Source: Patescibacteria group bacterium (GTDB taxonomy: Bacteria; Patescibacteriota; Patescibacteriia; UBA10025; JAHIVO01). Taken from it: a DNA stretch of 64,000 nt. The notes beneath the pieces were generated by a model. The model was not told where the DNA came from, did no database searches, and worked only from the letters and a program-made list of their open reading frames with translations. A program made the translations under genes and the position numbers. The stretch lies in contig JBAZKE010000005.1 of NCBI GenBank assembly GCA_041650915.1, positions 11,310-75,309 of the forward strand, read 5' to 3'. Positions 1-64,000 of this stretch are shown in pieces (the stretch's first letter is position 1; every line of letters starts with the position of its first letter).

Positions 1-464
1 TCCGTGAAGAAGTGCAGGCAGATTCGCTTTACCTTCATATGCCGGAACAGCGTCAGGAGAGCGAGGAGATGGTCAGGATCTGCGTGCGCAGACTGCTCCG
101 AGGTGATGAGCCCCATGAGGTGCAGCGTTGAATGGTACTTTTTTACGTGCTGTACCGCCGTATCGAAAGCCGGATTTTTAAAAAAGCTGCCCTCGTTAAT
201 TGATTTTGAAATGACCACGGAATCTTGTTCAATGACCCTCCCGGCGCCGATATTCATATGGCCCGCTTCGGAGTTGCCATCCTGGCTCGGAGGGAGCCCG
301 ACGTCTTTTCCTGACGCACCCAGCAATGAATGCGGGTAATTGTCCCACAGCATATCCATCACCGGCGTCGAACCGAGGGCGATAGCATTTCCCCTTGTTT
401 CATCCCATATCCCCCACCCGTCGAGAATCGCAAGGACAACCTGTTTCGTTCTTTTGACAGCCAT
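1..464 (-). CDS. gpmI: 2,3-bisphosphoglycerate-independent phosphoglycerate mutase (iPGM), N-terminal part, continues past the left edge of the window
   Basis: Reverse-strand translation starts at ATG 464..462 as MAVKRTKQVVLAILDGWGIWDE...PVMDMLWDNYPHSLLGASGKDVGLPPSQDGNSEAGHMNIGAGRV. The ILDGWG and GNSEAGH motifs are typical of iPGM. It starts 4 bp after the eno stop. It is absent from the ORF track because it is partial; the track's plus-strand ORFs 4..339 and 340..687 are antisense artefacts of it. Confidence 0.8.
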   Translation of the reverse strand, partial: MAVKRTKQVVLAILDGWGIWDETRGNAIALGSTPVMDMLWDNYPHSLLGASGKDVGLPPSQDGNSEAGHMNIGAGRVIEQDSVVISKSINEGSFFKNPAFDTAVQHVKKYHSTLHLMGLITSEQSAHADPDHLLALLTLFRHMKVKRICLHFFT

Positions 465-468
465 GTTA

Positions 469-1740
469 CTACTTTCCATTAACTTCTTCCTCGATTTCAA
501 CCAAGCGGTTGTACTTCCCCGTCCGTTCCCCCCTGACTGGCCCTACCTTGATATACTCAGCGTTCACCGCAGCTGCAACATCCACCATAAAGGTGTCATT
601 GGTTTCACCCCCGCCGCGGTGCGACACAATTTGCCAAAAATCATGGTCTTGCCCGAGTTTGATCGCCTGCATCGTTTCGGTGAGTGAACCGATCTGGTTG
701 AGCTTGATCAGCACTGCATTGATGGTTTTACAGTCGATTGCTTTCTGGATGCGCTCGATATTGGTCACGGTCAGGTCATCACCGACAATCCTCGTTTTAC
801 TGCCGCACTGGCGATACAGCTCAGCCCAGCCGCTCCAATCGTCTTGCGCAAGGCAATCTTCGAGGCTGATAATTGGGTACTTAGACAGCCAGTCGTTAAA
901 TAAGCCAACCATCTGATCGGATGAAAGGCCGGTCCCCTCCCGTTTGAGAACATACTTTTTAGAATCAGCATCGAACAGCTCGGACGTTGCAGGATCGAGC
1001 GAAACTGAAATATCTTTTCCGGGCACGTACCCCGCCTTCACGATGGCTTCGACGAGCAGCTTGAGCGGCTCCTCATTCGACAGGATGCCCTCGGGCGCGA
1101 AGGCGCCCTCGTTGCCGACGTTCGTATTAAGCCCGCGCTTCTTGAGAATCGACTTCAACGCAACGTACGCTTCTTCCCCCCACCGGACCGCCTCACGGGC
1201 AGTCGGTGCGCCTGAAACGCTCAGCAGGTATTCCTGAAAATCAGTAGAATTATCGGCGTGAGCGCCGCCCTCGATGACAACCATCATCGGACGCGGCAGC
1301 ACGTACTTTTTGTGGGAAACCTTATACGTCTTCCTGATGTACTCGTAGAGCGGCACGCCGGATGCCAGGGCGCCGGCACGGGCGCACGCGAGCGAAACGG
1401 CGAGAATGCTGTTACCGCCGAGTTTACTTTTGTTTTGGGTGCCATCGAGCTCAATCATCGCCCGGTCGATCTTTTCTTGCGCCGTTGCATCCATACCGGC
1501 AATCTTCGGTGCAATACTATCGTTAACATTTTTACACGCTTTCAGCATGCCCTTGCCATTGAAGCGCTTCTGGTCACCGTCATTCAGCGTCAGCGCCTCG
1601 TGGATCCCTGCAGAAACGCCGTATGGCACGGAAGCGCTGCCCGTCGTGCCGTCCGCGAGCTCGACAATAACTTCTACGGTTGGCGCCCCGCCGGAAGCGA
1701 GAATTTCACGTGCTCTGATGCTTGATATTTTTTTTGGCAT
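469..1740 (-). CDS. eno: enolase (phosphopyruvate hydratase)
   Basis: A 423-aa product that aligns along its full length with bacterial enolases (SIRAREILASGGAPTVEV..., SHRGGGETNDTF..., C-terminal ...EVNGK). It is flanked by pgk and gpmI. Confidence 0.95.
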   Translation of the reverse strand: MPKKISSIRAREILASGGAPTVEVIVELADGTTGSASVPYGVSAGIHEALTLNDGDQKRFNGKGMLKACKNVNDSIAPKIAGMDATAQEKIDRAMIELDGTQNKSKLGGNSILAVSLACARAGALASGVPLYEYIRKTYKVSHKKYVLPRPMMVVIEGGAHADNSTDFQEYLLSVSGAPTAREAVRWGEEAYVALKSILKKRGLNTNVGNEGAFAPEGILSNEEPLKLLVEAIVKAGYVPGKDISVSLDPATSELFDADSKKYVLKREGTGLSSDQMVGLFNDWLSKYPIISLEDCLAQDDWSGWAELYRQCGSKTRIVGDDLTVTNIERIQKAIDCKTINAVLIKLNQIGSLTETMQAIKLGQDHDFWQIVSHRGGGETNDTFMVDVAAAVNAEYIKVGPVRGERTGKYNRLVEIEEEVNGK

Positions 1741-1741
1741 T

Positions 1742-2923
1742 TTATTCCTTGATAAGTGGCTTAAGCGCTGGCAATAGTTCCCCCTCGAGCAGTTTCAGCA
1801 TTGCACCGCCGCCGGTCGATGCAAACGAAACCTGGCCTGCACACCCCGACCGCTGGAGCGCATCGAGGGAATCTCCTCCGCCGACGATGCTGGTCCCCGC
1901 CGAGGCGCAAACGCGCCGCGCGATTTCCCGCGTGCCCCGCGCAAACTCCTCAATCTCGAAATATCCCATCGGGCCCCCCCACACGATCGTATTGGCCTTG
2001 GCGATGATCTTCCCGTACATATCGATTGTATCCGGCCCGATGTCGAGTATATACTCGTCATCCTGCACGCTGCCCGCAGCCTTCGTAACGGTCTGCACGC
2101 CCGATGCGATTTCCTTCGCCGTCACGACATCAACCGGTATGTGGAAGTGCGTGTCAACGAGAGCGAGCTCCTTCGCAACGTCCATCATTTCCGCCTCGAA
2201 AATCGATTTCCCGATCGCCAACCCCTTCGCCTTGAGAAGGTTATTCGCCAACGCTCCGCCTATGAGGACATGGTCAGCGACTTCCAGAAACTTTTTAATG
2301 ACCTTAATCTTATCGGAAATTTTTGCGCCGCCGACAATCGCGACAAAGGGGCGGACCGGGTCAGCGATGACATGGGTCAACGTATCAAACTCCTCCTGGA
2401 GGCGAAAGCCCGCCGCCGACGGAAGGAATTCAGTTACCCCGAGCATTGATGCGTCGGCCCGGTGGCTCGCACCGAACGCTTCATTGACGTACACATCCGC
2501 CACCGAAGCCAGTTCTTTGGCAAAAGCTCGATCACCCTTCTTTTCCTCTTCGTGAAATCTCAAGTTTTCAAGGAGGACCACATCTCCGTTCTTCATTTTT
2601 TCAACCGCCGAACGCACGTCTTTTCCGATGCAGTCATCGAGCTTCCTGACTGGCTTTCCCAGCAGCTCGGAAATCCTGACGCCGACGGGATCCAGCTTAA
2701 GCCCGGCAATTACCTTGCCTTTTGGCCTCCCGAGGTGTGCGCACAGAATAACCTTCGCGCCCTGATTTACGAGGTACTGAATGGTAGGCATGCATACGGT
2801 AATGCGCTTATCGTCCGTGATCGCACCGCTATCATCTAAGGGAACGTTAAACTCGCACCGTACGAGCGTTCGCTTGCCCGTCAGCGCCATCTCTTTCACC
2901 GTTTTTAATTTCATATATATCAC
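1742..2923 (-). CDS. pgk: phosphoglycerate kinase
   Basis: 393 aa. The N-terminal RCEFNVPLD and the GGGAMLKLLEG..LP motifs are PGK signatures. It lies 1 bp upstream of eno. Confidence 0.95.
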   Translation of the reverse strand: MIYMKLKTVKEMALTGKRTLVRCEFNVPLDDSGAITDDKRITVCMPTIQYLVNQGAKVILCAHLGRPKGKVIAGLKLDPVGVRISELLGKPVRKLDDCIGKDVRSAVEKMKNGDVVLLENLRFHEEEKKGDRAFAKELASVADVYVNEAFGASHRADASMLGVTEFLPSAAGFRLQEEFDTLTHVIADPVRPFVAIVGGAKISDKIKVIKKFLEVADHVLIGGALANNLLKAKGLAIGKSIFEAEMMDVAKELALVDTHFHIPVDVVTAKEIASGVQTVTKAAGSVQDDEYILDIGPDTIDMYGKIIAKANTIVWGGPMGYFEIEEFARGTREIARRVCASAGTSIVGGGDSLDALQRSGCAGQVSFASTGGGAMLKLLEGELLPALKPLIKE

Positions 2924-2950
2924 GATAAAAGTAATTTACAGGTACTGCTC

Positions 2951-2989
2951 ATTATAACACTTTTTTCAACTTATTACAATAATGATAAC
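2951..2989 (-). promoter_or_regulatory. candidate sigma70-type promoter of the pgk-eno-gpmI operon (TTGTAA-17-TGtTATAAT, extended -10)
   Basis: Read on the minus strand: ...cattattgtaa|taagttgaaaaaagtgt|tataat|gagc, about 25 nt upstream of the pgk ATG. Confidence 0.4.
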
Positions 2990-3020
2990 ACATTCTTTTT
3001 CGTGCAATTCGGATTATTTT

Positions 3021-3281
3021 CTAGGTTTGCGCGCCCCGCACTTCTATGACGCTCAGCTCCCTTCCGGTCCCCTTTTGGATGACGAGATCCGCCCCTTCAG
3101 CAATCGTATTTTTTGAGATGAGCCCGAAGTTAAAGCGGAGATTTTCCGGTGATAGTTCCTCATTGTGCTCAACAATTTTTCCAAGCCGAATGATGACCTG
3201 AGTAATCTTCGTGAGCTTATTCTTCTCTGCCGTTTGGACAGCGGCTCTCACAATGTCCTGCGCTGCAAGTAAATCATGCAT
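3021..3281 (-). CDS. HypA-like hydrogenase nickel-insertion protein, N-terminal domain only (no Zn-finger)
   Basis: 86 aa. MHDLLAAQDIVRAAV...NTIAEGADLVIQ parallels the HypA N-terminus (MHE..A..IV... / ..IAEGAE...), including the His2 nickel ligand. The ORF ends before any CxxC...CxxC zinc motif. Confidence 0.55.
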   Translation of the reverse strand: MHDLLAAQDIVRAAVQTAEKNKLTKITQVIIRLGKIVEHNEELSPENLRFNFGLISKNTIAEGADLVIQKGTGRELSVIEVRGAQT

Positions 3282-3385
3282 ACCATGAAGTGAAAACTAT
3301 GCCGAGTTAATATACGAGGCGGCCAGGTGGCTCAACACGCAATGAAGGAAAGAAACTCCACAAAAACAGCCCGGATTCTTTCAGA

Positions 3386-4663
3386 TTAATGCGTCGCACA
3401 GGTCATGCACGGATCATAGGCGCGAATCAACATGCCAAGCTTACGTTCGTCAGCCGCGGAAAAACTCTTTTTTGAACCGATATACTGCACAAGGTCGTGT
3501 TCGAGATTATTGATCATTTGCGCGGTCGGCGTAATGATATTCACGTTCTTCAGCTTCCCGAGTTTGTTCGTCTCGTAGTAGTGGAGCAAGATGCCGCGCG
3601 GCGCTTCAATCGCACCCGTGCCCTTTCCCGGACGTACCGAATATCGAACCATCGGTTTGACGTTTTTCATCCCGAGGTACTGCCGGAGCAGTTTTTGCGC
3701 TTCCTCAATGCAGTGGATAAGCTCAATTCCCTGGCACAGGACGTTGAAAAACGAATTGTCGATCGGCAGTTTGACATTCACGCTTCTGAGCGCCTGTTTG
3801 GCAATCGGATTAAGCTGTTGCCAATTATTATTTATGCGCGCGAGCGCCCCGACAAAGTACGGCTTGTTCTTATGCGTTGTCCGTTTGACGTAGTCATCGG
3901 GCGAATGAAGCTCACGGATCGACTGCATAAATGCGGCGGGGGTTTGCTTCAAACCCTTGTTCGATGCGACCGTACCGTCGTAGATCGCATATTCATGGGC
4001 TGAGCTGAGGCAAATATTTTCAGTCGGGCGGTGGAAGTCGGTAAACCTGAGATGCGACATGAAATGGGCGAGCTCGAGCGTTTGCTGCACAATGGCCTGG
4101 CTCCCGTCGAGCAGCTTCTTCATTTCGGCGGCATCCGGCAGCTTGAGAAATCCGCCGACTTGTGAATTGACCGGGTGCAGGGGCCTTCCGCCAATCACGT
4201 GCGTTATTCTGTTCCCGAATTCCCTGATCTCAAGCGCAGCAGCGGTATACTTCGGGGCAATCGATACGAGGTCAAGCGCGGAATCCTTGCCGTAAAAATC
4301 GGGAATGCACATAAAGTACGCGTGCACGCCGTGGCTCGTTACCGTCTGACCGAGCATCATCAGCTTCCGGAGCAAAACCGTGCTCGGCGCGACCTGTATT
4401 TCCATTCCATCCTCGAGGGCTTTAATTGCCGTCAGGTTGTGGACGATCGGGCAGACGCCGCAGATGCGTGAGGTCACGAGCGGCGCGTCCATGTAGTCCC
4501 GCCCGACGAGCACCCCCTCGATAAGGCGGGCTCCCTCGAGCGTACGATACCGCGCTTCTCCCACATTGCCTTTCTTGAGCGCGCCCCAGAATGTCGCGTG
4601 CCCTTCTATTCTCGTAATATGCTTTATGGATACCGTTTTCATATAGTTACTTTTGTGCTTCAT
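3386..4663 (-). CDS. [NiFe] hydrogenase large (alpha) subunit, group 3-like (sulfhydrogenase/F420-non-reducing type)
   Basis: 425 aa. The N-terminal RIEGH with the CGVC motif and the C-terminal DPCMTCATH (DPCxxCxxH) are the Ni-Fe ligand motifs. The protein ends exactly at the His, with no C-terminal extension. Confidence 0.9.
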   Translation of the reverse strand: MKHKSNYMKTVSIKHITRIEGHATFWGALKKGNVGEARYRTLEGARLIEGVLVGRDYMDAPLVTSRICGVCPIVHNLTAIKALEDGMEIQVAPSTVLLRKLMMLGQTVTSHGVHAYFMCIPDFYGKDSALDLVSIAPKYTAAALEIREFGNRITHVIGGRPLHPVNSQVGGFLKLPDAAEMKKLLDGSQAIVQQTLELAHFMSHLRFTDFHRPTENICLSSAHEYAIYDGTVASNKGLKQTPAAFMQSIRELHSPDDYVKRTTHKNKPYFVGALARINNNWQQLNPIAKQALRSVNVKLPIDNSFFNVLCQGIELIHCIEEAQKLLRQYLGMKNVKPMVRYSVRPGKGTGAIEAPRGILLHYYETNKLGKLKNVNIITPTAQMINNLEHDLVQYIGSKKSFSAADERKLGMLIRAYDPCMTCATH

Positions 4664-5447
4664 ACCAATCTTCCTGGATGCCGAATATCTGCAGTATGCT
4701 GTTGAGCTCTTCCCTGGTATGGTTTTCGAGGATCTGCCGTTCGAGCTGCTTCGTGGAGTAGCCGGGAATCATCCCCCTGCATCCCTTGCAGAAAAATTTT
4801 GAGTTGAGGCATACCGCGTCGCACCCGCCGCGGGTGACCGGGCCGAGGCACGGTTCGCCCTTCTGCAGCACGCATTCATTGCCGTTCAGCTGGCACTCGT
4901 AGCAAACCGGATTCTCGAGAAGCTTGGGGCTGATGCCTTCCCTGACTGCATTGAGTATTGCGATGATATCCCTGCCGTCAGGCGGGCATCCGGGCAGCTC
5001 GAGATCAACTTTTACAAAATGCTTGAGCGGCCGGATGTCGGGATTGAAAACTTTCGTGTGGGTCTGCGGATACACGTAACGCACTGCCCGCTCCTTATCA
5101 ATGTGGTTTTTGATATTGGGAATAACGCCGTGGCACGCGCACGCGCCGAACGATACGAGGACTTTCGTACGCTTTCGCGCCGCCTTGAGATTCGCGATGT
5201 TCTGCTTGGTCAGCGGCGCGCCCTCGACGAACGTCACGTCATACGGCTCATTATTTTTTTCGTCCATGATGAGAAAAAAATCGCCGAGCTCAAAGTGGTC
5301 GACCGCGCCGATAAATTCCGCTCCCATGTCGATTGCGGATACCGAGCAACCGTCGCACGAGGTCAGCCCTACGATCGCTATGCGCAGTTTTTTTCGGGGC
5401 GGCGGTGTCCCTTGTTTTTTCTGAGCTTTCTTCATACGTTCGTACAC
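4647..5447 (-). CDS. [NiFe] hydrogenase small (delta) subunit
   Basis: 266 aa. The AIVGLTSCDGC N-terminal motif (proximal cluster) and further Cys clusters (GCPP, CYEC, GCDAVC) match the group-3 small subunit. It overlaps the large-subunit start by 17 bp. Confidence 0.85.
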   Translation of the reverse strand: MYERMKKAQKKQGTPPPRKKLRIAIVGLTSCDGCSVSAIDMGAEFIGAVDHFELGDFFLIMDEKNNEPYDVTFVEGAPLTKQNIANLKAARKRTKVLVSFGACACHGVIPNIKNHIDKERAVRYVYPQTHTKVFNPDIRPLKHFVKVDLELPGCPPDGRDIIAILNAVREGISPKLLENPVCYECQLNGNECVLQKGEPCLGPVTRGGCDAVCLNSKFFCKGCRGMIPGYSTKQLERQILENHTREELNSILQIFGIQEDWYEAQK

Positions 5448-5450
5448 TTA

Positions 5451-6716
5451 CTACCTGGGCAAAAAGTCAGCCTGGCGTTCAGGATCGCAAATGCTCATCG
5501 TGACATCCAACATGAAATCGCAAATCAATGACGTTTCACCAGTGCGGCCCATGAGTTCTTCGGTGCGTGAACAGTGGCCCGTATACTCCTCGTGCAAATC
5601 GACCTGCTCTTTCTCGTTGAGCACCCCGTCGATCACGAGCTCTGAACCGCGTTTCCACTCTCTGCAGAGGCTTACAGCATCAACCGTGCTGCTGACAGAT
5701 TCTGCAATAAGCTTCTCGCAGAAGTCCAAAAAAATCTCCCCGGTCATCACACTGCTCCCATGTGGATCGTAGCACGCTACAATTTCATCGTAATCACTGT
5801 GCCCGTCATCGTCCGTATCCGACGTACTGGCATCGAGTCCAAACCAGGTTTCGACGCGGTCATCAAGCTTATCATCATCCTTATCGACGGCTGCAGCCGG
5901 TATGCCGCCGGCATTAACATTCACCGCAGTGTTTGTATTTGTCGTACCGCTGTTTTTTCCGGCCAATGGATGGTATATGTGCGCATCAGCCGAATCGCTG
6001 CTCTCGGCATCCGATGCATTGACGTTTGCGGGCGTATCACTGCTTTCCGGCTCTTGTTCCGGGCTGAGCTCATCGCTGCTCATGATCACGAATCCGCCGG
6101 CGTACAGCTCAGTGACCTCCGCGATGACCTGCCTGCTCGTAATATCATACGTGCTGTCGAGCCCGACAAACCGGCTAAGATCCTCATCCCAGAATGCGAT
6201 CACAAAGTTTTTTTCCTCGTGCCGCGCTCCGTTGATGATGCCGACCTTTTCAAGGCCGTTGCTCGTATAAGCCATCATAAGCATGGCCGGTTTCTTGAGC
6301 TGGAGCCCCTTCGGTTCAAAATCTACCGTACACCCGATATCCCCGCGGTATACGGCGATGGTGATCTCAACGCCGGGATCAATCGCGTCTTCAGGCACGT
6401 CAATGCGAGCCCCGCCGTACGTCGTCACATTTTCTTCGTCAGTGCACGTTTTCGCGATCGTAATCACCCGGGTTGATCCGGCATTCGTACCGGCTGTACC
6501 CCCGCTGAAAATATCCCCAACTGCCGCATTCTGGTTCTCGTCGGTAACCTCAACCCCCCACACGAGATAGGCAGCGGCACCGATAATCACGATCAGTAGG
6601 ATCGCGATTACCATAATGAAGAGCGTATTCGAGCGCGGCGGCAATGCTGACGGCTGTTGGCCAATTTTTTTCCGGCTGCTGTTTTTTTCCGGCTGCGGAG
6701 TCATAGTGAATATCAA
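5451..6716 (-). CDS. hypothetical membrane-anchored protein with an acidic Ca-binding-like (thrombospondin type-3-like DxDxDG) linker
   Basis: 421 aa. One N-terminal TM helix (IMVIAILLIVIIGAAAYLVW), a long D/E/S-rich region containing ETWFGLDASTSDTDDDGHSDYDEIVACYDPHG, then a C-terminal globular domain. Paralogous to 6728..7465. Confidence 0.5.
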   Translation of the reverse strand: MIFTMTPQPEKNSSRKKIGQQPSALPPRSNTLFIMVIAILLIVIIGAAAYLVWGVEVTDENQNAAVGDIFSGGTAGTNAGSTRVITIAKTCTDEENVTTYGGARIDVPEDAIDPGVEITIAVYRGDIGCTVDFEPKGLQLKKPAMLMMAYTSNGLEKVGIINGARHEEKNFVIAFWDEDLSRFVGLDSTYDITSRQVIAEVTELYAGGFVIMSSDELSPEQEPESSDTPANVNASDAESSDSADAHIYHPLAGKNSGTTNTNTAVNVNAGGIPAAAVDKDDDKLDDRVETWFGLDASTSDTDDDGHSDYDEIVACYDPHGSSVMTGEIFLDFCEKLIAESVSSTVDAVSLCREWKRGSELVIDGVLNEKEQVDLHEEYTGHCSRTEELMGRTGETSLICDFMLDVTMSICDPERQADFLPR

Positions 6717-6727
6717 ATAATTTTTTA

Positions 6728-7465
6728 TTACAAACCTAGCTGGTCAAAATACAGGTTGAGCCGCTCCACATCGCATATATTGAAAGCTGCGTTCGAGAGC
6801 ACGTAACAAACCGAATCCAGGTCGAAGCCTTCGCTCGCAAACTCGGCTGACTGTTCACACAGCGCGTTAAATGCCGCGTCGTATGTCGATATTACCTCAC
6901 GGGGATCATCACCTCGCAGATGGGCATCAATTGCCCGCTCGGCGAGCGGCCACCATACCGCGCACGGCTCCTCAAGCCCGCCCTCGTACGTAAACTCATA
7001 CGACTCGAGGAACGCAGCACAGTAAGACACAAACTGCTCTTCAGTCACGTCTCCTTCGCCGTTGGGGTTCGTGCAGGCGTTGATCTCAAAATAATCTGAC
7101 GTGCCGTCTTCGTCCGAATCCTGGCTGTCCGTACTGGTGCCAAACCACGCCTCGACTTCATCGAGCAGCTTATCTTCGTCACTGTCTGGCGGGCTGGCAA
7201 ACGCAATGCGGTCCGGGTCGAAAAAACCTTCGGATTCGGCGATCTCACTCACCGTCTGCGGCAGGGTTTCATTGCCGGCTGCCGGTTGCCCGTCAGCATC
7301 CGTGCCGATCACGCTTACTGAAAAATTGCTGAAATAAAAAGCAAATCCAGCCCCCACAATACCAAGCAGCACGGCTCCGGTAACGATTACCGACAGCAGG
7401 CTGCGGCTCCGGATCTTCGTTTCCGGTTCTGGTTCAAGTGAGTATCGCTTATCGTTTCCTAGCAT
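6728..7465 (-). CDS. hypothetical membrane-anchored protein, paralog of 5451..6716
   Basis: 245 aa. N-terminal TM helix, then VEAWFGTSTDSQDSDEDGTSDYFEINACTNPNGEG, the same motif as its neighbour. Overlaps hypC by 7 bp. Confidence 0.5.
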   Translation of the reverse strand: MLGNDKRYSLEPEPETKIRSRSLLSVIVTGAVLLGIVGAGFAFYFSNFSVSVIGTDADGQPAAGNETLPQTVSEIAESEGFFDPDRIAFASPPDSDEDKLLDEVEAWFGTSTDSQDSDEDGTSDYFEINACTNPNGEGDVTEEQFVSYCAAFLESYEFTYEGGLEEPCAVWWPLAERAIDAHLRGDDPREVISTYDAAFNALCEQSAEFASEGFDLDSVCYVLSNAAFNICDVERLNLYFDQLGL

Positions 7466-7686
7466 AGGCTCGAATGATTACGGATACCCACAAAAGTTTT
7501 TAAAGTATCCGCCGCTTCTTCTTGTGTGAGTTTGCTGACCGCGAAATGGTTTTCATTGACCACGTAATCGCCTTCCTTCACGCCCGGAACAAGCCGGATA
7601 TCGAGCGTGTGCGTTTTTTTGCCGCACGCAACGGTAGCGGTCGTACCGTCGATGCTGATAATCTTATGCGGAATAGTGAGGCACAT
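7459..7686 (-). CDS. hypC: hydrogenase maturation chaperone HypC/HupF
   Basis: 75 aa. Starts MCLTIPHKIISI, matching the MC(L/I)(A/G)(I/V)P signature. Small OB-fold size. Confidence 0.85.
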   Translation of the reverse strand: MCLTIPHKIISIDGTTATVACGKKTHTLDIRLVPGVKEGDYVVNENHFAVSKLTQEEAADTLKTFVGIRNHSSLC

Positions 7687-7689
7687 ACG

Positions 7690-8544
7690 CTAGCTTGAAA
7701 ATAATACCGTATCTTTTTTTTGGAGTGGGGCTATAACGCCTTTCAAATCCTCGTCAGTCCACAGCTTTTGGAAATTGAAATCCCGCTCTGACTGCCCAAG
7801 TATCTTGCCGGCCATATCCGTTTTGAAAAAAGATTCCTTGGCGTAGTCAATTGGCTGCCTGCTCCCGAGCACCTGCTTCATTGTCTTCTGGATAAACGAT
7901 TTCCGCTGCTGCTCGCGGGCGAGCCGCCTGGCAAAGGTTTTCAACCTTTCGCTGCCAGCGGCCGCGACGACCACGCCGAAGTGGTGGAACACCGTCTGCT
8001 CCTTGGCGGCCTGCAGACCGGGAGGCACGAGTACGTGTGAAAAGTGCACCGCCCCGCCAGCGAGAACGACCTCCAGTTCAACGAGCTGCCGCTGGCCGAC
8101 GCGCTGTGCATGGGTTACCGTGCCGGTGGTGAGCACGTGCGCGAGCGCATACGCAGGCGGCATTCCGATTAACTCGGCATTTTCTTCAACGGCATCGGCA
8201 TGGTCGAGCGCAAAACATTCCAGTAAATGGGCTGCCGAAATCTCCGTAATGCCCGTACGCTGGGCGAACGACGCGACCTGCGATGGGAATGCCGTGATAA
8301 TGTGCGGAGAAATCGCTGAGAGCGGCACCGGTACGCCGGTTGCGAACGTCGCGAGGTTGATGTCAGACTTGCATCCGGGATGGATAAATAAATGAACGAG
8401 TATGCGCACTGCTTCCGGCTCGAGCACGATCGTTTCAAAATCCGGATGCGCGAGGCGGCGTGCTTTTTCTAGGTTTATAATAATGTTACGTTGTTGTTTT
8501 TTCACTCTAACATTCTTAAGAATGTTCCTACGAGAGCATGTCAC
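7690..8544 (-). CDS. hypothetical protein (function not recognised)
   Basis: A 284-aa ORF tightly packed between hypC and the ArsR gene. No motif I can assign. Confidence 0.4.
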   Translation of the reverse strand: MTCSRRNILKNVRVKKQQRNIIINLEKARRLAHPDFETIVLEPEAVRILVHLFIHPGCKSDINLATFATGVPVPLSAISPHIITAFPSQVASFAQRTGITEISAAHLLECFALDHADAVEENAELIGMPPAYALAHVLTTGTVTHAQRVGQRQLVELEVVLAGGAVHFSHVLVPPGLQAAKEQTVFHHFGVVVAAAGSERLKTFARRLAREQQRKSFIQKTMKQVLGSRQPIDYAKESFFKTDMAGKILGQSERDFNFQKLWTDEDLKGVIAPLQKKDTVLFSS

Positions 8545-8816
8545 CCACTCTCACTAATTTGTCGAAATATTCCAGAACCTTTAAATGATTTCGTCAACTT
8601 GTAATAATTGAATTTTCCTTTCCGCTCTTTTTCAAGAATACCTTCGCGCTCCATCTTTAGTAAATGAAAAGATCCAGCTTTAAATGAAATCTTTAACTTC
8701 GAGCTGATATCGACAACTGACCGAGAATCCTTTGCGAGTAGTTTTATGATTACCATCCTCCGCTCATTGGAGAGTGCCTTGAAAACGTGCGCTAACCTTT
8801 TAGTAGAGTATACCAT
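8541..8816 (-). CDS. ArsR/SmtB-family winged-helix transcriptional regulator
   Basis: 91 aa. ALSNERRMVIIKLL...SVVDISSKLKIS...HL..MEREGIL fits the ArsR HTH pattern. Confidence 0.7.
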   Translation of the reverse strand: MVYSTKRLAHVFKALSNERRMVIIKLLAKDSRSVVDISSKLKISFKAGSFHLLKMEREGILEKERKGKFNYYKLTKSFKGSGIFRQISESG

Positions 8817-8848
8817 TTTTTTTTATTCTAACATTCTAAAGAATGTTC

Positions 8849-9754
8849 CTATATCGGTCTTTTTAACTTTAGCATATTACGGAACGATTCCAAACCAACG
8901 ACAAGTACGATACCAATAATCAACACACCTACGCCTCCAATCTTTTGCGGGGACCATGTAACGCCCTCAGTTGCAACGAACGCTATCAAGCTGGTAATGG
9001 GCGCACCGAGCGCGAGTACTGACGTGGCAACAGACGCCCGCGTGTATTTCAATCCATGGTAAAAAGTATAAACATACCCTAATAACAATACGGAAGTAAT
9101 CGCAACCCACTTCCACTGCTCAGGATTATAAGCAAACAAGGAACCCAGCTGGTCCGTCAACATCAGAAATACAGCGATGAACGCCGCACCGAAAAACATA
9201 CGTCCCCAGGCAACGATTCGCGGCGAGAGCGTCGCAAGCAAACGCTTAGAAAGAATGATTTCTACTGCCCACAAAAGCGTGGCGCCCAAAATCAGCACAT
9301 CACCCCATGATACTGTCTGCACCTGGATATCGAGAAACAGGAAGTTGCCGAGCAGGAGCGCACCGAGGCCGAGTAGTACGCTCTTGTTCAGCTTTTCTTT
9401 AAGAAAAATAATCGCCAGAAAGCTGACGTAGATAAACAGCGTCTTATGGATAAACCCACCCTGTGCAGCTGACGTCATTGACAGACCCTTGAAAAACAGA
9501 AGGAACGGTACTGCGCCGCCAACCAATCCAATAAGTCCCAATCTAAGCCAGTCTTTTTTCTTGAGCTGTTTAATTCCCTGCCACTCCTTCATCAAAAGCA
9601 TGAACAACAGCAACCCCAGGCCAACAAGCAGATTCTTCATACCGGTAAATACGTACGGATTCGCGAACTTCACGCCCATACCGTTTACGTATATCGAAAC
9701 GCCCGAGATAAGCGCGGTTGCGAGTACGAACAGTATGCCTTTTCGTTCATTCAT
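8849..9754 (-). CDS. EamA/DMT-family transporter (10 TM)
   Basis: 301 aa, entirely hydrophobic helices in two 5-TM halves, typical of EamA duplication. Confidence 0.7.
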   Translation of the reverse strand: MNERKGILFVLATALISGVSIYVNGMGVKFANPYVFTGMKNLLVGLGLLLFMLLMKEWQGIKQLKKKDWLRLGLIGLVGGAVPFLLFFKGLSMTSAAQGGFIHKTLFIYVSFLAIIFLKEKLNKSVLLGLGALLLGNFLFLDIQVQTVSWGDVLILGATLLWAVEIILSKRLLATLSPRIVAWGRMFFGAAFIAVFLMLTDQLGSLFAYNPEQWKWVAITSVLLLGYVYTFYHGLKYTRASVATSVLALGAPITSLIAFVATEGVTWSPQKIGGVGVLIIGIVLVVGLESFRNMLKLKRPI

Positions 9755-9800
9755 AATGTTATCCTCATTCTGAACTTGTTTCAGAATCTAACCAATATAA

Positions 9801-10637
9801 TCACGTGTAGTACTGCGTATTATCCCGCAGCTGGTCGAATGAAAATATGGGCCCGTCTTTGCACACGTACAAGTCCCCGATCGCGCAGTGCTGGCACGTG
9901 CCGAGGCCGGCGCAGTGCATCCTCCGTTCGAGCGACAGGTAAATGTCTTCGTCTTTGTATCCAACCTTCTGCACTTCAGGCACCACAAATTTGAACATGA
10001 TCGGCGGGCCGCACAGCACCGCGACACCGTTCTTCACGATATCCGCTTTTTCAAACAGCACTGTTATCACGCCTTTGTAGCAAGAAATTGCCCCGAACGT
10101 TTCATCGTTGCCCTGGTCCATCGACATCGTGATGTTGAACTTTTTCGCGTGCTGCATGAGCTCATCACGCCACAGAATTTCTCCGTAATTCCGGCATCCG
10201 TACAGCAACTGAATCCGCCGGTTTTCCGTATCGAGTTCGTCCCTATTGGAGAGATAATGGATGAGCGAACGGAGCGGGACAAGCCCGAGGCCGCCGGCAA
10301 TGAGCAGAATATTTTTCCCCTTAAATTTTTTCAAATCGAATCCGTTGCCGTACGGGCCGCGGACGCCAAACGAATCCCCTGCATCAAACGTATGGAACTT
10401 CGAGGTAACCCTGCCGACCTTCATTACTCCGATATCATACGCATTCTTTATTGTCAGCGACTCCGCCGGCACAAACACCGACTCCCCGAAGCCGGGAATG
10501 GAAAAGACAAAGAACTGCCCCGGCAAATACTCCAATCCCTTGCCGTCTTTCATGGTAAACGTAAACGACTTCACGCTCGGCGATTGCTGCTTCGTGCTGA
10601 TGATGGTCGCTCCTCTGTGTTCGTACGGATTGCGCAT
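9801..10637 (-). CDS. hydrogenase gamma subunit (FNR-like FAD/NAD(P)-binding oxidoreductase with a C-terminal Cys cluster; HydG/AsrB-like)
   Basis: 278 aa. Has a PGQFF FAD-binding-like motif, GGLGLVP, and a C-terminal CxxGxCxxC cluster (CAGLGTCQHCAIGDLYVC) for a 2Fe-2S centre. Confidence 0.85.
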   Translation of the reverse strand: MRNPYEHRGATIISTKQQSPSVKSFTFTMKDGKGLEYLPGQFFVFSIPGFGESVFVPAESLTIKNAYDIGVMKVGRVTSKFHTFDAGDSFGVRGPYGNGFDLKKFKGKNILLIAGGLGLVPLRSLIHYLSNRDELDTENRRIQLLYGCRNYGEILWRDELMQHAKKFNITMSMDQGNDETFGAISCYKGVITVLFEKADIVKNGVAVLCGPPIMFKFVVPEVQKVGYKDEDIYLSLERRMHCAGLGTCQHCAIGDLYVCKDGPIFSFDQLRDNTQYYT

Positions 10638-10723
10638 ATGGTACTGTCATTCTGGCCCCGGACAAAGCCACGGAGGGAAAACCCCCCGTAACGCTAATAA
10701 AACTAAACCCGTTACAATAGCCC

Positions 10724-11743
10724 TCACCTGTTCTTTTCTTGCCCTTGCGTGCTTGTACGACCCCTTTCCTTATGCTCACGCAGGTACTTGAAAACGTCAG
10801 CGCGCTTAATGCCGACCGGGCATACCCTGTCGCACCTGCCGCAGTTCACGCAGCCCATGATCTGGAACTCCTTCGGCGTCCGCACCCACTTGTGCGTATA
10901 CCAGTTCTGGATGCGCTGGGCGTTCGTCTTGAGAAACTTCTGTCCGCCGCCGATCTCGGAAAAATCGTTGTAAAAGCAGGTTGTCCACTTCCGGACGCGC
11001 CTGCCGCTCCCCTTTTCCTTCGTATCCTGCTCGTCCTCAATATTGAAGCAGTAGCAGGTCGGGCAGTCTACCGCGCACTTGCCGCACGCAGTGCAGATCG
11101 CCCCCCAGTGCTCCCACGCGTCCTGTGAAGCTTCAACAATCTCCTTACGGTGGCGCTCGAGCTCGGGGTCAATGCCCTCTTCTTTCAGAAGCCCGGCAAA
11201 CTCGATGTGCTCAAAATCCTTGATGCCGAGCTCTTCGAGTATCACCTGCCCCTTTTCCGATCCGGTAAAAACCTTCCACGCCGCTTTCCCCGTCTTTGCA
11301 AGGAAAATATCGAAAATTATGTGCTCGAGAATGTCCTCCTCGTACCGTTCCCTGAGGTGCCCGGAAAAACCCGATCCCTCGAACAGCGCATGCCCGACGA
11401 GCAGGCTCGTTTGGCGTTTTTTCTGGTAGTACGGGTCGCGCTCGAACGTCTGGTGGAAAAGCCCGACAGCTTTCAGGTCCATCACGGACATCAGAAAAGC
11501 GCACTCCGGCGCATACTGCAGCTTTGGCTTGAGCATCGTGCCCTTTTTGTAATCGAAAAGTGTTTCACGCTTCGGCAGGAGCACGTGTTTGAACGTATTG
11601 ACCGGGATTTGGGGCGAGAAATCGATCTCACCTATGTCCGTTACGCGCTGTACGTACAGTTCGCTGCCGTCCCGTACCGGTGCGTACATCGCATACGCTT
11701 CCAGCAGGTGCGCGATAAATTTATGTAACGTTGCCCGATTCAT
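10724..11743 (-). CDS. hydrogenase beta subunit (HydB/AsrA-like, two 4Fe-4S ferredoxin motifs)
   Basis: Has CTACGKCAVDCP and CVNCGRCDRVCP motifs. The track ORF runs to 11959, but that would overlap the upstream gene's terminator. The start at ATG 11743 (MNRATLHKF...) gives 340 aa, the family-typical length. Confidence 0.8.
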   Translation of the reverse strand: MNRATLHKFIAHLLEAYAMYAPVRDGSELYVQRVTDIGEIDFSPQIPVNTFKHVLLPKRETLFDYKKGTMLKPKLQYAPECAFLMSVMDLKAVGLFHQTFERDPYYQKKRQTSLLVGHALFEGSGFSGHLRERYEEDILEHIIFDIFLAKTGKAAWKVFTGSEKGQVILEELGIKDFEHIEFAGLLKEEGIDPELERHRKEIVEASQDAWEHWGAICTACGKCAVDCPTCYCFNIEDEQDTKEKGSGRRVRKWTTCFYNDFSEIGGGQKFLKTNAQRIQNWYTHKWVRTPKEFQIMGCVNCGRCDRVCPVGIKRADVFKYLREHKERGRTSTQGQEKNR

Positions 11744-11752
11744 GGTGCGTGC

Positions 11753-11781
11753 ATTATAACATAAATCATCACTCTGCTCAA
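11753..11781 (-). promoter_or_regulatory. candidate promoter TTGAGC-17-TATAAT directly upstream of the hydB start (near-leaderless)
   Basis: Minus strand reads ttgagcagagtgatgatttatgttataatgcacgcaccATG. The -10 box ends 9 nt before the ATG. Confidence 0.45.
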
Positions 11782-11792
11782 CATACGTGTTC

Positions 11793-11830
11793 ATAAAAAT
11801 CCCCCACGAAGAAGCGAGGCTCCGCAGGGG
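11793..11830 (-). terminator. intrinsic terminator hairpin after the CHAP/CTD gene (copy 1 of a duplicated terminator)
   Basis: Minus strand: cccctgcggag-cctcgctt-cttcgtggggg followed by ATTTTTAT. An 11-bp stem with G-U wobbles. Nearly identical to 35530..35567. Confidence 0.6.
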
Positions 11831-11865
11831 ATTTGGATGACAGGCCTCCCGGACGGGAGGGAGTA

Positions 11866-14800
11866 CTACTTGAGCAGTACCATTTTTTTTGTTTGCACGG
11901 CGTCCCCCGCGCGGATGCGGTAAAAATAGATGCCTGATGCGTACCGGCCAGCGGCCCACGAGATTTCGTGCTGGCCAGCAGTCTGGTATTCGTCAACGAG
12001 CGTTGCTACCTTTTGTCCGAGGATGTTGTACACGGAGAGCTCGACCATGCACGCGGTCGGCAACTCATACACAACCGTCGTTACGGGGTTAAACGGATTC
12101 GGGTAGTTCTGCCGGATAACGAGTTCTTCGGGCAGGACGTCATCACCCAGCTTATACGCATAGTGCGGGATATCAAGCGGGATAATGCCGGCCTCAACGG
12201 TATCGCCCGCGTTGATAGCTGCGGCAATGTCACGAGCAAGGAGGTCGCACGGACTCGCGTTGCCGCTGATCCAGCAGTCGATGGGGCTCGCACGGATAAG
12301 CGAATCACAGTACGTAATCGCCTGGGAAACCGACGCTCCGTCAGCGCTCACGGAATCCGACAGCGAGAGCCGGTATGCCGCGGCGTTCAGCATCAGCGCG
12401 GCAAGCTGCTGCTGTGCCTGGGATTGGATCGTTACGTAGCAATACGGGCCGGTTCGTTTTGCCATGACCGCATAACGCTCGGCGTTTTTGACCTCGAATT
12501 CCCGATGGCACACGCGCCTGTTGAAGAGCCCTGCCAGCTGCCCGAGCCGAGCGGAGCATTCCGGTTCATCGCTGATCACGACGGACCGAATGGGATGCGC
12601 ACGGTTCCCGTTGAAGTGGCGTTTGATGCGGTCAGCGAACGCGCAGAGGCTGTCGACAGGCTCAACGCCGGACGAATCGCCGTACACGATCTCATTGAGT
12701 TCGTGCCGCCAGTAGCTGGACCGCTGCTGGTTCGGAACGATATCCAGCTGCGTCAGCGAAAATGCCACACTGGCGTCCGCGCCCTGCAATACGGATACCG
12801 CTGCGAGATCGGAATCGGCCGCATACCCCAGCGGCGGCAGTATTCCGACCGAGTACTCGCCCGTAAGCACGTGCGGCAGTTCAAACGATCCGCTCGCGTC
12901 GGTATGCGCCGTGTATTGGCACACGCCGAACGTATCGCACACGTCAACCGCAACGCCGCGAACGCCTGCCATCGCGTCGTCAACCACGGTTCCGGAAATG
13001 GAGCCGATCGGCGCTGATCCCGCGACGAGCGCGTACGGATACGCGTCATGCGGGATATCGATGGCCTCAACCCCAAACGTCCACTCGCCGGCTGCGTCCG
13101 GCACGAACTCCGCTGTTATCGGCGGCTGGCTGGACTGCCATTCGCCGAATACGGTCCCGTCAGGACGGTACGCCGTCAGCTTGAGCTCGCTGCCGAGCCA
13201 GTTGAGCAGCAGCCGCCAGGTCTCGTGGAAACTGTCAATTACGAAATCCCACAATGAAGTGTCGCCTTCATCTATGTAGCCTTCGACGCCGCCTTCCTGC
13301 GTATACGCATCCGGCAGCTGATCTCCAGTCTCCTCCAATAACATGGCAGCGTGGTAGAGCGCGGCGATATCTTCATCCGTCAGCGCCCGATCGTACAGGC
13401 GAACCTCATCAACCGTGCCCGGCAAAAACCCGTCGAAATTGCTGTATCGCCCGATACGAAGGTTCTTGCCATAATTCTGTATGGTTCCGCTCAGCGGGCA
13501 TGAGCCGATGAACTCCGCGTTAACGAATAGCTCTATGGCAGACCCGTCATACGTTCCCACCACGAAGTACCAATTCCCAGGCGTCCAAAAACCATTGTCA
13601 GTTCCCACAGAAGCGTGGGAGCCGGCTGTCACCGAGAAAAGGAACTTCGCGTAGTATTCGCCGTCGTACTGGTCGCCGCACGCTCCAAGGTGGTACTGGT
13701 AATACGGAAACGCGTGCCGCAGATACCCCTTGTCGAAAAGAGGATCGTTGCCCGTGCCCTGGAATGACACCGGCCGGTACCATGCCGCGAGCGTGAGAGC
13801 ATTCGGAGGATTGAGGCTGGCCGCATTGCCGAGATCGATATGGTCGTCAATGCCGTCGAAATCCAATGCCAGGCCGGATATCCCGTCAACCGGAGTAGCG
13901 CCGTATACGGTGCCGTCATTGCCATTCCCCGAATTATCGCCCGCATCCCCAGCATCGAAACTCCAGTAAGCGACCAGGCCGGCTGACAGCGGGTCTACCC
14001 GGATCTTTAGCGTCAGCCCTTCCCCGGAAAAATGCTCTCCCGAGTGCGGCCGGTACAGCGCCACGTACAGGTAGTAGTCACCCGGCGTAAAAGGAGCCTG
14101 AATCTGGAATGAATACAAACCCTGTCCGCCGGGATTAACCAATCCTTCGGGATCGCCTTCCGTAGAAACAATGGCTACACAATTGGGATCAATCCAGTCG
14201 TACGCCAATTCGGATGGCAATCCGTCACTCCACGGTTCAGCGCTTCCCGGACCGGTCACCGATTGCAGCTCCACATAGTGCGGGCTGTTCTCATCATTGG
14301 TCCAGTACGCCGTGCCGAGATTATTGAACGTAAACGACACATTCAGTACCTGCCCAGGAGCTACCGGATAATAGTCCAAGCCGGGTGGGTAGATGGGGGT
14401 TTGGGAGGACCAGCAGGCGTCGTAAGTACCACCATAGTCAGGATCCCGGAGCCAGCCTTGGGTAACATACGCACCACTACTACTAAATGATCCTACACTA
14501 TAGGGCGGGTTAGATGATAGAGAAAGCTGTTTCGGATCCGGCTCTATTTGACCATCGGTTCGATTCTGATCAATCATCAGCACATAGTCCGGCCCAACTT
14601 CCATTATGATTCCTACGTGACCAGCATTATCATGCTCCGGCGCAGGGCCAAAACAGATAATGTCGCCCGATTCCGGTGGAATAATGGACTCGCCATTTAC
14701 ATACTGATCAAGAGTGTCAGTACTCGCCCATGAATCGAAGGCATTTTTGGCCACTCCTCCACTGATGGGATTAAGTGGGTTTAATACCTCAAACTCATAG

Positions 14801-15033
14801 AAACGCTTCACATACTCGACACACTGATAAAAGCCGCAGCCTCCTCCAGTCCAATCACCATTGGAGTGGGCAGTAATTCCTCTGAACTCAGCGAGTGGAC
14901 AGCCATAGTTACCGGAAGCCCATTGCCCCTCCTGACCACAGTCTTCATCAAAGTAGATCTCAGGACAATCAGCAAACGATGGTGTGGAGAGTAAATTCCA
15001 TACCATGAGACACAAGAACATCACGTGTTTCAT
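11866..15033 (-). CDS. secreted multidomain protein: N-terminal CHAP peptidoglycan amidase/peptidase domain, LamG/concanavalin-like domain, carboxypeptidase-regulatory-like domain, C-terminal T9SS-type sorting domain
   Basis: 1055 aa. Signal peptide (MKHVMFLCLMVWNLLSTPSFA). CHAP region (CGFYQCVEYVKRFYEF ... HVGIIMEV). LamG-like (WYRPVSF...VDEVRLYDRALTDEDI). CTD NYPNPFNPVTTVVYELP...VYNILGQKV...SGIYFYRIRAGD...MVLLK. Confidence 0.8.
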   Translation of the reverse strand: MKHVMFLCLMVWNLLSTPSFADCPEIYFDEDCGQEGQWASGNYGCPLAEFRGITAHSNGDWTGGGCGFYQCVEYVKRFYEFEVLNPLNPISGGVAKNAFDSWASTDTLDQYVNGESIIPPESGDIICFGPAPEHDNAGHVGIIMEVGPDYVLMIDQNRTDGQIEPDPKQLSLSSNPPYSVGSFSSSGAYVTQGWLRDPDYGGTYDACWSSQTPIYPPGLDYYPVAPGQVLNVSFTFNNLGTAYWTNDENSPHYVELQSVTGPGSAEPWSDGLPSELAYDWIDPNCVAIVSTEGDPEGLVNPGGQGLYSFQIQAPFTPGDYYLYVALYRPHSGEHFSGEGLTLKIRVDPLSAGLVAYWSFDAGDAGDNSGNGNDGTVYGATPVDGISGLALDFDGIDDHIDLGNAASLNPPNALTLAAWYRPVSFQGTGNDPLFDKGYLRHAFPYYQYHLGACGDQYDGEYYAKFLFSVTAGSHASVGTDNGFWTPGNWYFVVGTYDGSAIELFVNAEFIGSCPLSGTIQNYGKNLRIGRYSNFDGFLPGTVDEVRLYDRALTDEDIAALYHAAMLLEETGDQLPDAYTQEGGVEGYIDEGDTSLWDFVIDSFHETWRLLLNWLGSELKLTAYRPDGTVFGEWQSSQPPITAEFVPDAAGEWTFGVEAIDIPHDAYPYALVAGSAPIGSISGTVVDDAMAGVRGVAVDVCDTFGVCQYTAHTDASGSFELPHVLTGEYSVGILPPLGYAADSDLAAVSVLQGADASVAFSLTQLDIVPNQQRSSYWRHELNEIVYGDSSGVEPVDSLCAFADRIKRHFNGNRAHPIRSVVISDEPECSARLGQLAGLFNRRVCHREFEVKNAERYAVMAKRTGPYCYVTIQSQAQQQLAALMLNAAAYRLSLSDSVSADGASVSQAITYCDSLIRASPIDCWISGNASPCDLLARDIAAAINAGDTVEAGIIPLDIPHYAYKLGDDVLPEELVIRQNYPNPFNPVTTVVYELPTACMVELSVYNILGQKVATLVDEYQTAGQHEISWAAGRYASGIYFYRIRAGDAVQTKKMVLLK

Positions 15034-15112
15034 TAGAAACCTCCTTAAGCAACTAGTTCAACAGTTACAGTTAATTGAATTGTCAATTTACTATTTTCCT
15101 CCTATGCTTTTT

Positions 15113-15820
15113 TTATGTTAGTTTAAGTGTTGAAATTATCATTTCTATAACATCAATTTCACTCGAAAGGTCTGTTGCGGCAAAGTTTTGTTCGTAGGTC
15201 GCGTTGTCCGATAGAGGATAAATGACCGAATACTCTGCGTATAACACCCTATCACCGACTTGTGGAAAAATTGTTGACTCATTTCCTAAATACCATGCTT
15301 TTATTTTACTATCAACGACAACAACGGTAGTAGGCACTTCACGTTCATGAATGGTTACTGGATCACCTGGCACATACTTTCCATTATATGTCACAAAAAA
15401 GTAAGTCCTACTGGTTAATAAATATGAATCATCAACCTTCTTGATACCTAATTCTAACTCTCGATCATTATTTTCACTTGAAAACCTCACAAATTTTGCA
15501 TCGCCTGATAGGTTTGGATTATCAATTAATTCAACATCCTCGACTGTCCACTCGGACGGGATTTTTATCGAGTATCCGTGCTCTTCATTCTCATACGTCA
15601 ACCAGTCTGAGGTATCGATGTCTGAAAGAGTGGCTGTATTTGTGTTCTCGTTTGAATTAGCATCGGTATTAATATTGGTCGCTGTATTCACATTTTCATT
15701 GGTGGCAACAATATTCGTAGTATTCGTATTCCCCTCATTATCCTGAAAAAACAGGAAATACCCGCCAGCCAGGATAATGGCGGCGATGAGGACGCTGACG
15801 ATAAGTGTTGTTTTTGACAT
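15113..15820 (-). CDS. membrane-anchored N/T-rich protein, paralog family member A (possible partner of the adjacent hydrolases)
   Basis: 235 aa. Starts MSKTTLIVSVLIAAIILAGGYFLFFQDNEGNTN, then an N/T-rich low-complexity linker, then DTSDWLTYENEEHGYSIKIPSEWTVEDVEL. Paralogous to 16705..17367 and 31881..32609, and more weakly to 35604..36266. Confidence 0.6.
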   Translation of the reverse strand: MSKTTLIVSVLIAAIILAGGYFLFFQDNEGNTNTTNIVATNENVNTATNINTDANSNENTNTATLSDIDTSDWLTYENEEHGYSIKIPSEWTVEDVELIDNPNLSGDAKFVRFSSENNDRELELGIKKVDDSYLLTSRTYFFVTYNGKYVPGDPVTIHEREVPTTVVVVDSKIKAWYLGNESTIFPQVGDRVLYAEYSVIYPLSDNATYEQNFAATDLSSEIDVIEMIISTLKLT

Positions 15821-15918
15821 GATCTTTTTTGGTTAGAGATTAAGTGTATGACATATATACAGTATATATGACCTATACCCAATTTCCAACTTCCTAACTA
15901 CCTTCTAAAAACTAACAA

Positions 15919-16608
15919 CTAACTACCAAACTTGAACGTAAACGACACATTCAGTACCTGCCCAGGAGCTACCGGATAATAGTCCAAGCCGGGTGGGTAG
16001 ATGGGGGTTTGGTCGGCGTAGGTGGCTTCGTAGAACTTGCCAGGAGTGTTTTGCACAATCCAGGCAATAGGATCAACCCAGCCGTTGTATGGAGGTGTAA
16101 CCGGTAACTCGAGTGCCCCATACGGATCGGGGGGCATGTCTCCACCAGGATGAACTCCAAAGTGTAAGTGAATCCCATATGACCACGGACCAACAATCGC
16201 AATCTCTTCACCAGCTTTAACCTCATCTCCTTCTCCCAAGCCACTTCTGACATGACCATAGACCGCAACAAACTCCGTCCCGTCTTGAAGGGTATGAAGG
16301 ATGAACAAGCCTACGTTATCATCTCCCCAGCCGCCATCACCGACATCCAGAATCTCGCCGTCTGCTATTGCATAGACGGGATCCCAAAGGTAGGTAGCGA
16401 TATCCCAGCCGATGTGATAGAAACCAGGAAAGTAGGTTCCATTAGGCGGGGGCTCCTCAAGCCACGCCGCATAGTCTCCGAGTTCACTGGTGCCAGTCGG
16501 ATAATAAAACCCGGTAGGCGTCTGCTCAAGCGTCTGTGCATTTACTATGATATTACCAAGCATCATAGTCAGCACAACAACAATTACAACCATTACTGCT
16601 TTCATCAT
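15919..16608 (-). CDS. secreted M23/LytM-family peptidoglycan endopeptidase
   Basis: 229 aa. Signal peptide. HIGWDIA...AIADGEI...GHV...GIHLHFG (HxxxD ... HxH M23 active-site pattern). The C-terminal 27 aa are identical to an internal segment of the 11866..15033 protein. Confidence 0.8.
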   Translation of the reverse strand: MMKAVMVVIVVVLTMMLGNIIVNAQTLEQTPTGFYYPTGTSELGDYAAWLEEPPPNGTYFPGFYHIGWDIATYLWDPVYAIADGEILDVGDGGWGDDNVGLFILHTLQDGTEFVAVYGHVRSGLGEGDEVKAGEEIAIVGPWSYGIHLHFGVHPGGDMPPDPYGALELPVTPPYNGWVDPIAWIVQNTPGKFYEATYADQTPIYPPGLDYYPVAPGQVLNVSFTFKFGS

Positions 16609-16704
16609 TTTCTCCTTTTTCTAGCAGTTTCTGATTATTCTGTATGTTATGTTTTCAATTTACTATTTTATTCCCTCCAGTTCTGATTTTAAAAAAGGTA
16701 TTTA

Positions 16705-17367
16705 TTATAGTAATTCAAATGTGCTGACAAACGCATCGTACAATTCTTCGCGTTCTGAAGTGAATACAGGTGCGAATTGACTCCCTGTTGCAATCTGGTA
16801 GTAATATGTTTCTCCAAGCAGAATAGAATTTGCACCAATCTTCCTTGTACCACTTTCCAACTGAGCAGTGGCATTATATCTCCATGCGTCTTTGTTGTTA
16901 ACAGAGATAGTTAAATATTCGTTTTTATCGTTAACAGAAAGAGGCACTCCACTATTTACTAACTCATTTAAAGTATTTGCACCCGCATTGTTGCTTGCTA
17001 ATATCCGAATGACCAGGTCACCTATCGAAAAATTAACAATATACCCCAAATCCTCGTCATCATTGATCCCACTAGTCAACTCTTGATAAGTCGCATCACT
17101 TGGATACTTCACAGAATACCCATACTCCTCGTTCTCATACGTCAGCCAGTCTGAGGTATCAATGTCTGAGGTAAGGGCGTTGACATTAGTATTTTCATTG
17201 TCATTAGTGGCTGTGTTGACATTGGTGGCATTCATATTCTGATTAGCAGCAACAGTATTGGCGTTATTGGTATTATCACCCTCATTATCCTGAAAAAACA
17301 GGAAATACCCGCCAGCCAGGATAATGGCGGCGATGAGGATACTGACGAGAATGGTTGGTTTTGACAT
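16705..17367 (-). CDS. membrane-anchored N/T-rich protein, paralog family member B
   Basis: 220 aa. MSKPTILVSILIAAIILAGGYFLFFQDNEGDNTNN... DTSDWLTYENEEYGYSVKYPSD. The first 30 aa are almost identical to 15113..15820. Confidence 0.6.
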   Translation of the reverse strand: MSKPTILVSILIAAIILAGGYFLFFQDNEGDNTNNANTVAANQNMNATNVNTATNDNENTNVNALTSDIDTSDWLTYENEEYGYSVKYPSDATYQELTSGINDDEDLGYIVNFSIGDLVIRILASNNAGANTLNELVNSGVPLSVNDKNEYLTISVNNKDAWRYNATAQLESGTRKIGANSILLGETYYYQIATGSQFAPVFTSEREELYDAFVSTFELL

Positions 17368-17626
17368 GATTTTTTTTAGGTTAGATGTTAGTTATTAGAT
17401 ACGTATTTATATTATATAACGTATGTACCCAATAACCTACGGCAATCAGCACGAAATTCGAAACTCATCTTGTGGCCATGTTTAGAACATTTGAATTTAA
17501 ATATTTAGATATTGTTTCGAGTTTCGGATTTAGAATTTCGGATTTAATCCCAACATGCCTCCGCAACATATACGTTGGGGAAGATTCGTATCTGCCTCAA
17601 ACCAGCTCTAAAAACCGTCCGTGCCG

Positions 17627-20506
17627 TTAACTCCTTTTTTCCTTTTCAGCGGTTGTGCTCTCCCCGCTGTGCAGCGGAATCAGAACGTTGAACGTTGATC
17701 CCTTTCCAATGCCATCGGACTCAACCCAAATATTGCCTCCGTGCGCTTCGGCGAGCCGCCGCGCAACGTACAGCCCGAGGCCGGACCCGTCGGGGTTGAC
17801 CTGCGCGATGCCGTACCCGCGCACGAACTTCGTGAACAGCTTCTTCGCCTCTTCCGGCTCTATGCCGCGGCCGGTATCCTTAACCGCAAAATGCATATAC
17901 TCGCCGTGCGGTTCGGCGATGAGCGTAACGGACCCCTCGTCAGTGTACTTGATCGCGTTGTCGGTGAAGTTGAGCACGATATCGCCGAGCTTGTCCTTAT
18001 CCGCAAACACAAGCGGAAGCTTTTTCTTCGGTTTGTGAAAAATCAGCTTGAGCTTTTTCTCGTCCGCCGCCTGCTGCACCATCGACATGACCTTGTCGAC
18101 AACCTCCTCAATGTGGACTGGCGTACGGTTGAGTTCGAGCCGCCCTGACTCGATCTTGGACACATTGAGGAACAGGTTGATGATGCGGATCATGCGCTGC
18201 GACTCCTCGAGCAATCCCACGAGTATCTTGTGCTGCTCTTTCGGCACCTTGCCGAAATCACCCTGCAGGATCATTGACAAATAGCCCATAATGCCCGTCA
18301 TCGGCGTCCGGAGCTGGTGTGACGTGATCGATACGAACTCGGATTTAGCCTGGTCGAGCTGCTGCAAATGCTTGTTCGCCTCGCCGAGGTCTTTATTTGA
18401 CCGTTCGAGCTGGCGGTACAGCTCGATGTTCCGCGATACGATGCCGGACTGGTTGGCAAGCGCTTTCATGATAGAGATGTCGGTCGGCTTGATCTGGCCG
18501 GGCTCGTGGGCGAGCAGATAGACAATAGCGCCAACGATTCCCTCTTCCGAATAGATCGGGACGGAAATCACCGTCCGCACCTTGAGCAGCTTCTGCATTT
18601 TCTGTACGATTTCCTCCGGAACGGCTGGCGAGAGAAAGTCGGTAAACTCCGTGCCGATCTGCACCTGGCCTCCCTTAACGGTTTTCACCGTCCTGCTCTT
18701 GCTCGTCGTGTAGTCGCCCCAATACTCGCTCATCGGCTTTGGCAGCAGCCCGAGGGCTTGCTTGATTGGCTGGCTTTGCGTCACCGCATCGGCAAATAGC
18801 CGATGCCGGTCTTTCCCGAGGAAGAGCACGATGCCGCCAATGTACCCGAGCTCGGTCGCGATGCTGTCCGCTATCGTCTGTGTCACTTTATGGAAATCGA
18901 GCGTGCGGGTGATGAGGTTCGTGACGTTCTGCAGCGCTGACAGGAACTTATTCCGCTCCTGGAGCTGCAGATTGGTATTGCGCAGGTCTTCCGTGGAGAT
19001 CGCAACCTCTTTTTTAAGCCGCTCGGTGAACTGCTGGGCTTCTTCATATAACCGCGACTTCTCGAGCGCGGAAGCGAGCTGCGGCCCGATCAGCTTAAGC
19101 AAGTTCAAATCTTCGGAGCCGTACGGATCGCCGGACAGCTTTTGCCCGAGCACCATAATGGCGGTGAGTTCGCTTCCCGTCGTGATCGGCGCGACGATCG
19201 TGGCATCGAGGCCATCGAGCTCTTTTTTCGACTCTTCGAGGCCTTTCCGATCCGCTTCATGCTGCGTATCTTCGATCTTCCGCTCGAGCCCCTCAAGCAC
19301 GACTACCTCCTGCGATGCGCGCATGTACTTCACGAGCGCGCTGTTGTGGCTGATGCGCTGTTTATAATCATGCTGGTCACGTTCCGCGAGTTCAGCCAAA
19401 ATTGCATCGTCAATCTTTTCACCAGTTCCCGGATCGATCCTTCCCCTGCGTTTATAAAAAGCTCCACCCGATGCTCCGGTCAGATAAATGCTCGTATTCT
19501 TTACCTTGAGGTCTTTTTCCAGTTTTCTTGAAAGTGAAAATAAGAGTATATCCAAATCAATTTCGCGATTGATGATTTCGGAAAGATCAGTTAAGAGTTT
19601 TTGGTAGTCAACACGTGCTTTAAAGAAAAGGGTGTCAGTCGCCGCGCCTATCCATTTTTTTAAAGGATCTAATATTAAGACAATAAAAATTGAAACGACC
19701 AGTGCAATTAATAATCTTAGAGGAGTGTTCAATACTGCTTGAGGCAAACTGATTGTCATAACTACCACTGTCGTGGCAATAATAAATACTAGAACAGAAT
19801 AGGTAATAGTGCGTAGCACTACAAAACGAATATCTAATAATCGATGCCTAACAATAGCATAAGACATGAAACCAATCATAAAAACAGAAAAGGATGGACC
19901 GATATTACCAAACTCCACGCTAAAAAATCGAGGCAATATTAAATTTACACTAAAAGCAGAAATGATAAAGAGTATTATTCCCAGAAAAGTATACTTCAAT
20001 TGCAATTTACTCACACCAGATGACTTTCGAAATTTCTTGACAAATAAATACAAGATATATATTACATAGATTGCAGCATATAAAATATAATAATTAACCC
20101 CTGGTCCAAATACATCTCTTGGATCCAAACCTTTAATTACAGCGACACTCGAATCAAGTTTAATTAGAAACGGACTTGTGAAAATCGTGCCTAAAAAAAA
20201 GATTCCTCCCAGAATCAAAATATAAAAGAATACTTTATTTTCTTGCCTATCTCGCCTAGGAAAATTCTTTAAAAAAATTAAAAAAACAATCAAGGCAATA
20301 GTACTAAAAAGGTAAGAAAACTTTACCCAAAGAACATGTTCACCTGATAATCTGGTGATTAGTACCGAACAATTCCACGTGGCAATAAATAACGTTGTCA
20401 ATGCAAACAAACGATTGATAACTGCCCGTTTCCGAGAATAAACAAGGTAGCCAAAAAAAATACTCAATAACGTGGTCAACCCTAAAATGATATTTTCTGG
20501 ATTCAT
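17627..20506 (-). CDS. sensor histidine kinase: N-terminal multi-TM sensor domain, GAF domains, HisKA, HATPase_c
   Basis: 959 aa. About 8 TM helices. H-box SHQLRTPMTGIMGY. G-boxes DTGRGIEPE...GSGLGL. Starts 3 bp after the upstream methyltransferase stop. Confidence 0.85.
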   Translation of the reverse strand: MNPENIILGLTTLLSIFFGYLVYSRKRAVINRLFALTTLFIATWNCSVLITRLSGEHVLWVKFSYLFSTIALIVFLIFLKNFPRRDRQENKVFFYILILGGIFFLGTIFTSPFLIKLDSSVAVIKGLDPRDVFGPGVNYYILYAAIYVIYILYLFVKKFRKSSGVSKLQLKYTFLGIILFIISAFSVNLILPRFFSVEFGNIGPSFSVFMIGFMSYAIVRHRLLDIRFVVLRTITYSVLVFIIATTVVVMTISLPQAVLNTPLRLLIALVVSIFIVLILDPLKKWIGAATDTLFFKARVDYQKLLTDLSEIINREIDLDILLFSLSRKLEKDLKVKNTSIYLTGASGGAFYKRRGRIDPGTGEKIDDAILAELAERDQHDYKQRISHNSALVKYMRASQEVVVLEGLERKIEDTQHEADRKGLEESKKELDGLDATIVAPITTGSELTAIMVLGQKLSGDPYGSEDLNLLKLIGPQLASALEKSRLYEEAQQFTERLKKEVAISTEDLRNTNLQLQERNKFLSALQNVTNLITRTLDFHKVTQTIADSIATELGYIGGIVLFLGKDRHRLFADAVTQSQPIKQALGLLPKPMSEYWGDYTTSKSRTVKTVKGGQVQIGTEFTDFLSPAVPEEIVQKMQKLLKVRTVISVPIYSEEGIVGAIVYLLAHEPGQIKPTDISIMKALANQSGIVSRNIELYRQLERSNKDLGEANKHLQQLDQAKSEFVSITSHQLRTPMTGIMGYLSMILQGDFGKVPKEQHKILVGLLEESQRMIRIINLFLNVSKIESGRLELNRTPVHIEEVVDKVMSMVQQAADEKKLKLIFHKPKKKLPLVFADKDKLGDIVLNFTDNAIKYTDEGSVTLIAEPHGEYMHFAVKDTGRGIEPEEAKKLFTKFVRGYGIAQVNPDGSGLGLYVARRLAEAHGGNIWVESDGIGKGSTFNVLIPLHSGESTTAEKEKRS

Positions 20507-20508
20507 AT

Positions 20509-21219
20509 TTACTCAGCTCTTGCTATAATCAGCTCAAACTGGTCTGAATAGGTGAGGCGGCAATCAATTATATGGAAATTGGTTTTTTCTAAAAGGCACC
20601 TAATATCATTTTGAAAAAAATATCTTAATCGTAAAGAAAAATACCGTCGCTTAATGTTGACGAGAAAGGAAGAAATAATACGAGGATTTCTAATCATCTT
20701 GTTGAGTAACCCGTGCCGTAAATCACTAAAAAATATTTTCAATCTATTCGATCCCTTTCTTGGATAAGTTAAAATAAGTAGTCCCTCTTTTCTTTTCAAT
20801 ATCCGATTAAATTCTCTTAATAACATTTCCGGCGATTGAACATCCCAAATAACGCTCAAGCATACCACGATACTAAAATAATTCTTTTTGAATGGTGTTG
20901 ATGAATCTAAATCGATATTTTGTAAGTGGACCCGCCTACCAAAAAATTTTTTCTCCAAATAACTAATAATCTCAGCTTGGTTATCAATGCCCCAAACTTC
21001 AACATAAGGGAACAAACTTTTAAATCGATCTAGGAAATTTCCAGTCCCAGTGCCCGCGTCAAGTAATCTACTTGCTCTTCTCTTTAAAATGTCACCTCTA
21101 AACTCTCCAATAATCTCGATAATGTCCGACATCATTCGATTATACGAAGGGCTGTTTTGGACAATTAAATCATAGTCGTCTAAATAGCTCGACCAAAAAT
21201 CTTTTTTTTCACTCTTCAC
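20509..21219 (-). CDS. SAM-dependent methyltransferase (class I)
   Basis: 236 aa. The LDAGTGTGNFL glycine-rich motif I. Overlaps the upstream ligase gene by 11 bp. Confidence 0.7.
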   Translation of the reverse strand: MKSEKKDFWSSYLDDYDLIVQNSPSYNRMMSDIIEIIGEFRGDILKRRASRLLDAGTGTGNFLDRFKSLFPYVEVWGIDNQAEIISYLEKKFFGRRVHLQNIDLDSSTPFKKNYFSIVVCLSVIWDVQSPEMLLREFNRILKRKEGLLILTYPRKGSNRLKIFFSDLRHGLLNKMIRNPRIISSFLVNIKRRYFSLRLRYFFQNDIRCLLEKTNFHIIDCRLTYSDQFELIIARAE

Positions 21220-22705
21220 GATTATTTACATACTTATTTTTAATCCCTGAGGACATATTCCCACGAATAAAATCTATAATAATCGGGGTATAATTTATGT
21301 GAGTTACTGCATCTGCAAACTCCCGATTATTTTCCTGGATCTCCTTAGTAATTATTTTTCTAAAATCTTCACGCAAAGATTCCGATCCCTTAATATCCTT
21401 TTTTAATTCTATCAAAATTGAAATTATGGGTTCTTGGTTTTGATTCTCCTTTTTTTCAACAATAAATCTTCCTGTATGATGACGCGCGATGTGTTTGTTG
21501 CTCAAGGCTCCTTTAATATTTTCAATGTATACATTTGCCCCCCTAAAAGTCACCCCTCCGTCACTTCGACCAGCAATCAACAAAAACGGAAACTTCATCA
21601 TCAATTGCAAAGAACCCTCGTAGGTTCCGATAATTTTCTCAATATCGATATCAAACCTCAATAACTCCGTCTTCATTCGCTGAAAAGTTATTACGTCGCC
21701 TAAATCATGGATGTTGTATCTCACCAATGGCGATATCGACCTAGTACTTGCGATGACTTCGTTATTTACAGCCTCAGCAAAAAAATTAATCGGATTATAC
21801 TGAAATAGCATTGGTGTCATATTCGAAAATCTAGAGAAAACCTCGTTTGCCACGGAGTGGTCAGCAAAACAAGCTCTACGAATCTTTATCGAAAGTGGTG
21901 TTTCAAAACCAGTACCTCGACCAAATTCCGTAACGCCATAACTCGATTGAATTCTTTGAATAATATCCCTCTCGTCACTAATTTCTAATAATTGGGCGAG
22001 ATAATCACGAAGTCCCTCAGGAAAGCCTTCTCCTCCGGTATTAATGTATACTTTTATTTTTTTATGAAACCCCAAACGATTCACCTTTTCAATTAAATTT
22101 TTTATAAAGGGGGGGTAACCAGTAATAATAACCTGATCGTAATAAGAAGAGAAAACCTCGAGAATACTAATCACTGTATTTATATCAGGGCCTGGGTTTA
22201 CACTCAAAAGAGAATATCTTTTCTTATACCCAATCTCTTTAATTAAGCGAGACACTTTCTCACCGCTCGGCCAGATACCGAATGCATAGCAATTAATAAA
22301 AAGTGTAGAACGCCTATCTACGTTACCAATAGTACGTAATAAAAACTCAAATTGTTTTCTAGTTTGATAATCTTCCTCCGGAGATCTTAAAAAAAATGTT
22401 GTTGCGCCAGAATAGCCAGAACTTCCTTCTAAAGAATGTGCCCGTTTTATAGCACTCTTAATAGATCTATCGAAAATATTAAACCTACTCAGGTAACTTG
22501 TCTTATCAATAATGGGCAATGCTCGAAATTCCTGGAAGGAATTAATTTTCTTAACCGACGCTCCTTTCTCTTTCAAAAAAATACAATAAGCCGAAACTTC
22601 ATTTATTGTATCATTATAAAGCTTAATAGCATTCTTTATACTATCTCGATGCATATTCCTTATTTTTCTCCTTGCAATAGGAAATAGTAAAGCCTGAAAA
22701 TCCAT
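21209..22705 (-). CDS. adenylate-forming enzyme of the PaaK/coenzyme F390 synthetase-like family
   Basis: 498 aa. GSSGYSGATTFF (P-loop-like), SSYGVTEFG (YGxTE), IAGRSDGGVTFRGANVY (cf. PaaK GRxDDMIIxRGVNVFP). Confidence 0.65.
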   Translation of the reverse strand: MDFQALLFPIARRKIRNMHRDSIKNAIKLYNDTINEVSAYCIFLKEKGASVKKINSFQEFRALPIIDKTSYLSRFNIFDRSIKSAIKRAHSLEGSSGYSGATTFFLRSPEEDYQTRKQFEFLLRTIGNVDRRSTLFINCYAFGIWPSGEKVSRLIKEIGYKKRYSLLSVNPGPDINTVISILEVFSSYYDQVIITGYPPFIKNLIEKVNRLGFHKKIKVYINTGGEGFPEGLRDYLAQLLEISDERDIIQRIQSSYGVTEFGRGTGFETPLSIKIRRACFADHSVANEVFSRFSNMTPMLFQYNPINFFAEAVNNEVIASTRSISPLVRYNIHDLGDVITFQRMKTELLRFDIDIEKIIGTYEGSLQLMMKFPFLLIAGRSDGGVTFRGANVYIENIKGALSNKHIARHHTGRFIVEKKENQNQEPIISILIELKKDIKGSESLREDFRKIITKEIQENNREFADAVTHINYTPIIIDFIRGNMSSGIKNKYVNNREE

Positions 22706-22711
22706 ATTAAG

Positions 22712-23410
22712 TCATAATATTGTTATATTCTTGTGATCATGTCGTAAAAAATGATAAAAAAAGGGATTCAATGTTTTTAACTTTTCATTACTATCGGTAA
22801 TATCATTAATCAAAGTGACAGAAAGACTCTTATCATCGACTCCGTAATATTTGTATGGAAAACTTATAGCACGAAAGCCAAACTGCTTATATCGCTCTCC
22901 ATGCTCTACAGAACATGTAATAACAAAATGAGTAATCCCGTTGTTAATTGCATATATAATTGCTGACTTTATTAAACCCAACGAAACAATTTTATTTCGA
23001 AAATCCTTTTTCACAACAAAACGTGATAACTCTGCATACCTCGCATTATTAGGCATATATTGCTTCACCGTATAATGCTCTTCTGTCAGAACTTGCTTTT
23101 GGTGATTTGGTATGATCCGAATTCCTCCAATTACTTGACTGTGTTGATTTGTGACTACAATTGACGTTGCATACACATCGTATTGGTCTGTCTCCATCTC
23201 GGAAGGATAATCTTCCTTCGGTAAAAATCCCTTCTCTAGACAATAAACTTGATACCTTAATCGGAATAAATATTTTTGCTCATCTTCTTTTGCGATGTGA
23301 AAAGAATACTGTCTCATCCTATAATTAACCACTGGCAGTGAGAATATTAATAGAATTTTCCTTTCAAACCATTTTTGCACATTCATATCACAATTTATAT
23401 CATACCACAA
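22712..23410 (-). CDS. LuxI/FeeM-like N-acyltransferase (autoinducer synthase / N-acyl amino acid synthase fold, GNAT-related)
   Basis: Contains the ...ARYAELSRFVV... motif characteristic of this family, and the N-terminal LFRLRYQVYCLEKGF pattern. The true start is more likely ATG 23317 (MRQYSFHIAKEDEQ..., about 201 aa) than the track's 23410. Confidence 0.5.
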   Translation of the reverse strand: MWYDINCDMNVQKWFERKILLIFSLPVVNYRMRQYSFHIAKEDEQKYLFRLRYQVYCLEKGFLPKEDYPSEMETDQYDVYATSIVVTNQHSQVIGGIRIIPNHQKQVLTEEHYTVKQYMPNNARYAELSRFVVKKDFRNKIVSLGLIKSAIIYAINNGITHFVITCSVEHGERYKQFGFRAISFPYKYYGVDDKSLSVTLINDITDSNEKLKTLNPFFYHFLRHDHKNITIL

Positions 23411-23682
23411 ATTCCTACTTTTTTCAAGTCAGAAAAAACGACAAAACATCAAATACCCTAGTATTTATATGCTCCTCGACTGTGCGAGTTATATTCATAT
23501 GATTTTTCTTTGTATTTTCTGGCGCCTTAATTATAACAAAAACTCACCCTTAAGAAAAGAGGTCTTATTAAAACATCCTTTTTACTTCCTTATCCTCTCA
23601 ACAGCCGGCAAGGCTAAACTCTAATCTTTAAATCCTAAACCCTAAACAATATCAAAATTCAAAATACTAATGTTCTAAACAG

Positions 23683-24042
23683 TTATTTTGATTTTTCCAG
23701 AATTGCCCCAAAAATCTTCATGAGCTCGGTTGATTCCTGGATGAGCTTTTTTCTACTTTCAAATTCTCTCTGGTCAGGTTCAGTAAGTTCTAACCAATAT
23801 CTCCTCTCCTTTGCTTCCTTGCGGCAGATTTTAACGCGCATTATAAAATCCTTCTTGCTTAACGCTTCGTTTGCTTCGATGTAGTTTGCACCGACAGAAC
23901 CTGCTGAACGAACTAACTGTTTTCCAAACTCATAGTGGCTCACGCTCTTTGGTAAGGTTTTGCAGTATCGAGATACACTTCTGGTATAGTTAAGCGTTCT
24001 ATCCTCCAAATCAAACCGTTTTGAATTTTGAATTTCCGTCAT
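23683..24042 (-). CDS. four-helix-bundle protein (23S rRNA intervening-sequence protein family)
   Basis: 119 aa. LVRSAGSVGANYIEANEA.SKKDF..K..IC.KEAKE...WL matches the family signature. Paralog of 26170..26547. Confidence 0.75.
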   Translation of the reverse strand: MTEIQNSKRFDLEDRTLNYTRSVSRYCKTLPKSVSHYEFGKQLVRSAGSVGANYIEANEALSKKDFIMRVKICRKEAKERRYWLELTEPDQREFESRKKLIQESTELMKIFGAILEKSK

Positions 24043-24080
24043 TTGAACTTGTTTAGTATTTCGAAATTAGGATTTAGTAT

Positions 24081-25520
24081 TTAGTGCCTCGTACCAATTC
24101 GTTCCACCGCTTGTTTATACAGCAACGCATTCGCTATTGCATTCGTCATTTGGAACTGAAGTCTGGATAAATACTCCACGTTGTCGGAGGTATATGCCTC
24201 GTTCTTTTTTTTGCGTCCGAACGTGAAAGCGCCGATGAGCTCCCCCTTTTCTCCGATCGGCAACACCATGCTGACCCCCAGCTTTTGTAACGTCGCCTCC
24301 GCATCGAGGAGGAGCTGCTTCTCGCCATTTTCCTCCTCATCAGCCCGGTACGGAATCTCTTCCGTTATCAATACTCCCAGGTGCTCGCGTAAATACTGGA
24401 ATACGGAATCGGTAGGCTCCAGCTCGATGCGCTTATCCTCTTTGTAGTAATTTTCTAGTTTGCCATTCCGTTTATTGAGCCAGATAAATTGAATGTCCTG
24501 CACTTCCAGGAAATCAGCTAACAAAAGTATTACCTTTTTAATCAGCTGGTCAAACTGGACCGAAGACGAGAGTACGATCCGCAGCTTATGCGCCTCTTCC
24601 TGGGCTGATTTTTTCCGTGCGTAGAACACCCTATCAATCATTGTCACTAAAACTCTCCGCAGTGGTTCAACGCTGGTTACAATTATCAATACCAGAATAA
24701 TCGTAGCAGTCTGTTCTTGCCAAGCGTACTGTTCGATCAGTAATCGCTGGAATATTATAAGAAGGTAAATGTATAAAAAAAGTATTATCAATAATGCAAT
24801 AAAATGTACAAACCCTTTGCGGAAAGCGAGTTTGATATCAAGCAAACGGTAACGAAGAATTGCATATGACATCCCAGCCGTCATAAAAATTGTACATAGA
24901 GGTCCGAACAATGATGGCCGTACATCCAGAGAACTAATAAAAAGAGGCCAAATTAAATTTGTGAACACTCCCCCAATAGCACTGATGGCAAAACCAGCAA
25001 TAACATACCTCAATTTTAGCTTTTCAATGGGAAGCGCACTTTTGTACGTTTGAAAAAAATAATAAAATCCGATAAAAAAATAGAGCAGGATATACATGCA
25101 ATAAAATGGGTACCAGGAACCGTAAACGGAACCATTTAAGCCGCCTATAGCATTTTGAACGGACTCTTTAAATACTAGACTTGTTAAACTAAGGCAGCAA
25201 AAAAATATTGGCAGTACTGACAATATAAAATTCTTTTTTATAGGAACTTTTTTCTCCTTTGGAAAATGTAAAACAAAATAAATAAATAAGGGTACAATCA
25301 ACGAAGCAGATACAAATGCTGCTCTACCAGTTATTAATGCCAATTGGCAATCGCTACTAATATTTGAATAATAGCTGCTTCCCACCCAAGCACTCACAAC
25401 AAACGATAAAAAGAAAAAATAAATATTGACCTTCCGCCTCACTCCTTTTAGCAGAACAAACAATCCGAGCGAGATATTCGCCACAACCACAAAAATTGTG
25501 ATAATGCCAAGTAACGTCAT
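24081..25520 (-). CDS. membrane sensor module (multi-TM + GAF) without kinase output; paralog of the histidine-kinase N-terminal half
   Basis: 479 aa. About 8 TM helices ending in ILRYRLLDIKLAFRKG (cf. IVRHRLLDIRFVVLRT in the kinase), then a GAF-like domain. No H-box or ATPase. Confidence 0.65.
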   Translation of the reverse strand: MTLLGIITIFVVVANISLGLFVLLKGVRRKVNIYFFFLSFVVSAWVGSSYYSNISSDCQLALITGRAAFVSASLIVPLFIYFVLHFPKEKKVPIKKNFILSVLPIFFCCLSLTSLVFKESVQNAIGGLNGSVYGSWYPFYCMYILLYFFIGFYYFFQTYKSALPIEKLKLRYVIAGFAISAIGGVFTNLIWPLFISSLDVRPSLFGPLCTIFMTAGMSYAILRYRLLDIKLAFRKGFVHFIALLIILFLYIYLLIIFQRLLIEQYAWQEQTATIILVLIIVTSVEPLRRVLVTMIDRVFYARKKSAQEEAHKLRIVLSSSVQFDQLIKKVILLLADFLEVQDIQFIWLNKRNGKLENYYKEDKRIELEPTDSVFQYLREHLGVLITEEIPYRADEEENGEKQLLLDAEATLQKLGVSMVLPIGEKGELIGAFTFGRKKKNEAYTSDNVEYLSRLQFQMTNAIANALLYKQAVERIGTRH

Positions 25521-26113
25521 TGCTTTCTCCCTTTAAACCCCTCATCCTTACTAATTATCTCTTCCAAAAAATCCCGCAGGAAATCCGCCTTTGTTTTTTT
25601 AACCTTTTTCGACTTCCACTCCAGGTACCGTTCCATGGTCGGCGTGATGCGGAGCGTAAACTTGACCGTCGGCTTTTCCTCGACTCCCCTGCCGGCGCCC
25701 GCCTCACTGAGAAAATCTACCACCTTCTGGTCGAGGTCTTTATTCGTGTACGGCGTCAGCCGGACAAACTCCGGCGCACTCTTCCGGGTCAAGTACCCGT
25801 ATGCGATCTTCTCCGGAGCGCCCTTCTGGTACAGGTACAGGAGCGGCTTTTTCTGCGAGATGGCGTACGCGAGCAAATATCCGATCTCCTGGTCGGGCCT
25901 CGATGCTTCGATGATGATGCAGTCCATCTTGTCGAGCAGGATCTCCCCCGACTCGTTCATCCGCTCGAGGTCTTCCTTCTTGAAATCGGAGTTGTTCTCA
26001 TCGGACGATGCGATGACGAACACGCCGGCAGCGCGCAGCGTCTCGACGATCCGCTTGTAATTCCGGTCGAGTTCGGCCGTAGATATTAATGGTGAGAAAA
26101 AGTATATCCGCAT
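25517..26113 (-). CDS. hypothetical protein, co-operonic with the upstream sensor module (4 bp overlap)
   Basis: A 198-aa ORF. The N-terminal half has an alpha/beta pattern and the C-terminus a short basic helix (KFTLRITPTMERYLEW). No family assignable. Confidence 0.45.
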   Translation of the reverse strand: MRIYFFSPLISTAELDRNYKRIVETLRAAGVFVIASSDENNSDFKKEDLERMNESGEILLDKMDCIIIEASRPDQEIGYLLAYAISQKKPLLYLYQKGAPEKIAYGYLTRKSAPEFVRLTPYTNKDLDQKVVDFLSEAGAGRGVEEKPTVKFTLRITPTMERYLEWKSKKVKKTKADFLRDFLEEIISKDEGFKGRKQ

Positions 26114-26169
26114 GAAAATTTCTAATGAATGAATATCTAATTTCTAGTCAATGAGTACTGTATCAATTA

Positions 26170-26547
26170 CTAATTAACGACTCCTCGATTCGTTGAATGC
26201 ACTATTGCATTGAAAATTAAATTCAGTTCCTTTGCTTCTTGCAGTAGTGGCTGTACTTTTTCTTCTTGAACAGAATCAGCTGCTACAACCATTCGTAACC
26301 AATGTTTTGTTTCACGCGCCTCTTTCTTACAGATTCCGATTTTGTGCTTAAAATCCTTCCTCGATTCAGCATCGTCTGCCTCGCAGTAATTTGCGCCAAC
26401 GCTTGTCGCTGACCGTACGAGTTGAGTAATGAGAGGCCGGGTTACGGAACTCTCCGGGATCTGCCGTGCGAATCCAATAACGGCTCGGCCGAACTTCGCA
26501 GTACGTTCTTCTAAATCAAACTTCTTTGTCATTCCGTCATTGGTCAT
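26170..26547 (-). CDS. four-helix-bundle protein (23S rRNA IVS protein family), paralog
   Basis: 125 aa. LVRSATSVGANYCEADDAESRKDF.HKIGICKKEARETKHWL. Confidence 0.75.
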   Translation of the reverse strand: MTNDGMTKKFDLEERTAKFGRAVIGFARQIPESSVTRPLITQLVRSATSVGANYCEADDAESRKDFKHKIGICKKEARETKHWLRMVVAADSVQEEKVQPLLQEAKELNLIFNAIVHSTNRGVVN

Positions 26548-26586
26548 TGCTGCTTGATTAGATATTAGAAATTACTAATTACTCAT

Positions 26587-27582
26587 TTACAACCCATTAC
26601 TCCACATCATCATGCGGATCTTGCCTACATCCCGCGTCTGCCCCAAAACCCACATGAAGCGGACAAACGCGGTTTCAAACGTCATGTCGTTGACGAGGAT
26701 ATACTCGCGCTTTTTCTTTTTTACGTCCAGGGCAAAGGGGTTGTGCGCGAGAATCGGCACCTTTTTCTTGTACGCACGATCGAGTACCGGCTTGTAGCTC
26801 TCCGGAAACAAATTCGTATTGAAGCTCTTGATAACGATGCCTTTGCACCCCTTTCGCATCATGCTATCCAAGAGCTCCGGCCCTGCGCCCGGGTACAGCT
26901 GCAGCAAACATACCGTATCCTCGACCGAATCAAACAGCTTGGGTTTTTGCTTCGAGCGCTTTTTGGCTGCCTCGTATACCTTGATGCCAAAATCAACCTT
27001 GCCGAGCAATCCGTCCCGATACGCGTCAAAAATGTTGAACGAAGGCGAATCGCTCTTGACCGCCTTGGTCGCCTTGAGGAGGCGGTTGCCGAACATGATC
27101 GCCGCCTCGGCGATGTCCATGGTCGCGACCTGTATCGCGTTGATGAGGTTCGCCTTCACGCCGAGCGTCTTGTAGTTGTGTATGAGGCCGGAGAGGTCCT
27201 GCTTTCCGCTGTCGGTCACCTCGACTGACAGCGGCGATCCGGTGAAGATGACCGGCTTCGGAAGGGGCTGCAGCATGTGGGCTATCATTGCGGATGAGTA
27301 GAGCATCGTATCAATTCCGTGGATAATGACAAAGCCGTCGTACCTCGGCATCCGGTCGAATATTTCGCGGGCGAGCTTTGACCAGAGCTTCGGTTCGATC
27401 TCGGACGCGTCCCCGCCGAAAACGAACACCGGCTCGACATCGGCGATAAGGTTGATTTCCGGCACAGCGGCAATCCACGCCTTCATGTCAGGCGCTTTTT
27501 GAACGGAAATCACCTTCTCCCCTGCAACGAGTGCAGATCCTCCGCAGAACAGCAATGCAATTTTTGACTTTTTTGATGACAT
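26587..27582 (-). CDS. L-asparaginase family protein (type I-like)
   Basis: 331 aa. IALLFCGGS..., and VIIHGIDTMLYSS corresponds to the asparaginase hGTDTM motif. Confidence 0.75.
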   Translation of the reverse strand: MSSKKSKIALLFCGGSALVAGEKVISVQKAPDMKAWIAAVPEINLIADVEPVFVFGGDASEIEPKLWSKLAREIFDRMPRYDGFVIIHGIDTMLYSSAMIAHMLQPLPKPVIFTGSPLSVEVTDSGKQDLSGLIHNYKTLGVKANLINAIQVATMDIAEAAIMFGNRLLKATKAVKSDSPSFNIFDAYRDGLLGKVDFGIKVYEAAKKRSKQKPKLFDSVEDTVCLLQLYPGAGPELLDSMMRKGCKGIVIKSFNTNLFPESYKPVLDRAYKKKVPILAHNPFALDVKKKKREYILVNDMTFETAFVRFMWVLGQTRDVGKIRMMMWSNGL

Positions 27583-27744
27583 TTCTGTTGGTCATTCTGG
27601 GTCCCGCTTTTCGGGACGAAGAATCTTTATGGCGTAATTGAATGACTTTCTTAAATTATTTCACGGTAGGTTTCGAAACTCCCAGCTTACTCCTTCAGAT
27701 GGCTCCTTCCCTGCCTATGGGCAGGCCCACGCGATGTCGGAAAA

Positions 27745-28010
27745 AAGCATGCCATGGCGAGGAGGAATCCCCTTCTCCCCTCCGCCACTCTGAGCCCACC
27801 GAAGCGCCATCGCGGAAGGCAGGAAAAGAATCCCCTGGCCGGAGGCTTCGAGATCGCCACGTCGCCTTCGGCTCCTTGCGATGACCCAGGGAAAAAGCAT
27901 GTCGTTGCGAGAAAGAATCCCCTTCTCCCCTCTGTCACTCTGACGACGGCGTAAGCCGGAGAAAGAGTCCCCTGGCCGGAGGCCAGGAGATACTTCGCTT
28001 TCGCTCAGTA
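27745..28010. repeat. array of degenerate ~150-bp palindromic repeat units immediately 3' of GIY-YIG gene 1
   Basis: The unit ccctggccggaggcttcgagatcgccacgtcgccttcggctccttgcgatgacccagggaaaaagcatgtc (27831..27902) recurs at 28990..29060 and partially at 29200..29262. The sub-motifs gaatccccttctcccctc.g.cactctga and gtc(a/g)t(t/g)gcgag also recur. Confidence 0.6.
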
Positions 28011-28313
28011 TGACTCGGGGAATAAGTCTTTGCTCAAGTCACGCCACGTGGGATTCAATCCTTTAATGAGCATCACCTTCTTCTTCCGTAACCATCCTTT
28101 GATCTGTTTTTCTCTCGCGATGGCTATTCGTATGTCATCTATTACCTCATAGTAGACAAGCTTGTTTGCATTGTACTTCGCCGTAAAACATTTGTTTACC
28201 TTATCACGGTGCTCATGAACTCGGCGTTGCAAATTATTCGTTACACCAGTATAAAGAACCCTGTTGAATTTATTCGTCATGATATACACGCAGTACTGCC
28301 GTTCCCGTCGCAT
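28005..28313 (-). CDS. GIY-YIG nuclease family protein (UPF0213-like), copy 1
   Basis: Internal start at ATG 28313 (MRRERQYCVYIMTNKFNRVLYTGVTNNLQRRVHEH), the GIY-YIG motif pair, about 103 aa. The track ORF, extended to 28382, would overlap the neighbouring gene. Confidence 0.8.
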   Translation of the reverse strand: MRRERQYCVYIMTNKFNRVLYTGVTNNLQRRVHEHRDKVNKCFTAKYNANKLVYYEVIDDIRIAIAREKQIKGWLRKKKVMLIKGLNPTWRDLSKDLFPESY

Positions 28314-28320
28314 AGGATTT

Positions 28321-28953
28321 TTATACGGCATCAAGGTTCTTCGCCCGCCGCGTCCGCCCAGAACGGCAAACGTAGGCCACAATTACTGCAATAATAACGG
28401 TACTGAATGCCCCGATGGTATTGAGAAGCATATCATTGCCCGTATCTGGCCCGTCGCCAAAACGGTTGCCACCAGTAATCAAATCCTCAATGTACTCTTC
28501 CAGTTCATAAAAAACTCCGAGCGTGGACGCGATCGTGAATGCAAACAAGCCCACAAGCCATGGCGACAGCGCGATCTTTCCGCTTTTTTTCAGGAGCCAC
28601 AGCGCGTTGAATGACAGGAGCGCTGCCATTGCCGTGCCGCACAAATGCCCTGCCTGGTCATACCAGTCAAATTTGTTGTACCAGTGCATCGTATCCCCGA
28701 GAGCGTCAAATGATACGCTGAAAAGCGCTCCGGCGAATACGAACCACGGCAGCGGATTGCCAGTAGACTTTTTCACCCGGTATGAAACAAACTCAACCGC
28801 AAGCCACACGAAAAACGCCGTAACGAACAGCCCGAGCCAGGTGAAGTCGAGCGTGAAATCCAGCACCCCAGCGTAGTTAAGCAATTCAAACGATATCCAG
28901 CCCGCAAATCCGAGCCGCATGGCATTGGTGAGCACTTTGTTTGTCTTTTCCAT
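28321..28953 (-). CDS. hypothetical integral membrane protein (about 6 TM)
   Basis: 210-aa hydrophobic ORF. Its last ~15 codons overlie the conserved leader of the GIY-YIG module. Confidence 0.55.
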   Translation of the reverse strand: MEKTNKVLTNAMRLGFAGWISFELLNYAGVLDFTLDFTWLGLFVTAFFVWLAVEFVSYRVKKSTGNPLPWFVFAGALFSVSFDALGDTMHWYNKFDWYDQAGHLCGTAMAALLSFNALWLLKKSGKIALSPWLVGLFAFTIASTLGVFYELEEYIEDLITGGNRFGDGPDTGNDMLLNTIGAFSTVIIAVIVAYVCRSGRTRRAKNLDAV

Positions 28954-28974
28954 AGTCGATATGTAATTCTATTT

Positions 28975-29290
28975 ATTTGTCACTCTGACCCTGGCCGGAG
29001 GCTTCGAGATCGCCACGTCGCCTTCGGCTCCTTGCGATGACCCAGGGAAAAAGCATGTCATGGCGAGCGAAGCGAATGGTCCCCTGCTCCCTCTGTTACT
29101 CTGAATGAAGAGAAGAATCCCATGACCGATGGTCTGATGATCACCACGTCCCTCCTCCTTCTGTCACTCTGACGACGGTGCAAGCCGGAGGAAGAATCCC
29201 CTGGCCGGAGGCTTCGAGATCGCCACGCCCTTCACTCCGTTCGGGCTCGCAATGACAAAGAAAAACGCAGGTCATTGCGAGGAGGGACGA
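28975..29290. repeat. second array of the same palindromic repeat family, 3' of GIY-YIG gene 2, including an 11-bp perfect hairpin ctcgcaatgac/gtcattgcgag
   Basis: 28990..29060 is almost identical to 27831..27902. 29247..29280 forms a hairpin, ctcgcaatgac-N14-gtcattgcgag. Confidence 0.6.
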
Positions 29291-29300
29291 CGAAGCAATC

Positions 29301-29600
29301 TCATTGGTACCAATCTACCGCTAGGTCCTTCCACTGTTTATTATCCTTTTCAATTAGCTGAACTTTCTTACGTCTCGAGCCTGCTTTCAGTTGCTTCTCC
29401 CGTGCGATTGCGTCCATCGGATTATCAAACACTTCGTAATAAACTAACTTATTAATATTATACTTGCTCGTAAAACCTTTGACTGCTTTTATTTTGTGTT
29501 GGTACACGCGGCCTTCTAAATGACCCGTGACCCCTATATACAAAACCGTATTCGTCTTATTCGTCATAATGTACACGCAGTACTGCCTTTCCTGACGCAT
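29301..29600 (-). CDS. GIY-YIG nuclease family protein (UPF0213-like), copy 2
   Basis: 99 aa. MRQERQYCVYIMTNKTNTVLYIGVTGHLEGRVYQHK. The upstream leader (29612..29660) resembles the leader of copy 1. Confidence 0.8.
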   Translation of the reverse strand: MRQERQYCVYIMTNKTNTVLYIGVTGHLEGRVYQHKIKAVKGFTSKYNINKLVYYEVFDNPMDAIAREKQLKAGSRRKKVQLIEKDNKQWKDLAVDWYQ

Positions 29601-29665
29601 AGGATGTATTCATACTGCATGAGGGTTCTTCGCCCGCGGCACTCGCTCAGAACGGAAAACGTTTT

Positions 29666-31135
29666 TTACCCCACCTTCTCCCCCAGCATTTGCAGCCGTA
29701 TCCGCTCTATCGCGTCGCGGTACTGCAGGGCGCTCGCCAGCGTGTACGTTACCTGGTCCCGCAGCTGCTTAAGGTACTCGACGTCTTGTACCGTATACGC
29801 CTGCTGCTTCTCCCGCTCTCCGAGCGCGATGAGCCCGATGACCTCATCTTCCGTTTTGAATCCCATGATGAGCGACAGCTTCCGTTTTTTCATCTCTTTT
29901 TCCAGCCGCCCGAGCTGCTGCGCATGCCGTTCATCGACTTCACTGATTATGTGGGGAATCTCGTCGCGGACGAGCGGCCGCCAGTGCGAGGAATAATAGT
30001 GGACGAACCCATTGCCCAAATCGAGCGACTCGTGTATGTATTCGTCAGGATGGTACGTAAGCTTGCCCTCCTTGCGATCCAGCAAAAAAAACTTAAGCTC
30101 CTGTATGCTCAAGTATTGTTTAATGTTATTCACAATCACCTCAACGAGCTCATCAATGCCGGTCTTTTTTGCAATCCGCTCCTTCAGCTCTTTTACCGCA
30201 AGATCAATGCTCTTGCGGTCTTTGAAAATGGAGTTGATAAGCCGTTCGATAAACTTCTTGAGCGGCGGAAAACCGAGCGCGACGAGTACTATGAGGATTA
30301 CCGCTGTCCAGGTTGGTGAAACATTCCACGACTCTTCAATATTTGTTTTCAGCAACAGCGCAAGGTATGTATATACCGCTAATGCAATAAAAAGTGAAAC
30401 TCCGTAAACAATACTTTTTCGGACAACGATATGAATATCCATAAAGCGATAACGAAGCATCGCATACGCACTCATAAATGCGAACAAGAACGTTACACTT
30501 ACTAAAGGTGCGTAAATTAATGGCGACAATCTGCTGTGCAAGGCATTGAAAGCACTTGCAAAAAGTGCGCAACTGATAGAGATACTATATCCAATTAGTA
30601 TATACGTAATCTGCATCCTAGTAATCGAATTTGAGTTTTTATATTTTTTGAATAAAATCAAGAGAGGAAACACTAAAAAGTAAACGACTAAAATAATAAA
30701 ATAGATAATATAGAACGTAAGGTCATACTTGGCGACGTTATACTCAACCATCATCATAACCTTGCCAATCAGTACTAGCCAGATGGCGATTAGGATTGGA
30801 ATGAATAATAGAACTGCATAGAATAACTTAATCTTTTTCGACCTAGCCGGAAAATGAAGGCAAAAAAGCGTGAACCAATACGGAATTAGTGGTGCAACAG
30901 CAAAATCAATTTTACTTAGTATGATATGTATGTGAAAAGGAATGGATGCAATCATTTCTAAAAGGGTGAGAAGAACCCAGGAAAATCCAAATAATAACGT
31001 AATAAAAAAAAGAATATAGGTACTATTCTTTTTCCAATTCAAAAGCACAAAGATGAATAGTATAACATAAGCAAGTACGTTAATTGTGGTTACTACTATT
31101 GCTACTTTGTAATCCATATCCTTGCGCCGTCTCAA
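29666..31135 (-). CDS. membrane sensor module (multi-TM + GAF) without output domain; third paralog
   Basis: 489 aa. The TM block ends with AMLRYRFMDIHIVVRKS, followed by a GAF-like region. No kinase motifs. Confidence 0.65.
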   Translation of the reverse strand: MRRRKDMDYKVAIVVTTINVLAYVILFIFVLLNWKKNSTYILFFITLLFGFSWVLLTLLEMIASIPFHIHIILSKIDFAVAPLIPYWFTLFCLHFPARSKKIKLFYAVLLFIPILIAIWLVLIGKVMMMVEYNVAKYDLTFYIIYFIILVVYFLVFPLLILFKKYKNSNSITRMQITYILIGYSISISCALFASAFNALHSRLSPLIYAPLVSVTFLFAFMSAYAMLRYRFMDIHIVVRKSIVYGVSLFIALAVYTYLALLLKTNIEESWNVSPTWTAVILIVLVALGFPPLKKFIERLINSIFKDRKSIDLAVKELKERIAKKTGIDELVEVIVNNIKQYLSIQELKFFLLDRKEGKLTYHPDEYIHESLDLGNGFVHYYSSHWRPLVRDEIPHIISEVDERHAQQLGRLEKEMKKRKLSLIMGFKTEDEVIGLIALGEREKQQAYTVQDVEYLKQLRDQVTYTLASALQYRDAIERIRLQMLGEKVG

Positions 31136-31550
31136 TAATTAGCGCCGTCGCTCGTTTTTAGCGTACCACCGTCCCCTCCGGTGTCAATCCCGGCTTCTGG
31201 ATAAGCTGTGGATAGTCATTTACAAGCTTGTTCAACCGTAGTAAACTGAGCGTATCAAGAAATACAAAAATCAATATTGTTTCCTCCATGGGCTTTCAGT
31301 CCGTTTGCAGAATGCCTTAACGCCGCATTGAGTCGCCTCAGGCGCGTGACGTGCTGGTACTCCTTCCTCCTTTGTAGCGTGGATGCCGCGACAATCCCCC
31401 CGGGTTTGGCAGTTGCCTGGGGGGAGAATATTTTCTGCCTTTGGCATGGTGCGGACGCTTCACATGGAGTGCGCTCATACATACGGATGCGCATGCAGTC
31501 CCTCCCCGAGGTCATGGCAACCGCCCGGATTGCCAGCCTCATTCCTCGCC

Positions 31551-31583
31551 GGGGTAGCGTTTCTCGCTGCCCCGTGCTTTTTT
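31551..31583 (+). terminator. intrinsic terminator (ggggtagcg-tttct-cgctgcccc + T7) with no plus-strand CDS upstream
   Basis: A 9-bp GC-rich stem followed by gtgcTTTTTTT. It lies in a 745-bp divergent intergenic region, so it implies a noncoding plus-strand transcript. Confidence 0.45.
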
Positions 31584-31880
31584 TATGCACATTGACGAAA
31601 AATATGGATTTTGTACAATACATCCAGAACGACCATCGGCCCACGATGGTTGTTCTTTTGTTTTCCTCAAGTAAACGATGCATAGAAATGGTATAATTAC
31701 CGTGTAAACAGCACTTCACACGCAAAAAAAGCGACGGCGCACGTATGAGCGCGCGGTCTCGGTTCGCGTGTGTTTACCCGCGTATAGCTGCTCGTTCTGA
31801 ACGTTCTTTACTGCGCCGTCGCACCCTTGCGCCGTCGCAAAAAGAGGTGGATAACTTGATTACTGATAAAAAATAATACT

Positions 31881-32609
31881 ATGCAAGACCAGCCAAACGA
31901 GCCAAAGGAAATGTCAAAAACAACCGCCTGGATTATCCTCGGCGCTATCGTTGTAGTACTCGCAGCGGGAGGATACTACTTCCTGGCGCAGGAAAATGGG
32001 AATACAAACAGTTCAAATGCCGTCACGGTTACGAATACAATGGCGAATGAGAACGTAAATGGATCGATGAATGCAAATACTGAGTTGAATACGAATACAA
32101 CTTCCAATACCAACGAGGTTACGAATACAAATACCGAAGTTGATACCTCAGATTGGCTGACCTACACCAACAGCGAGTATGGCTATACCATGCAGTATCC
32201 CAGTGATTGGACGGTGGAAGAGGTTAAGCTGTCCGAAGATCCAGATAGCCGAGGTAGGATACCACCGTTAAGAGCTGTTAAATTTCGTAACGAGAATAAA
32301 AGGTTCTTATTAGTAATGTATTTGAAACCAATTACTGAACTCGGAACTCCATATATGAGCGCATCTCCTGCATGGGATCAAAGTGAATTCAAAATACAGG
32401 TTGGCCAGTACACCATATCGGCAATTAAAGAAACAAGCGAAGGAAGAATTCAAACTATTTATATCCCTGGACCATCGCAATTGGTACAGCTGGGTAGTTA
32501 CGATTTTGCAGCCTATCTCATTGACTACTCCGATAATGACGCAAGGGATTTATCAAAGAACAATGAGTACTATGTAATACTCGAAATCCTCAAAACCCTC
32601 AACATATAA
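31881..32609 (+). CDS. membrane-anchored N/T-rich protein, paralog family member C
   Basis: 242 aa. A TM helix (WIILGAIVVVLAAGGYYFLAQENGNTN), an N/T-rich linker, then DTSDWLTYTNSEYGYTMQYPSDWTVEEVKL. Confidence 0.6.
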   Translation: MQDQPNEPKEMSKTTAWIILGAIVVVLAAGGYYFLAQENGNTNSSNAVTVTNTMANENVNGSMNANTELNTNTTSNTNEVTNTNTEVDTSDWLTYTNSEYGYTMQYPSDWTVEEVKLSEDPDSRGRIPPLRAVKFRNENKRFLLVMYLKPITELGTPYMSASPAWDQSEFKIQVGQYTISAIKETSEGRIQTIYIPGPSQLVQLGSYDFAAYLIDYSDNDARDLSKNNEYYVILEILKTLNI

Positions 32610-32684
32610 AACAAAAGGAGGATAATAAAAAAACGTATTTTGACAACTAGAACACTGTAACAATCAAACTGAAGGAGGTCTGAA

Positions 32685-35495
32685 ATGTTTTTCAGAACCA
32701 CTGCAATTGCAATTGCCACATTCTTTTTGGTAGTGCCAGCGTTAATCATGGCAGATGAAAATGAATGTGGTGGAGTTGTCTATCTGGGAAACCAGTATGA
32801 TTGCTGTCCCAACGGGAGTAACTGTGTATGGTGGGCATATGCCCAACGTCCTGATCTCGAAGATGAGGGTGTACATGGGTATGGGAAAGATTGGTGGGTA
32901 GACGCTCAAGGTAATGTCAGTACTGGCACTCAAGCAAAGGTTGGCGCTATCGTAGGATTTAGCGAAAACTATTTTGACGATAATCCTTACGGTCACGTTG
33001 CCTATGTACAATGGGTCAACACTGATGGATCATTTGAAGTCTCAGAAATGAGCTGTAATTACGGACCGAGTGGCGTCACTTACAAACACTATACCAGTAC
33101 TGATCAAGGTTTTATCTACGGCGGCCCCGTACCGTTCTACGAACAGCGCTCGCCGGAAGGAGCCATCAACTGGCGGGAATCTCACTTGCTGACCGAAGCC
33201 AATCCCTACTCCGGTCATACCTCGAGCCACCAGCCGTTGTCAGCATTCGGATCGCGTGACCAGTGGGGCATGCACTGGTACCACAATTACATCATTTCCA
33301 GCCAGGACAAGTTCTTCTCCGACGGTACGCCGAAAAACTGCTATGTCCAGGGCTACGTGGGTCGTTCTGGAGGGTATGGGTATGACGGTGCGGTCGTGTA
33401 CGATGCGCTTGGCGGTGCCCGGTCGGCGTACGTTGTCGGCTGGGACCAGTGGGACGTGTGGCATGAGCTGCTGCCGTACGGGGATTACCATTTTGATCCC
33501 GGTGATGGCGGTCCGAATTCATCTTTGGGCATGCCTATCACCAATTCCTATTGGACCGGCTCAGTGTGGCGGCAGGATTTCCAAAAGGGATACCTGTCGT
33601 ACGGAACTGTCCATGGGTACGGTGATGACGGCGCGCTGTGTGCTCCGGGATGGAGCACGTCAGGATGGAATCATCGTTATTCATACCTCTTTACCGAAGC
33701 GTACGAGCGTAATGGTGCAGCGGTTCGGGTCGGTAAATCGTTTAATAAGAACGGGACCAACGGCAAGGTCATGAACTACGTTGGCGATTACCTTATCCAG
33801 TACTTCAGCGGGGGAGTTAATGGAGAGGGAGCTATTGTCTACGACATGAACAACTGGGCAGGCAATCCCGCAGCCACCAACGAGGCCTACTACCTCTACG
33901 GCAACTTCTACACCTACTGGACAACGGTATCTGATATCGGCCCATGGGTACTTGGCGCTCCGACAACCGACCGCACGGGTAACGTACAGTACTTCAAGTA
34001 CGGTCGCATGGTCGATGACAACGGCGTCACCCGGGTATACCTCGGCGAGCAGGAGATCTGGAACAACCAGGTTGGTGCTGTTGGCGGCCTAGACCCGATT
34101 GCAGACGGCCACGAAGACCTCGCCTGCATGTACGGCGGGCGTTCAACCATGCATATCCCGGTATGGCTCTCCGACGGTACCCAGTTTAACCTGGATAACG
34201 GCCTGGCGGGTTGGTACGGATCGTCATCCTGGCCTGTGGCGAATATCCGGCACGTTGTGGAAGGCGATTTCAATGGGGATGGCCTCGATGATATCGCCGA
34301 TTTCTACGACTACGGACTGCAGCCAAATGGCACGTACCAGACGCGGATCCACGTATTCAAGTCAACCGGCTCCAGCTTCGTGCTCTCCGGCGGCCCGCAG
34401 GGGTGGTGGAAAGCAGATGGCTACACTGCCAGTCACGTCGTCCACGCGGTCGCAGGCGACTTCAACAACGACGGTAGGGATGACATAGCCTCCCTGTACG
34501 ACTACCCCGAAACTGAAGCGCGGATCCATGTGTTCATCTCGACCGGATCCTCGTTCACCTATTACGGCCCGGTCGGATGGTGGCACGTCACTTCCGGGTA
34601 CAACACCGATTGCGTGAGGCATATGGCCGCGGGCGACTTCAACGGGGACGGAAAGAGCGACATCGCCGCGGTCTACGACTACGGCGGCGCCCAGACGAGG
34701 ATACACATGTTCCTGTCAACGGGCAGTTCCTTTGCCTACCAGGGTCCGTCAGGATGGTGGAGTTCAACCGGATACTACGCGAGTACGGTCGTGCACGCGC
34801 TGCCCGGTGACTTCAACGGGGACGGCAGGGACGACATTGCAACCCTCTACGACTACGGCAACGGTCAATCGAGGATTCATGTATTCCTGTCGACCGGCTC
34901 GTCGTTTGTGTACCAGGGTCCTACGGGTTGGTGGAACAACATCGGGAGCGGGAGCTACCATGCGCAGAACGTCAAGCGAGCCGCAGCAGGCGACTTCAAC
35001 GGGGACGGAAAGGACGACGTGACGCTTGCCTACCGCTACTCGGCAAATGAAGCCCGGTTCCATATGTTTCTGTCGAGGGGAACGTCGTTTCGCCAGAACA
35101 ACGCAGCAACTGGCTGGTGGTCCAGTACAGGCTTCTCGCTCGATGCCGTGTACGGCATGGTGGCGGGCAGGTTCAACTGGATCGGCTCGCCGAAAATCGC
35201 ACAGCCGGAAGAAAACCGTGGGCCTCTTCCGACAGCCTTCACCCTGTCCCAGAACTACCCCAATCCATTCAACCCTACTACCACCATCTCCTACGCTTTG
35301 CCTGAGGCAACGCACGTGGAACTGCACGTGTACAACATCCTCGGACAAAAGGTAACAACGCTCGTTGACGAATACCAGACTGCTGGCCAGCACGAAATCT
35401 CGTGGGCCGCTGACCAGCACGCGTCAGGCATCTATTTCTACCGCATCAGGGCGGGCGATGCCGTGGAATCGAAAAAAATGGTACTGCTCAAGTAG
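32685..35495 (+). CDS. secreted CHAP-domain protein with multiple FG-GAP/VCBS-like repeats and a C-terminal T9SS-type sorting domain
   Basis: 936 aa. Signal peptide. CHAP region (CCPNGSNCVWWAYAQR ... GHVAYVQWV). About 7 repeats of the form GDFNGDG.DDIA..YDY. The CTD NYPNPFNPTTTISYALP...VYNILGQKV...YFYRIRAGDAVESKKMVLLK matches that of 11866..15033 almost exactly. Confidence 0.8.
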   Translation: MFFRTTAIAIATFFLVVPALIMADENECGGVVYLGNQYDCCPNGSNCVWWAYAQRPDLEDEGVHGYGKDWWVDAQGNVSTGTQAKVGAIVGFSENYFDDNPYGHVAYVQWVNTDGSFEVSEMSCNYGPSGVTYKHYTSTDQGFIYGGPVPFYEQRSPEGAINWRESHLLTEANPYSGHTSSHQPLSAFGSRDQWGMHWYHNYIISSQDKFFSDGTPKNCYVQGYVGRSGGYGYDGAVVYDALGGARSAYVVGWDQWDVWHELLPYGDYHFDPGDGGPNSSLGMPITNSYWTGSVWRQDFQKGYLSYGTVHGYGDDGALCAPGWSTSGWNHRYSYLFTEAYERNGAAVRVGKSFNKNGTNGKVMNYVGDYLIQYFSGGVNGEGAIVYDMNNWAGNPAATNEAYYLYGNFYTYWTTVSDIGPWVLGAPTTDRTGNVQYFKYGRMVDDNGVTRVYLGEQEIWNNQVGAVGGLDPIADGHEDLACMYGGRSTMHIPVWLSDGTQFNLDNGLAGWYGSSSWPVANIRHVVEGDFNGDGLDDIADFYDYGLQPNGTYQTRIHVFKSTGSSFVLSGGPQGWWKADGYTASHVVHAVAGDFNNDGRDDIASLYDYPETEARIHVFISTGSSFTYYGPVGWWHVTSGYNTDCVRHMAAGDFNGDGKSDIAAVYDYGGAQTRIHMFLSTGSSFAYQGPSGWWSSTGYYASTVVHALPGDFNGDGRDDIATLYDYGNGQSRIHVFLSTGSSFVYQGPTGWWNNIGSGSYHAQNVKRAAAGDFNGDGKDDVTLAYRYSANEARFHMFLSRGTSFRQNNAATGWWSSTGFSLDAVYGMVAGRFNWIGSPKIAQPEENRGPLPTAFTLSQNYPNPFNPTTTISYALPEATHVELHVYNILGQKVTTLVDEYQTAGQHEISWAADQHASGIYFYRIRAGDAVESKKMVLLK

Positions 35496-35529
35496 CACCG
35501 TCTTTTCCAAGAAAACCTGTCATCCAAAT

Positions 35530-35567
35530 CCCCTGCGGAGCCTCGCTTCTCCGTGGGGGATTATTTT
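35530..35567 (+). terminator. intrinsic terminator hairpin (copy 2) after the CHAP/FG-GAP gene
   Basis: cccctgcggag-cctcgctt-ctccgtggggg followed by ATTATTTT. The inverted duplicate of 11793..11830. Confidence 0.6.
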
Positions 35568-35603
35568 AAGTATGTGGTTACAAAATCGTCGGCTCGCAAA
35601 AAC

Positions 35604-36266
35604 TTATTCCACAAACCCAAATCCATCCAGTATTTTAGAGAATTCGGCAGAATATTTTTCTTTGTCATCGAGCTCGCCGACAGAGGCTGAAATCGTGTAT
35701 TCAAAATCATTGTGCCGCACGTATGCGGTAATCGTGTACCCAAGCGAATTTGCCGTCACCTGCACCGCTGGCTCGCTACCGACGACAACCTCCCGCTGCT
35801 CGAGCAGCTCGTCGGCTCCGTACCAATCCGTTTCCTCGGCAACCCACTCCCCGAGCAAGCCATATTCCGCTTCATAAGCGTACACCTCGACCTTCATGCC
35901 CTGTATGGGATCGGCATCAGGCTGCCGCAGCGCGACCGCGTCAATGAATGAGACGTACCCGAACTCATCCGGGCCGTCGATCGCCCAGCCCTCGGGTAGG
36001 GTCAGCGAGTACCCGTCGTCGTACGAGGTAAAGACAGTTTCGCCCTGTGCGGTCTCCCCGATATCGTAACCCCTGCCGGCGGGTGCTGCGGTTGTATTCT
36101 CCGCTGGCACATTCGAAGTATTCAAGAAGCCGTCCTCAAAACCGTACGTCCACCACAACGCCGCACCGATGACGATAACGACGCCGAAAATGATCCGAAA
36201 TATCAGTTTGTCCTGCCGAATGCTTACCTTCATACATTTACTATAACACATATCTGCATCCGGCAC
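35604..36266 (-). CDS. hypothetical membrane-anchored protein, distant member (D) of the anchor paralog family
   Basis: 220 aa. A TM helix (IFRIIFGVVIVIGAALWW), then a globular region with DDGYSLTLPEGW (cf. EYGY..YPS.W). Convergent with the CHAP gene. Confidence 0.5.
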   Translation of the reverse strand: MPDADMCYSKCMKVSIRQDKLIFRIIFGVVIVIGAALWWTYGFEDGFLNTSNVPAENTTAAPAGRGYDIGETAQGETVFTSYDDGYSLTLPEGWAIDGPDEFGYVSFIDAVALRQPDADPIQGMKVEVYAYEAEYGLLGEWVAEETDWYGADELLEQREVVVGSEPAVQVTANSLGYTITAYVRHNDFEYTISASVGELDDKEKYSAEFSKILDGFGFVE

Positions 36267-36279
36267 AGAAAAGGAGAGC

Positions 36280-37596
36280 CTACGGCTGCCATTCTCCGGT
36301 CTGCCGCACGATCAGCTCTTCAGCGCGCTCCGGCTCAGCCATGAGCTCCTTGACCACGCGCTCCATGCGGGATCCCTGCGATCCCTTGATAAGCATGATA
36401 TCGCCAGGTTTGATCCGTTCCTGGATAAATTTTCCGGCGCGCTCGGTGCTCCCGAAGTGGAATACCCTGTCCTCAGGCATGCCGCTCTCTTTTGCCGCTG
36501 CAGCCGTATCGAGGGAACGCCCGCCGACAGCGACGAGCACATCCGCAACCTCCGCTGCTGCCATGCCGGCCTGGCGGTGCCCCTCCTCCGTGTAGGAGCC
36601 GAGCTCGAGCATATCGCCAAGTATGACAAACTTCTTGCCCGATACGGCAAGCCCGCCGAGCACTTTAAGCGCGGCTATCGTTGCCATTGGCGATGAATTA
36701 TAGGTATCGTCAATGATTGCCGTGTGCTTAATCCCCCGCAGCAATTTCATCCTGCCAAGCGGCGACTGGTACTCCTTGAGCGCTTCCGAAATATCGGCAA
36801 GGTTCATGCCGAGGCCCAATCCAACGGCAGCTGCCGCGAGTGCCGAGTACACCTGGTGCTGCGCGAGCACCCCTTTGAGAAAAACGGGTACGGTCGAGCC
36901 TCCGTAGGACAGCTTGAAGCTCGCGCCCTCAATGTGCTGCTCAATCCACGGATCCGGAGAAGACCCGGCAGAGTGGGCAAATTCCAGGGCTCGCACGTCA
37001 GCCCCGTCCGAAAAGCCGAACGTAATAACGTTCGCCTTGACCTTTTCCCGCATTCCCATGACGCGCGCATCGTCGGCATTGAGCACTGCCCAGCCTTCCT
37101 TTTTGAGGTGCGTAACGATAATCTGCTTCTCCCTGACGACCCTGTCCAGCGTTTTAAAGAGTTCCGTGTGCACCTGCCCGACCGCGGTGACCACCCCGAC
37201 GGTGCAGGGCGCGAGCTTGGTCAGATACGCAATGTCGCCAGGGCAGTCTGCTCCCATTTCGAGGATGAGGAACTCCGGATATCGGGCGCAGCGGAAAAGA
37301 GCCATACAGAGCCCGCGAACGAACACCCTAAGCCACGCGAACGGATTTTTCTTCCCCGACTCCGACCCGATGATAGAGAGCGGCACTCCGAGTTCGTTGT
37401 TGTAGTTCTTCACGTTCTTCCGCACCGTGTGCTTGGATGACAGCACCGTATAGATCGCTTCCTTTGTCGATGTTTTCCCGACGCTGCCCGTCACGCCGAT
37501 CACCTTCGGCTTGTACACTGCCAAAATCCATCTCGCGAGAATGCGGAGCTTCCACTCTAGTAATTTTGTTATCTTCTCCTTCATTACGGTAGCCAT
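36280..37596 (-). CDS. murF: UDP-N-acetylmuramoyl-tripeptide--D-alanyl-D-alanine ligase
   Basis: 438 aa. The GVTGSVGKTSTKE P-loop typical of MurF (not MurE). The end of the dcw cluster. Confidence 0.85.
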   Translation of the reverse strand: MATVMKEKITKLLEWKLRILARWILAVYKPKVIGVTGSVGKTSTKEAIYTVLSSKHTVRKNVKNYNNELGVPLSIIGSESGKKNPFAWLRVFVRGLCMALFRCARYPEFLILEMGADCPGDIAYLTKLAPCTVGVVTAVGQVHTELFKTLDRVVREKQIIVTHLKKEGWAVLNADDARVMGMREKVKANVITFGFSDGADVRALEFAHSAGSSPDPWIEQHIEGASFKLSYGGSTVPVFLKGVLAQHQVYSALAAAAVGLGLGMNLADISEALKEYQSPLGRMKLLRGIKHTAIIDDTYNSSPMATIAALKVLGGLAVSGKKFVILGDMLELGSYTEEGHRQAGMAAAEVADVLVAVGGRSLDTAAAAKESGMPEDRVFHFGSTERAGKFIQERIKPGDIMLIKGSQGSRMERVVKELMAEPERAEELIVRQTGEWQP

Positions 37597-37606
37597 GCGT
37601 ATGCCC

Positions 37607-39361
37607 CTATTCTACCTTCTCATCGGGCGGAATGCCATAGTAGTTCAAAATGAACTGTGCGATCTGCCCGAAGAGCGGCGCGGCTGTTGATTCAGCCCAC
37701 TGCACGTCGCGCGGCACATCGATCTTGACGCACATCGTAAATACTGGATCATCGACCGGCGCGAAGCCGCAGAACGTGCCGATCGTGTGGTTCGGATCGT
37801 ACCCCGGCCCGTTCGGATTCGGGATCTGTGCCGTGCCGGTCTTGCCGGCGACGAAGTATCCGTCCACACCGGCGCTCTTGCCGTGGCCGTTGCGCACGAC
37901 ATTGACGAGCATCGCGCCGAGCGTCGTCGCGGTCTGCTGCGAGATTGCCTGGCGGATCATCCGCGGTTCCGTCTTCGTGCTGAACCCGTCCGGGCCAATC
38001 CGCTCGTCGATGATGTACGGCTCCATGAGCTTCCCGCCGTTCGCGATCGCGGCGAACGCATTCGTGATCTGCAGCGGGGTGACTGAGATTCCCTGCCCGA
38101 ACGAAGCGGTCGCCATGTAGAGCTCCTTATGTTCCGCGAGCGAGCTGATGTTGCCCTGGGCTTCCGAATTGAGCTCGATCCCGTACCGCTCCCCGAAGTG
38201 AAACCGCTTGATATAATCCTCAAACAGCTCGGGCCCGATTTGCCGCGCAGCAAAAATGACGCCGGTATTGAGCGACTGCTCGAGCACCTGGGTCATCGTA
38301 TTGATTCCGTGCGCCTTGGCGTCCCAGTTCTTGATGGTATACTTTCCGATCTCGACGCTGCCCGTATCTTCGTACGTCGTCGACGGCAGTACCGCTCCCT
38401 GGTCGAGCGCGGCGGCCATCGTGACTGGCTTGAACACCGAACCGGGTTCATAGATGTAGAAGGTTGCCGGATTGATATACGTATTGGGGTCCTCGACCTC
38501 GTTATATGCGTTCGGGTTAAAGTCGGGCGAACCGCACATGGCGATGATCGCACCCGTTTTCGGATCGATGACCGTGAGGCTGCCGCCGTCCGCTCCGTGC
38601 TTCAGCACCTCCTCGTTAAGGCTCGTGCACGCCTCGTGCTGGATCGTCCGGTCAATGGTGAGCACGAGATCATCGCCGTTTTTCGCTTCCTCGAGCAGTT
38701 TCGTGCCGAAGGTAATCCAGCGTCCTTGGGCATCCTTTTCGGCCTGCAAGTACCCCGGTTTGCCGGCGAGCTCTTCTTCCCAGTACTCCTCGAGACCGTA
38801 CCGGCCGACTTTCGTATCGCCGCTGTAGCCGATAAAGCCAAGGATATGCGAGCCGATGTTTTGCTCGGGGTAGAAGCGAAACAGCTCCTCCTGCAGCTTG
38901 ATGCCCGCAAACTCCTTGGCCCTGATCTGGTCCGCTACTTCCTCGCTCACCTGGTGCTTGATCGGCTCGTAGAGGTCGTTCTCTTTCATGAGCCGCTCAA
39001 GCAGCTCATCCTCATCGAGCTCGAGCAGCGTACTGAGCTCTTTCGCTGCTTCATTGGGATTTTCGACCCGCTTGGGCTCCGCATAGACGAGGTAGTACGT
39101 CTTATTCGTTGCGAGAGGATACAGCGTGCCCGGATTGTCCCGGTCGCGCACGAGTATTTCGCCGCGCTTGGGGAAAAGCTTCTCATAGAGCTCGTGCTGG
39201 TCAGCCGCGAGCGCTTCATAAAAGCCATGCTGGAATATCTGGATATCCCCGAGCCGTACGATGATGAGCGCCGCAAAAATAAAAACGGCGGCACGTAAAA
39301 AGTCGATCCTATCCCGCTTGCTTTCTCTCCTGCTCCTTCTGTGGAGCGATCGCCCTACCAT
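37607..39361 (-). CDS. ftsI: penicillin-binding protein 3-type transpeptidase (FtsI)
   Basis: 584 aa. An N-terminal TM helix and the SVFK (SxxK), SLNTG (SxN) and KTGTAQ (KTG) motifs. Confidence 0.85.
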   Translation of the reverse strand: MVGRSLHRRSRRESKRDRIDFLRAAVFIFAALIIVRLGDIQIFQHGFYEALAADQHELYEKLFPKRGEILVRDRDNPGTLYPLATNKTYYLVYAEPKRVENPNEAAKELSTLLELDEDELLERLMKENDLYEPIKHQVSEEVADQIRAKEFAGIKLQEELFRFYPEQNIGSHILGFIGYSGDTKVGRYGLEEYWEEELAGKPGYLQAEKDAQGRWITFGTKLLEEAKNGDDLVLTIDRTIQHEACTSLNEEVLKHGADGGSLTVIDPKTGAIIAMCGSPDFNPNAYNEVEDPNTYINPATFYIYEPGSVFKPVTMAAALDQGAVLPSTTYEDTGSVEIGKYTIKNWDAKAHGINTMTQVLEQSLNTGVIFAARQIGPELFEDYIKRFHFGERYGIELNSEAQGNISSLAEHKELYMATASFGQGISVTPLQITNAFAAIANGGKLMEPYIIDERIGPDGFSTKTEPRMIRQAISQQTATTLGAMLVNVVRNGHGKSAGVDGYFVAGKTGTAQIPNPNGPGYDPNHTIGTFCGFAPVDDPVFTMCVKIDVPRDVQWAESTAAPLFGQIAQFILNYYGIPPDEKVE

Positions 39362-39453
39362 GTCCTACGTACGGTCATTGTGTGCATATAGTTAAAGAGA
39401 GCGCGAGCCGTTGGCCGAGCTGTCTTGATCTGTCGGGTACGCTCGCACGGCTG

Positions 39454-39813
39454 TTACCTGACGGCGACAGCTGCACCGACCGCCGGCAGGTACTCAATCT
39501 GCGTCGTTGCAACGAGGTCGAGCGATGCGCTTGCCGCCTCAATCGTTACGAGCGACTGGAGCTCTGCAGCCCTCAGTTCGAGCTCCTTGTTGTCTTTGAG
39601 GAGCTGCTCTATCTCATTCTCCGCTCCCTTGATATTGAATCCGCCCGTAGCCGTTAGGTTAATCAAGTAGAGGTACGAGAAACCCGCGGCAACGACCAAA
39701 CCGAGCAGCAGGAGATGTAAGCTCACCGATCTGAGCTTCATGCGCTCTCCTCCTGTTCCGTTCTGCCTGAGGCAACCCGTACCGGCAAACTTTTTTCGTG
39801 CGAATTTTGTCAT
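39454..39813 (-). CDS. ftsL: FtsL-like cell-division protein (single TM + coiled coil)
   Basis: It sits in the expected position between rsmH and ftsI. Has a TM helix (LHLLLLGLVVAAGFSYLYLI) followed by a short coiled coil. The start may be the internal ATG ~39741. Confidence 0.55.
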   Translation of the reverse strand: MTKFARKKFAGTGCLRQNGTGGERMKLRSVSLHLLLLGLVVAAGFSYLYLINLTATGGFNIKGAENEIEQLLKDNKELELRAAELQSLVTIEAASASLDLVATTQIEYLPAVGAAVAVR

Positions 39814-39821
39814 TCTTTTTA

Positions 39822-40781
39822 TTATAGCTTTTGGACCGTACGCAAATGGGCGCTACGCGACCGGGGATTCCGCTCCATCTCCTCCCGGGTCGGCGCCACT
39901 CCGCGCCGCGTCACGAGCCGCACACGGGCGCGATGGCCGCACCTGCAGACCGGCAGCTCCGGCGGACAGATGCAATCGCGCGACAGTTCCCTGAAGAACC
40001 GCTTTACGATCCGGTCTTCGAGCGAATGGAATGTCAGCACGCAGAGCATGCCTCCCGGCACGAGCAGATCAACCGCCTGGGGCAGCACGCGTTCGAGGCT
40101 GTCGAGCTCGCCATTAACGGCAATGCGGAGCGCCTGGAACGTCCTGGTCGCGGGATGGGTCCCTCCGATCCACGGTACTTCCTTTTTAGTTTTCAATTTA
40201 TTTCTAAAGGCCGGGAGTATGGCCTCGACTAACGTTTTTGTTTTTATTATCGGATGCGTTTGGCGCGCGTTGAGAATATTTTTTGTTATTTCATGCGCCA
40301 AGGGCTCCTGGCCATACTCCCGAATTACCTTTTCAATCTTTTCAAACGGCCACGTATTGACAACCGTTGCGGCAGTGAGCTCCTGCCGGGAATCGAACCG
40401 CATATCGAGCGCCGCGTTTACCCGAAAAGAAAATCCTCTATCCTCGCCTTCGAGCTCAATACTAGAAATGCCAAGGTCAAGTAGAATGCCGTAAACTTTA
40501 TGTAGTGAAAACTGTTCATCGTATATTTGTTTTAGGTTTGCGAAGCTCCCCTGGACAAACGTGGCGCGGTTTCCGAAGCGCCTGAGCCGCTCCCTGCTGA
40601 TTTTCAGCGCCTCGCTGTCGAGGTCAATGGCGAGGAGCCTGCCGCCGGGTGCCGTTGCCTCGAGTATCCGTTTGGCATGCCCGCCGCCGCCAACTGTGCA
40701 GTCAATGTAGTGTGCGCCTGCCTTCGGCTGGAGGTGCTGCAATACTTCATCGAGCAGCACCGGTATGTGCTTCCCGGGCAT
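39822..40781 (-). CDS. rsmH: 16S rRNA (cytosine1402-N4)-methyltransferase
   Basis: 319 aa. HIPVLLDEVL...YIDCTVGGGGHA is the RsmH/MraW signature. Confidence 0.9.
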   Translation of the reverse strand: MPGKHIPVLLDEVLQHLQPKAGAHYIDCTVGGGGHAKRILEATAPGGRLLAIDLDSEALKISRERLRRFGNRATFVQGSFANLKQIYDEQFSLHKVYGILLDLGISSIELEGEDRGFSFRVNAALDMRFDSRQELTAATVVNTWPFEKIEKVIREYGQEPLAHEITKNILNARQTHPIIKTKTLVEAILPAFRNKLKTKKEVPWIGGTHPATRTFQALRIAVNGELDSLERVLPQAVDLLVPGGMLCVLTFHSLEDRIVKRFFRELSRDCICPPELPVCRCGHRARVRLVTRRGVAPTREEMERNPRSRSAHLRTVQKL

Positions 40782-40790
40782 ACGGCAGCG

Positions 40791-41222
40791 CTAAACGCCG
40801 AGCTCCCCGAGCGCCTCAGCGATATCACCGCCGCGCTTTTCGGTTCCGAGCTTGTACTTTTCCCACGCAGCTTCATCCCAAATCTCGAGCCGGTTGTAGA
40901 GGCCGGCAACGACCACCTTCTTGCGGATCGCCGCATACTTGCGGAGGTAGTCAGGCAGAATGATCCTCCCCTGCTTGTCGATCTCACAGTCCATCGCGCC
41001 GGCGAGCATAAGCCGGGCGAACGCACGGGTATTTGCCTTTGATATAGGAAGCTTTGAGAGCTTGTCGGCGAGAACCTCCCAGTCTTTTTGCGGATAGAGA
41101 AACAGGCAGCTATCGAGCCCACGCGTAACTACGGCTCCTTTCGCGAGTTCAACGCGAAACTTGATAGGCACAGCGAGCCTTCCCTTTTCATCTACTGCAT
41201 GCTGGTACTCTCCAATAAACAT
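40791..41222 (-). CDS. mraZ: transcriptional regulator MraZ
   Basis: 143 aa. MFIGEYQHAVDEKGRLAVPIKFR and a second DxxGR repeat. Confidence 0.9.
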   Translation of the reverse strand: MFIGEYQHAVDEKGRLAVPIKFRVELAKGAVVTRGLDSCLFLYPQKDWEVLADKLSKLPISKANTRAFARLMLAGAMDCEIDKQGRIILPDYLRKYAAIRKKVVVAGLYNRLEIWDEAAWEKYKLGTEKRGGDIAEALGELGV

Positions 41223-41511
41223 ATCGTATATAAAAACCAGTTGGTGTGGTGCGGCTCGATGCCTTTTCCACAGATTCGTTTACTTATCCCCACTTTTATC
41301 CACTTTCTACCCTATGCCTCCATTTTACACCACATTTCATAAAAAGGCAACCGTGTAAAAATCCGGCAACTATTGCAAAACGAATGAGGCGTAGTGTCAA
41401 GAGAATATTTTGACCATGTTGTATCCCGGCGCATTCAAAACATACTATATGTAGTTACCACGCAAAAACATCTATCATTATTGGTACTATGAGAAGAGAT
41501 TCCTGCTGTGG

Positions 41512-41554
41512 ATAAATAAAAAAAGCGCCGGATACGGAGCACCCGACGCTTTTA
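41512..41554 (-). terminator. intrinsic terminator downstream of the FG-GAP/CTD gene
   Basis: Minus strand: agcgtcgg-gtgctccgtat-ccggcgct followed by TTTTTTATTTAT. Confidence 0.5.
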
Positions 41555-41589
41555 CCAAACTAATTCTACGAAACCTCCAAATTAAATTG

Positions 41590-43467
41590 CTATTTGATGA
41601 GGAGCATTTTCAAATTCTTGTGATACTCCCCGACTGTGACCCGGCACAGGTACATGCCGGTGGCGAAGTTGCTACCCGCATTCCACTCTACGGAATACTC
41701 ACCCGGCTCCTGCTTGCCGTCGTACAAAACAGTCACTACTTGCCCGAGGACATTGTAGACATAGATGTTCACATCGCACGTTTTCGCGACCGAATAACGG
41801 ATAGTCGTGCTGGGATTGAACGGATTTGGATAGTTTGGACCTACCGAGACCGTATCGACTGGGTCACCCTTCAATTCCGACGAAGGTGATACCACAAGCT
41901 TTGGTAGCGGGCCACCGTTCGGATGACACTGCACCGGCATTACCGCAAACACACTATCGAGCGGATAGTCGTACATCTGATAAATGCCCTGCCCGCCGGA
42001 ATAATCAAAGGAGTTACCCGTCGAATAGAATGATTGCAACCGCGTCTCTTCCTCGCTGATGCGGGAAAAGAGGATAATATCACCGTAGGCATCACCGTTG
42101 AAGTACCCTGCGCAGCCAAAGAGCTTGGTTGCGGCATTGTACCCATCCGCTTGCCACCACCCTTGACCACCGGTGTAATGGAATGACGAGCCTGTCGACA
42201 GAAACGTCTGAATCCGAGTCTGGTACTGACCATTAGGCTGGAGACCGATGTCTCGCACGATCGCGATATCGTCCAGATCGTTTCCATCATAATCGCACAC
42301 GAGTACATGTACTGACCGTCGCGCCTCGTACCCGTCGGCTTGCCACCAACCCTGACCACCAGAGTAAGCGAAGTAGGTGCCCCGGGACATGAATACCTGA
42401 ATCCGGGTCTGGTACTTGCCGTTGGGCTGCAAGCCAATGTCGCGCACGATCGCGATGTCAAAACCGTCTACATGATCGAACCGACCAGCGACGAACGCAA
42501 CGCAACGCCGCGCTTCATAGCCGTCCGCGGCCCACCATGATACAGGACAGTTAAACTGCCCTGTCGCAGGATTCCATGCCGTAACGAAGATTTCCGACCG
42601 ATACTTACCGTTGAGCTGCAAGCCCCTGTCAACAAGAAACGCTAAATCCACATAGCCGTCGCGGGTAAAGTCCCCACCGGTCATATCGACCACGTCATCG
42701 ACAGTGAAATCGATCGATGGACAATCGCCGCTGAACATCGTCTCTCCGAAATCAACGTACTCTCCTTCATGATCCCAAACGGCCTGCTCTATGCAGAAAC
42801 CAACACCATTAGGGGAAGTGGCATCCGTCTTATACAAGAGCACAACGTCAGTCATGTCATCCCCGTTAAGTGACCCACTAAACGTTTGCCAGAGTGTCCG
42901 CGTAGTATCGACCGTGAACATTCTCCAACCGTACGAACCTTCATAGATGATACCGTCTCCCGTTGAAAGAAACGGCTGTGCACGAAACCGACGTTGCCCA
43001 CCATTGAATCTCCCATGTCGTCCGACCGCTAGAATATCCGTTGCCTGTACAAGACCATCGGCAGGATACACGTCACCGGTCCTGATGTACAAATCATTGG
43101 ACATTCCAGACCAATTTCCGTATGGGTCGGCAGCCCGAGCAGTCACATGGTAGCTCGTGCTCGGACTCAATCCGGTCAGGACATACGTTTCCATTACGTC
43201 CGGCAGGTGTGGCGGGAACGGATCGAAGAAATGCGTACCGTACACCTGCCACTCATTGAGTTCCGTCGGTGGAGTATCCCCGCTGATGCAGATATCATAC
43301 TTATCCACCGGCAGCTCAAGAACTACATTCGAATCATTGTCGAGATCAGCCGGCGCAGGCCAGACAATCCTCGCGGAATACGCATTGTTCGACGATGCAC
43401 TTACCGATACGGCTATCATCAGGACAACTAGTCCTACAGATACTCCTAAGAAACCTCTTCTTTCCAT
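41590..43467 (-). CDS. secreted protein with fibronectin-III-like N-terminal domain, FG-GAP-like repeats and a T9SS-type C-terminal sorting domain
   Basis: 625 aa. Signal peptide. The CTD VGPNYPNPFNPSTTIRYSV...VYNVLGQVV...GMYLCRV...LIK is a more divergent copy of the same domain. Confidence 0.75.
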   Translation of the reverse strand: MERRGFLGVSVGLVVLMIAVSVSASSNNAYSARIVWPAPADLDNDSNVVLELPVDKYDICISGDTPPTELNEWQVYGTHFFDPFPPHLPDVMETYVLTGLSPSTSYHVTARAADPYGNWSGMSNDLYIRTGDVYPADGLVQATDILAVGRHGRFNGGQRRFRAQPFLSTGDGIIYEGSYGWRMFTVDTTRTLWQTFSGSLNGDDMTDVVLLYKTDATSPNGVGFCIEQAVWDHEGEYVDFGETMFSGDCPSIDFTVDDVVDMTGGDFTRDGYVDLAFLVDRGLQLNGKYRSEIFVTAWNPATGQFNCPVSWWAADGYEARRCVAFVAGRFDHVDGFDIAIVRDIGLQPNGKYQTRIQVFMSRGTYFAYSGGQGWWQADGYEARRSVHVLVCDYDGNDLDDIAIVRDIGLQPNGQYQTRIQTFLSTGSSFHYTGGQGWWQADGYNAATKLFGCAGYFNGDAYGDIILFSRISEEETRLQSFYSTGNSFDYSGGQGIYQMYDYPLDSVFAVMPVQCHPNGGPLPKLVVSPSSELKGDPVDTVSVGPNYPNPFNPSTTIRYSVAKTCDVNIYVYNVLGQVVTVLYDGKQEPGEYSVEWNAGSNFATGMYLCRVTVGEYHKNLKMLLIK

Positions 43468-43641
43468 GATCTACAGCTCCTTTCCTTTTCTGTATATATT
43501 CAACTGTCAATTTTCTATTTTTACAACAAAGTTTACAGATGATACTACCCTAAAGTCCCAATCTTGTCAATCCCTACTGCAAACGGGCAAGACGTGTTGT
43601 TGATAAGTCAATCTTGACTTTCGGTTTTTATTCGGGTATAC

Positions 43642-44436
43642 TTACTCTATCCTCTTTATAAGGGGCCGTGCAACCAGGCTTAGCAACACCAAAACGCATA
43701 AGCTAATCGCTGCAAACAGTATCCCATACATAAGAAACTGTGCGGCAAGAAAGAGCGGCGTGGTCATCCAGGAGATGACAGTCCAGGTCATTGGTACCTG
43801 CAGCCATTGGTCAACGATAAAAAACAGCGTAAAAAGCGCTGCGATGCCTAGCAAACCAGAGAATGTATGCGAGAGATCCTCACGTGACGGCGCCGCATGC
43901 GAGCTGAGGCTCAGCATGAGGTATATGAATACATATGTTTGCCAGGAATCCCAGTTGAACGCCTGGACAAGCGAAGATACGGTATCCCAAAACTGCGAAA
44001 AGTACTGCACGGTAAAGCGGAAGAAGCTTGCGAAACTCGAGAAGTCAACAACGGCAGCCTGCACCGTCGAGAGGCTCGAGTGGTACAGATCAGGGAGTAG
44101 TGCCCAGGCCAGCAAGAGCATCGCGGCGGTGACGCCAAAGAGCGGCGCAATGGAGATCACGACCTTTTTCAGCGGATTGCCCGTGCGGTCGTGCTCGACA
44201 AAACCGAGCGAATCACCCGACGGATAAAAAAGCCTGACACGGCGCACGCGGGTGAATGTAGCAAGGCATGCAATCAAGTGTGACAGCTCATGGCATACCA
44301 CGCCGGGCCACATCGTCAACAAGTACCACCGCCGCCCAAGCCGCTGCAGCACGATACGATCAACCGCTCGCGACAACCCATACAGCAGAAGGATCTGTAT
44401 AAACAGCGGGAGAAAAATATTAGCGATGCCAATCAT
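43642..44436 (-). CDS. integral membrane protein with HExxH motif (putative membrane-embedded zinc metalloprotease)
   Basis: 264 aa, about 6 TM. HELSHLIA within a predicted helix. Divergently arranged 38 bp from lexA. Confidence 0.5.
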   Translation of the reverse strand: MIGIANIFLPLFIQILLLYGLSRAVDRIVLQRLGRRWYLLTMWPGVVCHELSHLIACLATFTRVRRVRLFYPSGDSLGFVEHDRTGNPLKKVVISIAPLFGVTAAMLLLAWALLPDLYHSSLSTVQAAVVDFSSFASFFRFTVQYFSQFWDTVSSLVQAFNWDSWQTYVFIYLMLSLSSHAAPSREDLSHTFSGLLGIAALFTLFFIVDQWLQVPMTWTVISWMTTPLFLAAQFLMYGILFAAISLCVLVLLSLVARPLIKRIE

Positions 44437-44474
44437 ATACGTTCAGTATAGCGTAAATAAGTAATACGAAACAT

Positions 44475-45089
44475 ATGGTATCCATCCTGCCGGCTAAAAA
44501 ACAGCAAATGCTCAACTACCTCCGCGAGTACATTGCCGAACGCGGCTATGCGCCGACCCTCACCGAGATCGCGCGGGAGTTTAAGCTCTCATCGCTTGCA
44601 ACAGTCCACGAGCACCTTCAGTTTCTCCACGATCACGGATTCATCCGGCGCGATAAGGATGGGAAGCGCGGCATTACCATTCCGCATCTCAGGCATGAGA
44701 AATCGCGTGAAGAAAGCGTTCTGCTGCCCGTCGTAGGGCTGATCACCGCGGGCTTACCGATCGAGGCTATCGAAAACCGAGAGTCCGAACTCCCCGTGCC
44801 GAAAAGCATCGTCCAAAATAAAAACTCTTACATCCTCAAGGTCAAGGGCGACTCGATGGTTGAAAGCTTAATCGCCGACGGTGACTATGTCATCTGCGAA
44901 AAAACGGAGTATGCAAAAGACGGCGACACGGTCGTCGCTATGCTCGAAGACGGCACTGCAACACTCAAAAAGTTTTTCAAAACCAAGCAGTACATCAGGC
45001 TCCAGCCTGCTAATAAAAAATATAAACCACTCTATGCGAAGAACGTAATTGTCCAGGGCAGGGTGCTCGGCATTATCCGCAAATTTTAA
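44475..45089 (+). CDS. lexA: LexA repressor (S24 peptidase)
   Basis: 204 aa. An N-terminal winged helix, an AG cleavage site (ITAG-LP), the GDSM serine motif and a downstream Lys (TLKKF). Confidence 0.85.
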   Translation: MVSILPAKKQQMLNYLREYIAERGYAPTLTEIAREFKLSSLATVHEHLQFLHDHGFIRRDKDGKRGITIPHLRHEKSREESVLLPVVGLITAGLPIEAIENRESELPVPKSIVQNKNSYILKVKGDSMVESLIADGDYVICEKTEYAKDGDTVVAMLEDGTATLKKFFKTKQYIRLQPANKKYKPLYAKNVIVQGRVLGIIRKF

Positions 45090-45122
45090 AACCGCACTAC
45101 AGAACGAAAAACGGAGAAACGG

Positions 45123-45551
45123 CTACGTCCTGAATGCATTCTTCTTTGGTTTGGTGATGTTTGGTTCGCTGCCATACTGCGGCAGGACGATAGACTGCTT
45201 CTGCGCCGTGGCAATCTGTGCGGCGCCCTTTCTTGCGAGGCTTGCCATCCCCCTCCCCGGCCGTTTTTGGACGCCGACGACCGGAATCTCAAGGCCGTAG
45301 GAGAGCGCATTTGCGGTACTGATTCCAACGCGGAGCGAAGTGAAACCGCCCGGTCCGGATACGACAATAATCCCCCTGAGCTGCGGAAGCGGCTGCTGCT
45401 CCGCTGTCAGCAGTGCAACTATCGACGGTAAAAGCTTTTCGGACTGGGTAAACTTGCTCTGCACGGTCCGAGAAGCGGCAATCCCGCCGTTTGCGCTGAC
45501 GAGGCCGACCGTAAAACGGTCGCCATCGCTCGTATCGATAAAGAGGAACAT
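45123..45551 (-). CDS. tsaB: TsaB/YeaZ-like protein (N-terminal domain of the t6A biosynthesis partner)
   Basis: Start at ATG 45551: MFLFIDTSDGD...VVSGPGGFTSLRVGISTANALSYGLEIPVVGV. About 143 aa. The track's N-terminal extension is Ser/Thr/Arg-rich and implausible. Confidence 0.65.
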   Translation of the reverse strand: MFLFIDTSDGDRFTVGLVSANGGIAASRTVQSKFTQSEKLLPSIVALLTAEQQPLPQLRGIIVVSGPGGFTSLRVGISTANALSYGLEIPVVGVQKRPGRGMASLARKGAAQIATAQKQSIVLPQYGSEPNITKPKKNAFRT

Positions 45552-45552
45552 G

Positions 45553-46131
45553 CTACTTGGTAAAAATTTTATCGGTAATGACGATCTTCTTGTTCTCAAG
45601 GATGTGGTACAGGAACTTATCGGTGAGGTCGTTGCGGTATTCAAACTCGCGCCTCGACATGACCGTGTACCGGATTTTCTTGTCAAAATCCCGCTGGAAC
45701 GAAGCGACGAGCCGCTTGAGCTTCGTGCGGTTCACCTTCCCGACGATGAGAATATCGGTCTGCGTATCGGTTACCCCCGTGAAGATGCCGCTGAGCGCCA
45801 GGAATGATATCTGGCCCATGCCCTTGATCTTGCCTGCAAGATTTTTTTCAACGGTGAGCTGGGACTTCAAAATGAGCGACTGGAGCTCGGGGAAGAGGAT
45901 AAACTCGCGGTCAACGCGGTAAAACTTTTTATGGCCGTCTTCGTGGGATATGATGAGGCCGATCTTCTCGAGGTTATCAAGCTCCCTCCGCACCGAATTG
46001 ATGCGCTCTTTAATCTTCCGCGTCAGCTCCCGAACAAAGTAGTCAGTCTTCGGATTTGTCAAAAAAATGCGAAGCAGTTTGACGCGCGTCCTTGAACCAA
46101 ATAATTGCTCAATCATAGCTGCATGAATCAT
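45553..46131 (-). CDS. hypothetical winged-helix DNA-binding protein
   Basis: 192 aa. N-terminal RVKLLRIFLTNPKTDYFVRELTRKI resembles a wHTH. The remainder is unassigned. Confidence 0.5.
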   Translation of the reverse strand: MIHAAMIEQLFGSRTRVKLLRIFLTNPKTDYFVRELTRKIKERINSVRRELDNLEKIGLIISHEDGHKKFYRVDREFILFPELQSLILKSQLTVEKNLAGKIKGMGQISFLALSGIFTGVTDTQTDILIVGKVNRTKLKRLVASFQRDFDKKIRYTVMSRREFEYRNDLTDKFLYHILENKKIVITDKIFTK

Positions 46132-46199
46132 CTTTACTTATTGACGTACCTGTATTATAATATGGGCGTAAAAAACAAGCAAGAAATCAAATTACCGAC

Positions 46200-48473
46200 A
46201 TGCCCGCAGCGCGACTTACGTTCGACAAACTCCTCCTCTGCGATCCAAGCAAGAGCAGGTCGACAAGCAATGTATATACATCGCAACGCTCACATGCCGA
46301 AGAGCAAAGCCTCGGCAGGCTTTTTATACTCACAGAAATCAGCTCGCGCGATAACGTTAACATCGATATCATCAGCACGATCCAGACTGAGCTTGAGGCG
46401 AGCTACTTCGGCACCGACGATCTCAACGTAGAGACCGCCTTTGAGCGGGCGCTCGAACGTGCAAACCAGAAGGTGGCGGACCTCGTGGGCGATTACGAAA
46501 TCAATTGGCTCGACAAGTTCAACGCTCTCGTCGCGATCGTCAAAGACGACGTGCTGCACTTCAGCACGGTGGGCAAAGTGCATGCATTTATCATCCGAGG
46601 CGAAAAAATCACTGACATCCTCAATACGGCAGCGGTTGACGAGTCGCTGCAGGATAAAATCAACCCCCTCAAGGCATTCTCGAATATCATTTCCGGCAAC
46701 CTCCAGGAAAACGACACCGTCGCCTTCTGCACGACGTCGCTGCTCGATTATATTTCACAAGAAAAGCTCAAACGTACGCTCATTGACGCTACGGTATCGA
46801 ATGCTGTCGCCTCTCTCGACCGAATTCTGTCAGAAGACACGAGCACTGCATTTGCGGCGATTGTTATACGCCTCCAAGCAGCTTCAGTTGCAACGCCGGT
46901 TTACAGGACGGTCGCAGGCCCAGCAGCGCTCTCCCAGCCGACAGCCAGTGCGGTGCCGACAGCTCCGCAATCATCGCTCGACGATCTCATGTACAGGCAG
47001 TCGGAAACCAATAAAGTGCTCTCGCCATCACTGACACGCCACCTCATGGAAACGGCACGGCGCTCGGGCAGCAAGGTTGCTGATTTCATCAAGCTCAAGC
47101 TGTTCAAACAGTCTCCGAGGCGGGTTACTATGGACCGCGAGATGCGCTACCGGGCACCCGCTCCGGATAAGAAGGCCGTTCGCCAGAGCACGCTCGTGTC
47201 CATATTCGCCGCAATCTACCAGGGCATTGTCGCCGTGGTGGTTTTTATCGGCAGGGCGCTCACCTCCCTCTTTAAGCAGCGGAAAAAAATCGCTTCCGAC
47301 GTCAAGGCAGCGCCAAAAACCTTTACGCAGAAAGTGTCCTCGATGATAACCGGCATCAAGCGGCTTCCGAAAATGAGCAGATACCTCCTCGCACTCGTGC
47401 TCATCGTTGCGTTCGGCCTCGCACAGAGTATTTTCTCGCTCGCCCTCTCAAAAGAGGAGGCTGTTCAGAGCGTAGAGTATGACAGCAGCATCGCTACCGT
47501 ATCGGAAAATATTCTCAAGGCAGAGGCGGCCATATCCTATGGTAATGAATCCGGCGCGCGTGAGCTGCTTGATGAAGCGCAGTCAATCATCAATAGCCTG
47601 CCGTCGAAGACGGACGAGCAGGCGGCAAAAATTGCAGAGTTGCACAGCGACATCGCACTGCAGCTTGGGAAGCTGCGGCACGTCGTTTCCGTCGAGTCGC
47701 CCACCGTGCTCGCCACGTTCGATCAGGATGGCGTTGCGGCAGGCACTACCGAGCTGGCGATCGCGGGGCAGTCGCTTTACGCGCTTGATCCGGCGAAAAA
47801 GATACTGTACCGTGCGGATAAGGAGAGCGGTGAGGTTGCGGCGCTCGCTCACGACGAAGATAAAACATTCCAATACGTTATCGGCCAAACGCCGGCTTCG
47901 CTCCTCCTCTTCACGACAGCGAACGGACTGGCAGAATTCGATACGGAGAGTGAAGAATTCAGCAACCTCGCCTTCGACCTTACGACGGGAGACGTTAATA
48001 TTATCGGCATCGCACCCTATGAGGGGAGGCTTTACCTACTCGATATTAAAAACAACCAAGTGTACCGCTCATACCGATCGGGAAACGGCTACGGCACGCC
48101 AACCGAGTGGCTCAAAGACGACACGAACCTCCGTGAAACGAAATCAATTGCGATCGACGGATTTATCTATATCCTCCAAAAAAATGGCACGGTCGACCGC
48201 CTGTTCCAGGGCGCCCGGCAAGACTGGTCGCTCGATACGGTCGATCCGCAGCTGACCCAAGCGGATTCCATCGTGACCGACACCACGACCGATAACCTAT
48301 ACGTACTCGACATACAGGGCAAGCGAATCCTGGAGTTTGCGAAAGACGGGTCTTTCTTGAACCAGTACACCTCACCCGCCTTTGCCAACATCAAAGATTT
48401 TACGGTCGACTACGGCAGTAAAAAACTGTACGTCCTGAACGGGAATACGCTCTTCGCACTCGATCTGCAGTAA
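46200..48473 (+). CDS. hypothetical large protein with central TM helices and a C-terminal beta-propeller-like repeat region
   Basis: 757 aa. A TM segment (LVSIFAAIYQGIVAVVVFIG ... YLLALVLIVAFGLA). The C-terminal ~280 aa have repeated hydrophobic/Gly/Asp beta-strand periodicity (LYALD, LYLLD, IYILQ, LYVLD, LYVLN). Confidence 0.55.
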   Translation: MPAARLTFDKLLLCDPSKSRSTSNVYTSQRSHAEEQSLGRLFILTEISSRDNVNIDIISTIQTELEASYFGTDDLNVETAFERALERANQKVADLVGDYEINWLDKFNALVAIVKDDVLHFSTVGKVHAFIIRGEKITDILNTAAVDESLQDKINPLKAFSNIISGNLQENDTVAFCTTSLLDYISQEKLKRTLIDATVSNAVASLDRILSEDTSTAFAAIVIRLQAASVATPVYRTVAGPAALSQPTASAVPTAPQSSLDDLMYRQSETNKVLSPSLTRHLMETARRSGSKVADFIKLKLFKQSPRRVTMDREMRYRAPAPDKKAVRQSTLVSIFAAIYQGIVAVVVFIGRALTSLFKQRKKIASDVKAAPKTFTQKVSSMITGIKRLPKMSRYLLALVLIVAFGLAQSIFSLALSKEEAVQSVEYDSSIATVSENILKAEAAISYGNESGARELLDEAQSIINSLPSKTDEQAAKIAELHSDIALQLGKLRHVVSVESPTVLATFDQDGVAAGTTELAIAGQSLYALDPAKKILYRADKESGEVAALAHDEDKTFQYVIGQTPASLLLFTTANGLAEFDTESEEFSNLAFDLTTGDVNIIGIAPYEGRLYLLDIKNNQVYRSYRSGNGYGTPTEWLKDDTNLRETKSIAIDGFIYILQKNGTVDRLFQGARQDWSLDTVDPQLTQADSIVTDTTTDNLYVLDIQGKRILEFAKDGSFLNQYTSPAFANIKDFTVDYGSKKLYVLNGNTLFALDLQ

Positions 48474-48494
48474 TACGCCCAATGTATATCAAAA

Positions 48495-48524
48495 GGCCCC
48501 GGCTGAGCGGGGCTTTTTTGATCG
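48495..48524. terminator. bidirectional intrinsic terminator between the convergent 46200..48473 gene and rplL
   Basis: aaaaggccccggctgagcggggcttttttg. A GC stem flanked by A-runs on one side and T-runs on the other. Confidence 0.7.
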
Positions 48525-48543
48525 TAAAAAACGTGAAAAAATT

Positions 48544-48978
48544 TTACTTGAGAGCTACCTGTGCGCCAGCTGTTTCGAGCTTTTTCTTCAGCTCTTCCGC
48601 TTCCGCTTTGCCGACGCCTTCCTTGACGACCGCCGGTGCGGCATCAACGATTGCCTTCGAGTCGGAGAGGCCCTTTTGGGTAATCTCACGGACAACCTTA
48701 ATTACTGCGATCTTGTTCGAGCCTGCCGCGGTGAGCTCAACGTTGAACGTTGACTGCTCCTCTGCTCCTTCTCCGTCTCCGCCTGCCGGCGCTGCGCCTG
48801 CCGATACGGCGATCGGAGCCTGCGCCGATACGCCAAACTTTTGTTCGAGTACCTTGACGAGCTCTGCGAGCTCCATCACGGAGAGCTTCTCGATCTTCTC
48901 TACCAGGTCCTTGAACTTTTCCGGGACCTCGATAGGCTTCTCCTCTTTCTTTTCTGCCTGCTGTTGTTCGTCTGCCAT
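48544..48978 (-). CDS. rplL: 50S ribosomal protein L7/L12
   Basis: 144 aa. [18 protein letters not shown] ... the flexible Ala-rich hinge ... [27 protein letters not shown]...[19 protein letters not shown]. Confidence 0.9.
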
Positions 48979-49020
48979 TGTATTGTTCCTTTCGTATCGT
49001 TATTGGTCAATTATTTTTTC

Positions 49021-49545
49021 TTATGCTTTCTTGTCGCCGATCGCCTTAAGCGCGTAGACAAAATTACGCATCGTGCCAGCGAGCACATTCACGAAACCGG
49101 CAGCCGGATACTGTATGAGCCAAACGAGTTTCGCCGTAAGTTCTTCCCGCGAGGGCAGCTTGGCGAGGGACGCGACTTCAGCTGCTCCGATAAACCGTCC
49201 GTTAAAGATCCCGCCGACAAGCTTGAGCGCCGGATGCTTCTTGGCGAACGTATGGAGAGTTTTTGCTGGCAGCACCTCATCTCCGTAACCGAGCGCAACC
49301 GCAATGCCTCCCTTGAGTGAATCGATCTCGGAATGTGCGAGGTCGAGGCTCTTACTCGCGATCTTGAACAGGGACCGCTTTATGACCGAGTAGTCGATAC
49401 CGGCATCCCGCAGCATGGTACGGAGCTCGTCGGTTTCCGACACGCTGAGCCCGTCAAAGTTCGTAAAGACGACCGACTTCATTTTTGAAAGCCGCTCCTC
49501 CATCTGGGATACTGCCTGCTCTTTTTGCTTCTTGGTCTTTGCCAT
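49021..49545 (-). CDS. rplJ: 50S ribosomal protein L10
   Basis: Start at ATG 49545 (MAKTKKQKEQAVSQMEERLSKMKSVVFTNFDGLSVSE...). Immediately upstream of rplL. Confidence 0.85.
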   Translation of the reverse strand: MAKTKKQKEQAVSQMEERLSKMKSVVFTNFDGLSVSETDELRTMLRDAGIDYSVIKRSLFKIASKSLDLAHSEIDSLKGGIAVALGYGDEVLPAKTLHTFAKKHPALKLVGGIFNGRFIGAAEVASLAKLPSREELTAKLVWLIQYPAAGFVNVLAGTMRNFVYALKAIGDKKA

Positions 49546-49747
49546 AGTCGTAGTGAATAAAAAATCTGTGGAAAGCCACAGACAGTCTTTTCGGTACGGC
49601 AGTGAATCCCCCAACACTCACGACTCGTACCTCCTGCGCCTCGGTAGGATATTGAGCCTGGCCTGGATACTGTCCAGATCCCCGGCACCTACGGTCTGTG
49701 GCTACTATTTAATTGGTATAGCCAGTATAGCAGGCTTTTTTAGCCTG

Positions 49748-50431
49748 TCAAGCGATTACCGTCCCGCGGAACTTTTTCCCGGTAATGACGCTGCCCAGAT
49801 TCTTGAGATCGGTTCCCCTGCACACAACGACTCTCAATCCGAGCTTCCGGGCGAGTTTTGACGCTTCCGGATCGAACGGGACATGCGCACCCGGCCTCCA
49901 GGTACTGCCGGTGAGCTTGAGGAGCCCGCCCCAGCTCATCCGCTTGATCGGTTTCGCCGTGCTGCTCTTCCGCGGGTCCGCGGTATACACGTACGGGATA
50001 TTGCTCATGTTGATGACGGTTTTTGCCTGATAAACCTTGGCAAGCATGACGGCATCTTTATCCGATGAGTGGCCTGGCCGCCACCCGCTGCCGACAATAA
50101 TGCGTTTCGCTGTCGCCACCCGGCGCATCGGATTGCCGAGTACCCCGCCGTACGCGTGCGGCCCGAATACGGAACGTACGAGCTCCGCATTGAGCCGCGT
50201 GGCCGCGATGCCGATCCAATCCAAATCCGCAGCCGATACGTGCGAAACGGCACTGGCTCCGTGCTGGTAGTGGCGGCAGATATCCCCTCCCCCGGTAACG
50301 ATGACAAACCGGTGCCCAGCCCGGACATACCTGAGCACGAGGCTGCGGAACTTTTTCAAATACGCGGTATTGATCCGGTCAGGGATAATGATCGAGCCGC
50401 CAAGCGATAGGATGATCGTTTTTCGTCGCAT
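49748..50431 (-). CDS. pyrH: UMP kinase-like amino-acid-kinase-fold protein (short archaeal-type PyrH)
   Basis: 227 aa. IILSLGGSII...VIVTGGG... fits the aspartokinase/UMP-kinase fold at the short-PyrH length. Confidence 0.65.
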   Translation of the reverse strand: MRRKTIILSLGGSIIIPDRINTAYLKKFRSLVLRYVRAGHRFVIVTGGGDICRHYQHGASAVSHVSAADLDWIGIAATRLNAELVRSVFGPHAYGGVLGNPMRRVATAKRIIVGSGWRPGHSSDKDAVMLAKVYQAKTVINMSNIPYVYTADPRKSSTAKPIKRMSWGGLLKLTGSTWRPGAHVPFDPEASKLARKLGLRVVVCRGTDLKNLGSVITGKKFRGTVIA

Positions 50432-51456
50432 TACTGTAGGTACCGCTGTTTATTCTCGAGGTGCTGCTCGTACGTTGTGCTAAACACGGTTTCCCCGTCC
50501 GGCTTCGTGAGGAAGTAAAAGTAGTCCGATTTCTGCGGATAGATTGCCGCCAGTATCGCCGACAGTGACGGATTGCAGATCGGGCCGGGCGGCAAGCCAG
50601 CATACCGGTATGTATTGTAGGGATTATCAATCTCCGTCTCTGCAATTGTCGGCTGCAGCGCCTGGTTGCCGGTTACGTAGTTGACGGTAGCGTCAGACTG
50701 CAGCGCAACGCCTGCATCGAGGCGCTCGTAAAAAATTCCGGCAGCGATTTTCCGATCCTGGTCCGTACGGACTTCTTTCTCGATAATGGAAGCGAGCGTA
50801 ACAATATTGTAGACGCTCATGTTTCCAGCCGCGGCGTCCGCCACCATCTTATCGGTAAACCGTACGCTGAAGTTATCGAGCATCCGCTCTATGATATCCG
50901 CCGTATTTGCATTCTCAAAAATGCGGTATGTGTCGGGAAACAGGTAGCCCTCCAGGCTCTTACCGGTAGGTATCTCTTCGAGGAAATCGTACGCTGCCCC
51001 GGGGATGATCGTGCTGACATCATTCGTGCTGACTGCTGATATAAAATCACTCGTGTCCGCGATTCCCTGATTTTGAAGGTAGTCCGCAATTTCCGCGTTG
51101 GTCCACCCCTCAATAATCGTTATTTGGCGTTCGGGAGCTCCCTGCCCGGTGGTCAGGACTTCCACGATATCACCCGCATCCATGCTGGGCTTGAGGAAGA
51201 AGCTGCCAACGGCGAATTTCGTTTCCGAGCCGTCAAAAAAAACGTACGCTTCAAACCAGTACGTGCTGCGGATCAATCCGGCGTCATGCAGGTTCTGCGC
51301 GATCTCCTTGACTCCCTCACCCTCAGCGACAACAAAGAGCGCCTCCTCATTCGAAGACGAAACCGGCAAGCTGGTCTGGGTCCAGTACATCAGGCCGGCG
51401 ATGACGCCGATGCCGGCGGCCGTGAGGACGATAGTGAGGAATGCCTTACGCAACAT
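50431..51456 (-). CDS. mltG: endolytic murein transglycosylase MltG (YceG-like)
   Basis: 341 aa. An N-terminal TM helix and the GYLFPDTYRI signature. Confidence 0.8.
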   Translation of the reverse strand: MLRKAFLTIVLTAAGIGVIAGLMYWTQTSLPVSSSNEEALFVVAEGEGVKEIAQNLHDAGLIRSTYWFEAYVFFDGSETKFAVGSFFLKPSMDAGDIVEVLTTGQGAPERQITIIEGWTNAEIADYLQNQGIADTSDFISAVSTNDVSTIIPGAAYDFLEEIPTGKSLEGYLFPDTYRIFENANTADIIERMLDNFSVRFTDKMVADAAAGNMSVYNIVTLASIIEKEVRTDQDRKIAAGIFYERLDAGVALQSDATVNYVTGNQALQPTIAETEIDNPYNTYRYAGLPPGPICNPSLSAILAAIYPQKSDYFYFLTKPDGETVFSTTYEQHLENKQRYLQ

Positions 51457-51466
51457 AGCGAAAACG

Positions 51467-52543
51467 TTAGAGGTACTTAGTCATGCTTTTTTTCTTGAGC
51501 TGCTCAACGATCTTCTTCACGTCCTGCGCCCGGTCGCGCGAGCAGACGAGCAAGCAGTCTTCGGTATCGATGATGATCATGTCGTTGACGTCAACCGTTG
51601 CGATGAGCTTGCCCGTATAGCTATACACCAGATTGTTGGTGGAGTCAACGGTCAGGTGCTTGCCCCGCACGACGTTTGCACCAGCCTTCGTGGCGAGAAT
51701 ATCCTTCACCGCCCGCCAGTGCCCGACATCAGCCCACCCGAAGCTCGCCGGGATGACGAGCAGCTTGAGCGTCCGCTCCATAATGCCGTAGTCTATCGAA
51801 ATGGGCTTGAGCTTCTTGAATTCCCGCTCGACGGCTTTCCGCTCCTGCTTCGTTCCGAGTGCTGGCTGCAGCTTCATGAGAATCCGGTAGTGGTTAGGCA
51901 GGTGCCTCTTGAACATGCTGAGCAGGTAGTCAACGCGCCAGCAGAACATGTTCGTGTTCCACAGGTAATCCCAGCTGCGGGCGTACGCCTGTGCCGTCTT
52001 GAGGTCCGGTTTCTCGATAAACCGCAAGCCGTAAAAAATCTCGTCACTGCCGGCCTGCTGAAAGAGCTTATTGATCTTCACGTATCCGTATCCCGTCTCC
52101 GGATAACCCGGCCGCACGCCGACGAGGAGCGAGTACGCCGGGTTGTTCTTCACCGTTCGCTCGGCGAGCCGGAGCAGGCGGATGTACTCCCGCTCGTTCC
52201 TGACGTAGTGGTCGGAACCGACCGTCATCATGATTTCTTGGGGATTGCCTTTCGCGATATACGCAGCGGCGAGCCCGATCGCAGCCGCCGTATCGCGCTT
52301 CGCTGTCTCGAGAATGCAGTTCTCCCGCCTGAAACGCGGAAGCTGCTTTTGAATGGCAGGATAGGATTTATAGTTTGTCGAAATGAATATATCCTTCGTC
52401 GCAAATCCCCTCCGCTGCCGCTCGTACGTTTTCTGCAGCAATGTCTTGCTCCCGATAAAGGGTTGCATCTGCTTTGGATTGCGCTTGCGGGAGACCGGCC
52501 AGAGCCGCGTACCACCGCCACCCGCTAAAATTACAATCTTCAT
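51467..52543 (-). CDS. mannose-1-phosphate guanylyltransferase-like sugar nucleotidyltransferase
   Basis: 358 aa. MKIVILAGGGGTRLWPVSR...PKQ is the nucleotidyltransferase signature. Confidence 0.75.
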   Translation of the reverse strand: MKIVILAGGGGTRLWPVSRKRNPKQMQPFIGSKTLLQKTYERQRRGFATKDIFISTNYKSYPAIQKQLPRFRRENCILETAKRDTAAAIGLAAAYIAKGNPQEIMMTVGSDHYVRNEREYIRLLRLAERTVKNNPAYSLLVGVRPGYPETGYGYVKINKLFQQAGSDEIFYGLRFIEKPDLKTAQAYARSWDYLWNTNMFCWRVDYLLSMFKRHLPNHYRILMKLQPALGTKQERKAVEREFKKLKPISIDYGIMERTLKLLVIPASFGWADVGHWRAVKDILATKAGANVVRGKHLTVDSTNNLVYSYTGKLIATVDVNDMIIIDTEDCLLVCSRDRAQDVKKIVEQLKKKSMTKYL

Positions 52544-52603
52544 ATATATGGGTTTACTGCATTCTCAAATCACTTTAGCCCGCCCGCGCTCCACGACTCA
52601 TTC

Positions 52604-53236
52604 CTATTCCCCCCACTCTTTCGGCACGAGCGGAACGAACTGGAAGCCCGGGTGCCGCTCTTCACGGTAATCCGTGCCGGTTACTTTGTCGATTACGACC
52701 ATATCCTGCTCGTACTTCCCGACAGGAATGACGAGCCGCCCGCCCTGCTTGAGCTGCTTGAGGTAGATATCGGGCACGCCGATCTCGGCGGCGGCCGCAA
52801 CAATTATCTTATCGAAGGGAGCGCGCTTTGTATAACCTTTCGTGCCGTCACCGGTGACGAACTCAACGTTGTTATAGCCGTATGCCTCCACGTTTTTCTT
52901 GCCGTACGTGAGGAGGTCCGGCACGCGTTCGATAGCGATGACCTTTCCACGAGCACCGACGAGCTCGGCAATGAGCGCCGTTTGCCATCCGGAGCCAGAA
53001 CCGACATCAAATATTTTTTCACCGGCCTTCGGCTGCAAGAGCTCGAGCATGAACGCAACCGTGAGGGGCTGCGAGATCGTCTGGCCGTGAGTGAGCGGAA
53101 GCGGGATATTGAGTGATGCATCTTCTTTGAGATGGTCAGGCAAAAAATCTTTGCGCTTCACCTTCCGGAACGCCTCGATGATTCGGGGGGTCTTGAGATA
53201 CCCCTCCTCGATTAAATCCCTGATCAGATCCTCCAT
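52604..53236 (-). CDS. pcm: protein-L-isoaspartate O-methyltransferase
   Basis: 210 aa. TISQPLTVAFMLELL...DVGSGSGWQTALIAELV. Confidence 0.85.
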   Translation of the reverse strand: MEDLIRDLIEEGYLKTPRIIEAFRKVKRKDFLPDHLKEDASLNIPLPLTHGQTISQPLTVAFMLELLQPKAGEKIFDVGSGSGWQTALIAELVGARGKVIAIERVPDLLTYGKKNVEAYGYNNVEFVTGDGTKGYTKRAPFDKIIVAAAAEIGVPDIYLKQLKQGGRLVIPVGKYEQDMVVIDKVTGTDYREERHPGFQFVPLVPKEWGE

Positions 53237-53299
53237 ATTGATTTTCGCTTCGAACTATGCTATAATGGAAGTACAAAAATAAAAAACAAAAGTAAAATA

Positions 53300-54067
53300 A
53301 TGGGCCCGAGAACCACTTCACTGCAAAAGTGTATGGCAGGCATTGTACTGTGCCTCTTCTTTGTCGTGCCGCTCAGCGCATCTTCCCAAACCGTCGACGA
53401 GCACCTCATCCGAGAAATAATCAACCGGCAGCGCGCTGAAAAAAATCTGCAGCCGCTAGGAAGCAATGCTGCGCTCGGCGCCGCAGCCCTCCTGAAAGCC
53501 GAAGACATGCAAGCCAAAAGCTACTTCGCGCACGAAAGCCCGGACGGCCGCATGCCATGGGATTTTATCGACCCGATTGCGTACCCGTACGAGTACGCCG
53601 GTGAAAACCTCGCACTCGACTACGACGATCCCGCCGAAGTCGTTGCGGCCTGGCTCGAGAGCCCTACGCACCGCGACAACGTGCTCAATCCCAACTTCAG
53701 CCATCTCGGACTCGCCACATCGACTGTTGACGGCAAAACGGCGATCGTCCTGCTGCTCGGCAGTGCGCCCGTTGCCGACGGTCACGCTGATGGCAGCAAC
53801 ACCGCACAAACGGACGCGATATCAAATAGTCAAGGAACAAATACCCCTGTACTGAGCATACCCATTATATCAGATAACGCTACTCCCGAAAAACGCGCGG
53901 TAGCTGGCCGATATTACGCCGGGAATGAGCCTGAAATCGGTTCACGAACCCATCAAAAAACCAGTCTCCCCTACATCCTGTTTACGGCCTATACAGTATG
54001 GCTCGCGGGAGTCTGTCTTGCCATTAAGAACGAACAATATGAGCTGCCCAAACCTGTGAAAAAGTAG
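53300..54067 (+). CDS. secreted CAP/SCP (PR-1-like) domain protein with C-terminal membrane anchor
   Basis: 255 aa. Signal peptide. YFAHESPDG...YAGENLA...AWLESPTHRDNVLNPNFSHLGLA. A C-terminal hydrophobic helix. Confidence 0.75.
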   Translation: MGPRTTSLQKCMAGIVLCLFFVVPLSASSQTVDEHLIREIINRQRAEKNLQPLGSNAALGAAALLKAEDMQAKSYFAHESPDGRMPWDFIDPIAYPYEYAGENLALDYDDPAEVVAAWLESPTHRDNVLNPNFSHLGLATSTVDGKTAIVLLLGSAPVADGHADGSNTAQTDAISNSQGTNTPVLSIPIISDNATPEKRAVAGRYYAGNEPEIGSRTHQKTSLPYILFTAYTVWLAGVCLAIKNEQYELPKPVKK

Positions 54068-54635
54068 GTATTTCTGTAGTTTTAGTTATCCACAATAGAA
54101 TAGTAGAGCGCTAATCAATGGGGTATTTTTACGGTAATGCCCTTTTTTAAGATTACATTGACAAAAGGTATGGATATTCTAAGATATATTAACGGCTAAA
54201 ACCAGCCCTTGACAAACAATTCAGGATGTACTAACATAGACTATTAAAATCGTTCATTCGGATAGAGCAAAACCTTGGAGGGATGCACATTCTACATGAG
54301 CTTTAGGAGGAGCTAAAAAAAGACCAACACCAGGCTATAAAGCCTAAAAAACAAACTTTTTCACTCAAACGATTCGCAGAAAACCTTTAATTCGCAATTT
54401 TATTGCGAAAAGTTTATAACTTGGTGTTGGTTTTTTGTTTGCTTAGCTAAATTTACGAGCCGAAGTAAAAACCCAATCAATAATAAAATCGGCGATGGAA
54501 ATTCGGCTAAACAAACAATCTGACGCAAAGCGTCATCCTGAGCTGCCCGATGCACCAAAGGACCTCCTAACGACCAAATTAAAAATCTTACATATATTTA
54601 ATCAAGCTAACAACGATTAACAATAATTAAACGAA

Positions 54636-57600
54636 ATGAGATCAACTAAGTCAAAATCTATGATAATCAATCTAATTCCAAAGAGAAAGGTCCTGCAGAC
54701 GACCTACAAAACCCTGCACTTCGTGGCTGGCTTGGCCATGGTATTTAATATGTCGATGCTCGGGACATTTCTGACGCCAAGTACGGCTCAGGCAATTACC
54801 ACCTACTGTCCTGCGAGCGGTAACCCGCTTTACATGTGGGATCGTACTCCAAGTACCGGCTGGAGTCACGGCAACATCTCCGGTTACTTTGAAGGAGAAT
54901 ACATACCCGTACAGCTTGCGTTGGACGGTCTTACGGCAGGGGTTTCGACAACGATTCGTGTCCAACACGAATATATACGCTACGGAGTAGTTGGTATTGA
55001 GCGCCTTGATCACGTAAACGCGCCGGTCGAACCTGGAGTTACTTACAACGCTGACCGTCTGAACTTCACCATGAGCGCACCGACCACGATCGGCTCCAAT
55101 CCATCAAGTAAGCGATACGTGCTTACATTCACACCAACCGGTACAACGGCAAGCCTCTACTTTGATGCTCTGCTCGGACCGCATGCACATCTGTACAACG
55201 GATCCTCTCTCCACGTGAGCTTGTCGGACTGCGGCTCAAAAGATGTACCGATCAATGTAAACCAGATACTCTATCACAACCTGACGGTTTCTAAATCAGA
55301 TAATCCAGATCCGATTTTAATCAATACCAATACCACTTACACCATCACCGCAACGAGTAACAGTAAGACTGATGGCGGAGAAAAAAACTTCACCGTCACC
55401 GATACACTTCCAGCGGGCATGGAATACGTAAACGGTTCCGCAACGCCCACTCCAACGTCGGTGAATGGCCAGGTGATCACGTGGAACTTCGGTACGGTTG
55501 CAGACGGAACGATAAAAACAATCACGTTCCAAGCAAAAGGCATCAGTGTTGGAACGCATACGAATAGCGTTAGCCTCACTGCGGATGGTGCTACGCCAGT
55601 TACTGATACCGAGCCGACGACCGTGATTGGTCAGTGTGAACTGACAATCACTAAGACGGTCAACAAGGAAACCGCCGTTCCTGGAGACACTCTTCTCTAT
55701 ACTTTGAATTTCGAAAATACCGGAACGAGTAATTGCACAGGTGGCGGCGTTCGAATTGATGATGTAATGCCAACTGGCACGACATACGTCGCCAACTCAG
55801 CCTCGGGAAGCGACGGAAGTAAAATCACGAACACCAATGATCCAGGCAGCGACGGTACGCACTTCGGATACATGAGCGGAAAATTCGGTGCGAATAACCC
55901 CGGCTTCAACGGAACAATGCTGAGCTGGAATGCACACGTCCTAAGCCCGAACGAGTCCGGCACGGTAACGTTCCAAGCGACTGTCAATCCAATCGATTAC
56001 TGCACCGAAAAAGACATCACCAACAAAGGTAAAATTTACTCAAACGAATTTCCTTCGGGAATCAACTCAAATGAGGTTACAACTCTCGTAACAAGCCCCT
56101 GCACCTACTGCGGTGACGACATCAAGCAATCGCCAAATGACGCGGGTCAGTATGAAGAGTGTGATGGCACGGACGGAGTCGGGCCTCATCAGAGTTGCAC
56201 CACGGAATGCACACTGACCAATCTCACCTACTGCGGCGACGGCATCAAACAGACGCCCAACGACGCTGGGGAAAATGAAGAGTGCGACGGGACCGACGGC
56301 ACGCCCGATCACTATACCTGCTCAGCGGAATGCACGCTCGAGTACATCCCCTATTGCGGCGACGGAATCGTGAACCAGACGAGCGAACAGTGCGATGACG
56401 GCAATACGGTTGATACCGACGGGTGCAACAATCAGTGCCAAATCCAAACCTGTGATCTTGTTATTACAAAATCAGTTAACAAACAAAACGCGCTCCCGGG
56501 CGATACTTTAACGTATACCCTGGAATACCAAAACGACGGCTCAATGATCTGCACCGGCACGGGCGTAAAAATCTACGACCCGCTCGACGCCAGGCTGGCA
56601 TACGTCGCTGGTTCAAAAGCGGTTACCATTCACAATGACGGTGAAGGAGACGGCTATAGCCCGACCGAAGGCAGCAATTACAACGGCCATGGCGATAATC
56701 TCCTATTCAACGTCCGGCGCGTTAGCCCGGGCGAATCCGGAACGGTCACGTTTGACGTGACGGTAAACGGCAGTTTTGATTGCGGGCATACGGTCGTCCC
56801 GAACAAAGGAAAAATCTGGAGCGACCAAACAGGCTATATCTGGAGCAATGAAGTTACCACCGATATATATAAAGCTTGCTACGGCTCACTGAAAGTGATC
56901 AAATACGTTGACACGGGAAACGCGACCCCTGACCAATGGAGCTTTACCGTCGGCGATACAACGCTGTCCCCGGCATCGGGCGACAACTACGTTGTATTCA
57001 ATAACCTATACATGGGTGAGTACACAGCCACGGAAAGCGAACTCGCGGGATACCACCAAGTCTCAACGACCTGCACTGACGTACAAGTCAATCCTGATGA
57101 AATGGCCGTGTGCGAGTTCCATAACGCGCATGATACGGGTGAACTCACGATCAACAAAGCGCTCGACACTGACGGTGACGAGCAAATCGACGAAACTAAT
57201 CCGGCTGGCTGGACATACGACATCGACCCCGGCAACCAAAATTACGCGATGGGCACGACCCAGACGGTTTTCACCGGTACTTACACGGTATACGAAGACC
57301 AGCAAACGAATTACCATTCACTCGGATGGGTTTGCACTGACGGTACGTCAGGCACTGGCGAACAGCTCACGGTAAACGTTACCACCGACAATGTCGCGTG
57401 TACGTTTACAAACAGCCGCGATACCGGCGACCTCAAGATCATCAAGCAGGACGGCAACCAGCAGCGCATGGAAAATGTCGAGTTTGACATCGACGGCCAG
57501 ACGTACTACACGGATGCAAACGGTGAAATCTACGTGAGCGGCGTCGAGACCGGTGACTACCTTGCGACAGAGACCGAGCCCGCGAACTACTCATTCGCGA

Positions 57601-60600
57601 GCGTATCGGGCGTGAACTGCACCAACGAGAACCCCTCGACCGCAACGGTTGTGAAGGACTCGACCACAACCTGCACGTTCACCAATACGCGCAACACAAC
57701 GAAAATCTACTTTGATAAAGTCGTCTTGGGCGGCGGCCCCGGCGTTGACGCTGACTGGGAATTCACCGTCGGCGGTCAGGCCGGCACGTACAATGACGGC
57801 GACTACATCGTACTCCCGACCAACACGGGTCCGTACGCGGTCACGGAGGCATCCCAATACGACGACCTCTATACCCTGACGCACGCGTGGGGAGCCTGTT
57901 CGCTCGACGACGGCAGCATCGTGCTGAACGTCGGCAACGGCGAAAGCACCTGCTATGTCAAAAACACGAGAAACACCGGCTCGCTCCGCATCAAGAAATT
58001 CCTGGACAAGAACGCGAATGGAGAATGGGAATCCGGGCATCCGCACTACGAACCGCTTCTGACCGGATGGGAATTCACGGTTAAGCAGGGTGACCAGGTT
58101 GTCGGCACCTACACCACCGGATCGAATCCTGGCGGCCTCTCATGGATCGTCATTCCAAACCTGCCGACCGGCGAGTATACGATTACCGAAACGCTCAAGA
58201 GCGGATGGACCAATACGACCGAGCTCACGCAGAGCGCGATAGTAACCACGGGTGAAACAACGCGTTACTTCGGCAACTTCGAGAACGTCGACATCAAGGT
58301 AATCAAGTACATGGATACTGACGGCAGCAATGCCACGACCGGTGACCGCACGCCAGAACAGAACTGGACCGTCCAGCTGTGGAAGGGCGCGGTACAGGTT
58401 GGCACTGACCAGCTGACCGGCGGAGACGGTTCCTACACCTGGACCGACCTCGGCCCGGGCACGTACACCGTTAAAGAGCTGTTCGACGTGAACGAGTACA
58501 CTGCAATTTCAGCGACCGAATATACCTTCACGGTCAGCTCAGGCACGGACGTCACCAAGAAATTCGTCAACTTCGAGAACGTCGATGTCACAGTTTGCAA
58601 ATACATTGACGTGAACGGTGACGGCAGCATCGCAAATGATCCTGTCTATACGAACGGATGGACTGTCTACCTGAACCGGACTGAAGCAACGACCGGCGAA
58701 AACGGATGCTACACCTACGAGAACCTCGGCCCTGGCGCATACAACGTGTCAGAGGGCAGCAAAGAAGGCTGGACACAGACCTATCCCGCATCGGGCGACT
58801 ACAACTTCAACGCATCATCCGGCGTGGACATGACCTACAACTTCGGCAATTTCAAGCTCGGCTTTATCTCGGGCTACAAGTTTAACGACCTCAATGGAAA
58901 CAGCGTCTGGAACGATGGCGAACCCGGCATCCCAAGCTGGAAAATCATGCTGGACAACGGCAGTGTCAGGTACACGGACAGCAATGGCTACTACTCATTC
59001 ACCGGCCTCGCTGCCGGCACGTACGTCGTGTCCGAGAAAAACCCCTACGGCTGGACTCAAACCTACCCGGCTGATCCCGGCACTCACACCGTCAATATTC
59101 AATCAGGAACGATTGACGAGAGCAACGACTTTGGCAACTTTGACAACATCGATGTTACCGTCTGCAAGTACGTCGATGCCAATGGCGATGGTTTCCTGAC
59201 TGACGAACAGCCATACATGGGTTGGAACGTATATCTTGGCGACAACATGCAGGTAACCGGAGAAAACGGCTGCTACACCTACGCCAATGTCGGTCCTGGC
59301 AATTATGACGTTACTGAAGATACCAGCGTTGCAGGATGGGTGCAGACCTATCCGGCAGAAGGCAGCTATAACTTTGACGCGGTTTCGGGCGAAGACCGGA
59401 CGTTCAACTTCGGCAACTTTGAAACGCCGCACCTGACCGTCATCAAGCACGTGATCAATGACAACGGCGGCACGGCAGTCGCGTCTGACTTCACCATGAA
59501 CGTGACCGGAACCAACGTATCTGACGATTCATTCGATGGAACTGAAGCTCCTGGTGTTACGGTGGATCTGGATGCCGGCGACTATAGCGTGGATGAGATC
59601 GAACTGGCCGGCTATGCCAAGACGCTCGGCGCTGACTGCTCCGGATCCGTCTTGAGCGGCGACCACAAAACCTGCACCATCACGAATGACGACATCACCG
59701 CACATCTGACGCTCGAAAAATTTGTTACCAATGATAATGGCGGCGACAGCGTTCCTGCTGACTGGAATCTCAGCGCAACCGGAACAGCAACTCCCCTTTC
59801 TGACTTCGGTTATGCCGATGGGGACGTTGATGCGGGCGTCTACACGCTTTCTGAATTGGGTCCTGACGGATACGACGCAACAGACTGGAGCTGCGAGGGC
59901 GGAATACTTGAGGGCAATACCATTACTCTTGCTCTCGGCGAATCAGCGTATTGCTCAATCTCAAACGACGACATCGCACCGAAGCTGAAACTCGTGAAAA
60001 CCGTTACCAATGATGACGGCGGTACGCTCGAAGTATCCGACTTCCCGCTCTTCATCAACAGTGGCGAGGTAACGAACGGCGAATGGAATACGCTCGTAGC
60101 GAACGTACTCTACACTGCGACGGAAACTGAAAATTCTGGATACGTAGCGTCCGTCTGGACCGGCGACTGTGCCGAGGACGGTACGATTACCCTGCAGCCG
60201 GGCGACGAGAAAACCTGCTACCTGACCAATGACGATATTCCAGGCCGCATCGATGGCTTTAAGCTCGATATGCACGAAAACCCGCTCAACGGCTGGATGA
60301 TCTGTCTCGTACCTGAGACCGGTGAGCAGGCACAGCCCTCGGACACCCGTGGGGAAGTACCTGAAGCAAACTGCGTGGTAACAGGCGACGGTGAATGGGA
60401 AGACGGTTATTACGCATTTGAAAACGTCCCTGCCGGCACCTATACACTCTATGAAATGCAGCAGTATGGCTGGACTCCGGTTGATCCCGATACGGGCGGC
60501 TACACGGGCGTACTAGTCGAACTTAATACGACCACCAGCAGAAACTTCATGAACCGCTTGAACGAATTCGCAGTGGACATCGAAAAGCTCGCACCAGAAA

Positions 60601-62186
60601 CCGTGGTAGCAGGCGGCCAGATGACCTACACGCTCAACTGGGCGATCACCGGCAATACTGACGTATTCAATGCGGTTGTTACAGACGTGCTGCCGGCAAA
60701 CACGACGTTCGTTTCATCGCCGGACGGTACCTATGACGAGGCTACGAACACCATCACCTGGGACCTCGGAACCGTAACGCCCGATGATTCTGGCACCGTT
60801 ACCTTCATTGTTAAGACAGCTTCGCCGCTCGATAACGGAACTGTTATCGAAAATACCGGCGAGGTATGCGGTACGGGCTATATCGTACCTGAAGGCGAGA
60901 CCGAACTCTTCGATGAGAAGGGCGTGACCAAGTGCGATTCGAGCACGACAACCACAACCGTTGAATCGGAGCCGATACTCGGCATTGAGAAGGTCAACGA
61001 CCGGCCAATTGCGAATCCGGGAGACACGGTCAACTATACCGTCTCCTGGTCGGTGGATGGCAACTCGCAGGCGACTAACGTAACCCTCGTCGATACGATT
61101 CCCGTTGAACTCACGGTCGATACCGCATCCATCAGCGATGGTGGAGCATACGACGCCTCCGCGCGCACCATCACGTGGGACCTGGGCACCCGGGTACCGC
61201 ACGCAGAAGGGTTCGTCACCTACTCCGGTAGCGTGGCTTCACCGCTCGCGGACGGCACAACCTTCGTGAACGTCGCCAAGATAACAAGCACTGAAACCGA
61301 TCCGAAATTCTGGGAAGCGCAGTCAGAGGTGCTCGTACAGGCTGGCCCGATTCTGACCATCGACAAGGTGGTTGACGCAACATTCGTCAATCCCGGCGGC
61401 ACAGTGACCTACACGGTCACGGTAGCAAACGTCGGTAACGATACGGCGTACAATGTTGAGCTTACCGACCTCCTGCCAGCCGGATTTACGTTCGTAGACT
61501 ACGCAACCGCGACACATACGTACAGCCTCGGCGACATGGCGGCCGGTGACGAAATCACCACGACGTACAAGGTGGCGGTCGGCACGAGTGTCACGGCAGG
61601 CAACTACGACAATCTCGCGACCGCATCGGCGGACAACCACGGCAACATATCGGACGATGCGACCGTCGAAGTCCGCATCCCGCAGGTACTTGCCGAAGAA
61701 GCGTATCCGAACCTGCAGCTCGTCAAGACTGTCGACAAGGAATTCATCAACCAGGGCCAGTCCGTCACATACACGCTCACGGTGTCAAACACCGGTGACG
61801 CATCGGCGCTCGCCGTCGCGGTCAACGTGCACGTGCAAGACGTGCTGCCCGCAGGCTTCACGTTTGAGGACGGCGAGGTAACCAAGGTCTGGACGCTCGG
61901 AGACATCAAGGAAGGCGAATCGAAGACGATCACCTACACCGCGATCTCCGACAAGACCATCCTCCCCGGCACGTACGAGAACCTGGCTGTCGCGTGGGCG
62001 GACAACAACGACCGCGTCACCGACTCGGTTGACGTCGAGGTGCGTGAAATCATCGTACTCGGCGAAGCGCTCCCGACCACCGGCGGCGGATTCATGAATA
62101 TCCTGTACGGTTTCGCGGCAATCCTCGTACTCGCCTTCTCGGCGTACGTGCTGCGGCTCACCGCCTCGCGCGGAAGGACTGAGTAA
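54636..62186 (+). CDS. giant (2516 aa) LPXTG-anchored surface protein with DUF11-type repeats, three Cys-rich repeats and about 12 Cna-B/prealbumin-like domains
   Basis: Signal peptide (...TPSTAQA). DUF11-like repeats (GDTLLYTLNFENTG, GQMTYTLNWAITGN, GGTVTYTVTVANVGN...). Three CGDGIKQ.PNDAG..EECDG...C..EC Cys-rich repeats. Repeated GWT/GYxxxxxxC Cna-B-like domains. C-terminal LPTTGGG + a 20-aa hydrophobic segment + RLTASRGRTE. Confidence 0.85.
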   Translation: MRSTKSKSMIINLIPKRKVLQTTYKTLHFVAGLAMVFNMSMLGTFLTPSTAQAITTYCPASGNPLYMWDRTPSTGWSHGNISGYFEGEYIPVQLALDGLTAGVSTTIRVQHEYIRYGVVGIERLDHVNAPVEPGVTYNADRLNFTMSAPTTIGSNPSSKRYVLTFTPTGTTASLYFDALLGPHAHLYNGSSLHVSLSDCGSKDVPINVNQILYHNLTVSKSDNPDPILINTNTTYTITATSNSKTDGGEKNFTVTDTLPAGMEYVNGSATPTPTSVNGQVITWNFGTVADGTIKTITFQAKGISVGTHTNSVSLTADGATPVTDTEPTTVIGQCELTITKTVNKETAVPGDTLLYTLNFENTGTSNCTGGGVRIDDVMPTGTTYVANSASGSDGSKITNTNDPGSDGTHFGYMSGKFGANNPGFNGTMLSWNAHVLSPNESGTVTFQATVNPIDYCTEKDITNKGKIYSNEFPSGINSNEVTTLVTSPCTYCGDDIKQSPNDAGQYEECDGTDGVGPHQSCTTECTLTNLTYCGDGIKQTPNDAGENEECDGTDGTPDHYTCSAECTLEYIPYCGDGIVNQTSEQCDDGNTVDTDGCNNQCQIQTCDLVITKSVNKQNALPGDTLTYTLEYQNDGSMICTGTGVKIYDPLDARLAYVAGSKAVTIHNDGEGDGYSPTEGSNYNGHGDNLLFNVRRVSPGESGTVTFDVTVNGSFDCGHTVVPNKGKIWSDQTGYIWSNEVTTDIYKACYGSLKVIKYVDTGNATPDQWSFTVGDTTLSPASGDNYVVFNNLYMGEYTATESELAGYHQVSTTCTDVQVNPDEMAVCEFHNAHDTGELTINKALDTDGDEQIDETNPAGWTYDIDPGNQNYAMGTTQTVFTGTYTVYEDQQTNYHSLGWVCTDGTSGTGEQLTVNVTTDNVACTFTNSRDTGDLKIIKQDGNQQRMENVEFDIDGQTYYTDANGEIYVSGVETGDYLATETEPANYSFASVSGVNCTNENPSTATVVKDSTTTCTFTNTRNTTKIYFDKVVLGGGPGVDADWEFTVGGQAGTYNDGDYIVLPTNTGPYAVTEASQYDDLYTLTHAWGACSLDDGSIVLNVGNGESTCYVKNTRNTGSLRIKKFLDKNANGEWESGHPHYEPLLTGWEFTVKQGDQVVGTYTTGSNPGGLSWIVIPNLPTGEYTITETLKSGWTNTTELTQSAIVTTGETTRYFGNFENVDIKVIKYMDTDGSNATTGDRTPEQNWTVQLWKGAVQVGTDQLTGGDGSYTWTDLGPGTYTVKELFDVNEYTAISATEYTFTVSSGTDVTKKFVNFENVDVTVCKYIDVNGDGSIANDPVYTNGWTVYLNRTEATTGENGCYTYENLGPGAYNVSEGSKEGWTQTYPASGDYNFNASSGVDMTYNFGNFKLGFISGYKFNDLNGNSVWNDGEPGIPSWKIMLDNGSVRYTDSNGYYSFTGLAAGTYVVSEKNPYGWTQTYPADPGTHTVNIQSGTIDESNDFGNFDNIDVTVCKYVDANGDGFLTDEQPYMGWNVYLGDNMQVTGENGCYTYANVGPGNYDVTEDTSVAGWVQTYPAEGSYNFDAVSGEDRTFNFGNFETPHLTVIKHVINDNGGTAVASDFTMNVTGTNVSDDSFDGTEAPGVTVDLDAGDYSVDEIELAGYAKTLGADCSGSVLSGDHKTCTITNDDITAHLTLEKFVTNDNGGDSVPADWNLSATGTATPLSDFGYADGDVDAGVYTLSELGPDGYDATDWSCEGGILEGNTITLALGESAYCSISNDDIAPKLKLVKTVTNDDGGTLEVSDFPLFINSGEVTNGEWNTLVANVLYTATETENSGYVASVWTGDCAEDGTITLQPGDEKTCYLTNDDIPGRIDGFKLDMHENPLNGWMICLVPETGEQAQPSDTRGEVPEANCVVTGDGEWEDGYYAFENVPAGTYTLYEMQQYGWTPVDPDTGGYTGVLVELNTTTSRNFMNRLNEFAVDIEKLAPETVVAGGQMTYTLNWAITGNTDVFNAVVTDVLPANTTFVSSPDGTYDEATNTITWDLGTVTPDDSGTVTFIVKTASPLDNGTVIENTGEVCGTGYIVPEGETELFDEKGVTKCDSSTTTTTVESEPILGIEKVNDRPIANPGDTVNYTVSWSVDGNSQATNVTLVDTIPVELTVDTASISDGGAYDASARTITWDLGTRVPHAEGFVTYSGSVASPLADGTTFVNVAKITSTETDPKFWEAQSEVLVQAGPILTIDKVVDATFVNPGGTVTYTVTVANVGNDTAYNVELTDLLPAGFTFVDYATATHTYSLGDMAAGDEITTTYKVAVGTSVTAGNYDNLATASADNHGNISDDATVEVRIPQVLAEEAYPNLQLVKTVDKEFINQGQSVTYTLTVSNTGDASALAVAVNVHVQDVLPAGFTFEDGEVTKVWTLGDIKEGESKTITYTAISDKTILPGTYENLAVAWADNNDRVTDSVDVEVREIIVLGEALPTTGGGFMNILYGFAAILVLAFSAYVLRLTASRGRTE

Positions 62187-62428
62187 CCGTTTCTCACAGC
62201 AAATCGATTGAAATAAACAAGGCGCTTGGACCGTTCCAGGCGCCTTGTTGCTTGCCAGCGCCGACTTCGCTAGTTGACAATGCTGAGCCAAAGGACAATC
62301 AGCACCCGACGATCCTGGGCGTCGAATTGCCGGTTACCGGCGCCGTCTTCTACGGCTTGCTGCTGGGCGCCATCGTACTTGCACTGGTTGCAATCGTGTA
62401 CTGGCGGCACCATAAAACAAAATACAAC

Positions 62429-62791
62429 CTATCCACTGATAATCTTCATTAATAGTTCTATTACACCAGCGATGTTTCGGTAAACATCCTGATTAGTGAC
62501 CCTCACAATCCGGATGCCGAACGACTCGATATATTTCTGGCGCTGTTTATCGTATTCAATTGCTTCCTTTGAGATATAATGCGACGGCCCGTCAACCTCA
62601 ATCCCAAGCCTGAGCCGGGGGCAATAAAAATCAAGCACATACCCGCCTACGCTGTATTGCCGGCGAAACTTATAGCCAGCCAGCTGCTTGTCTTTCAAAT
62701 AACGCCACAGTACCACCTCCGCGCGTGGTGCACTGTTCCTGAGAGCCTGGCGCCGTTGCTTCATCGAGTGTGTGTTGTAGATGATTGTCAT
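62429..62791 (-). CDS. DUF559 endonuclease-domain protein (Vsr-like fold)
   Basis: 120 aa. GYKFRRQYSVGGYVLDFYCPRLRLGIEVDGPSHY matches the DUF559 core. Confidence 0.75.
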   Translation of the reverse strand: MTIIYNTHSMKQRRQALRNSAPRAEVVLWRYLKDKQLAGYKFRRQYSVGGYVLDFYCPRLRLGIEVDGPSHYISKEAIEYDKQRQKYIESFGIRIVRVTNQDVYRNIAGVIELLMKIISG

Positions 62792-62848
62792 AGTGGTACT
62801 AACTTCTCCTCCCCTTTCAATTAAATTAAGTCCGCATTTTTACGTTTG

Positions 62849-63105
62849 TGCTCTTCCCCTCCTCAGTTGAGGAGGGGAAAACGTGACAAGTATGCCATAC
62901 CACGACGTTCGTAGAGAGGTGGTGGGGTCCTCTTCCCCTCCTCATAAAGAGGAGGTGCCTGAGGAGGGGAAAAAGCGATACGCCCGCCTTACCTGAACGT
63001 TGGTAGAGGGGTGGTGGTCCCCTTCCCCTCCTCATAAAGAGGAGGTGCCTGAGGAGGGGAAAAAGCGATACGCCCGCCTTACCTGAACGTTGGTAGAGGG
63101 GTGGT
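62849..63105. repeat. three tandem ~90-bp repeat units, each carrying a perfect 12-bp inverted repeat ttcccctcctca / tgaggaggggaa
   Basis: Units at ~62849..62925 (variant), 62926..63015 and 63016..63105. The latter two are near-identical. The track ORF 62826..63194 merely translates them. Confidence 0.8.
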
Positions 63106-63496
63106 CGTATCACACCCCCAAACGCATGTCCAAACAACCTCCCGCTCATGGGAAGGTCTGTTTCTATACTACTATTTTTCAGCCGGGCGCGCAATCATTT
63201 TTTCAGCGCTTCTTCGTTTGGCAAGCCGCAAGCTTTACCATCACGGGCGCTGAAACCCGCGATGGTTCGAGGGTGTGGCGGCGTTTCAATCTCCTCCGAA
63301 CGCAGGTGTCCCCGCCCGCGTTCACGTCCGTACGGTATACCAGCAGATGCATGGGAAAGCCTATCCTCATAGTAACCGCGCGATATCCAATTGGGTGACT
63401 TCCGCCCTCCGGGACGTTCCGATCTGCCGCCCATCTACCGCCCAATGCAAAATCCTGGAGCCGGCGGTTAAAAATCCGGCTGCATAGTTCTCCACT

Positions 63497-63525
63497 TGAC
63501 AACAATTACCACGTTTTATATAATC
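63497..63525 (+). promoter_or_regulatory. consensus sigma70 promoter TTGACA-17-TATAAT
   Basis: cacTTGACAacaattaccacgttttaTATAATcaacc, about 120 bp upstream of the partial CDS at 63646. Confidence 0.5.
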
Positions 63526-63645
63526 AACCGATTTATGATATAATAAGCCCTGCTCCCAAAAACAACGATTTCCATATATTAGCCCGCAAAAACAAAGCCA
63601 ATAAACTATATTAATAAAGGTACCTAGGAATAAGGAAAAAACTTA

Positions 63646-64000
63646 TGCACAATGTATCAACAAAAAAGGGCTTTTCTGCCCTGCCAGTTCTCATCTCAGT
63701 GGCTGCGGTTGCGTTAGCAGCAGCGTTCTTTTTGCTAGCTCCGCAACAGGCGGATGCGGCTACCGGAGTCAACTGGATAAAAGTGAATGACATGGGAGCG
63801 GTCCACGTGGCTCCAAATACTGAAGTGACAGTTAAGGTTAATGTTTCAACTTCTGGTATGTTTGAAAATGATGACTGGAAATCGACCGAATATAAAATCG
63901 AAGGCGGATCCTGGATTTGCGTAAACACAGCAGACCATACCAGTGACGGAACATATACAGAAAGTTTTTCCGTGAATGCACCTGCGTCAGCCGGTACTTA
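63646..64000 (+). CDS. secreted protein, N-terminal part (open to the right edge of the window)
   Basis: An ATG at 63646 preceded by aaggaaaaaactt. MHNVSTKKGFSALPVLISVAAVALAAAFFLLAPQQADAATGVNW... is a clear signal peptide. No stop before the window end. Confidence 0.5.

Follow-up and report, generated by a model that had tools for sequence, protein, structure and literature searches.

The hyd1 group-3b [NiFe]-hydrogenase operon of ultra-small Patescibacteria and the little-known helper genes inside it

Genes of the operon and their order

The window, the 64-kb stretch of DNA analysed here, carries eleven ORFs in its hydrogenase region, all on the minus strand. In the order of transcription, the features are as follows.

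11753..11781, minus strand: candidate sigma-70-like promoter, TTGAGC-17-TATAAT with a TG extended -10 (consensus match only)
10724..11743, minus strand: beta subunit, HydB/ShyB/AsrA-like, 4Fe-4S dicluster (Fer4_22, 9.5e-27; ShyB, 4.6e-28)
9801..10637, minus strand: gamma subunit, FAD/NAD(P)-binding, 2Fe-2S, HydG/ShyC/AsrB-like (PRK08345, 3.2e-64; ShyC, 6.7e-55)
8849..9754, minus strand: EamA/DMT-family permease (EamA, 1.9e-36)
8541..8816, minus strand: ArsR/SmtB-type HTH regulator (NF033788, 58.6 bits; cut-off 55)
7690..8544, minus strand: uncharacterised 284-aa protein, A1 family (no Pfam match)
7459..7686, minus strand: HypC-like chaperone, 75 aa (profile match)
6728..7465, minus strand: acidic single-TM protein, paralogue 1, with a TSP3-like DxDxDG motif (variable passenger)
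5451..6716, minus strand: acidic single-TM protein, paralogue 2 (variable passenger)
4647..5447, minus strand: delta (small) subunit, Oxidored_q6, ShyD/HydD (ShyD, 1.1e-47)
3386..4642, minus strand: alpha (large, catalytic) subunit (NiFeSe_Hases; best models ShyA/HydA)
3021..3281, minus strand: single-domain HypA (mini-HypA), 86 aa (Pfam HypA match)

The ORFs lie at the coordinates of the first-pass annotation, and Pfam and NCBIfam profiles agree with its gene identities. The gamma subunit contains the Pfam domains NAD_binding_1 and DHODB_Fe-S_bind. The beta ORF is open to 11959; a start at ATG 11743, giving 339 aa, is supported by the length of beta homologues (322–337 aa) and by the promoter candidate, which matches the consensus at 10 of 12 positions just upstream of this ATG and is itself preceded by a terminator-like hairpin at 11819–11802. 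The alpha ORF spans 3386–4663, and the NCBI start is Met8 (4642), giving 418 aa. Because the intergenic gaps from gamma to alpha range from -7 to +46 nt, these genes are compatible with one transcript.

Sulfhydrogenase subunits are the best profile and PDB sequence matches, in agreement with the earlier description of the enzyme as group-3b-like. For alpha, the best PDB sequence matches are P. furiosus SHI alpha and T. kodakarensis HyhL, and the best 120 homologues are all from Patescibacteria/CPR or unnamed. Because the NCBIfam equivalog cut-offs of ShyA–D and HypA are not reached, the proteins are divergent members of these families. A CPR group-3b clade named hyd1 comprises alpha, small, gamma and beta subunits together with a HypC-like family (Jaffe et al. 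2020, BMC Biol, PMC7304191), and beta and gamma do not in every case lie directly upstream of the small subunit (PMC7304191). The window locus is a member of this clade, which an NJ tree resolves as monophyletic among tailed clades. It is the standard hydrogenase operon of ultra-small Patescibacteria (CPR), with little-known helper genes inside.

The interval of 4353 nt between gamma and delta (5448–9800) had been interpreted as a 4.3 kb insert that splits the hydrogenase genes. This interpretation does not hold: the order beta–gamma–[HypC-like, EamA permease, DUF6390-type]–delta–alpha–mini-HypA is common to 9/9 related Patescibacteria loci retrieved by exact look-up (alpha identity 45–74%), and the identical layout is also found in further hyd1 loci of species-representative genomes. 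The genes between gamma and delta form a conserved hydrogenase-associated module and not foreign DNA. The group-3b structural genes of P. furiosus and T. kodakarensis are presumably contiguous. The only variable passengers in the operon are ArsR, found too in loci L003 and L007, and the two acidic membrane proteins (pI 4.05 and 4.25), which are mutual paralogues (BLASTP E 1e-19) and the first of which is absent from L005–L009. Downstream of the conserved order lie PGK, enolase and iPGM in 9/9 loci, often with PTA/AckA/PFOR as well; the hyd1 operon adjoins glycolysis and fermentation genes.

The alpha stop, the short HypA and the gamma–delta separation could stem from faulty assembly or annotation or from a mobile insertion of recent date, as the contig is metagenome-assembled and GC is somewhat lower (0.44–0.48) over EamA and ArsR. 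However, the stop position, HypA length and layout recur in independent NCBI, JGI, ENA and Logan assemblies, the comparison that had been suggested earlier for the alpha stop, and there is no transposase or integrase domain among the scanned genes of the region. Refuted by the replicate assemblies, an artefact or mobile insertion is extremely improbable.

The large-subunit C-terminus and the single-domain HypA

The alpha subunit carries the L1 motif RICGVCPIVH and the L2 motif DPCMTCATH and terminates as ...YDPCMTCATH, followed by TAA. Its end at the His of DPCMTCATH with no cleaved tail had been recognised before, as had the absence of a maturation protease gene; the former is confirmed by the TAA directly after the His, and the latter by a six-frame search of the 64-kb window, in which no endopeptidase of either type is found. 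The C-terminal end lies exactly at this His in 118/118 alpha homologues (44–100% identity), all of which retain the four Ni-Fe cysteines and the L1 and L2 motifs. The alpha precursors of P. furiosus and T. kodakarensis are 428 aa long and carry 4 extra residues after His424, a tail that the window alpha lacks. Tails of 7–12 residues occur in non-CPR 3b relatives, together with a protease gene, and in CPR hyd2, together with a divergent protease-like gene. A cluster protease is present in 0/17 tail-less versus 48/48 tailed alpha loci, these 65 being loci and not independent evolutionary events, and the NJ tree places tail loss once, at the base of hyd1. Because alpha ends at the His of the mature C-terminus, the nickel-dependent endopeptidase step appears to have been lost together with its gene. 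The large subunit would be made already "processed", with its encoded end at the residue that is the mature C-terminus in other hydrogenases.

The HypA-like protein of 86 aa starts with MHD and matches Pfam HypA positions 1–67 of 112. It contains 0 Cys, in accordance with the earlier report of a HypA with an MH(D/E) N-terminus and no CxxC zinc domain. Its TAG stop lies just 97 nt from the PGK start, too short a distance to hold a zinc finger displaced by a frameshift, and the truncation, which had been flagged for such a check, is not a frameshift. Mini-HypA forms a genuine family, with lengths of 74–100 aa and no CxxC in 79 of the 111 representative clusters. When its AF2 model (pLDDT 89) is compared with the HypA structures of T. 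kodakarensis (3A43, TMq 0.86) and H. pylori (6G81, TMq 0.80), the Zn domain is the alignment gap, and the model predicts that mini-HypA folds as a complete, intact Ni domain.

Met1-His2 is invariant in mini-HypA, and an E38-H39 loop insertion is conserved. Among MHD-type sequences, 48/50 have His in the (E/D)H column and 50/50 carry one or more His in the loop, which in some members is expanded to hold up to 6; the insertion is missing from 15/15 MHE-type sequences. The His loop occurs in all hyd1 loci and in 0/7 non-CPR mini-HypAs. In H. pylori HypA, Asp40 in the corresponding loop is a Ni ligand, and T. kodakarensis His98 completes the Ni site in the HypAB complex only (PMC7055735). The Zn-binding region of HypA carries HypB-contact residues (PMC13202556). 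A HypB motif turned up in 3 loci, each time next to a full-length HypA; no mini-HypA had one as a neighbour. Nickel may be delivered by a HypA cut down to its Ni-binding domain, with the zinc domain, the HypB contact in canonical systems, cleanly excised and the conserved (E/D)-H loop newly added beside the N-terminal MH(D/E) site. The position and conservation of the loop suggest that its His could be an extra Ni ligand, replacing the usual contribution from HypB or the Zn-domain side.

The shortened HypA, the lack of a tail and the split operon could also reflect erosion of a decaying or non-functional hydrogenase in a reduced genome, which Patescibacteria have, and one relative (L001) carries a chimeric HypA/alpha fragment. 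However, the Ni-Fe cysteines and the L1 and L2 motifs are intact in all alpha homologues, mini-HypA keeps its invariant Met1-His2 in what is predicted to be a complete Ni domain, and gene order is kept across deep divergence, making decay very unlikely.

The accessory module between gamma and delta

The window HypC-like protein keeps the N-terminal Met-Cys and has Glu in place of the canonical His (E. coli His51/T. kodakarensis His45), which the stand-alone HypC of the module mostly lacks. EamA is present in all 9 hyd1 loci, and its conserved residues (N41, K104, E120, E165, K170 and R185) contain no His/Cys cluster and are unlike a metal-ion site. DUF6390 has 338 relatives in species-representative genomes. 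Among the best 80 loci, 58 have a NiFe alpha within 8 kb, 57 have EamA immediately upstream of DUF6390 and 44 have HypC; NiFe alpha is linked to DUF6390 in 31/38 full-length loci. In hhalign, DUF6390 matches HypC with a probability of 82–89% (E 1e-5 to 2e-6), Cys152 being paired with HypC Cys2 and His213 with HypC His51, and 3 of the top 5 weak PDB matches of the DUF6390 profile are HypC/HupF. Judged by these profile comparisons, DUF6390 carries a HypC-like domain. The HypC-like/EamA/DUF6390 module accompanies [NiFe] hydrogenases in many phyla; in Chloroflexota and other phyla it comes after the structural genes, and in hyd1 it appears to have moved into mid-operon.

The 284-aa A1 family fills the slot held by DUF6390 in other hyd1 clusters and in its subclade always lies directly after EamA. 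Its 61 homologues are all hypothetical proteins of Patescibacteria with no Pfam match, and C58, C110, D114, H115, H136 and H188 are invariant. The AF2 model (pLDDT 84) consists of a helical domain and a beta-barrel at 139–195, with weak OB-fold matches only in the PDB. The hhalign probabilities are 5.6–13% to DUF6390 and 3–21% to HypC, the higher values coming from small alignments and the lower from enlarged ones; the A1 protein is not demonstrably homologous to DUF6390.

EamA, ArsR, the 284-aa ORF and the acidic proteins could be unrelated genes fixed by chance, with only HypC and HypA related to the hydrogenase. The acidic paralogues and ArsR indeed occur in some loci only, EamA is an unspecialised DMT permease, nearest to transporters of carboxylates, amino acids and amines, and the 284-aa family has no recognisable relative. 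However, the EamA–DUF6390 adjacency and the linkage to NiFe alpha hold across phyla and operon layouts, and the HypC-like domain of DUF6390 and the constant place of the 284-aa family after EamA also make chance association quite unlikely. The genes between gamma and delta would instead be the hydrogenase's own accessory module, made up of a DMT permease, a HypC paralogue that lacks the His, and a DUF6390-type protein, whose slot would be taken in the window's subclade by a lineage-specific family with invariant Cys/His/Asp.

Maturation and comparison with known systems

HypB/D/E/F signature motifs are absent from all six frames of the 64-kb window, and Pfam detects neither these proteins nor an endopeptidase in the scanned window ORFs of at least 150 aa; in 11866–15033, 15113–15820 and 54636–62186, the absence rests on the motif/HMM scan and not on Pfam. 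The first-pass annotation had correctly reported no hypB/D/E/F in the window. However, it over-read this absence as a sign of atypical maturation, because hypD/E/F are also absent from ±8 kb of homologous clusters in large-genome Chloroflexota and others, and so their local absence says nothing about the genome. Its wording, "minimal or atypical maturation", fits the protease step (no tail, no protease) and HypA (no zinc domain).

A truly minimal maturation would have no HypB, HypD, HypE, HypF or protease genome-wide, mini-HypA, His-less HypC, the DUF6390-type protein and EamA sufficing by a new route. In 17 loci and the window, hyd1 is accompanied only by HypA and HypC homologues; this HypC lacks the His that canonical HypC uses with HypD, and the cluster always encodes, too, a permease and a protein that has a HypC domain and conserved Cys/His. 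Contigs with these genes reach 0.45–1.3 Mb, in line with the small genomes of the group, and no literature report of hyp genes in CPR was found. However, the module also occurs in large-genome Chloroflexota, Dehalococcoidia and Ktedonobacteria, beside proteases and sometimes HypB, with hypD/E/F not adjacent, so that it is no special substitute confined to minimal genomes. Furthermore, every characterised [NiFe] hydrogenase, naturally tail-less ones included, uses HypC–F (PMC7294309, PMC12134894). A truly minimal maturation is therefore unlikely.

We favour, at odds of roughly two in three, one hyd1 operon with protease-free maturation, a mini-HypA and its own accessory module between gamma and delta. 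The region would be a single operon for a cytoplasmic group-3b [NiFe]-hydrogenase of four subunits, in the hyd1 form specific to Patescibacteria; the enzyme most likely disposes of excess NAD(P)H reducing power by releasing H2. Fe(CN)2CO synthesis by HypD/E/F is presumably encoded elsewhere in the genome, although the analysis found no HypB/D/E/F gene in any hyd1 organism. In O2-tolerant hydrogenases, a dedicated HypC-family protein is paired with a second cofactor-holding protein in the cluster (PMC12134894). The HypC-like and DUF6390-type proteins may work as a pair that carries or scaffolds the iron part of the cofactor specifically for this enzyme, in functional analogy to HoxL/HoxV or HupF/HupK.

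The locus agrees with published hyd1 in its Patescibacteria-specific large-subunit clade, its co-located alpha, small, gamma (NAD-binding) and beta (Fe-S) subunits and a nearby HypC-like family, whereas the missing C-terminal extension, protease, HypA, EamA permease and DUF6390 described here are not part of that account (PMC7304191). The archetypal group-3b enzymes, P. furiosus sulfhydrogenase I/II and T. kodakarensis Hyh (PDB 9E15, 9NEZ, 5YXY), are likewise four-subunit alpha–delta–gamma–beta; they give the best PDB match to the window alpha (E 2e-56), aligning end to end with identical L1/L2 Ni-Fe motifs, but identity is only ~27%, and archaeal HypA has 139 aa with a Zn domain, compared with 86 aa and none here. 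Tail-less large subunits are known in H2 sensors (groups 2b and 2d), CooH (4c), Ech (4e) and group 4g, where, as in hyd1, the chain ends at a conserved His/Arg and the endopeptidase is not needed (PMC7294309). Those groups are listed with the canonical Hyp machinery, and group 3b is absent from the list; tail loss in hyd1 is a single event within group 3b tied to loss of the cluster-encoded protease. Like canonical HypA (E. coli HypA/HybF, H. pylori, T. kodakarensis), mini-HypA has the Met-His-(Glu/Asp) nickel site at its N-terminus and the alpha/beta fold of the Ni domain with its returning C-terminal strand, but it lacks the CxxC...CxxC zinc domain that a 2019 review claims for all HypA proteins (PMC7055735). 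It further differs by Asp in place of Glu at position 3 and by a 4-residue insertion with a conserved His. In HoxL/HoxV and HupF/HupK, as here, an enzyme-specific HypC paralogue is encoded with a second protein in the hydrogenase cluster. However, HoxV and HupK resemble large subunits, whereas DUF6390 has a helical domain fused with an OB domain resembling HypC, is accompanied by a membrane permease and occurs in anaerobes.

Gene organization and classification of the cluster

Between 3021 and 11743, the minus strand carries eleven genes in a head-to-tail arrangement, and every element listed in the first-pass annotation is present.

Genes of the hydrogenase cluster
10724-11743, minus strand: beta, the Fe-S subunit
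9801-10637, minus strand: gamma, the FAD-NAD(P) subunit
8849-9754, minus strand: EamA permease
8541-8816, minus strand: ArsR regulator
7690-8544, minus strand: 284-aa protein, no Pfam match
7459-7686, minus strand: HypC
6728-7465, minus strand: acidic single-TM paralogue 1
5451-6716, minus strand: acidic single-TM paralogue 2
4647-5447, minus strand: delta, the small subunit
3386-4642/4663 (two start options), minus strand: alpha, the large subunit
3021-3281, minus strand: HypA, 86 aa

From gamma to alpha, neighbouring genes are -7 to +46 nt apart. Because a promoter-like site with a good match lies upstream of the beta ATG, the genes are likely to form a single operon. The genes for PGK and enolase directly follow the cluster, and in relatives these are followed by genes for iPGM, PTA, acetate kinase and PFOR. 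Such glycolytic and fermentative neighbours would fit disposal of fermentative reductant as H2.

The window belongs to a metagenome-assembled contig of Patescibacteria (CPR). The alpha product, which is 100% identical to an NCBI protein from "Patescibacteria group bacterium", carries both Ni-Fe ligand motifs, L1 (RICGVCPIVH, for RxCGxCxxxH) and L2 (DPCMTCATH, for DPCxxCxxH). All four subunits of a group-3b enzyme are identified, with best matches to ShyA-D/HydA,B,D,G and AsrA/B in Pfam and NCBIfam. Alpha matches ShyA of NCBIfam at 1.7e-73, compared with 5e-39 for VhuA and 2e-38 for FrhA. In the PDB, its sequence matches are 1e-54 to 2e-56 for SHI/HyhL, 1e-45 for Mvh and 1e-35 for NAD-reducing enzymes, the nearest solved relatives being P. 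furiosus SHI alpha and T. kodakarensis HyhL. By both sets of scores the enzyme is closer to 3b than to 3a, 3c or 3d, in agreement with the earlier description of it as group-3b-like. Because the score of the curated ShyA/HydA equivalog is not reached (248 bits against a cut-off of 700), alpha represents a divergent subclade rather than an orthologue of the archaeal enzymes. The named organisms among its top 120 homologues are Patescibacteria (CPR), the others being labelled just "bacterium".

A CPR-specific group-3b clade with a nearby HypC-like family has been described as hyd1 (Jaffe et al. 2020, PMC7304191). A CPR-specific alpha, co-located small, gamma and beta subunits, the HypC-like family and the common synteny are all found here, and the hyd1 alpha is monophyletic among tailed clades in a neighbour-joining tree. 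The hydrogenase cluster as such is therefore already described. The same paper notes that beta and gamma sometimes lie away from the immediate upstream of the small subunit in hyd1. The words "maturation", "hypA" and "transporter" are absent from its text, and maturation lies outside its discussion.

The hydrogenase had been described as split into two halves by a 4.3 kb insert. However, this arrangement is the usual hyd1 layout. In all nine homologous loci retrieved by exact protein sequence (alpha 45-74% identical), beta and gamma are followed by HypC/EamA/DUF6390 or by EamA/(ArsR)/284-aa protein/HypC, and then by delta, sometimes an extra gene, alpha and a HypA of 80-87 aa. This conserved synteny rules out a recent insertion between gamma and delta. 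The genes between gamma and delta are an accessory module of the hydrogenase, apart from the two acidic membrane proteins, which are confined to the subclade of the window, and ArsR, which is found in some loci; these three are passengers. In several hyd1 loci an Ldh_2 gene (malate/L-lactate dehydrogenase family, PF02615) lies between delta and alpha (L004:9066-10004, L006:9011-9982, L007:9033-10004 and L010-L013); the window has none there.

Other genes of the window are also of note. Large secreted proteins at 32685-35495 and 41590-43467, and also in the 11866-15033 region, combine CHAP, FG-GAP or fn3 with Por_Secre_tail, a type IX secretion sorting domain that is unexpected in a Patescibacterium. 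Neither a T9SS nor an outer membrane is known from Patescibacteria. A CHAP/Por_Secre_tail protein also lies just upstream of the hyd1 cluster in the homologous locus L001. Three HisKA_7TM proteins, including one complete GAF histidine kinase, and a GNAT protein of the FeeM/autoinducer-synthase-like type are encoded at 17627-20506, 24081-25520, 29666-31135 and 22712-23410. Four homologous loci (L001, L003, L005 and L007) have a HisKA_7TM-GAF kinase gene directly before the hyd1 operon, and this kinase may therefore regulate the operon. A 757-aa ORF at 46200-48473 has zero Pfam matches, and a giant ORF of 2516 aa occupies 54636-62186.

The large-subunit C-terminus and the maturation protease

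The alpha subunit ends in ...RAYDPCMTCATH and is followed directly by TAA, with zero residues beyond the His. Its homologues with an L2 motif (44-100% identity) stop exactly at this His in 118 of 118 cases, which confirms that alpha has no C-terminal extension and excludes a read-through or mis-assembled stop codon. The accompanying claim, that no maturation protease is encoded in the window, also stands: tblastn and HMMs of both the canonical and the CPR hyd2 type detect no endopeptidase (HycI/HybD) in the six frames of the 64 kb.

A DUF6390 profile scan of species-representative genomes yielded 80 further loci, the best 80 of 338 relatives. Four-subunit clusters outside CPR come from Chloroflexota, Dehalococcoidia, Armatimonadota and Desulfatiglandales, with the order beta-gamma-delta-alpha-protease-HypA-HypC-EamA-DUF6390 and an alpha tail of 7-12 residues (FLxLxV...). 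In the CPR hyd2 clusters, alpha keeps a tail of 7-12 aa (FLKVKW...). A subset of the loci L016-L087, belonging to hyd2, has a divergent protease-like ORF of about 130 aa directly 3' of DUF6390 (for example, L035:8726-9115) with the motifs FGNP..ED, DTV and HDYDL. This family aligns with canonical proteases at 56% probability (hhalign, E 1e-4). The canonical-protease HMM misses it, and a second HMM of the CPR hyd2 type was added; the 17 hyd1 loci are negative for a protease with this HMM included. Overall, a protease gene is found in 0/17 tail-less loci but in 48/48 tailed loci, these counts being of loci and not of independent events. The parsimonious reading is that tail and protease were lost once, at the base of hyd1.

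The locus L001 (GCA_028718605.1, JAQULM010000001.1) contains a chimeric 135-aa ORF at 11896-12303, between alpha and an intact HypA gene of the short type described below. It joins the first 62 residues of this HypA to the last ~70 residues of alpha, ending in DPCMTCATH, and resembles the scar of a local duplication or recombination.

A HypA family confined to the nickel domain

The HypA of the window begins with MHD, and all 65 aligned relatives share its Met1 and His2. It scores 40.5 bits in Pfam (cut-off 28.9) and matches only positions 1-67 of 112 in the profile. Nothing in it corresponds to positions 68-112, and the protein has no Cys, in line with the reported lack of the CxxC zinc domain. 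Because the protein finishes with 12 residues, GRELSVIEVRGA, that are equivalent to the C-terminal strand of full-length HypA, the zinc domain was lost by internal excision rather than by truncation. A frameshifted zinc finger is rejected: the gap between the HypA stop and PGK is only 97 nt, which makes a zinc finger there impossible, the C-terminal strand RELSVIEV is present, and the family is 80-87 aa long. An AlphaFold (AF2) model with a pLDDT of 89 superposes on HypA nickel domains in Foldseek, with a TMq of 0.86 and an rmsd of 1.8 Å against T. kodakarensis HypA (3A43_B) and a TMq of 0.80 against H. pylori HypA (6G81). The protein is thus a variant consisting of the nickel domain alone (mini-HypA), not a canonical HypA.

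When 1.8 billion representative proteins were searched exhaustively with HMMER, 111 clusters of HypA relatives were obtained. Among these, 79 are 74-100 aa long without CxxC, 49 of them starting with MHD and 24 with MHE, and only 15 of the 111 have two CxxC motifs. A 2019 review places a nickel and a zinc site in all HypA proteins (PMC7055735), to which the mini-HypA family is an exception. In one 225-aa protein (P0221, MGQ9622788.1, from Candidatus Caldatribacteriaceae), a hydrogenase maturation protease domain and a mini-HypA of the MHE type are fused; HypA without zinc is thus not restricted to CPR and can be joined physically to the protease.

The mini-HypAs of hyd1 have a four-residue insertion after Gly34 with a conserved (E/D)-His. 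The insertion column is His in 48/50 MHD-type members, at least one loop His is present in 50/50, and in some of these the loop has grown to stretches of up to six His. The insertion is absent from 15/15 MHE-type mini-HypAs. The His loop occurs in every hyd1 locus and in none of the seven non-CPR mini-HypAs, and the hyd1 proteins form a distinct subtype. The insertion falls in the loop that provides the nickel ligand Asp40 in H. pylori HypA. In T. kodakarensis HypA, His98 on the zinc-domain side completes the nickel site only upon HypB binding (PMC7055735), and the HypB-contact residues are carried by the zinc region (PMC13202556). On these grounds, the loop His would stand in for the contribution of HypB and the zinc domain and would permit HypB-independent nickel delivery. 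A HypB-like gene (ENVGNLVC motif) adjoins the module in three loci (L063:5927-7124, L032:6221-7224 and L080:6539-7599), where the neighbouring HypA is of full length and has both CxxC motifs, and no HypB signature lies next to a mini-HypA in any mini-HypA locus of the set; although the numbers are small, this is in line with HypB-independent delivery by mini-HypA.

The accessory module and the maturation pathway

The HypC of the window begins with MCLTIP, retaining Met-Cys, scores 63.4 bits against Pfam HupF_HypC (cut-off 28.5) and aligns with T. kodakarensis HypC across residues 1-68. The canonical HypC His (His51 in E. coli, His45 in T. kodakarensis) is replaced by Glu. Among 15 hyd1 HypCs, a single one has His at this position and the others have E, Y, N or Q; the stand-alone HypC of the module has usually lost the canonical His. 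The C-terminal 60-70 residues of DUF6390 align with the whole HypC OB-fold in profile-profile comparison (82-89% probability, E 1e-5 to 2e-6), its conserved Cys152 being aligned to HypC Cys2 and its His213 to HypC His51, and HypC/HupF entries are three of the best five weak PDB matches of its profile. DUF6390 has 338 relatives in species-representative genomes. Of the best 80 loci, 58 have a NiFe large subunit at a distance of up to 8 kb (31 of the 38 with full flanks), 57 have an EamA permease directly upstream in the same orientation, and 44 have a HypC gene.

In the subclade of the window, the DUF6390 slot after EamA is filled by the 284-aa family, which has 61 homologues, all hypothetical proteins. 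C58, C110, D114, H115, H136 and H188 are invariant. An AF2 model (pLDDT 84) shows a helical domain and a beta-barrel at 139-195; its OB-fold matches are weak, and the family has no PDB match beyond these. The FHHFG motif coincides in alignment with the His of HypC and DUF6390. However, homology to DUF6390 is not established: our own DUF6390 HMM has no match in the window, 33 members of the family have no Pfam match (PF19927 or other) at E <= 1, and hhalign gives 5.6-13% probability, over the GxxVxxHxG motif only. As a working model held with moderate-to-low confidence, the HypC-like and DUF6390-type proteins would form an enzyme-specific carrier or scaffold for the iron cofactor, comparable to HoxL/HoxV. 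The 72 cluster-associated EamAs conserve N, K, E, E, K and R and no His/Cys/Asp cluster, and the nearest NCBIfam model of the window EamA is a carboxylate/amino-acid/amine transporter. These features disfavour a bare Ni2+ permease and seem to argue for a small organic substrate.

The first-pass annotation found no hypB, hypD, hypE or hypF in the window. Consistently, none of the HypB, HypD, HypE and HypF signature motifs occurs in the six-frame translation of the 64 kb. The Pfam-scanned ORFs of 150 aa or more are in accord, showing no HypB, HypD, HypE, HypF or endopeptidase, and the ORFs at 11866-15033, 15113-15820 and 54636-62186, outside the Pfam scan, are negative by motif and HMM scan. The hyd1 Patescibacteria might be supposed to lack any HypB, HypD, HypE or HypF, with the cluster encoding a new minimal pathway for the [NiFe] site. 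A quartet of a His-loop HypA of the nickel domain alone, a His-less HypC, a DUF6390-type HypC-domain metalloprotein and a DMT permease would then assemble or acquire the active site, and the permease might import a host-derived precursor. However, across all 89 loci, among them those of large genomes, the HypD and HypF motifs are absent and HypE occurs once. Because hypD, hypE and hypF lie away from the homologous clusters in large-genome phyla too, their local absence carries no weight and is no proof of genomic absence. The minimal pathway is improbable, and its version in which the endopeptidase too is wholly absent is equally so. We consider that maturation is streamlined but otherwise canonical, with a probability of roughly two in three.

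The finding is real and not an artefact. A search of the accessible literature returned nothing relevant for CPR on DUF6390, zinc-less HypA, tail-less 3b enzymes or hyp genes, and the HypC-like/EamA/DUF6390 module is without mention in the searchable literature. Against that literature, three elements appear new: within group 3b, the joint disappearance of tail and protease throughout a clade; the HypA family lacking zinc, with its His-loop subtype; and the recognition that HypC-like/EamA/DUF6390 is a module linked to hydrogenases, widespread and with a HypC-like domain. They are of interest to specialists in hydrogenase maturation and CPR. The HypA family contradicts the textbook view that each HypA has a zinc site and offers a natural minimal chaperone for dissecting the contributions of the zinc domain and HypB. 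The module, present in hundreds of species-level genomes, provides concrete candidate accessory factors, and the system bears on how ultra-small symbionts assemble complex metallo-cofactors. A hydrogenase with fewer helpers is also attractive for heterologous expression.

[NiFe]-hydrogenase maturation is taught as a six-protein Hyp pathway with a final nickel-dependent proteolytic checkpoint. This checkpoint appears dispensable, as a whole group-3b clade has dropped it together with the protease. The protease is retained in the tailed sister clusters, which allows a clean comparison of the states before and after the loss in evolution. The 3b precursors of P. furiosus and T. kodakarensis are 428 aa as against 424, the four extra residues being cut by the endopeptidase. 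The naturally tail-less groups listed are 2b, 2d, 4c, 4e and 4g, without 3b (Hartmann et al. 2020, PMC7294309); naturally tail-less hydrogenases now extend to group 3.

Follow-up and report, generated by a model that had tools for sequence, protein, structure and literature searches.

Probable gene conversion between the inverted 3′ ends of two CHAP hydrolase genes in a Patescibacteria genome

The two hydrolase genes

Two genes encoding CHAP-domain hydrolases, on opposite strands of a metagenome-assembled Patescibacteria genome, end in near-identical coding sequence followed by near-identical hairpins. This raises the question of how two otherwise different genes came to have one tail in common, and whether the DNA between them can invert. 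We analyzed the 64,000-nt stretch that holds both genes (hereafter, the window). Many relatives carry hydrolases with a C-terminal domain (CTD) of the same type. The two genes, with domains assigned using Pfam and NCBIfam, are as follows.

Gene A, 11866..15033, minus strand: 1055 aa, with a putative signal peptide, CHAP, stalk, LamG_3, CarboxypepD_reg, and Por_Secre_tail domains.
Gene B, 32685..35495, plus strand: 936 aa, with a putative signal peptide, CHAP, a middle region, five FG-GAP repeats, and Por_Secre_tail.

The product of gene A is identical to P0121 (MFA5135395.1, annotated as Patescibacteria) and that of gene B to P0357 (MFA5135413.1). Comparison of the full proteins via BLASTP aligned the last 89 residues alone (78% identity, E 5e-40), with no detectable similarity outside the CTD; the CTDs themselves are 81% identical. 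Both are type IX secretion system (T9SS)-type domains located at the extreme C-terminus (residues 977-1052 of 1055 in A and 858-933 of 936 in B), scoring 35.6 and 39.1 bits against PF18962 (cut-off 27) and 45.0 and 44.7 against TIGR04183 (cut-off 23). The hydrophobic N-termini, read by eye from the translations, end in FADC in A and in IMAD in B. The window contains a third CTD gene (41590..43467), whose CTD is just 44% identical and whose terminator differs; all three CTDs exceed the curated cut-offs and are terminal, behind putative N-terminal signal peptides.

Extent and identity of the inverted repeat

An earlier note on this DNA had described an inverted repeat in the tails of the two CHAP genes. 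Comparison of the window with itself on opposite strands (self-BLASTN) recovered it as the strongest repeat of the window, with 35327-35565 (+) matching 12034-11795 (−) at 88.8% identity over 241 nt (E 8.7e-84).

Left arm (gene A), 11795..12034, minus strand: last 56 CTD codons, stop codon, spacer, and terminator (BLASTN, alignment, and identity profile).
Right arm (gene B), 35327..35565, plus strand: last 56 CTD codons, stop codon, spacer, and terminator (BLASTN and alignment).

The arms differ at 27 positions (11%), indels included, and have perfect runs of 57, 35, 28, and 24 nt in common. A repeat search returned a 183-nt match at 90% (I1) and a separate match over the hairpin (I3; 50 nt, 96%), in agreement with the proposal that both genes have a common downstream terminator hairpin. 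The orientation of the arms follows from that of the two hydrolase cassettes, which point outward. While the near-identical coding end and the inverted arrangement hold, two sizes need revision: the highly similar coding part spans 169 nt (12034-11866) rather than ~130 bp, and the inner ends of the arms lie 23,293 nt apart rather than 23.4 kb. The out-of-frame open reading frames at 11778..11996 (−) and 35365..35877 (+), reported as identical, encode 72 and 170 aa, respectively, with only the first 16 residues in common, and the term "exons", used for the coding ends, is misapplied to a bacterial gene.

Separately, the four out-of-frame or antisense open reading frames overlying the arms (11778..11996, 11968..13017, 34764..35420, and 35365..35877) were rejected as spurious, arising from the repeat and the high GC content.

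A mosaic of identity along the shared tail

Identity between the two genes is not uniform along the tail; followed 5′ to 3′, it runs from 99% to 85%, then through an unalignable 21-nt spacer to 92% over the hairpin.

Proximal CTD of A, apparently unconverted (NYPNPFNP...VELS), 12035..12108, minus strand: codon comparison with B.
Putative youngest conversion patch of A, 11949..12034 (B partner 35327-35412), minus strand: 1 mismatch in 86 nt, with perfect runs of 28 and 57 nt.
Older shared CTD part and stop codon of A, 11866..11948 (B partner 35413-35495), minus strand: ~85% identical.
Diverged spacer of A, 11845..11865 (B partner 35496-35515), minus strand: ~29% identity (folding).
Predicted intrinsic terminator of A, 11795..11834, minus strand: 15-bp stem, 8-nt loop, UUUUU (minimum free energy hairpin).
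Predicted intrinsic terminator of B, 35527..35567, plus strand: 14-bp stem, 8-nt loop, UUAUUUU (terminator scan and fold).
Promoter-like site and ATG of the hydrogenase beta-subunit gene, 11741..11781, minus strand: TTGAGC, 17 nt, TATAAT (promoter scan).

The 5′ boundary of the tract is abrupt and falls inside the CTD. Across the 24 aligned codons of the proximal CTD, 16 residues are common to A and B (67%) at a nucleotide identity of 54%, which rises to 99% at 12034/35327; the other end of the tract is the U tract (11795/35565). Over the 28 codons after the onset, 83/84 nucleotides are identical and none of 27 codons differs synonymously, whereas upstream 12 of the 16 conserved residues are encoded by different codons (12/16 vs. 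0/27; Fisher p=1.2e-7). The older part of the tail (69/81 nt identical) carries five synonymous and five non-synonymous codon differences.

The segment between stop codon and hairpin has diverged, as the earlier note had it (~29% identity over 21 nt), and the copy of A folds into a 6-bp GC hairpin of its own. Beyond it, a 35-nt perfect run reaches from the upstream flank into most of the terminator hairpin, the only stem difference being a G-U pair in A and a G-C pair in B. The hairpin segments fold at -24 to -26 kcal/mol (z -2.7 to -4.3), and a GC-rich hairpin followed by a U tract 20-30 nt past the stop codon, as found in both genes, predicts an intrinsic terminator. That of B (14 pairs, eight of them G-C, in the terminator scan) sits between B and a convergent gene (35604..36266). 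The window contains exactly two occurrences of the hairpin pattern (0 expected from 100 shuffles), and a 24-nt core of it had no match in genome-contig or metagenome-contig collections. On the A side, the promoter-like site of the hydrogenase gene directly adjoins the repeat and marks the 3′ limit of the tract. The beta-subunit aligns from residue 1 with the called start of its orthologue in L086, a related 651-kb Patescibacteria contig, in which the TATAAT-to-ATG arrangement is identical.

Probable gene conversion between the two 3′ ends

The repeat probably arose through recent gene conversion, in which homologous recombination acted non-reciprocally between the 3′ ends of two genes on one chromosome that are paralogous by domain; the ~240-bp tails would be near-identical because the tail of one gene was recently copied over that of the other. 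Recent gene conversion had already been suggested for this pair, and three observations bear the suggestion out: the tract is sharp-edged, with an abrupt 5′ boundary; synonymous sites are identical inside it (0/27) versus saturated outside (12/16); and its parts relate incongruently to outgroups.

This incongruence is seen in a segment-wise comparison of nucleotide identity with relatives, which draws on few outgroups and segments of 75-90 nt. Gene B is evenly similar to its B-type relative L081 across three segments (0.73/0.80/0.75); gene A shows 0.61 to L081 proximally, then 0.81/0.72, and its proximal part is closest to L086 (0.63). The terminator behaves similarly, in that the stem CCCUGCGG...CCGYGGGG recurs just 3′ of B-type genes in L082 and L090 and nowhere else in Patescibacteria-type loci among 92 loci, the only further match in that set being on a gammaproteobacterial contig (L036). 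Related stems are present in L081 and L002, and the gene at the chromosomal position of A in the collinear L086 has an unrelated terminator. Taken with nucleotide-identity differences of 0.1-0.2 over the 75-90-nt segments, this terminator resemblance suggests that the shared tail and terminator are the version of the B lineage copied into A, with the right arm (gene B) representing the donor lineage, the sample being two copies from one genome and a few distant relatives. Among 1.84 billion representatives (one per 50%-identity cluster) searched exhaustively with HMMER, the best CTD besides A itself is 76% identical and all others are at ≤68%, compared to 81% between A and B. A word-indexed CTD search, which this search replaced, had yielded fragments of ≤65% identity and missed A itself, so negative results from such databases are imperfect.

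Given these data, the following course of events may be envisaged. Both genes would already have ended in a T9SS-type CTD, and recombination, presumably of the RecA type, would have begun where the conserved VYNILGQ core of the domain is encoded. The distal CTD, stop codon, and terminator of A would have been overwritten by the B-lineage version, with the tract ending exactly at the end of the transcription unit of A, before the hydrogenase promoter. The 99%/85%/unalignable/92% mosaic implies at least two rounds, and we therefore place the number of events at two or more: probably a first transfer that took in the entire 3′ module and, later, a young patch of ~86 nt. A single continuous tract does not account for the unalignable 21-nt spacer, which requires further events; an additional indel or replacement may have affected it. 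The CTD and a strong predicted intrinsic terminator are intact in both genes.

Alternative explanations

The earlier note had also raised the possibility that recombination between the arms inverts the whole intervening segment. Inversion of the 23.3-kb interior would, in principle, leave both genes in frame, and a 57-nt perfect run is available for it; as an event, however, it is unsupported. It is unlikely that the arms are the sites of a DNA inversion switch, in which the interior flips, the distal CTD and terminator are swapped, and both isomers coexist. Such a switch would fit arms that are inverted and in the same reading frame, perfect runs (57, 35, and 28 nt) that suffice for RecA-type recombination, and two chimeric genes that would remain intact; the contig of a second assembly also ends inside the interior (at 31781), which could hint at structural heterogeneity. 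That assembly nevertheless crosses the right arm unbroken, its break lying 3.5 kb from the arm, and a single orientation was found throughout: in the window, at the right junction of the second assembly, and in L086, none of which yielded both orientations. In L086, the order and orientation of the interior relative to the hydrogenase flank match those of the window, the stretch from asparaginase via the histidine kinase and the CHAP-CTD gene to hydrogenase and PGK being collinear at 56-77% amino acid identity. In L002, as in the window, a B-like CTD gene and murF are convergent, and GC skew is negative in interior and flanks alike. Among sizeable ORFs, the 64-kb window has no gene for an invertase, a tyrosine or serine recombinase, or a transposase that could drive programmed inversion. 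Furthermore, a flip would exchange 5-6 CTD residues, with no obvious phenotype to switch.

Nor do we favor nucleotide-level selection on an RNA or DNA element (a 3′-end-derived regulatory RNA or a protein-binding hairpin) as the agent that kept the tails identical with no recent exchange, a reading we regard as decidedly improbable for the tract as a whole. In its favor, the stem CCCUGCGG...CCGYGGGG, wobble positions included, is kept 3′ of B-type genes in other genomes with CTDs of just ~60% nucleotide identity, so that selection could account for part of the hairpin identity. A and B also agree throughout the loop and the 12-nt 5′ flank, where pairing imposes no constraint. However, in the 86-nt core, L081, L086, L082, and L002 diverge from A and B by 19-40%, and the core is thus not nucleotide-invariant across the family; the terminators at the position of A in L086 and at the third CTD gene of the window are unrelated; and selection is not expected to take synonymous difference from saturation to zero so abruptly within one domain. 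No Rfam family reached its gathering threshold anywhere in the window; with relaxed thresholds, the arm matched NsiR1 alone, at chance level (E=0.36; 18 bits vs. a gathering score of 39). The window is also free of tRNA and tmRNA genes.

We also weighed an assembly artefact, with one arm a chimeric mis-join or built from collapsed reads of the other copy or of another strain, given that the contig comes from a metagenome assembly and the exact proteins are known from one 79,289-bp contig only. This seems very improbable. The arms differ at 27 positions, including indels, and therefore do not represent a collapsed repeat; perfect runs are ≤57 nt, and related contig names of the form k141_... 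suggest k = 141, at which all such k-mers would reach unique flank. Each arm runs in frame into its own distinct proximal CTD. An independent ENA assembly (ERZ27247363), in which the region lies on a separate contig (L092), shows 100% identity over 13,715 nt that include B, the right arm, and the murF cluster, and L086 and L002 provide independent evidence of CTD genes at both chromosomal positions.

Finally, it is hardly credible that a mobile element or composite transposon introduced the low-GC interior and that the arms are its terminal inverted repeats, since, although they lie at the outer ends of the segment and its core (19-25.5 kb) has a GC content of 0.33-0.40 versus 0.55 in the flanks, that low-GC block is limited to 19-25.5 kb, well inside the arms, high-GC3 genes (25517-26113 and 26587-27582) are interior too, transposase and integrase genes are absent from the window, the arms are gene tails unlike insertion-sequence ends, and collinearity with L086 extends over the left two-thirds of the interior and on through the left arm into the hydrogenase operon. 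The lack of a recombinase gene and the synteny with L086 are our grounds for rejecting both the composite-transposon and the invertase models.

Comparison with known systems

Inverted copies homogenized by gene conversion, with occasional inversion of the DNA between them, are familiar from the tufA/tufB genes of Salmonella and E. coli and from rRNA operons. As with tufA/tufB, the copies described here are inverted on one chromosome and near-identical at synonymous sites, probably through non-reciprocal recombination. Unlike tufA/tufB, the similarity is confined to a 240-bp 3′ module (half a domain and a terminator) attached to unrelated gene bodies, and parts of at least two apparent ages make up the tract.

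The repeats also resemble Hin/Gin/Rci segments and shufflons in lying in coding 3′ ends, where inversion would swap C-termini in frame. They differ in that the window has no site-specific recombinase gene and in being long and imperfect, compared to the short crossover sites of those systems. The predicted terminators have the usual traits of Rho-independent terminators (a 14-15 bp GC-rich stem, an 8-nt loop, and a U tract, 20-30 nt past the stop codon), while the conservation of the stem among B-type genes across genomes is unusual for a plain terminator and is not required for termination.

As for the exchanged domain, both CTDs are above the cut-offs of the TIGR04183 and PF18962 T9SS type A models, sit at the extreme C-terminus, and follow putative N-terminal signal peptides, but secretion-machinery genes are absent from the window (PorU/PorV, SprA, and PorKLMN: none found in 64 kb). 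To our knowledge, Patescibacteria lack an outer membrane, and type IX secretion is not known from the group. Given a host phylum generally understood to be without an outer membrane, the role of this CTD as a T9SS signal is doubtful here. We found nothing relevant in the literature on T9SS CTDs in Patescibacteria, CPR, or Parcubacteria.

In Porphyromonas gingivalis, the diversity of the T9SS cargo genes rgpA, kgp, and hagA has been attributed to recombination and gene conversion between modules (PMC5266723). The genes described here are similar to these in encoding predicted surface proteins with a terminal T9SS-type CTD and modular C-terminal regions in common. P. gingivalis, however, belongs to the Bacteroidota and has a working T9SS, and its shuffled units are adhesin modules; in this Patescibacteria genome, the apparent unit of exchange is the distal half of the CTD with the terminator, and the cargo consists of peptidoglycan hydrolases.

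The repeat is an ordinary recombination footprint that involves no new mechanism, and as such a textbook-type footprint it changes no concept.

Possible recombination among hydrolase cassettes

The repeat is not the only patch of identity among such genes. Between paralogous cassettes nearby, an 81-nt perfect patch (14324-14404 / 15932-16012) covers the start of the stalk domain, which follows the hydrolase head in gene A, and a 61-nt perfect patch (15732-15792 / 17279-17339) lies in the signal-anchor coding region of small paralogous genes. Deletion between the two 81-nt copies, which are direct repeats, would fuse an M23 head in frame with the body of A. On L089, another Parcubacteria contig, two tandem M23-CTD paralogues rise from 20-30% amino acid identity N-terminally to 94% C-terminally.

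It is conceivable, though rather doubtful, that the CTD-terminator repeat, together with the 81-nt and 61-nt repeats, serves as a recombination handle in a cassette-shuffling system. If so, this clade would swap heads (CHAP/M23), bodies (LamG/FG-GAP), and CTD tails among units consisting of a small anchored protein gene and a surface hydrolase gene, and presumed episymbionts would thereby diversify the cell-wall-attacking surface proteins that they direct against their hosts. The conserved hairpin of B-type genes would then be more than a terminator.

The CTD itself presents an oddity, in that many Patescibacteria, expected to be without type IX secretion, carry hydrolases with a bona fide T9SS-type CTD. 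Should the domain serve some other purpose (e.g., anchoring at the surface or interaction with a host), a useful clue would come from its concerted evolution. The value of the locus lies in providing a clean, datable marker of active homologous recombination and gene conversion in a Patescibacteria genome, acting on a family of secreted peptidoglycan hydrolases in which the mixing of heads, bodies, and tails between genomes is plain to see.

A Strong Inverted Repeat at the Ends of Two Hydrolase Genes

The window holds one strong inverted repeat, in which nucleotides 35327-35565 (+) align with 12034-11795 (-) at 88.8% identity over 241 nt (self-BLASTN, E 8.7e-84), with exact runs of 57, 35, 28, and 24 nt common to both arms. 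A repeat search reports it as two parts, one of 183 nt (90% identity) and a hairpin part of 50 nt (96%), and a degenerate hairpin pattern gave two matches in the window vs. none in 100 shuffles. The repeat is real and statistically unambiguous, and each arm forms the 3′ end of a gene, the two genes pointing outward:

Genes carrying the arms of the inverted repeat
11866..15033 (-): gene A, 1055 aa; CHAP, LamG_3, CarboxypepD_reg, Por_Secre_tail
32685..35495 (+): gene B, 936 aa; CHAP, five FG-GAP repeats, Por_Secre_tail

The near-identical inverted tails and terminator described for these genes in an earlier note are thereby borne out, although the similar coding stretch measures 169 nt (not ~130 bp) and the distance between the inverted copies is corrected from 23.4 kb to 23,293 nt. 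The out-of-frame ORFs called identical there have only 16 residues in common (72 aa vs. 170 aa) and are by-products, and "exons" is a misnomer for the segments encoding the T9SS-type C-terminal domain (CTD). The two proteins align only over their last 89 residues (BLASTP, 78% identity, E 5e-40), with no similarity between their CHAP domains detectable by BLASTP.

Both products are identical to NCBI proteins (MFA5135395.1 for gene A, MFA5135413.1 for gene B) from one 79,289-bp contig of a "Patescibacteria group bacterium" metagenome-assembled genome. The flanks agree with this label, comprising enolase, PGK, and a group-3b-like NiFe hydrogenase operon on the left and the cell-division/cell-wall cluster mraZ-rsmH-ftsI-murF on the right; the closest relatives of MurF are Patescibacteria (66% identity).

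Stepwise Identity Along the Tract

We aligned the arms in gene orientation and read their identity segment by segment. A CTD start (NYPNPFNP...) is recognisable in both genes upstream of 12034/35327, yet nucleotide identity there is 54% and 12 of the 16 residues common to A and B use different codons, indicating saturated synonymous sites. From 12034 to 11949, 83 of 84 compared nucleotides are identical, without a synonymous difference in 27 shared codons (p=1.2e-7 against the upstream block, Fisher's test). Identity falls to 85% in the last 27 codons (5 synonymous and 5 non-synonymous differences), and the 21 nt 3′ of the stop codon are unalignable (~29% identity), as expected from the diverged spacer noted earlier. 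Identity rises to 92% in the following 50 nt, which include a 35-nt perfect run and form a hairpin (14-15 bp stem, 8-nt loop) with a U tract; the one stem difference is a G-U pair in A and a G-C pair in B.

Directly beyond the U tract on the A side, a promoter scan found a promoter-like site (TTGAGC, 17 nt, TATAAT) next to the ATG (11743) at which the hydrogenase beta-subunit gene starts; this start is confirmed by alignment of the protein from residue 1 with its orthologue in L086, a 651-kb Patescibacteria contig. Given that similarity between A and B ends at the U tract, before this site and the ATG, the shared unit is exactly the distal CTD half plus the transcription-unit end. The TATAAT lies only ~10 nt before the ATG both in the window (11741-11781, -) and in L086 (11770-11799), which suggests that the hydrogenase transcript may be leaderless or near-leaderless, beginning right after gene A's terminator.

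Comparison with Relatives

L086 is collinear with the minus strand of the window from asparaginase through histidine kinase and the hydrogenase operon to PGK (56-77% amino-acid identity), and has a CHAP-CTD gene exactly at gene A's position. In locus L002 (MurF 65% identical), a CTD gene convergent on murF occupies gene B's position. In L081, a JGI contig, a small anchored-protein gene precedes P0218 (M23, FG-GAP, CTD), a protein whose last 285 residues are 54% identical to B and whose CTD is the closest known to that of gene A (76%). Among 1.84 billion representative proteins searched exhaustively, no CTD apart from A's own was more than 76% identical to that of gene A, vs. 81% between the CTDs of A and B.

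By segment, nucleotide identity of B to L081 is uniform (0.73, 0.80, 0.75); that of A rises from a proximal 0.61 to 0.81 and 0.72 distally, and A's proximal part is nearest, weakly, to L086 (0.63). The A/B terminator stem CCCUGCGG...CCGYGGGG recurs directly 3′ of B-type hydrolase-CTD genes in loci L082 and L090; the 92 fetched loci contain one further match, in a gammaproteobacterial contig (L036). Related stems trail the CTD genes of L081 and L002. Unrelated terminators follow the L086 gene at A's position, the L083 gene, and the window's third CTD gene (41590..43467).

The stem sites (window 11802-11829 and 35531-35558; L082 12658-12678; L090 12735-12754) keep the same wobble positions across genomes where the B-type CTDs are only ~60% nucleotide-identical. 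A plain terminator should not need such conservation across B-type genes.

Probable Gene Conversion and Its Alternatives

The tract has sharp boundaries, and its similarity to the relatives is incongruent with that of its flank. Together, the tract, the segment identities of the relatives, and the terminator types point to A's original CTD and terminator having been overwritten by a B-lineage version, and gene conversion of the 3′ module (distal CTD and terminator) is, with good confidence, the best explanation, in support of the recent conversion proposed earlier. The sequence comparisons lean towards transfer from the B lineage to A. Gene A would formerly have had its own CTD and terminator; homologous recombination would then have replaced its distal CTD together with the stop codon and terminator, crossing over at a point in the conserved core that encodes VYNILGQ. 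A drop in identity from 99% to 85% and on to an unalignable spacer requires at least two events; we infer their number and enzymology, with an older transfer of the whole 3′ module probably followed by a young patch of ~86 nt, and the spacer altered by an additional indel or replacement.

Nucleotide-level selection maintaining the repeat could contribute to conservation of the hairpin, which is kept across genomes, but it cannot account for the abrupt change in synonymous divergence; relatives show differences at 19-40% of core positions, and no Rfam family fits the repeat. Inversion of the 23.3-kb interior by recombination between the arms, also raised earlier, is conceivable in principle, as both genes would stay in frame, but is unsupported: no recombinase or transposase gene was found in the window, gene order and orientation in the interior match those of L086, a B-like CTD sits at murF in L002, and GC skew has the same sign in interior and flanks. 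An independent ENA assembly (273-kb contig L092) also crosses the right arm without a break; a minority inversion isomer is excludable only by reads of the source sample. L092 is 100% identical to window 31781-45495, taking in gene B, the right arm, and the murF side, which argues against a mis-join there, and an assembly artefact was rejected, as was a mobile-element origin of the arms, given the lack of a transposase gene in the window and the collinearity of L086.

Further Repeats and Regional Features

Each hydrolase gene is preceded by paralogous genes for small, N-rich, membrane-anchored proteins:

Small anchored-protein genes
15113..15820 and 16705..17367: before gene A
31881..32609: before gene B

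One copy of an 81-nt perfect direct repeat (14324-14404 = 15932-16012, same reading frame; QTPIYPPGLDYYPVAPGQVLNVSFTF) lies in frame within gene A's stalk, the domain that comes after the CHAP head; the other sits at the very 3′ terminus of a truncated M23-peptidase ORF (15919..16608) that ends 13 nt further on. Recombination between the copies would fuse gene A's body in frame to the M23 head, with loss of the CHAP head and of small gene 15113..15820. Integration of a circular cassette by a single crossover is also consistent with this layout. Small genes 15113..15820 and 16705..17367 share a 61-nt perfect direct repeat (15732-15792 = 17279-17339) in their signal-anchor coding parts. The two repeats connect the cassettes and delimit tandem units of ~1.55-1.6 kb with different interiors. 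GC3 is 0.37-0.48 in the CHAP-head coding parts (14000-15033, 32685-33100) vs. 0.65-0.79 in the remainder of A and B, which fits different histories for heads and bodies.

Elsewhere, a low-GC block (19000-25500; 0.33-0.40 vs. 0.55 in the flanks) encodes a methyltransferase, an unannotated 498-aa protein, and a FeeM-like N-acyl amino acid synthase/autoinducer-synthase-like GNAT, and adjoins 7TM sensor proteins; L086 has other gene content at this position (FeeM and ThiF). Several direct-repeat families (27739-29662), including a 71-nt perfect pair (27833-27903/28989-29059), surround a GIY-YIG nuclease gene (28005..28382), and ~90-nt tandem repeats (62868-63108, 84-nt perfect overlap) adjoin a DUF559/restriction-endonuclease-like gene (62429..62791). 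A GC-rich non-coding stretch of ~300 nt (31262-31582, +), inside a 750-nt intergenic region, ends in a strong terminator (31550-31574) and T run; given its fold z-score of -2.2 and no Rfam match, it may be an unannotated small RNA or gene remnant. L092 ends near it, at 31781.

The CTD Hydrolase Family and Known Systems

The CTDs of A and B meet the sequence definition of the T9SS type A sorting domain. Three window genes (11866..15033, 32685..35495, 41590..43467) end in this domain (PF18962/TIGR04183), as do many homologues labelled Patescibacteria or Parcubacteria (loci L081-L091). Database annotations already name T9SS-type CTDs in Patescibacteria; nothing on them was found in the literature. 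Neither an outer membrane nor a T9SS is known from Patescibacteria, and it is doubtful that the CTD would work as a T9SS sorting domain in a Patescibacterium.

In relatives the heads are M23 or CHAP and the bodies LamG or FG-GAP, joined to a CTD of the same type. Homogenisation of 3′ ends looks recurrent in the family, given that two tandem M23-CTD paralogues in another Parcubacteria contig (L089) rise from 20-30% amino-acid identity N-terminally to 94% C-terminally. In L082 (15485-17116) and L090 (7277-8956), the small-protein and hydrolase-CTD cassette adjoins a large serine recombinase (Resolvase, Recombinase, Zn_ribbon) and restriction or defence genes, which suggests that cassettes can travel on integrated mobile elements. 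A cassette-shuffling system for Patescibacteria surface hydrolases seems unlikely. The process in A and B matches the concerted evolution of inverted paralogues, of which tufA/tufB is an example. It likewise matches what has been described for the T9SS cargo genes of P. gingivalis, namely modular rearrangement and gene conversion (PMC5266723). The inverted repeat thus adds a new case of a known process, here in an unusual host.

Follow-up and report, generated by a model that had tools for sequence, protein, structure and literature searches.

Two neighboring genes for secreted hydrolases in a Patescibacteria-group metagenome-assembled genome, one encoding a 1055-aa protein with a CHAP head and the other a 229-aa M23 metallopeptidase, share a perfectly identical segment of 81 bp in direct orientation. 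The identity of the two copies arises from homologous recombination between the two genes, an ordinary kind of paralogue recombination, and we consider it about 75% probable that it reflects a recent non-allelic gene conversion onto an old truncated stub.

The repeat and the genes that carry it

The window, by which we mean the whole 64-kb stretch of DNA analyzed, contains two tandem units of a membrane-anchor gene followed by a hydrolase gene, all on the minus strand, with the M23 unit upstream and the CHAP unit downstream. Anchor paralogue A (235 aa, 15113-15820) lies directly upstream of the CHAP giant and anchor paralogue B (220 aa, 16705-17367) directly upstream of the M23 gene. An exact direct repeat between the two hydrolase genes had been described in the initial annotation, and an exact-match search recovered it with 0 mismatches. 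Its length is 81 bp and not 82 bp, and while the second copy lies at 15932-16012 as described, the first is found at 14324-14404, shifted leftward by 7-8 nt from the 14331-14412 originally given. Both copies are on the minus strand in the same reading frame and each encodes QTPIYPPGLDYYPVAPGQVLNVSFTF, corresponding to residues 211-236 of the CHAP protein and residues 200-225 of the M23 protein; the spacing between them (1608 bp) is a multiple of 3.

The identity ends sharply, the base preceding the repeat being an A in one copy and a C in the other. In the minus-strand sense, the 60 nt of the 3′ flank match at chance level (14/60), and on the 5′ side the nearest 60 nt match at 25/60 positions and the following 60 nt at 18/60, so that the repeat is a discrete tract with diverged flanks, as expected from ectopic gene conversion. 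When mismatches were allowed, the copies aligned over 101 nt at 92%, and BLAST of the M23 gene against the CHAP gene found no homology besides this tract. Of the exact dispersed repeats in the window this is the longest, and a single tandem repeat near 62.9 kb exceeds it at 84 bp; none of 100 shuffles yielded any match.

The M23 gene (MFA5135397.1, 15919-16608) encodes a signal peptide, an M23 head and a 26-aa stub, the last of which is formed by the second repeat copy (codons 200-225). The head matches PF01551 at 47.2 bits (cut-off, 28.7) and contains candidate metal-ligand motifs of the HxH and HxxxD types (IHLHFGVH and YHIGWD), and on this profile and these motifs the 229-aa protein is a predicted peptidase of the M23 family. 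Its translation bears out the initial description of the gene's end, the identity stopping shortly before the terminus and the repeat peptide being followed by KFGS and a stop.

The CHAP giant (MFA5135395.1, 11866-15033) comprises, in order, a signal peptide, CHAP (PF05257 at residues 64-157, 35.9 bits against a cut-off of 26), a domain that we call module X, LamG_3, a conserved domain with the motif WLGSEL..YRPDGT, CarboxypepD_reg, a helical region and a C-terminal sorting domain of the type IX secretion system (T9SS), of type A (PF18962 at residues 977-1052, 35.6 bits against a cut-off of 27). No component of the T9SS machinery (PorK/L/M/N, SprA, PorU/V) was found among the ORFs scanned in the 64-kb window; the NCBI label Patescibacteria makes a T9SS in the source genome doubtful, and to our knowledge neither an outer membrane nor a T9SS has been described in this group. 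The closest full-length relatives of the giant, and of a second protein with the same kind of tail described below, come from Zixibacteria, KSB1 and Ignavibacteria-type organisms.

The first repeat copy, which covers codons 211-236 of the giant and parts of the flanking codons, lies at the start of module X (residues ~205-345, 13999-14421). The 81-bp repeat, a conserved coding sequence, specifies a linker rich in Pro and Tyr together with the first β-strand or strands of this ~140-aa all-β module, which is ~60% identical at the amino acid level to its counterparts in proteins P0012 and P0013. Module X is probably an NBR1/FW-like β-sandwich: its AF2 model is all-β with 7 strands, at low confidence (pLDDT 54), and its matches to PF16158 span nearly the whole profile with scores of 16.8 and 17.6 bits, below the cut-off of 28. 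P0136 scored 24.7 bits against the same cut-off, and the distant relative P0162 reached 44.2 bits, but in a stretch (residues 42-126) other than its module-X match (residues 165-275).

Module X is rare, with 82 cluster representatives among 1.84e9 proteins in an exhaustive profile search. In each of the ~20 best-scoring representatives that were checked for domains and showed a head, it stands directly behind a CHAP or M23 head, and from these domain assignments CHAP and M23 heads interchange on module X throughout this small family of putative secreted peptidoglycan hydrolases. The initial annotation's proposal of recombination between secreted hydrolase genes agrees with this exchange of heads as well as with the identity of the repeat. 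P0012 is a full-length protein with an M23 head, module X and a β-helix tail, and part of this tail is homologous to that of the CHAP giant (39% identity across 47% of the giant's length, E = 4e-141). In P0013 and P0130, dockerins take the place of the T9SS sorting domain.

Age of the M23 stub and source of its present sequence

Relatives were compared from two lineages, L001 and L043/L044, all on short contigs. L001, an independent assembly from another sample, is 80.6% identical to the window at the nucleotide level and shows the same order of anchor B, M23, anchor A and CHAP. Its stub and stub-to-anchor junction are orthologous to those of the window (~80% nucleotide identity), and the 3′ end of this stub has decayed, being frameshifted with an 8-nt deletion. 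In L043, the first of two stubs ends in DYYPVAPGQILDVSFTFEFGH and a stop, its downstream junction aligns with that of the window, and its last residues are SFTFEFGH compared with SFTFKFGS in the window. The post-junction codons of the window, (K)FGS and the stop (15919-15931), would thus mark an ancestral illegitimate junction directly after the repeat, orthologous in L043 stub 1 and decayed in L001.

Because L043 stub 1 and its junction can be aligned with those of the window, the truncation predates the L001, L043 and window lineages, between which dS of orthologous genes is 0.4-1.4. With an orthologous stub and junction in both L001 and L043, the duplication is older than the split of the lineages, so that the identity is not merely that of a young duplication, in agreement with gene conversion. 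Moreover, the M23-type joint (A/S)(T/S)YADQTP is common to the window, L001 and the full-length P0012. From the orthologous junctions and this shared joint, the M23 stub reads as an old remnant of the M23 gene's own module X. The truncation could have come about by deletion of the tail between two full-length tandem genes, or by insertion of an anchor-CHAP segment into a gene with an M23 head, module X and tail.

These observations bear directly on the claim of the initial annotation that the M23 C-terminus is a transplanted fragment of the CHAP giant, which we take to mean that the fragment was copied or joined onto a complete, shorter M23 gene in a single recent event, illegitimate or homologous. 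Such an event would account for 81 bp at 100% identity with abrupt ends, and for a window repeat that is nearer to the CHAP copy of L001 than to the M23 stub there. However, the stub and its downstream junction are found at the orthologous position in both L001 and L043, although dS between the lineages is 0.4-1.4, the M23-specific YADQTP joint is kept in full-length proteins with M23 and module X, and distant M23 homologues of the same head type are usually N-terminal heads of far longer proteins. The stubs of L001 and L043 largely refute a recent one-off transplant, and we regard it as highly improbable. What survives of the claim is that the present nucleotides of the stub were most likely copied from CHAP, while the stub itself is the older remnant of the M23 gene.

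The annotation had also raised the concern that the repeat might be collapsed in the assembly. The window does come from a metagenome-assembled genome, and exact repeats are the kind of place where de Bruijn graphs branch, so that one sequence might have been collapsed or duplicated, or the M23 and CHAP genes might be strain alleles of one locus joined serially. However, the same architecture, with stub, anchor and next head in series, is found on three contigs (L001, L043 and L044) assembled from different samples by the Logan pipeline, and the repeat copies of L001 are 86% identical and differ at 11/81 positions, which makes a collapse impossible there. NCBI, JGI and ENA all carry the same 79-kb contig, and the observed linear path should be the only acyclic one that uses both heads and both repeat exits. 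We therefore give very little credence to an assembly artefact, although the loss of the last few differences between the copies might owe something to a consensus or assembly effect.

The case for gene conversion comes from the way in which the copies group, a signal drawn from four to six copies of a ~100-nt segment in two related lineages. Four sequences were aligned over 101 nt; of the informative sites, 10 group the copies by genome, 3 by orthology and 0 in the third way, and all 3 orthologue-grouping sites lie within the 5 nt immediately 5′ to the repeat. The two copies of the window are identical at 81/81 positions, while the window matches its L001 orthologues at 69/81 (CHAP) and 54/81 (M23), so that paralogues are closer within a genome than orthologues between genomes, as gene conversion predicts. 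Taking the orthologue divergence of 12/81, the chance of 81 unchanged sites without conversion is ~2e-6. The CHAP copy is the likely donor, because the window repeat matches the L001 CHAP copy better than the L001 M23 stub (the counts given above), the direction being read from one outgroup copy; the M23 stub would then be the acceptor.

Purifying selection on the protein might in principle keep the copies identical without any exchange of DNA, and the peptide QTP.YPPG.DYYPV.PGQ is indeed conserved in distant members of the module-X family. However, such selection does not fix synonymous sites, and 6 of the 10 genome-grouping sites are synonymous (codons read by eye in the alignment), a pattern that contradicts selection on the protein as the only cause. 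The motif is also only ~77% identical in amino acids among distant homologues, and the drifted and frameshifted 3′ end of the L001 stub indicates a lack of constraint. We accordingly attach next to no weight to this explanation.

Under gene conversion, then, the upstream hydrolase with the M23 head would be an ancient truncated family member that retains no more of its own module X than the first 26 codons, with the stub joined at an old illegitimate junction to the sequence upstream of the following anchor gene. In its truncated form the gene would have been kept as a functioning stand-alone secreted M23 peptidase: compared with the L001 orthologue, the M23 head has a dN/dS of 0.08 at a dS of ~1.4, which points to strong purifying selection on the head, and we infer that the stub itself serves no function. 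Since the stub still shares homology with the intact module at a distance of 1.6 kb, non-reciprocal homologous recombination between them (ectopic gene conversion, presumably dependent on RecA) may have recurred in each lineage independently. The latest tract in the window genome would span the entire stub, bordered by the ancestral junction on one side and by head-specific linker codons on the other, and overwriting from the CHAP copy would have wiped out all differences, leaving a perfect in-frame direct repeat.

Anchor genes, further shared tracts and possibly exchangeable heads

In anchor A, a TM helix at the N-terminus is followed by an N/T-rich spacer, the motif DTSDWLTY..EE.GYS and a C-terminal domain that is variable; a Pfam scan of the anchors gave only a faint PsbP_2 match. 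A third anchor-hydrolase pair lies on the plus strand at 31881-35495, with anchor C at 31881-32609 and a 936-aa protein with CHAP-type-2, FG-GAP and T9SS C-terminal domains at 32685-35495, the latter ending, like the CHAP giant, in a Por_Secre_tail above the Pfam threshold. Each hydrolase head is preceded by an anchor gene, and the C-terminal domain of the anchor differs with the head.

Two further pairs of shared tracts were found in the window. The 5′ end of anchor A and 10 nt upstream of it (15727-15830, minus strand) are 91% identical to the 5′ end of anchor B (17274-17377, minus strand), with an exact core of 61 bp (15732-15792 and 17279-17339). The two anchor regions are 76% identical over 325 nt, starting ~63 nt upstream of both ATGs, and this proximal part of the intergenic region that separates the M23 stop from anchor A (15821-15918, minus strand) has its homologue upstream of anchor B. 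In L001, the anchor B orthologue has a different N-terminus (MDNQPEK…), which resembles that of anchor C. A weak promoter-like site upstream of anchor A (15889-15861) did not rise above background. The second pair joins the T9SS sorting-domain coding sequence of the giant and the terminator region downstream of it (11795-12045, minus strand) to 35316-35565 on the other strand, in the 936-aa gene, with 183 nt at 90% and 50 nt at 96% and exact runs of 57 and 35 bp. The anchor A/B 5′ ends and the T9SS tails appear to show the same conversion process at work within the window. The locus does not resemble an integron-like site-specific cassette system with its dedicated recombinase and non-coding attachment site: no integrase, resolvase or transposase is present in 9.8-37.6 kb of the window, and the repeat is conserved coding sequence.

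The units of anchor, head and repeat might also be cassettes, the identity of the repeat being selected as a recombination site for head exchange or cassette turnover. M23, CHAP and CHAP-type-2 heads would then be fusable to one shared tail, or cassettes would be gained and lost, and the anchor might, by analogy, be a cognate partner such as an immunity or regulatory protein. L043 and L044 carry an extra cassette of anchor D, a CHAP-type-2 head and a repeat stub, placed between a stub junction of the M23 type and another anchor gene, which hints at an array of exchangeable heads without proving one; L043 thus has two stubs in series where the window has one, both being truncated modules with homology to a full-length gene, as an array would require. 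The borders of the cassettes are conserved (the sequence upstream of the anchor and the anchor's 5′ end, the stretch between anchor and head, which is 92% identical between L043 and L001, and the repeat), while anchor C-termini and heads vary, and the pairing of anchor and hydrolase recurs in L042, L047 and distant loci of the candidate phyla radiation (CPR, = Patescibacteria). Two independent truncation junctions, that of the window type and that of L043 stub 2, lie within 20 nt of each other. This clustering could be a sign of more than passive decay, but junctions near a domain boundary are also expected from selection for soluble truncated proteins.

The initial annotation had predicted that deletion between the copies would fuse M23 to the CHAP protein, and our computation agrees: the product is an intact, uninterrupted 1044-aa ORF of M23 head, module X and tail, with anchor A and the CHAP head lost. 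This architecture occurs naturally in P0012, P0131 and P0133. Of the strain comparison that the annotation had suggested, the unfused arrangement was seen in L001 and in L043/L044, but neither a window-type fusion of M23, module X and tail, which an array should produce, nor a switched variant was found among the protein matches and loci. In addition, such a deletion is irreversible and would make a poor switch, and the stub genes have their own signal peptide and start and are under purifying selection as they are, so that fusion is unnecessary for their function. The 86% identity of the L001 copies and the 8-nt deletion in its decayed stub argue against selection for perfect identity, and no recombinase was found in the region scanned. 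Selection of the repeat as a recombination site is therefore, in our opinion, unlikely.

Relation to known systems

Ectopic gene conversion and concerted evolution are known from Salmonella tufA/tufB, from rRNA operons, and from Neisseria pilE/pilS and opa. The locus described here resembles them in the greater similarity of paralogues in the window than of orthologues, in the short tract with diverged flanks, in the recurrence in each lineage and in the nearby direct repeats, presumably recombined by RecA. Unlike in these cases, the acceptor is not a full paralogue but a 26-codon vestigial domain stub on an otherwise unrelated catalytic gene, and no sign of antigenic or phase variation was seen at the M23/CHAP locus.

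Modular peptidoglycan hydrolases include M23 enzymes of the lysostaphin/LytM type and CHAP/M23 endolysins and autolysins. As in these, CHAP and M23 heads, both passing their Pfam thresholds, alternate here on common downstream modules. However, the accessory modules are the rare, probably NBR1-like module X and, besides it, domains of the LamG, β-helix or FG-GAP type with either a dockerin or a T9SS sorting domain, with no SH3b, LysM or CBDs, the host is a Patescibacteria MAG, and a membrane-anchor gene stands before each hydrolase. Like T9SS cargo, the giant and the 936-aa protein carry a type A C-terminal sorting domain (PF18962/TIGR04183), but their contig is labeled Patescibacteria and the relatives P0013 and P0130 bear dockerins instead.

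In polymorphic toxin loci, orphan toxin/immunity cassettes sit downstream of cdiA and rhs genes. Here too, truncated fragments stand in tandem with a small partner gene and share a short homology with a full-length gene, recombination through this stretch could fuse them to that gene, and the number of cassettes varies among relatives (L043 compared with the window and L001). The polarity is nevertheless reversed, with variable heads at the N-terminus preceding a constant tail, each orphan is by itself a complete, predicted secreted enzyme that has a start and a signal peptide of its own, and the family-defining motifs VENN and PxxxxDPxGL are absent here. That the repeat and the anchor 5′ ends serve as portable homology in a recombining cassette array of this Patescibacteria clade, by which M23, CHAP and CHAP-type-2 heads with cognate membrane-anchored partners could be acquired, lost or joined to a single tail downstream, is a tentative idea to which we assign a low probability. 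If true, it would represent an N-terminal-head counterpart of the CDI/Rhs orphan cassettes, by which episymbionts possibly diversify both their attack on the walls of hosts or competitors and their self-protection.

The repeat and the module that it encodes

An exact-match search with the string reported in the initial annotation found the repeat (R) exactly twice in the window, at 14324-14404 and 15932-16012, and gave no match in 100 shuffled versions of the window. The annotation had correctly described an exact repeat in two copies and had placed the second one properly, but R is 81 bp long rather than 82 bp, and its first copy lies 7-8 nt further to the left than had been proposed. The region is encoded on the minus strand, with a histidine kinase (17627-20506), membrane anchor B (16705-17367), an M23 peptidase of 229 aa (15919-16608), anchor A (15113-15820), and a giant CHAP protein of 1055 aa (11866-15033). 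The contig belongs to a Patescibacteria MAG and carries the protein accessions MFA5135395.1 to MFA5135397.1. The two copies share a reading frame and encode the peptide QTPIYPPGLDYYPVAPGQVLNVSFTF, after which the M23 protein ends in KFGS and a stop, and the giant continues with NNLGTAYW…. Identity stops sharply outside R (14/60, 25/60, and 18/60 in the adjoining 60-nt blocks); apart from R and a weak further extension on its 5′ side (12/20), BLAST detected no similarity between the M23 gene and the giant. A weak protein similarity upstream of R (14/52 aa) was taken as chance or linker composition. An Rfam search of the window returned nothing, and a promoter and terminator scan gave no signal above the shuffled background.

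In the giant, R falls at the start of a segment that we call module X (residues ~205-345), which has no Pfam match above threshold. This segment is ~60% identical to the equivalent segments of two other proteins, P0012 (M23, module X, β-helix, tail, T9SS CTD) and P0013 (CHAP, module X, LamG, dockerin). The AF2 model is all-β with seven strands, at low confidence (pLDDT 54), and a PDB profile search gave no meaningful match. The Pfam family N_BRCA1_IG matches module X nearly end to end, although below threshold; a more distant family member, P0162, does score above it, but in a region other than the one matching module X. HMMER, run exhaustively against 1.84 billion cluster representatives, detected 82 matches at E ≤ 1e-3, of which 18 reached E ≤ 1e-10. 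In ~20 of the best matches, which were scanned for domains, module X starts ~180-220 residues in, directly behind CHAP or M23 wherever a catalytic head is detected; FG-GAP, β-helix, or LamG domains come next, and a T9SS sorting domain or a dockerin after these. Given this position across the family, R codes for the linker and first strand of the head-adjacent module, and these architectures indicate that CHAP and M23 heads really have been interchanged on module X. With the N-terminal 384 aa of the giant as query (CHAP and module X, reaching into LamG), a search returned only the M23 stub and two LamG matches and missed the giant itself.

The M23 protein had two distant matches only among GTDB species representatives, in Saccharibacteria and Helicobacter MAGs. 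A JGI metagenome scan with the M23 alignment as query recovered 37 loci, with full-length matches at ≤47% identity and two short partial ones at 54% and 67%. None of the 37 loci carries the stub; their M23 head type is normally part of a long multidomain protein and is often preceded by an anchor gene.

An old stub and a recent conversion tract

One relative is L001, a Logan contig of 3126 bp from SRR12487018 with 80.6% nucleotide identity to the window, in which anchor B, M23, anchor A, and CHAP follow each other as they do here. The M23 protein of L001 likewise terminates in a stub, …YADQTPQYPPGRDYYPVAPGLIVSWSLVG*. Two contigs from further Logan runs, L043 and L044, start inside a stub ending in DYYPVAPGQILDVSFTFEFGH*, and their sequence past the stub can be aligned with the window junction (…SFTFKFGS*). 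The two copies of R are unlikely to be an assembly artefact: the same serial order of stub, anchor, and head occurs in these three contigs, which come from separate runs and a different assembly pipeline; the L001 copies are not identical and therefore cannot represent a collapse; and the same 79-kb contig, without any difference, is held by NCBI, JGI, and ENA.

The M23 genes share a ‘YADQTP’ joint with the full-length M23-X-tail protein P0012; at this position, CHAP genes have ‘WSSQTP’, ‘YSSQTP’, or ‘CTSRTP’. Between the window and L001, dS is ~1.4 for the M23 head, with a dN/dS of 0.08, 0.42 for the CHAP head, and 0.7-1.0 for the anchors. Taken together, the orthologous stubs and junction, the shared joint, and these substitution rates indicate that the truncation is ancient, that the truncated M23 gene has been kept under purifying selection, and that the stub derives from the gene's own module X. 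The proposal that the M23 C-terminus was freshly transplanted from the CHAP giant was hence abandoned, the stub being native to the M23 gene and orthologous in L001 and L043/L044.

The age of the stub leaves its perfect identity to the CHAP copy to be accounted for. In a 101-nt alignment of four copies, a pair each from the window and L001, ten informative sites unite both copies within each genome, six of them synonymous as judged by reading the codons by eye, and three unite the orthologues, all within 5 nt directly 5′ of R in the head-specific linker; the third grouping has no sites. From the 12/81 divergence of the orthologous CHAP copies, the probability that 81 sites remained unchanged without exchange is ~2e-6. 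The perfect identity of the R copies is a recent gene-conversion tract, which in the window spans the entire stub and reaches the ancestral junction. The L001 copies are 86% identical, with the tract shifted 20 nt upstream and the 3′ end of the stub decayed, including an 8-nt deletion. As R matches the L001 CHAP copy at 69/81 positions and the L001 M23 stub at 54/81, the intact and constrained CHAP copy is the likely donor. The idea that recombination had shuffled modules between hydrolases thus holds in part, in that an exchange took place, but what it left is a recent conversion and not a transplanted stub.

Simple tandem duplication of a unit comprising an anchor and the hydrolase up to R is insufficient, as the heads are non-homologous (M23 versus CHAP) and the anchors share their 5′ third only. 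A site-specific or mobile-element origin was rejected because R is itself conserved coding sequence and no recombinase is encoded in its vicinity. In one distant relative, a large serine recombinase (Resolvase/Recombinase/Zn_ribbon_recom; L047:10063-11664) is encoded on the opposite strand directly downstream of the gene for P0132 (CHAP-X-FG-GAP-CTD); it has no counterpart in the window.

Possible re-fusion and variation in cassette content

Removal of one R copy together with the 1527 bp between the two was computed to leave an uninterrupted 1044-aa ORF, predicted to encode M23, module X, LamG, and the remaining tail up to the sorting domain. The fusion of M23 to the CHAP tail foreseen in the initial annotation is therefore possible, and P0012, P0131, and P0133 have a comparable natural architecture, with a β-helix in place of LamG. 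No M23-X-tail deletion variant was found in searches of the protein matches and loci. In the mechanism that we propose, truncation would cut heads off from their tails, gene conversion would then keep the vestigial homology ‘fresh’, and the resulting in-frame repeat could re-fuse another head to a tail.

L043 (1-1963) and L044 (1-1449) carry two R stubs in series, in the order stub 1, anchor D, CHAP-type-2 head with stub 2, and another anchor. In L043, this extra cassette sits between the M23-type junction and the further anchor gene, its second stub is truncated 20 nt earlier, and the intergenic stretch between its anchor and head shares 92% identity with the one in L001. The stub 2 protein (P0163) shows a read-through of ~50 codons into AT-rich, former intergenic sequence. 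Because of the additional L043 unit, cassette content differs among relatives, and the conserved portions are the cassette borders. Both features would suit a cassette array selected for head switching at R, resembling the orphan cassette arrays of polymorphic toxin loci, though with reversed polarity. We nevertheless regard such an array as improbable: no switching was observed, the role of the anchors in it is putative, L001 lacks identical R copies, and stub junctions clustered at a domain boundary are also expected from selection for soluble truncated enzymes. R itself is an ordinary outcome of paralogue recombination.

Anchor genes and other features of the window

A low-GC membrane-anchor gene precedes every hydrolase gene (window 15113-15820, 16705-17367, and 31881-32609; L042:2789-3391; L043:278-964; L047:6654-7418). 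In these anchors, a TM helix and an N/T-rich spacer are combined with the motif DTSDWLTY.NEE.GY..KYP and a C-terminal domain that varies; PsbP_2 gives a faint match. The motif recurs next to distant M23 genes at further CPR loci (L002, L009, L011, L031, and L035), and the anchor-hydrolase pairing recurs in L042, L047, and distant CPR loci. The anchor protein could be a partner, an inhibitor, or an immunity protein. Anchors A and B share 91% identity over 104 nt at their 5′ ends, 10 nt of upstream sequence included, around a 61-bp exact core, and the L001 anchor B orthologue has a different N-terminus resembling that of anchor C. Likewise, the T9SS sorting domain and terminator region of the giant are 90-96% identical to those of a 936-aa CHAP/FG-GAP protein encoded on the opposite strand at a distance of 23 kb. 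With these tracts, four of the long exact repeats in the window belong to the three anchor-hydrolase pairs, and the same process as at R acted on the anchor 5′ ends and T9SS tails.

The proteins encoded at 11866-15033 and 32685-35495 carry C-terminal sorting domains of T9SS type A, which score above the PF18962 threshold and are encoded at 11866-12045 and 35316-35495. Their nearest full-length relatives are from Zixibacteria, KSB1, and Ignavibacteria-type organisms. NCBI labels the contig Patescibacteria, and T9SS cargo signals are unexpected in an organism of the CPR (candidate phyla radiation, = Patescibacteria); horizontal transfer, mis-binning, or another use of the domain are possible explanations.

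The window is a mosaic of ~33-38% and ~55-60% GC segments. Within the histidine kinase (17627-20506), a single uninterrupted 959-aa ORF with HisKA_7TM-GAF-HisKA-HATPase domains, GC drops from ~0.56 to ~0.31 near 19400, and ~0.33 persists through three genes beyond (19400-24000). Two more HisKA_7TM proteins are encoded at 24081-25520 and 29666-31135. A GC-rich intergenic element of ~70-150 nt, with several copies at 27739-27991 and 28989-29220 (exact runs of 71 and 36 bp) and no Rfam match, flanks a small gene block at ~28.0-28.95 kb. A very large secreted-type ORF (54636-62186, 2516 aa) has ~280-nt internal repeats at 58269-60022, and five FG-GAP/VCBS-like repeats of ~180 nt lie at 34257-35039 in the 936-aa protein; these are two ordinary repeat-domain proteins. 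A tandem array without Rfam match (62868-63107), located downstream of the 2516-aa ORF, consists of ~90-nt units with an 84-bp exact run and internal inverted ‘GAGGAGGGGAAAA / TTCCCCTCCTC’ motifs.

Module X, a rare and unannotated module that is probably a β-sandwich and that follows no detected head other than CHAP or M23, may merit follow-up, as may the recurrent pairing of hydrolases with membrane anchors and the differences in cassette number among relatives; all three bear on peptidoglycan handling by CPR episymbionts. The repeat adds another instance of a well-known process, from a poorly sampled gene family, and provides a clean, datable case of modular secreted cell-wall hydrolase evolution in an uncultured Patescibacteria lineage.
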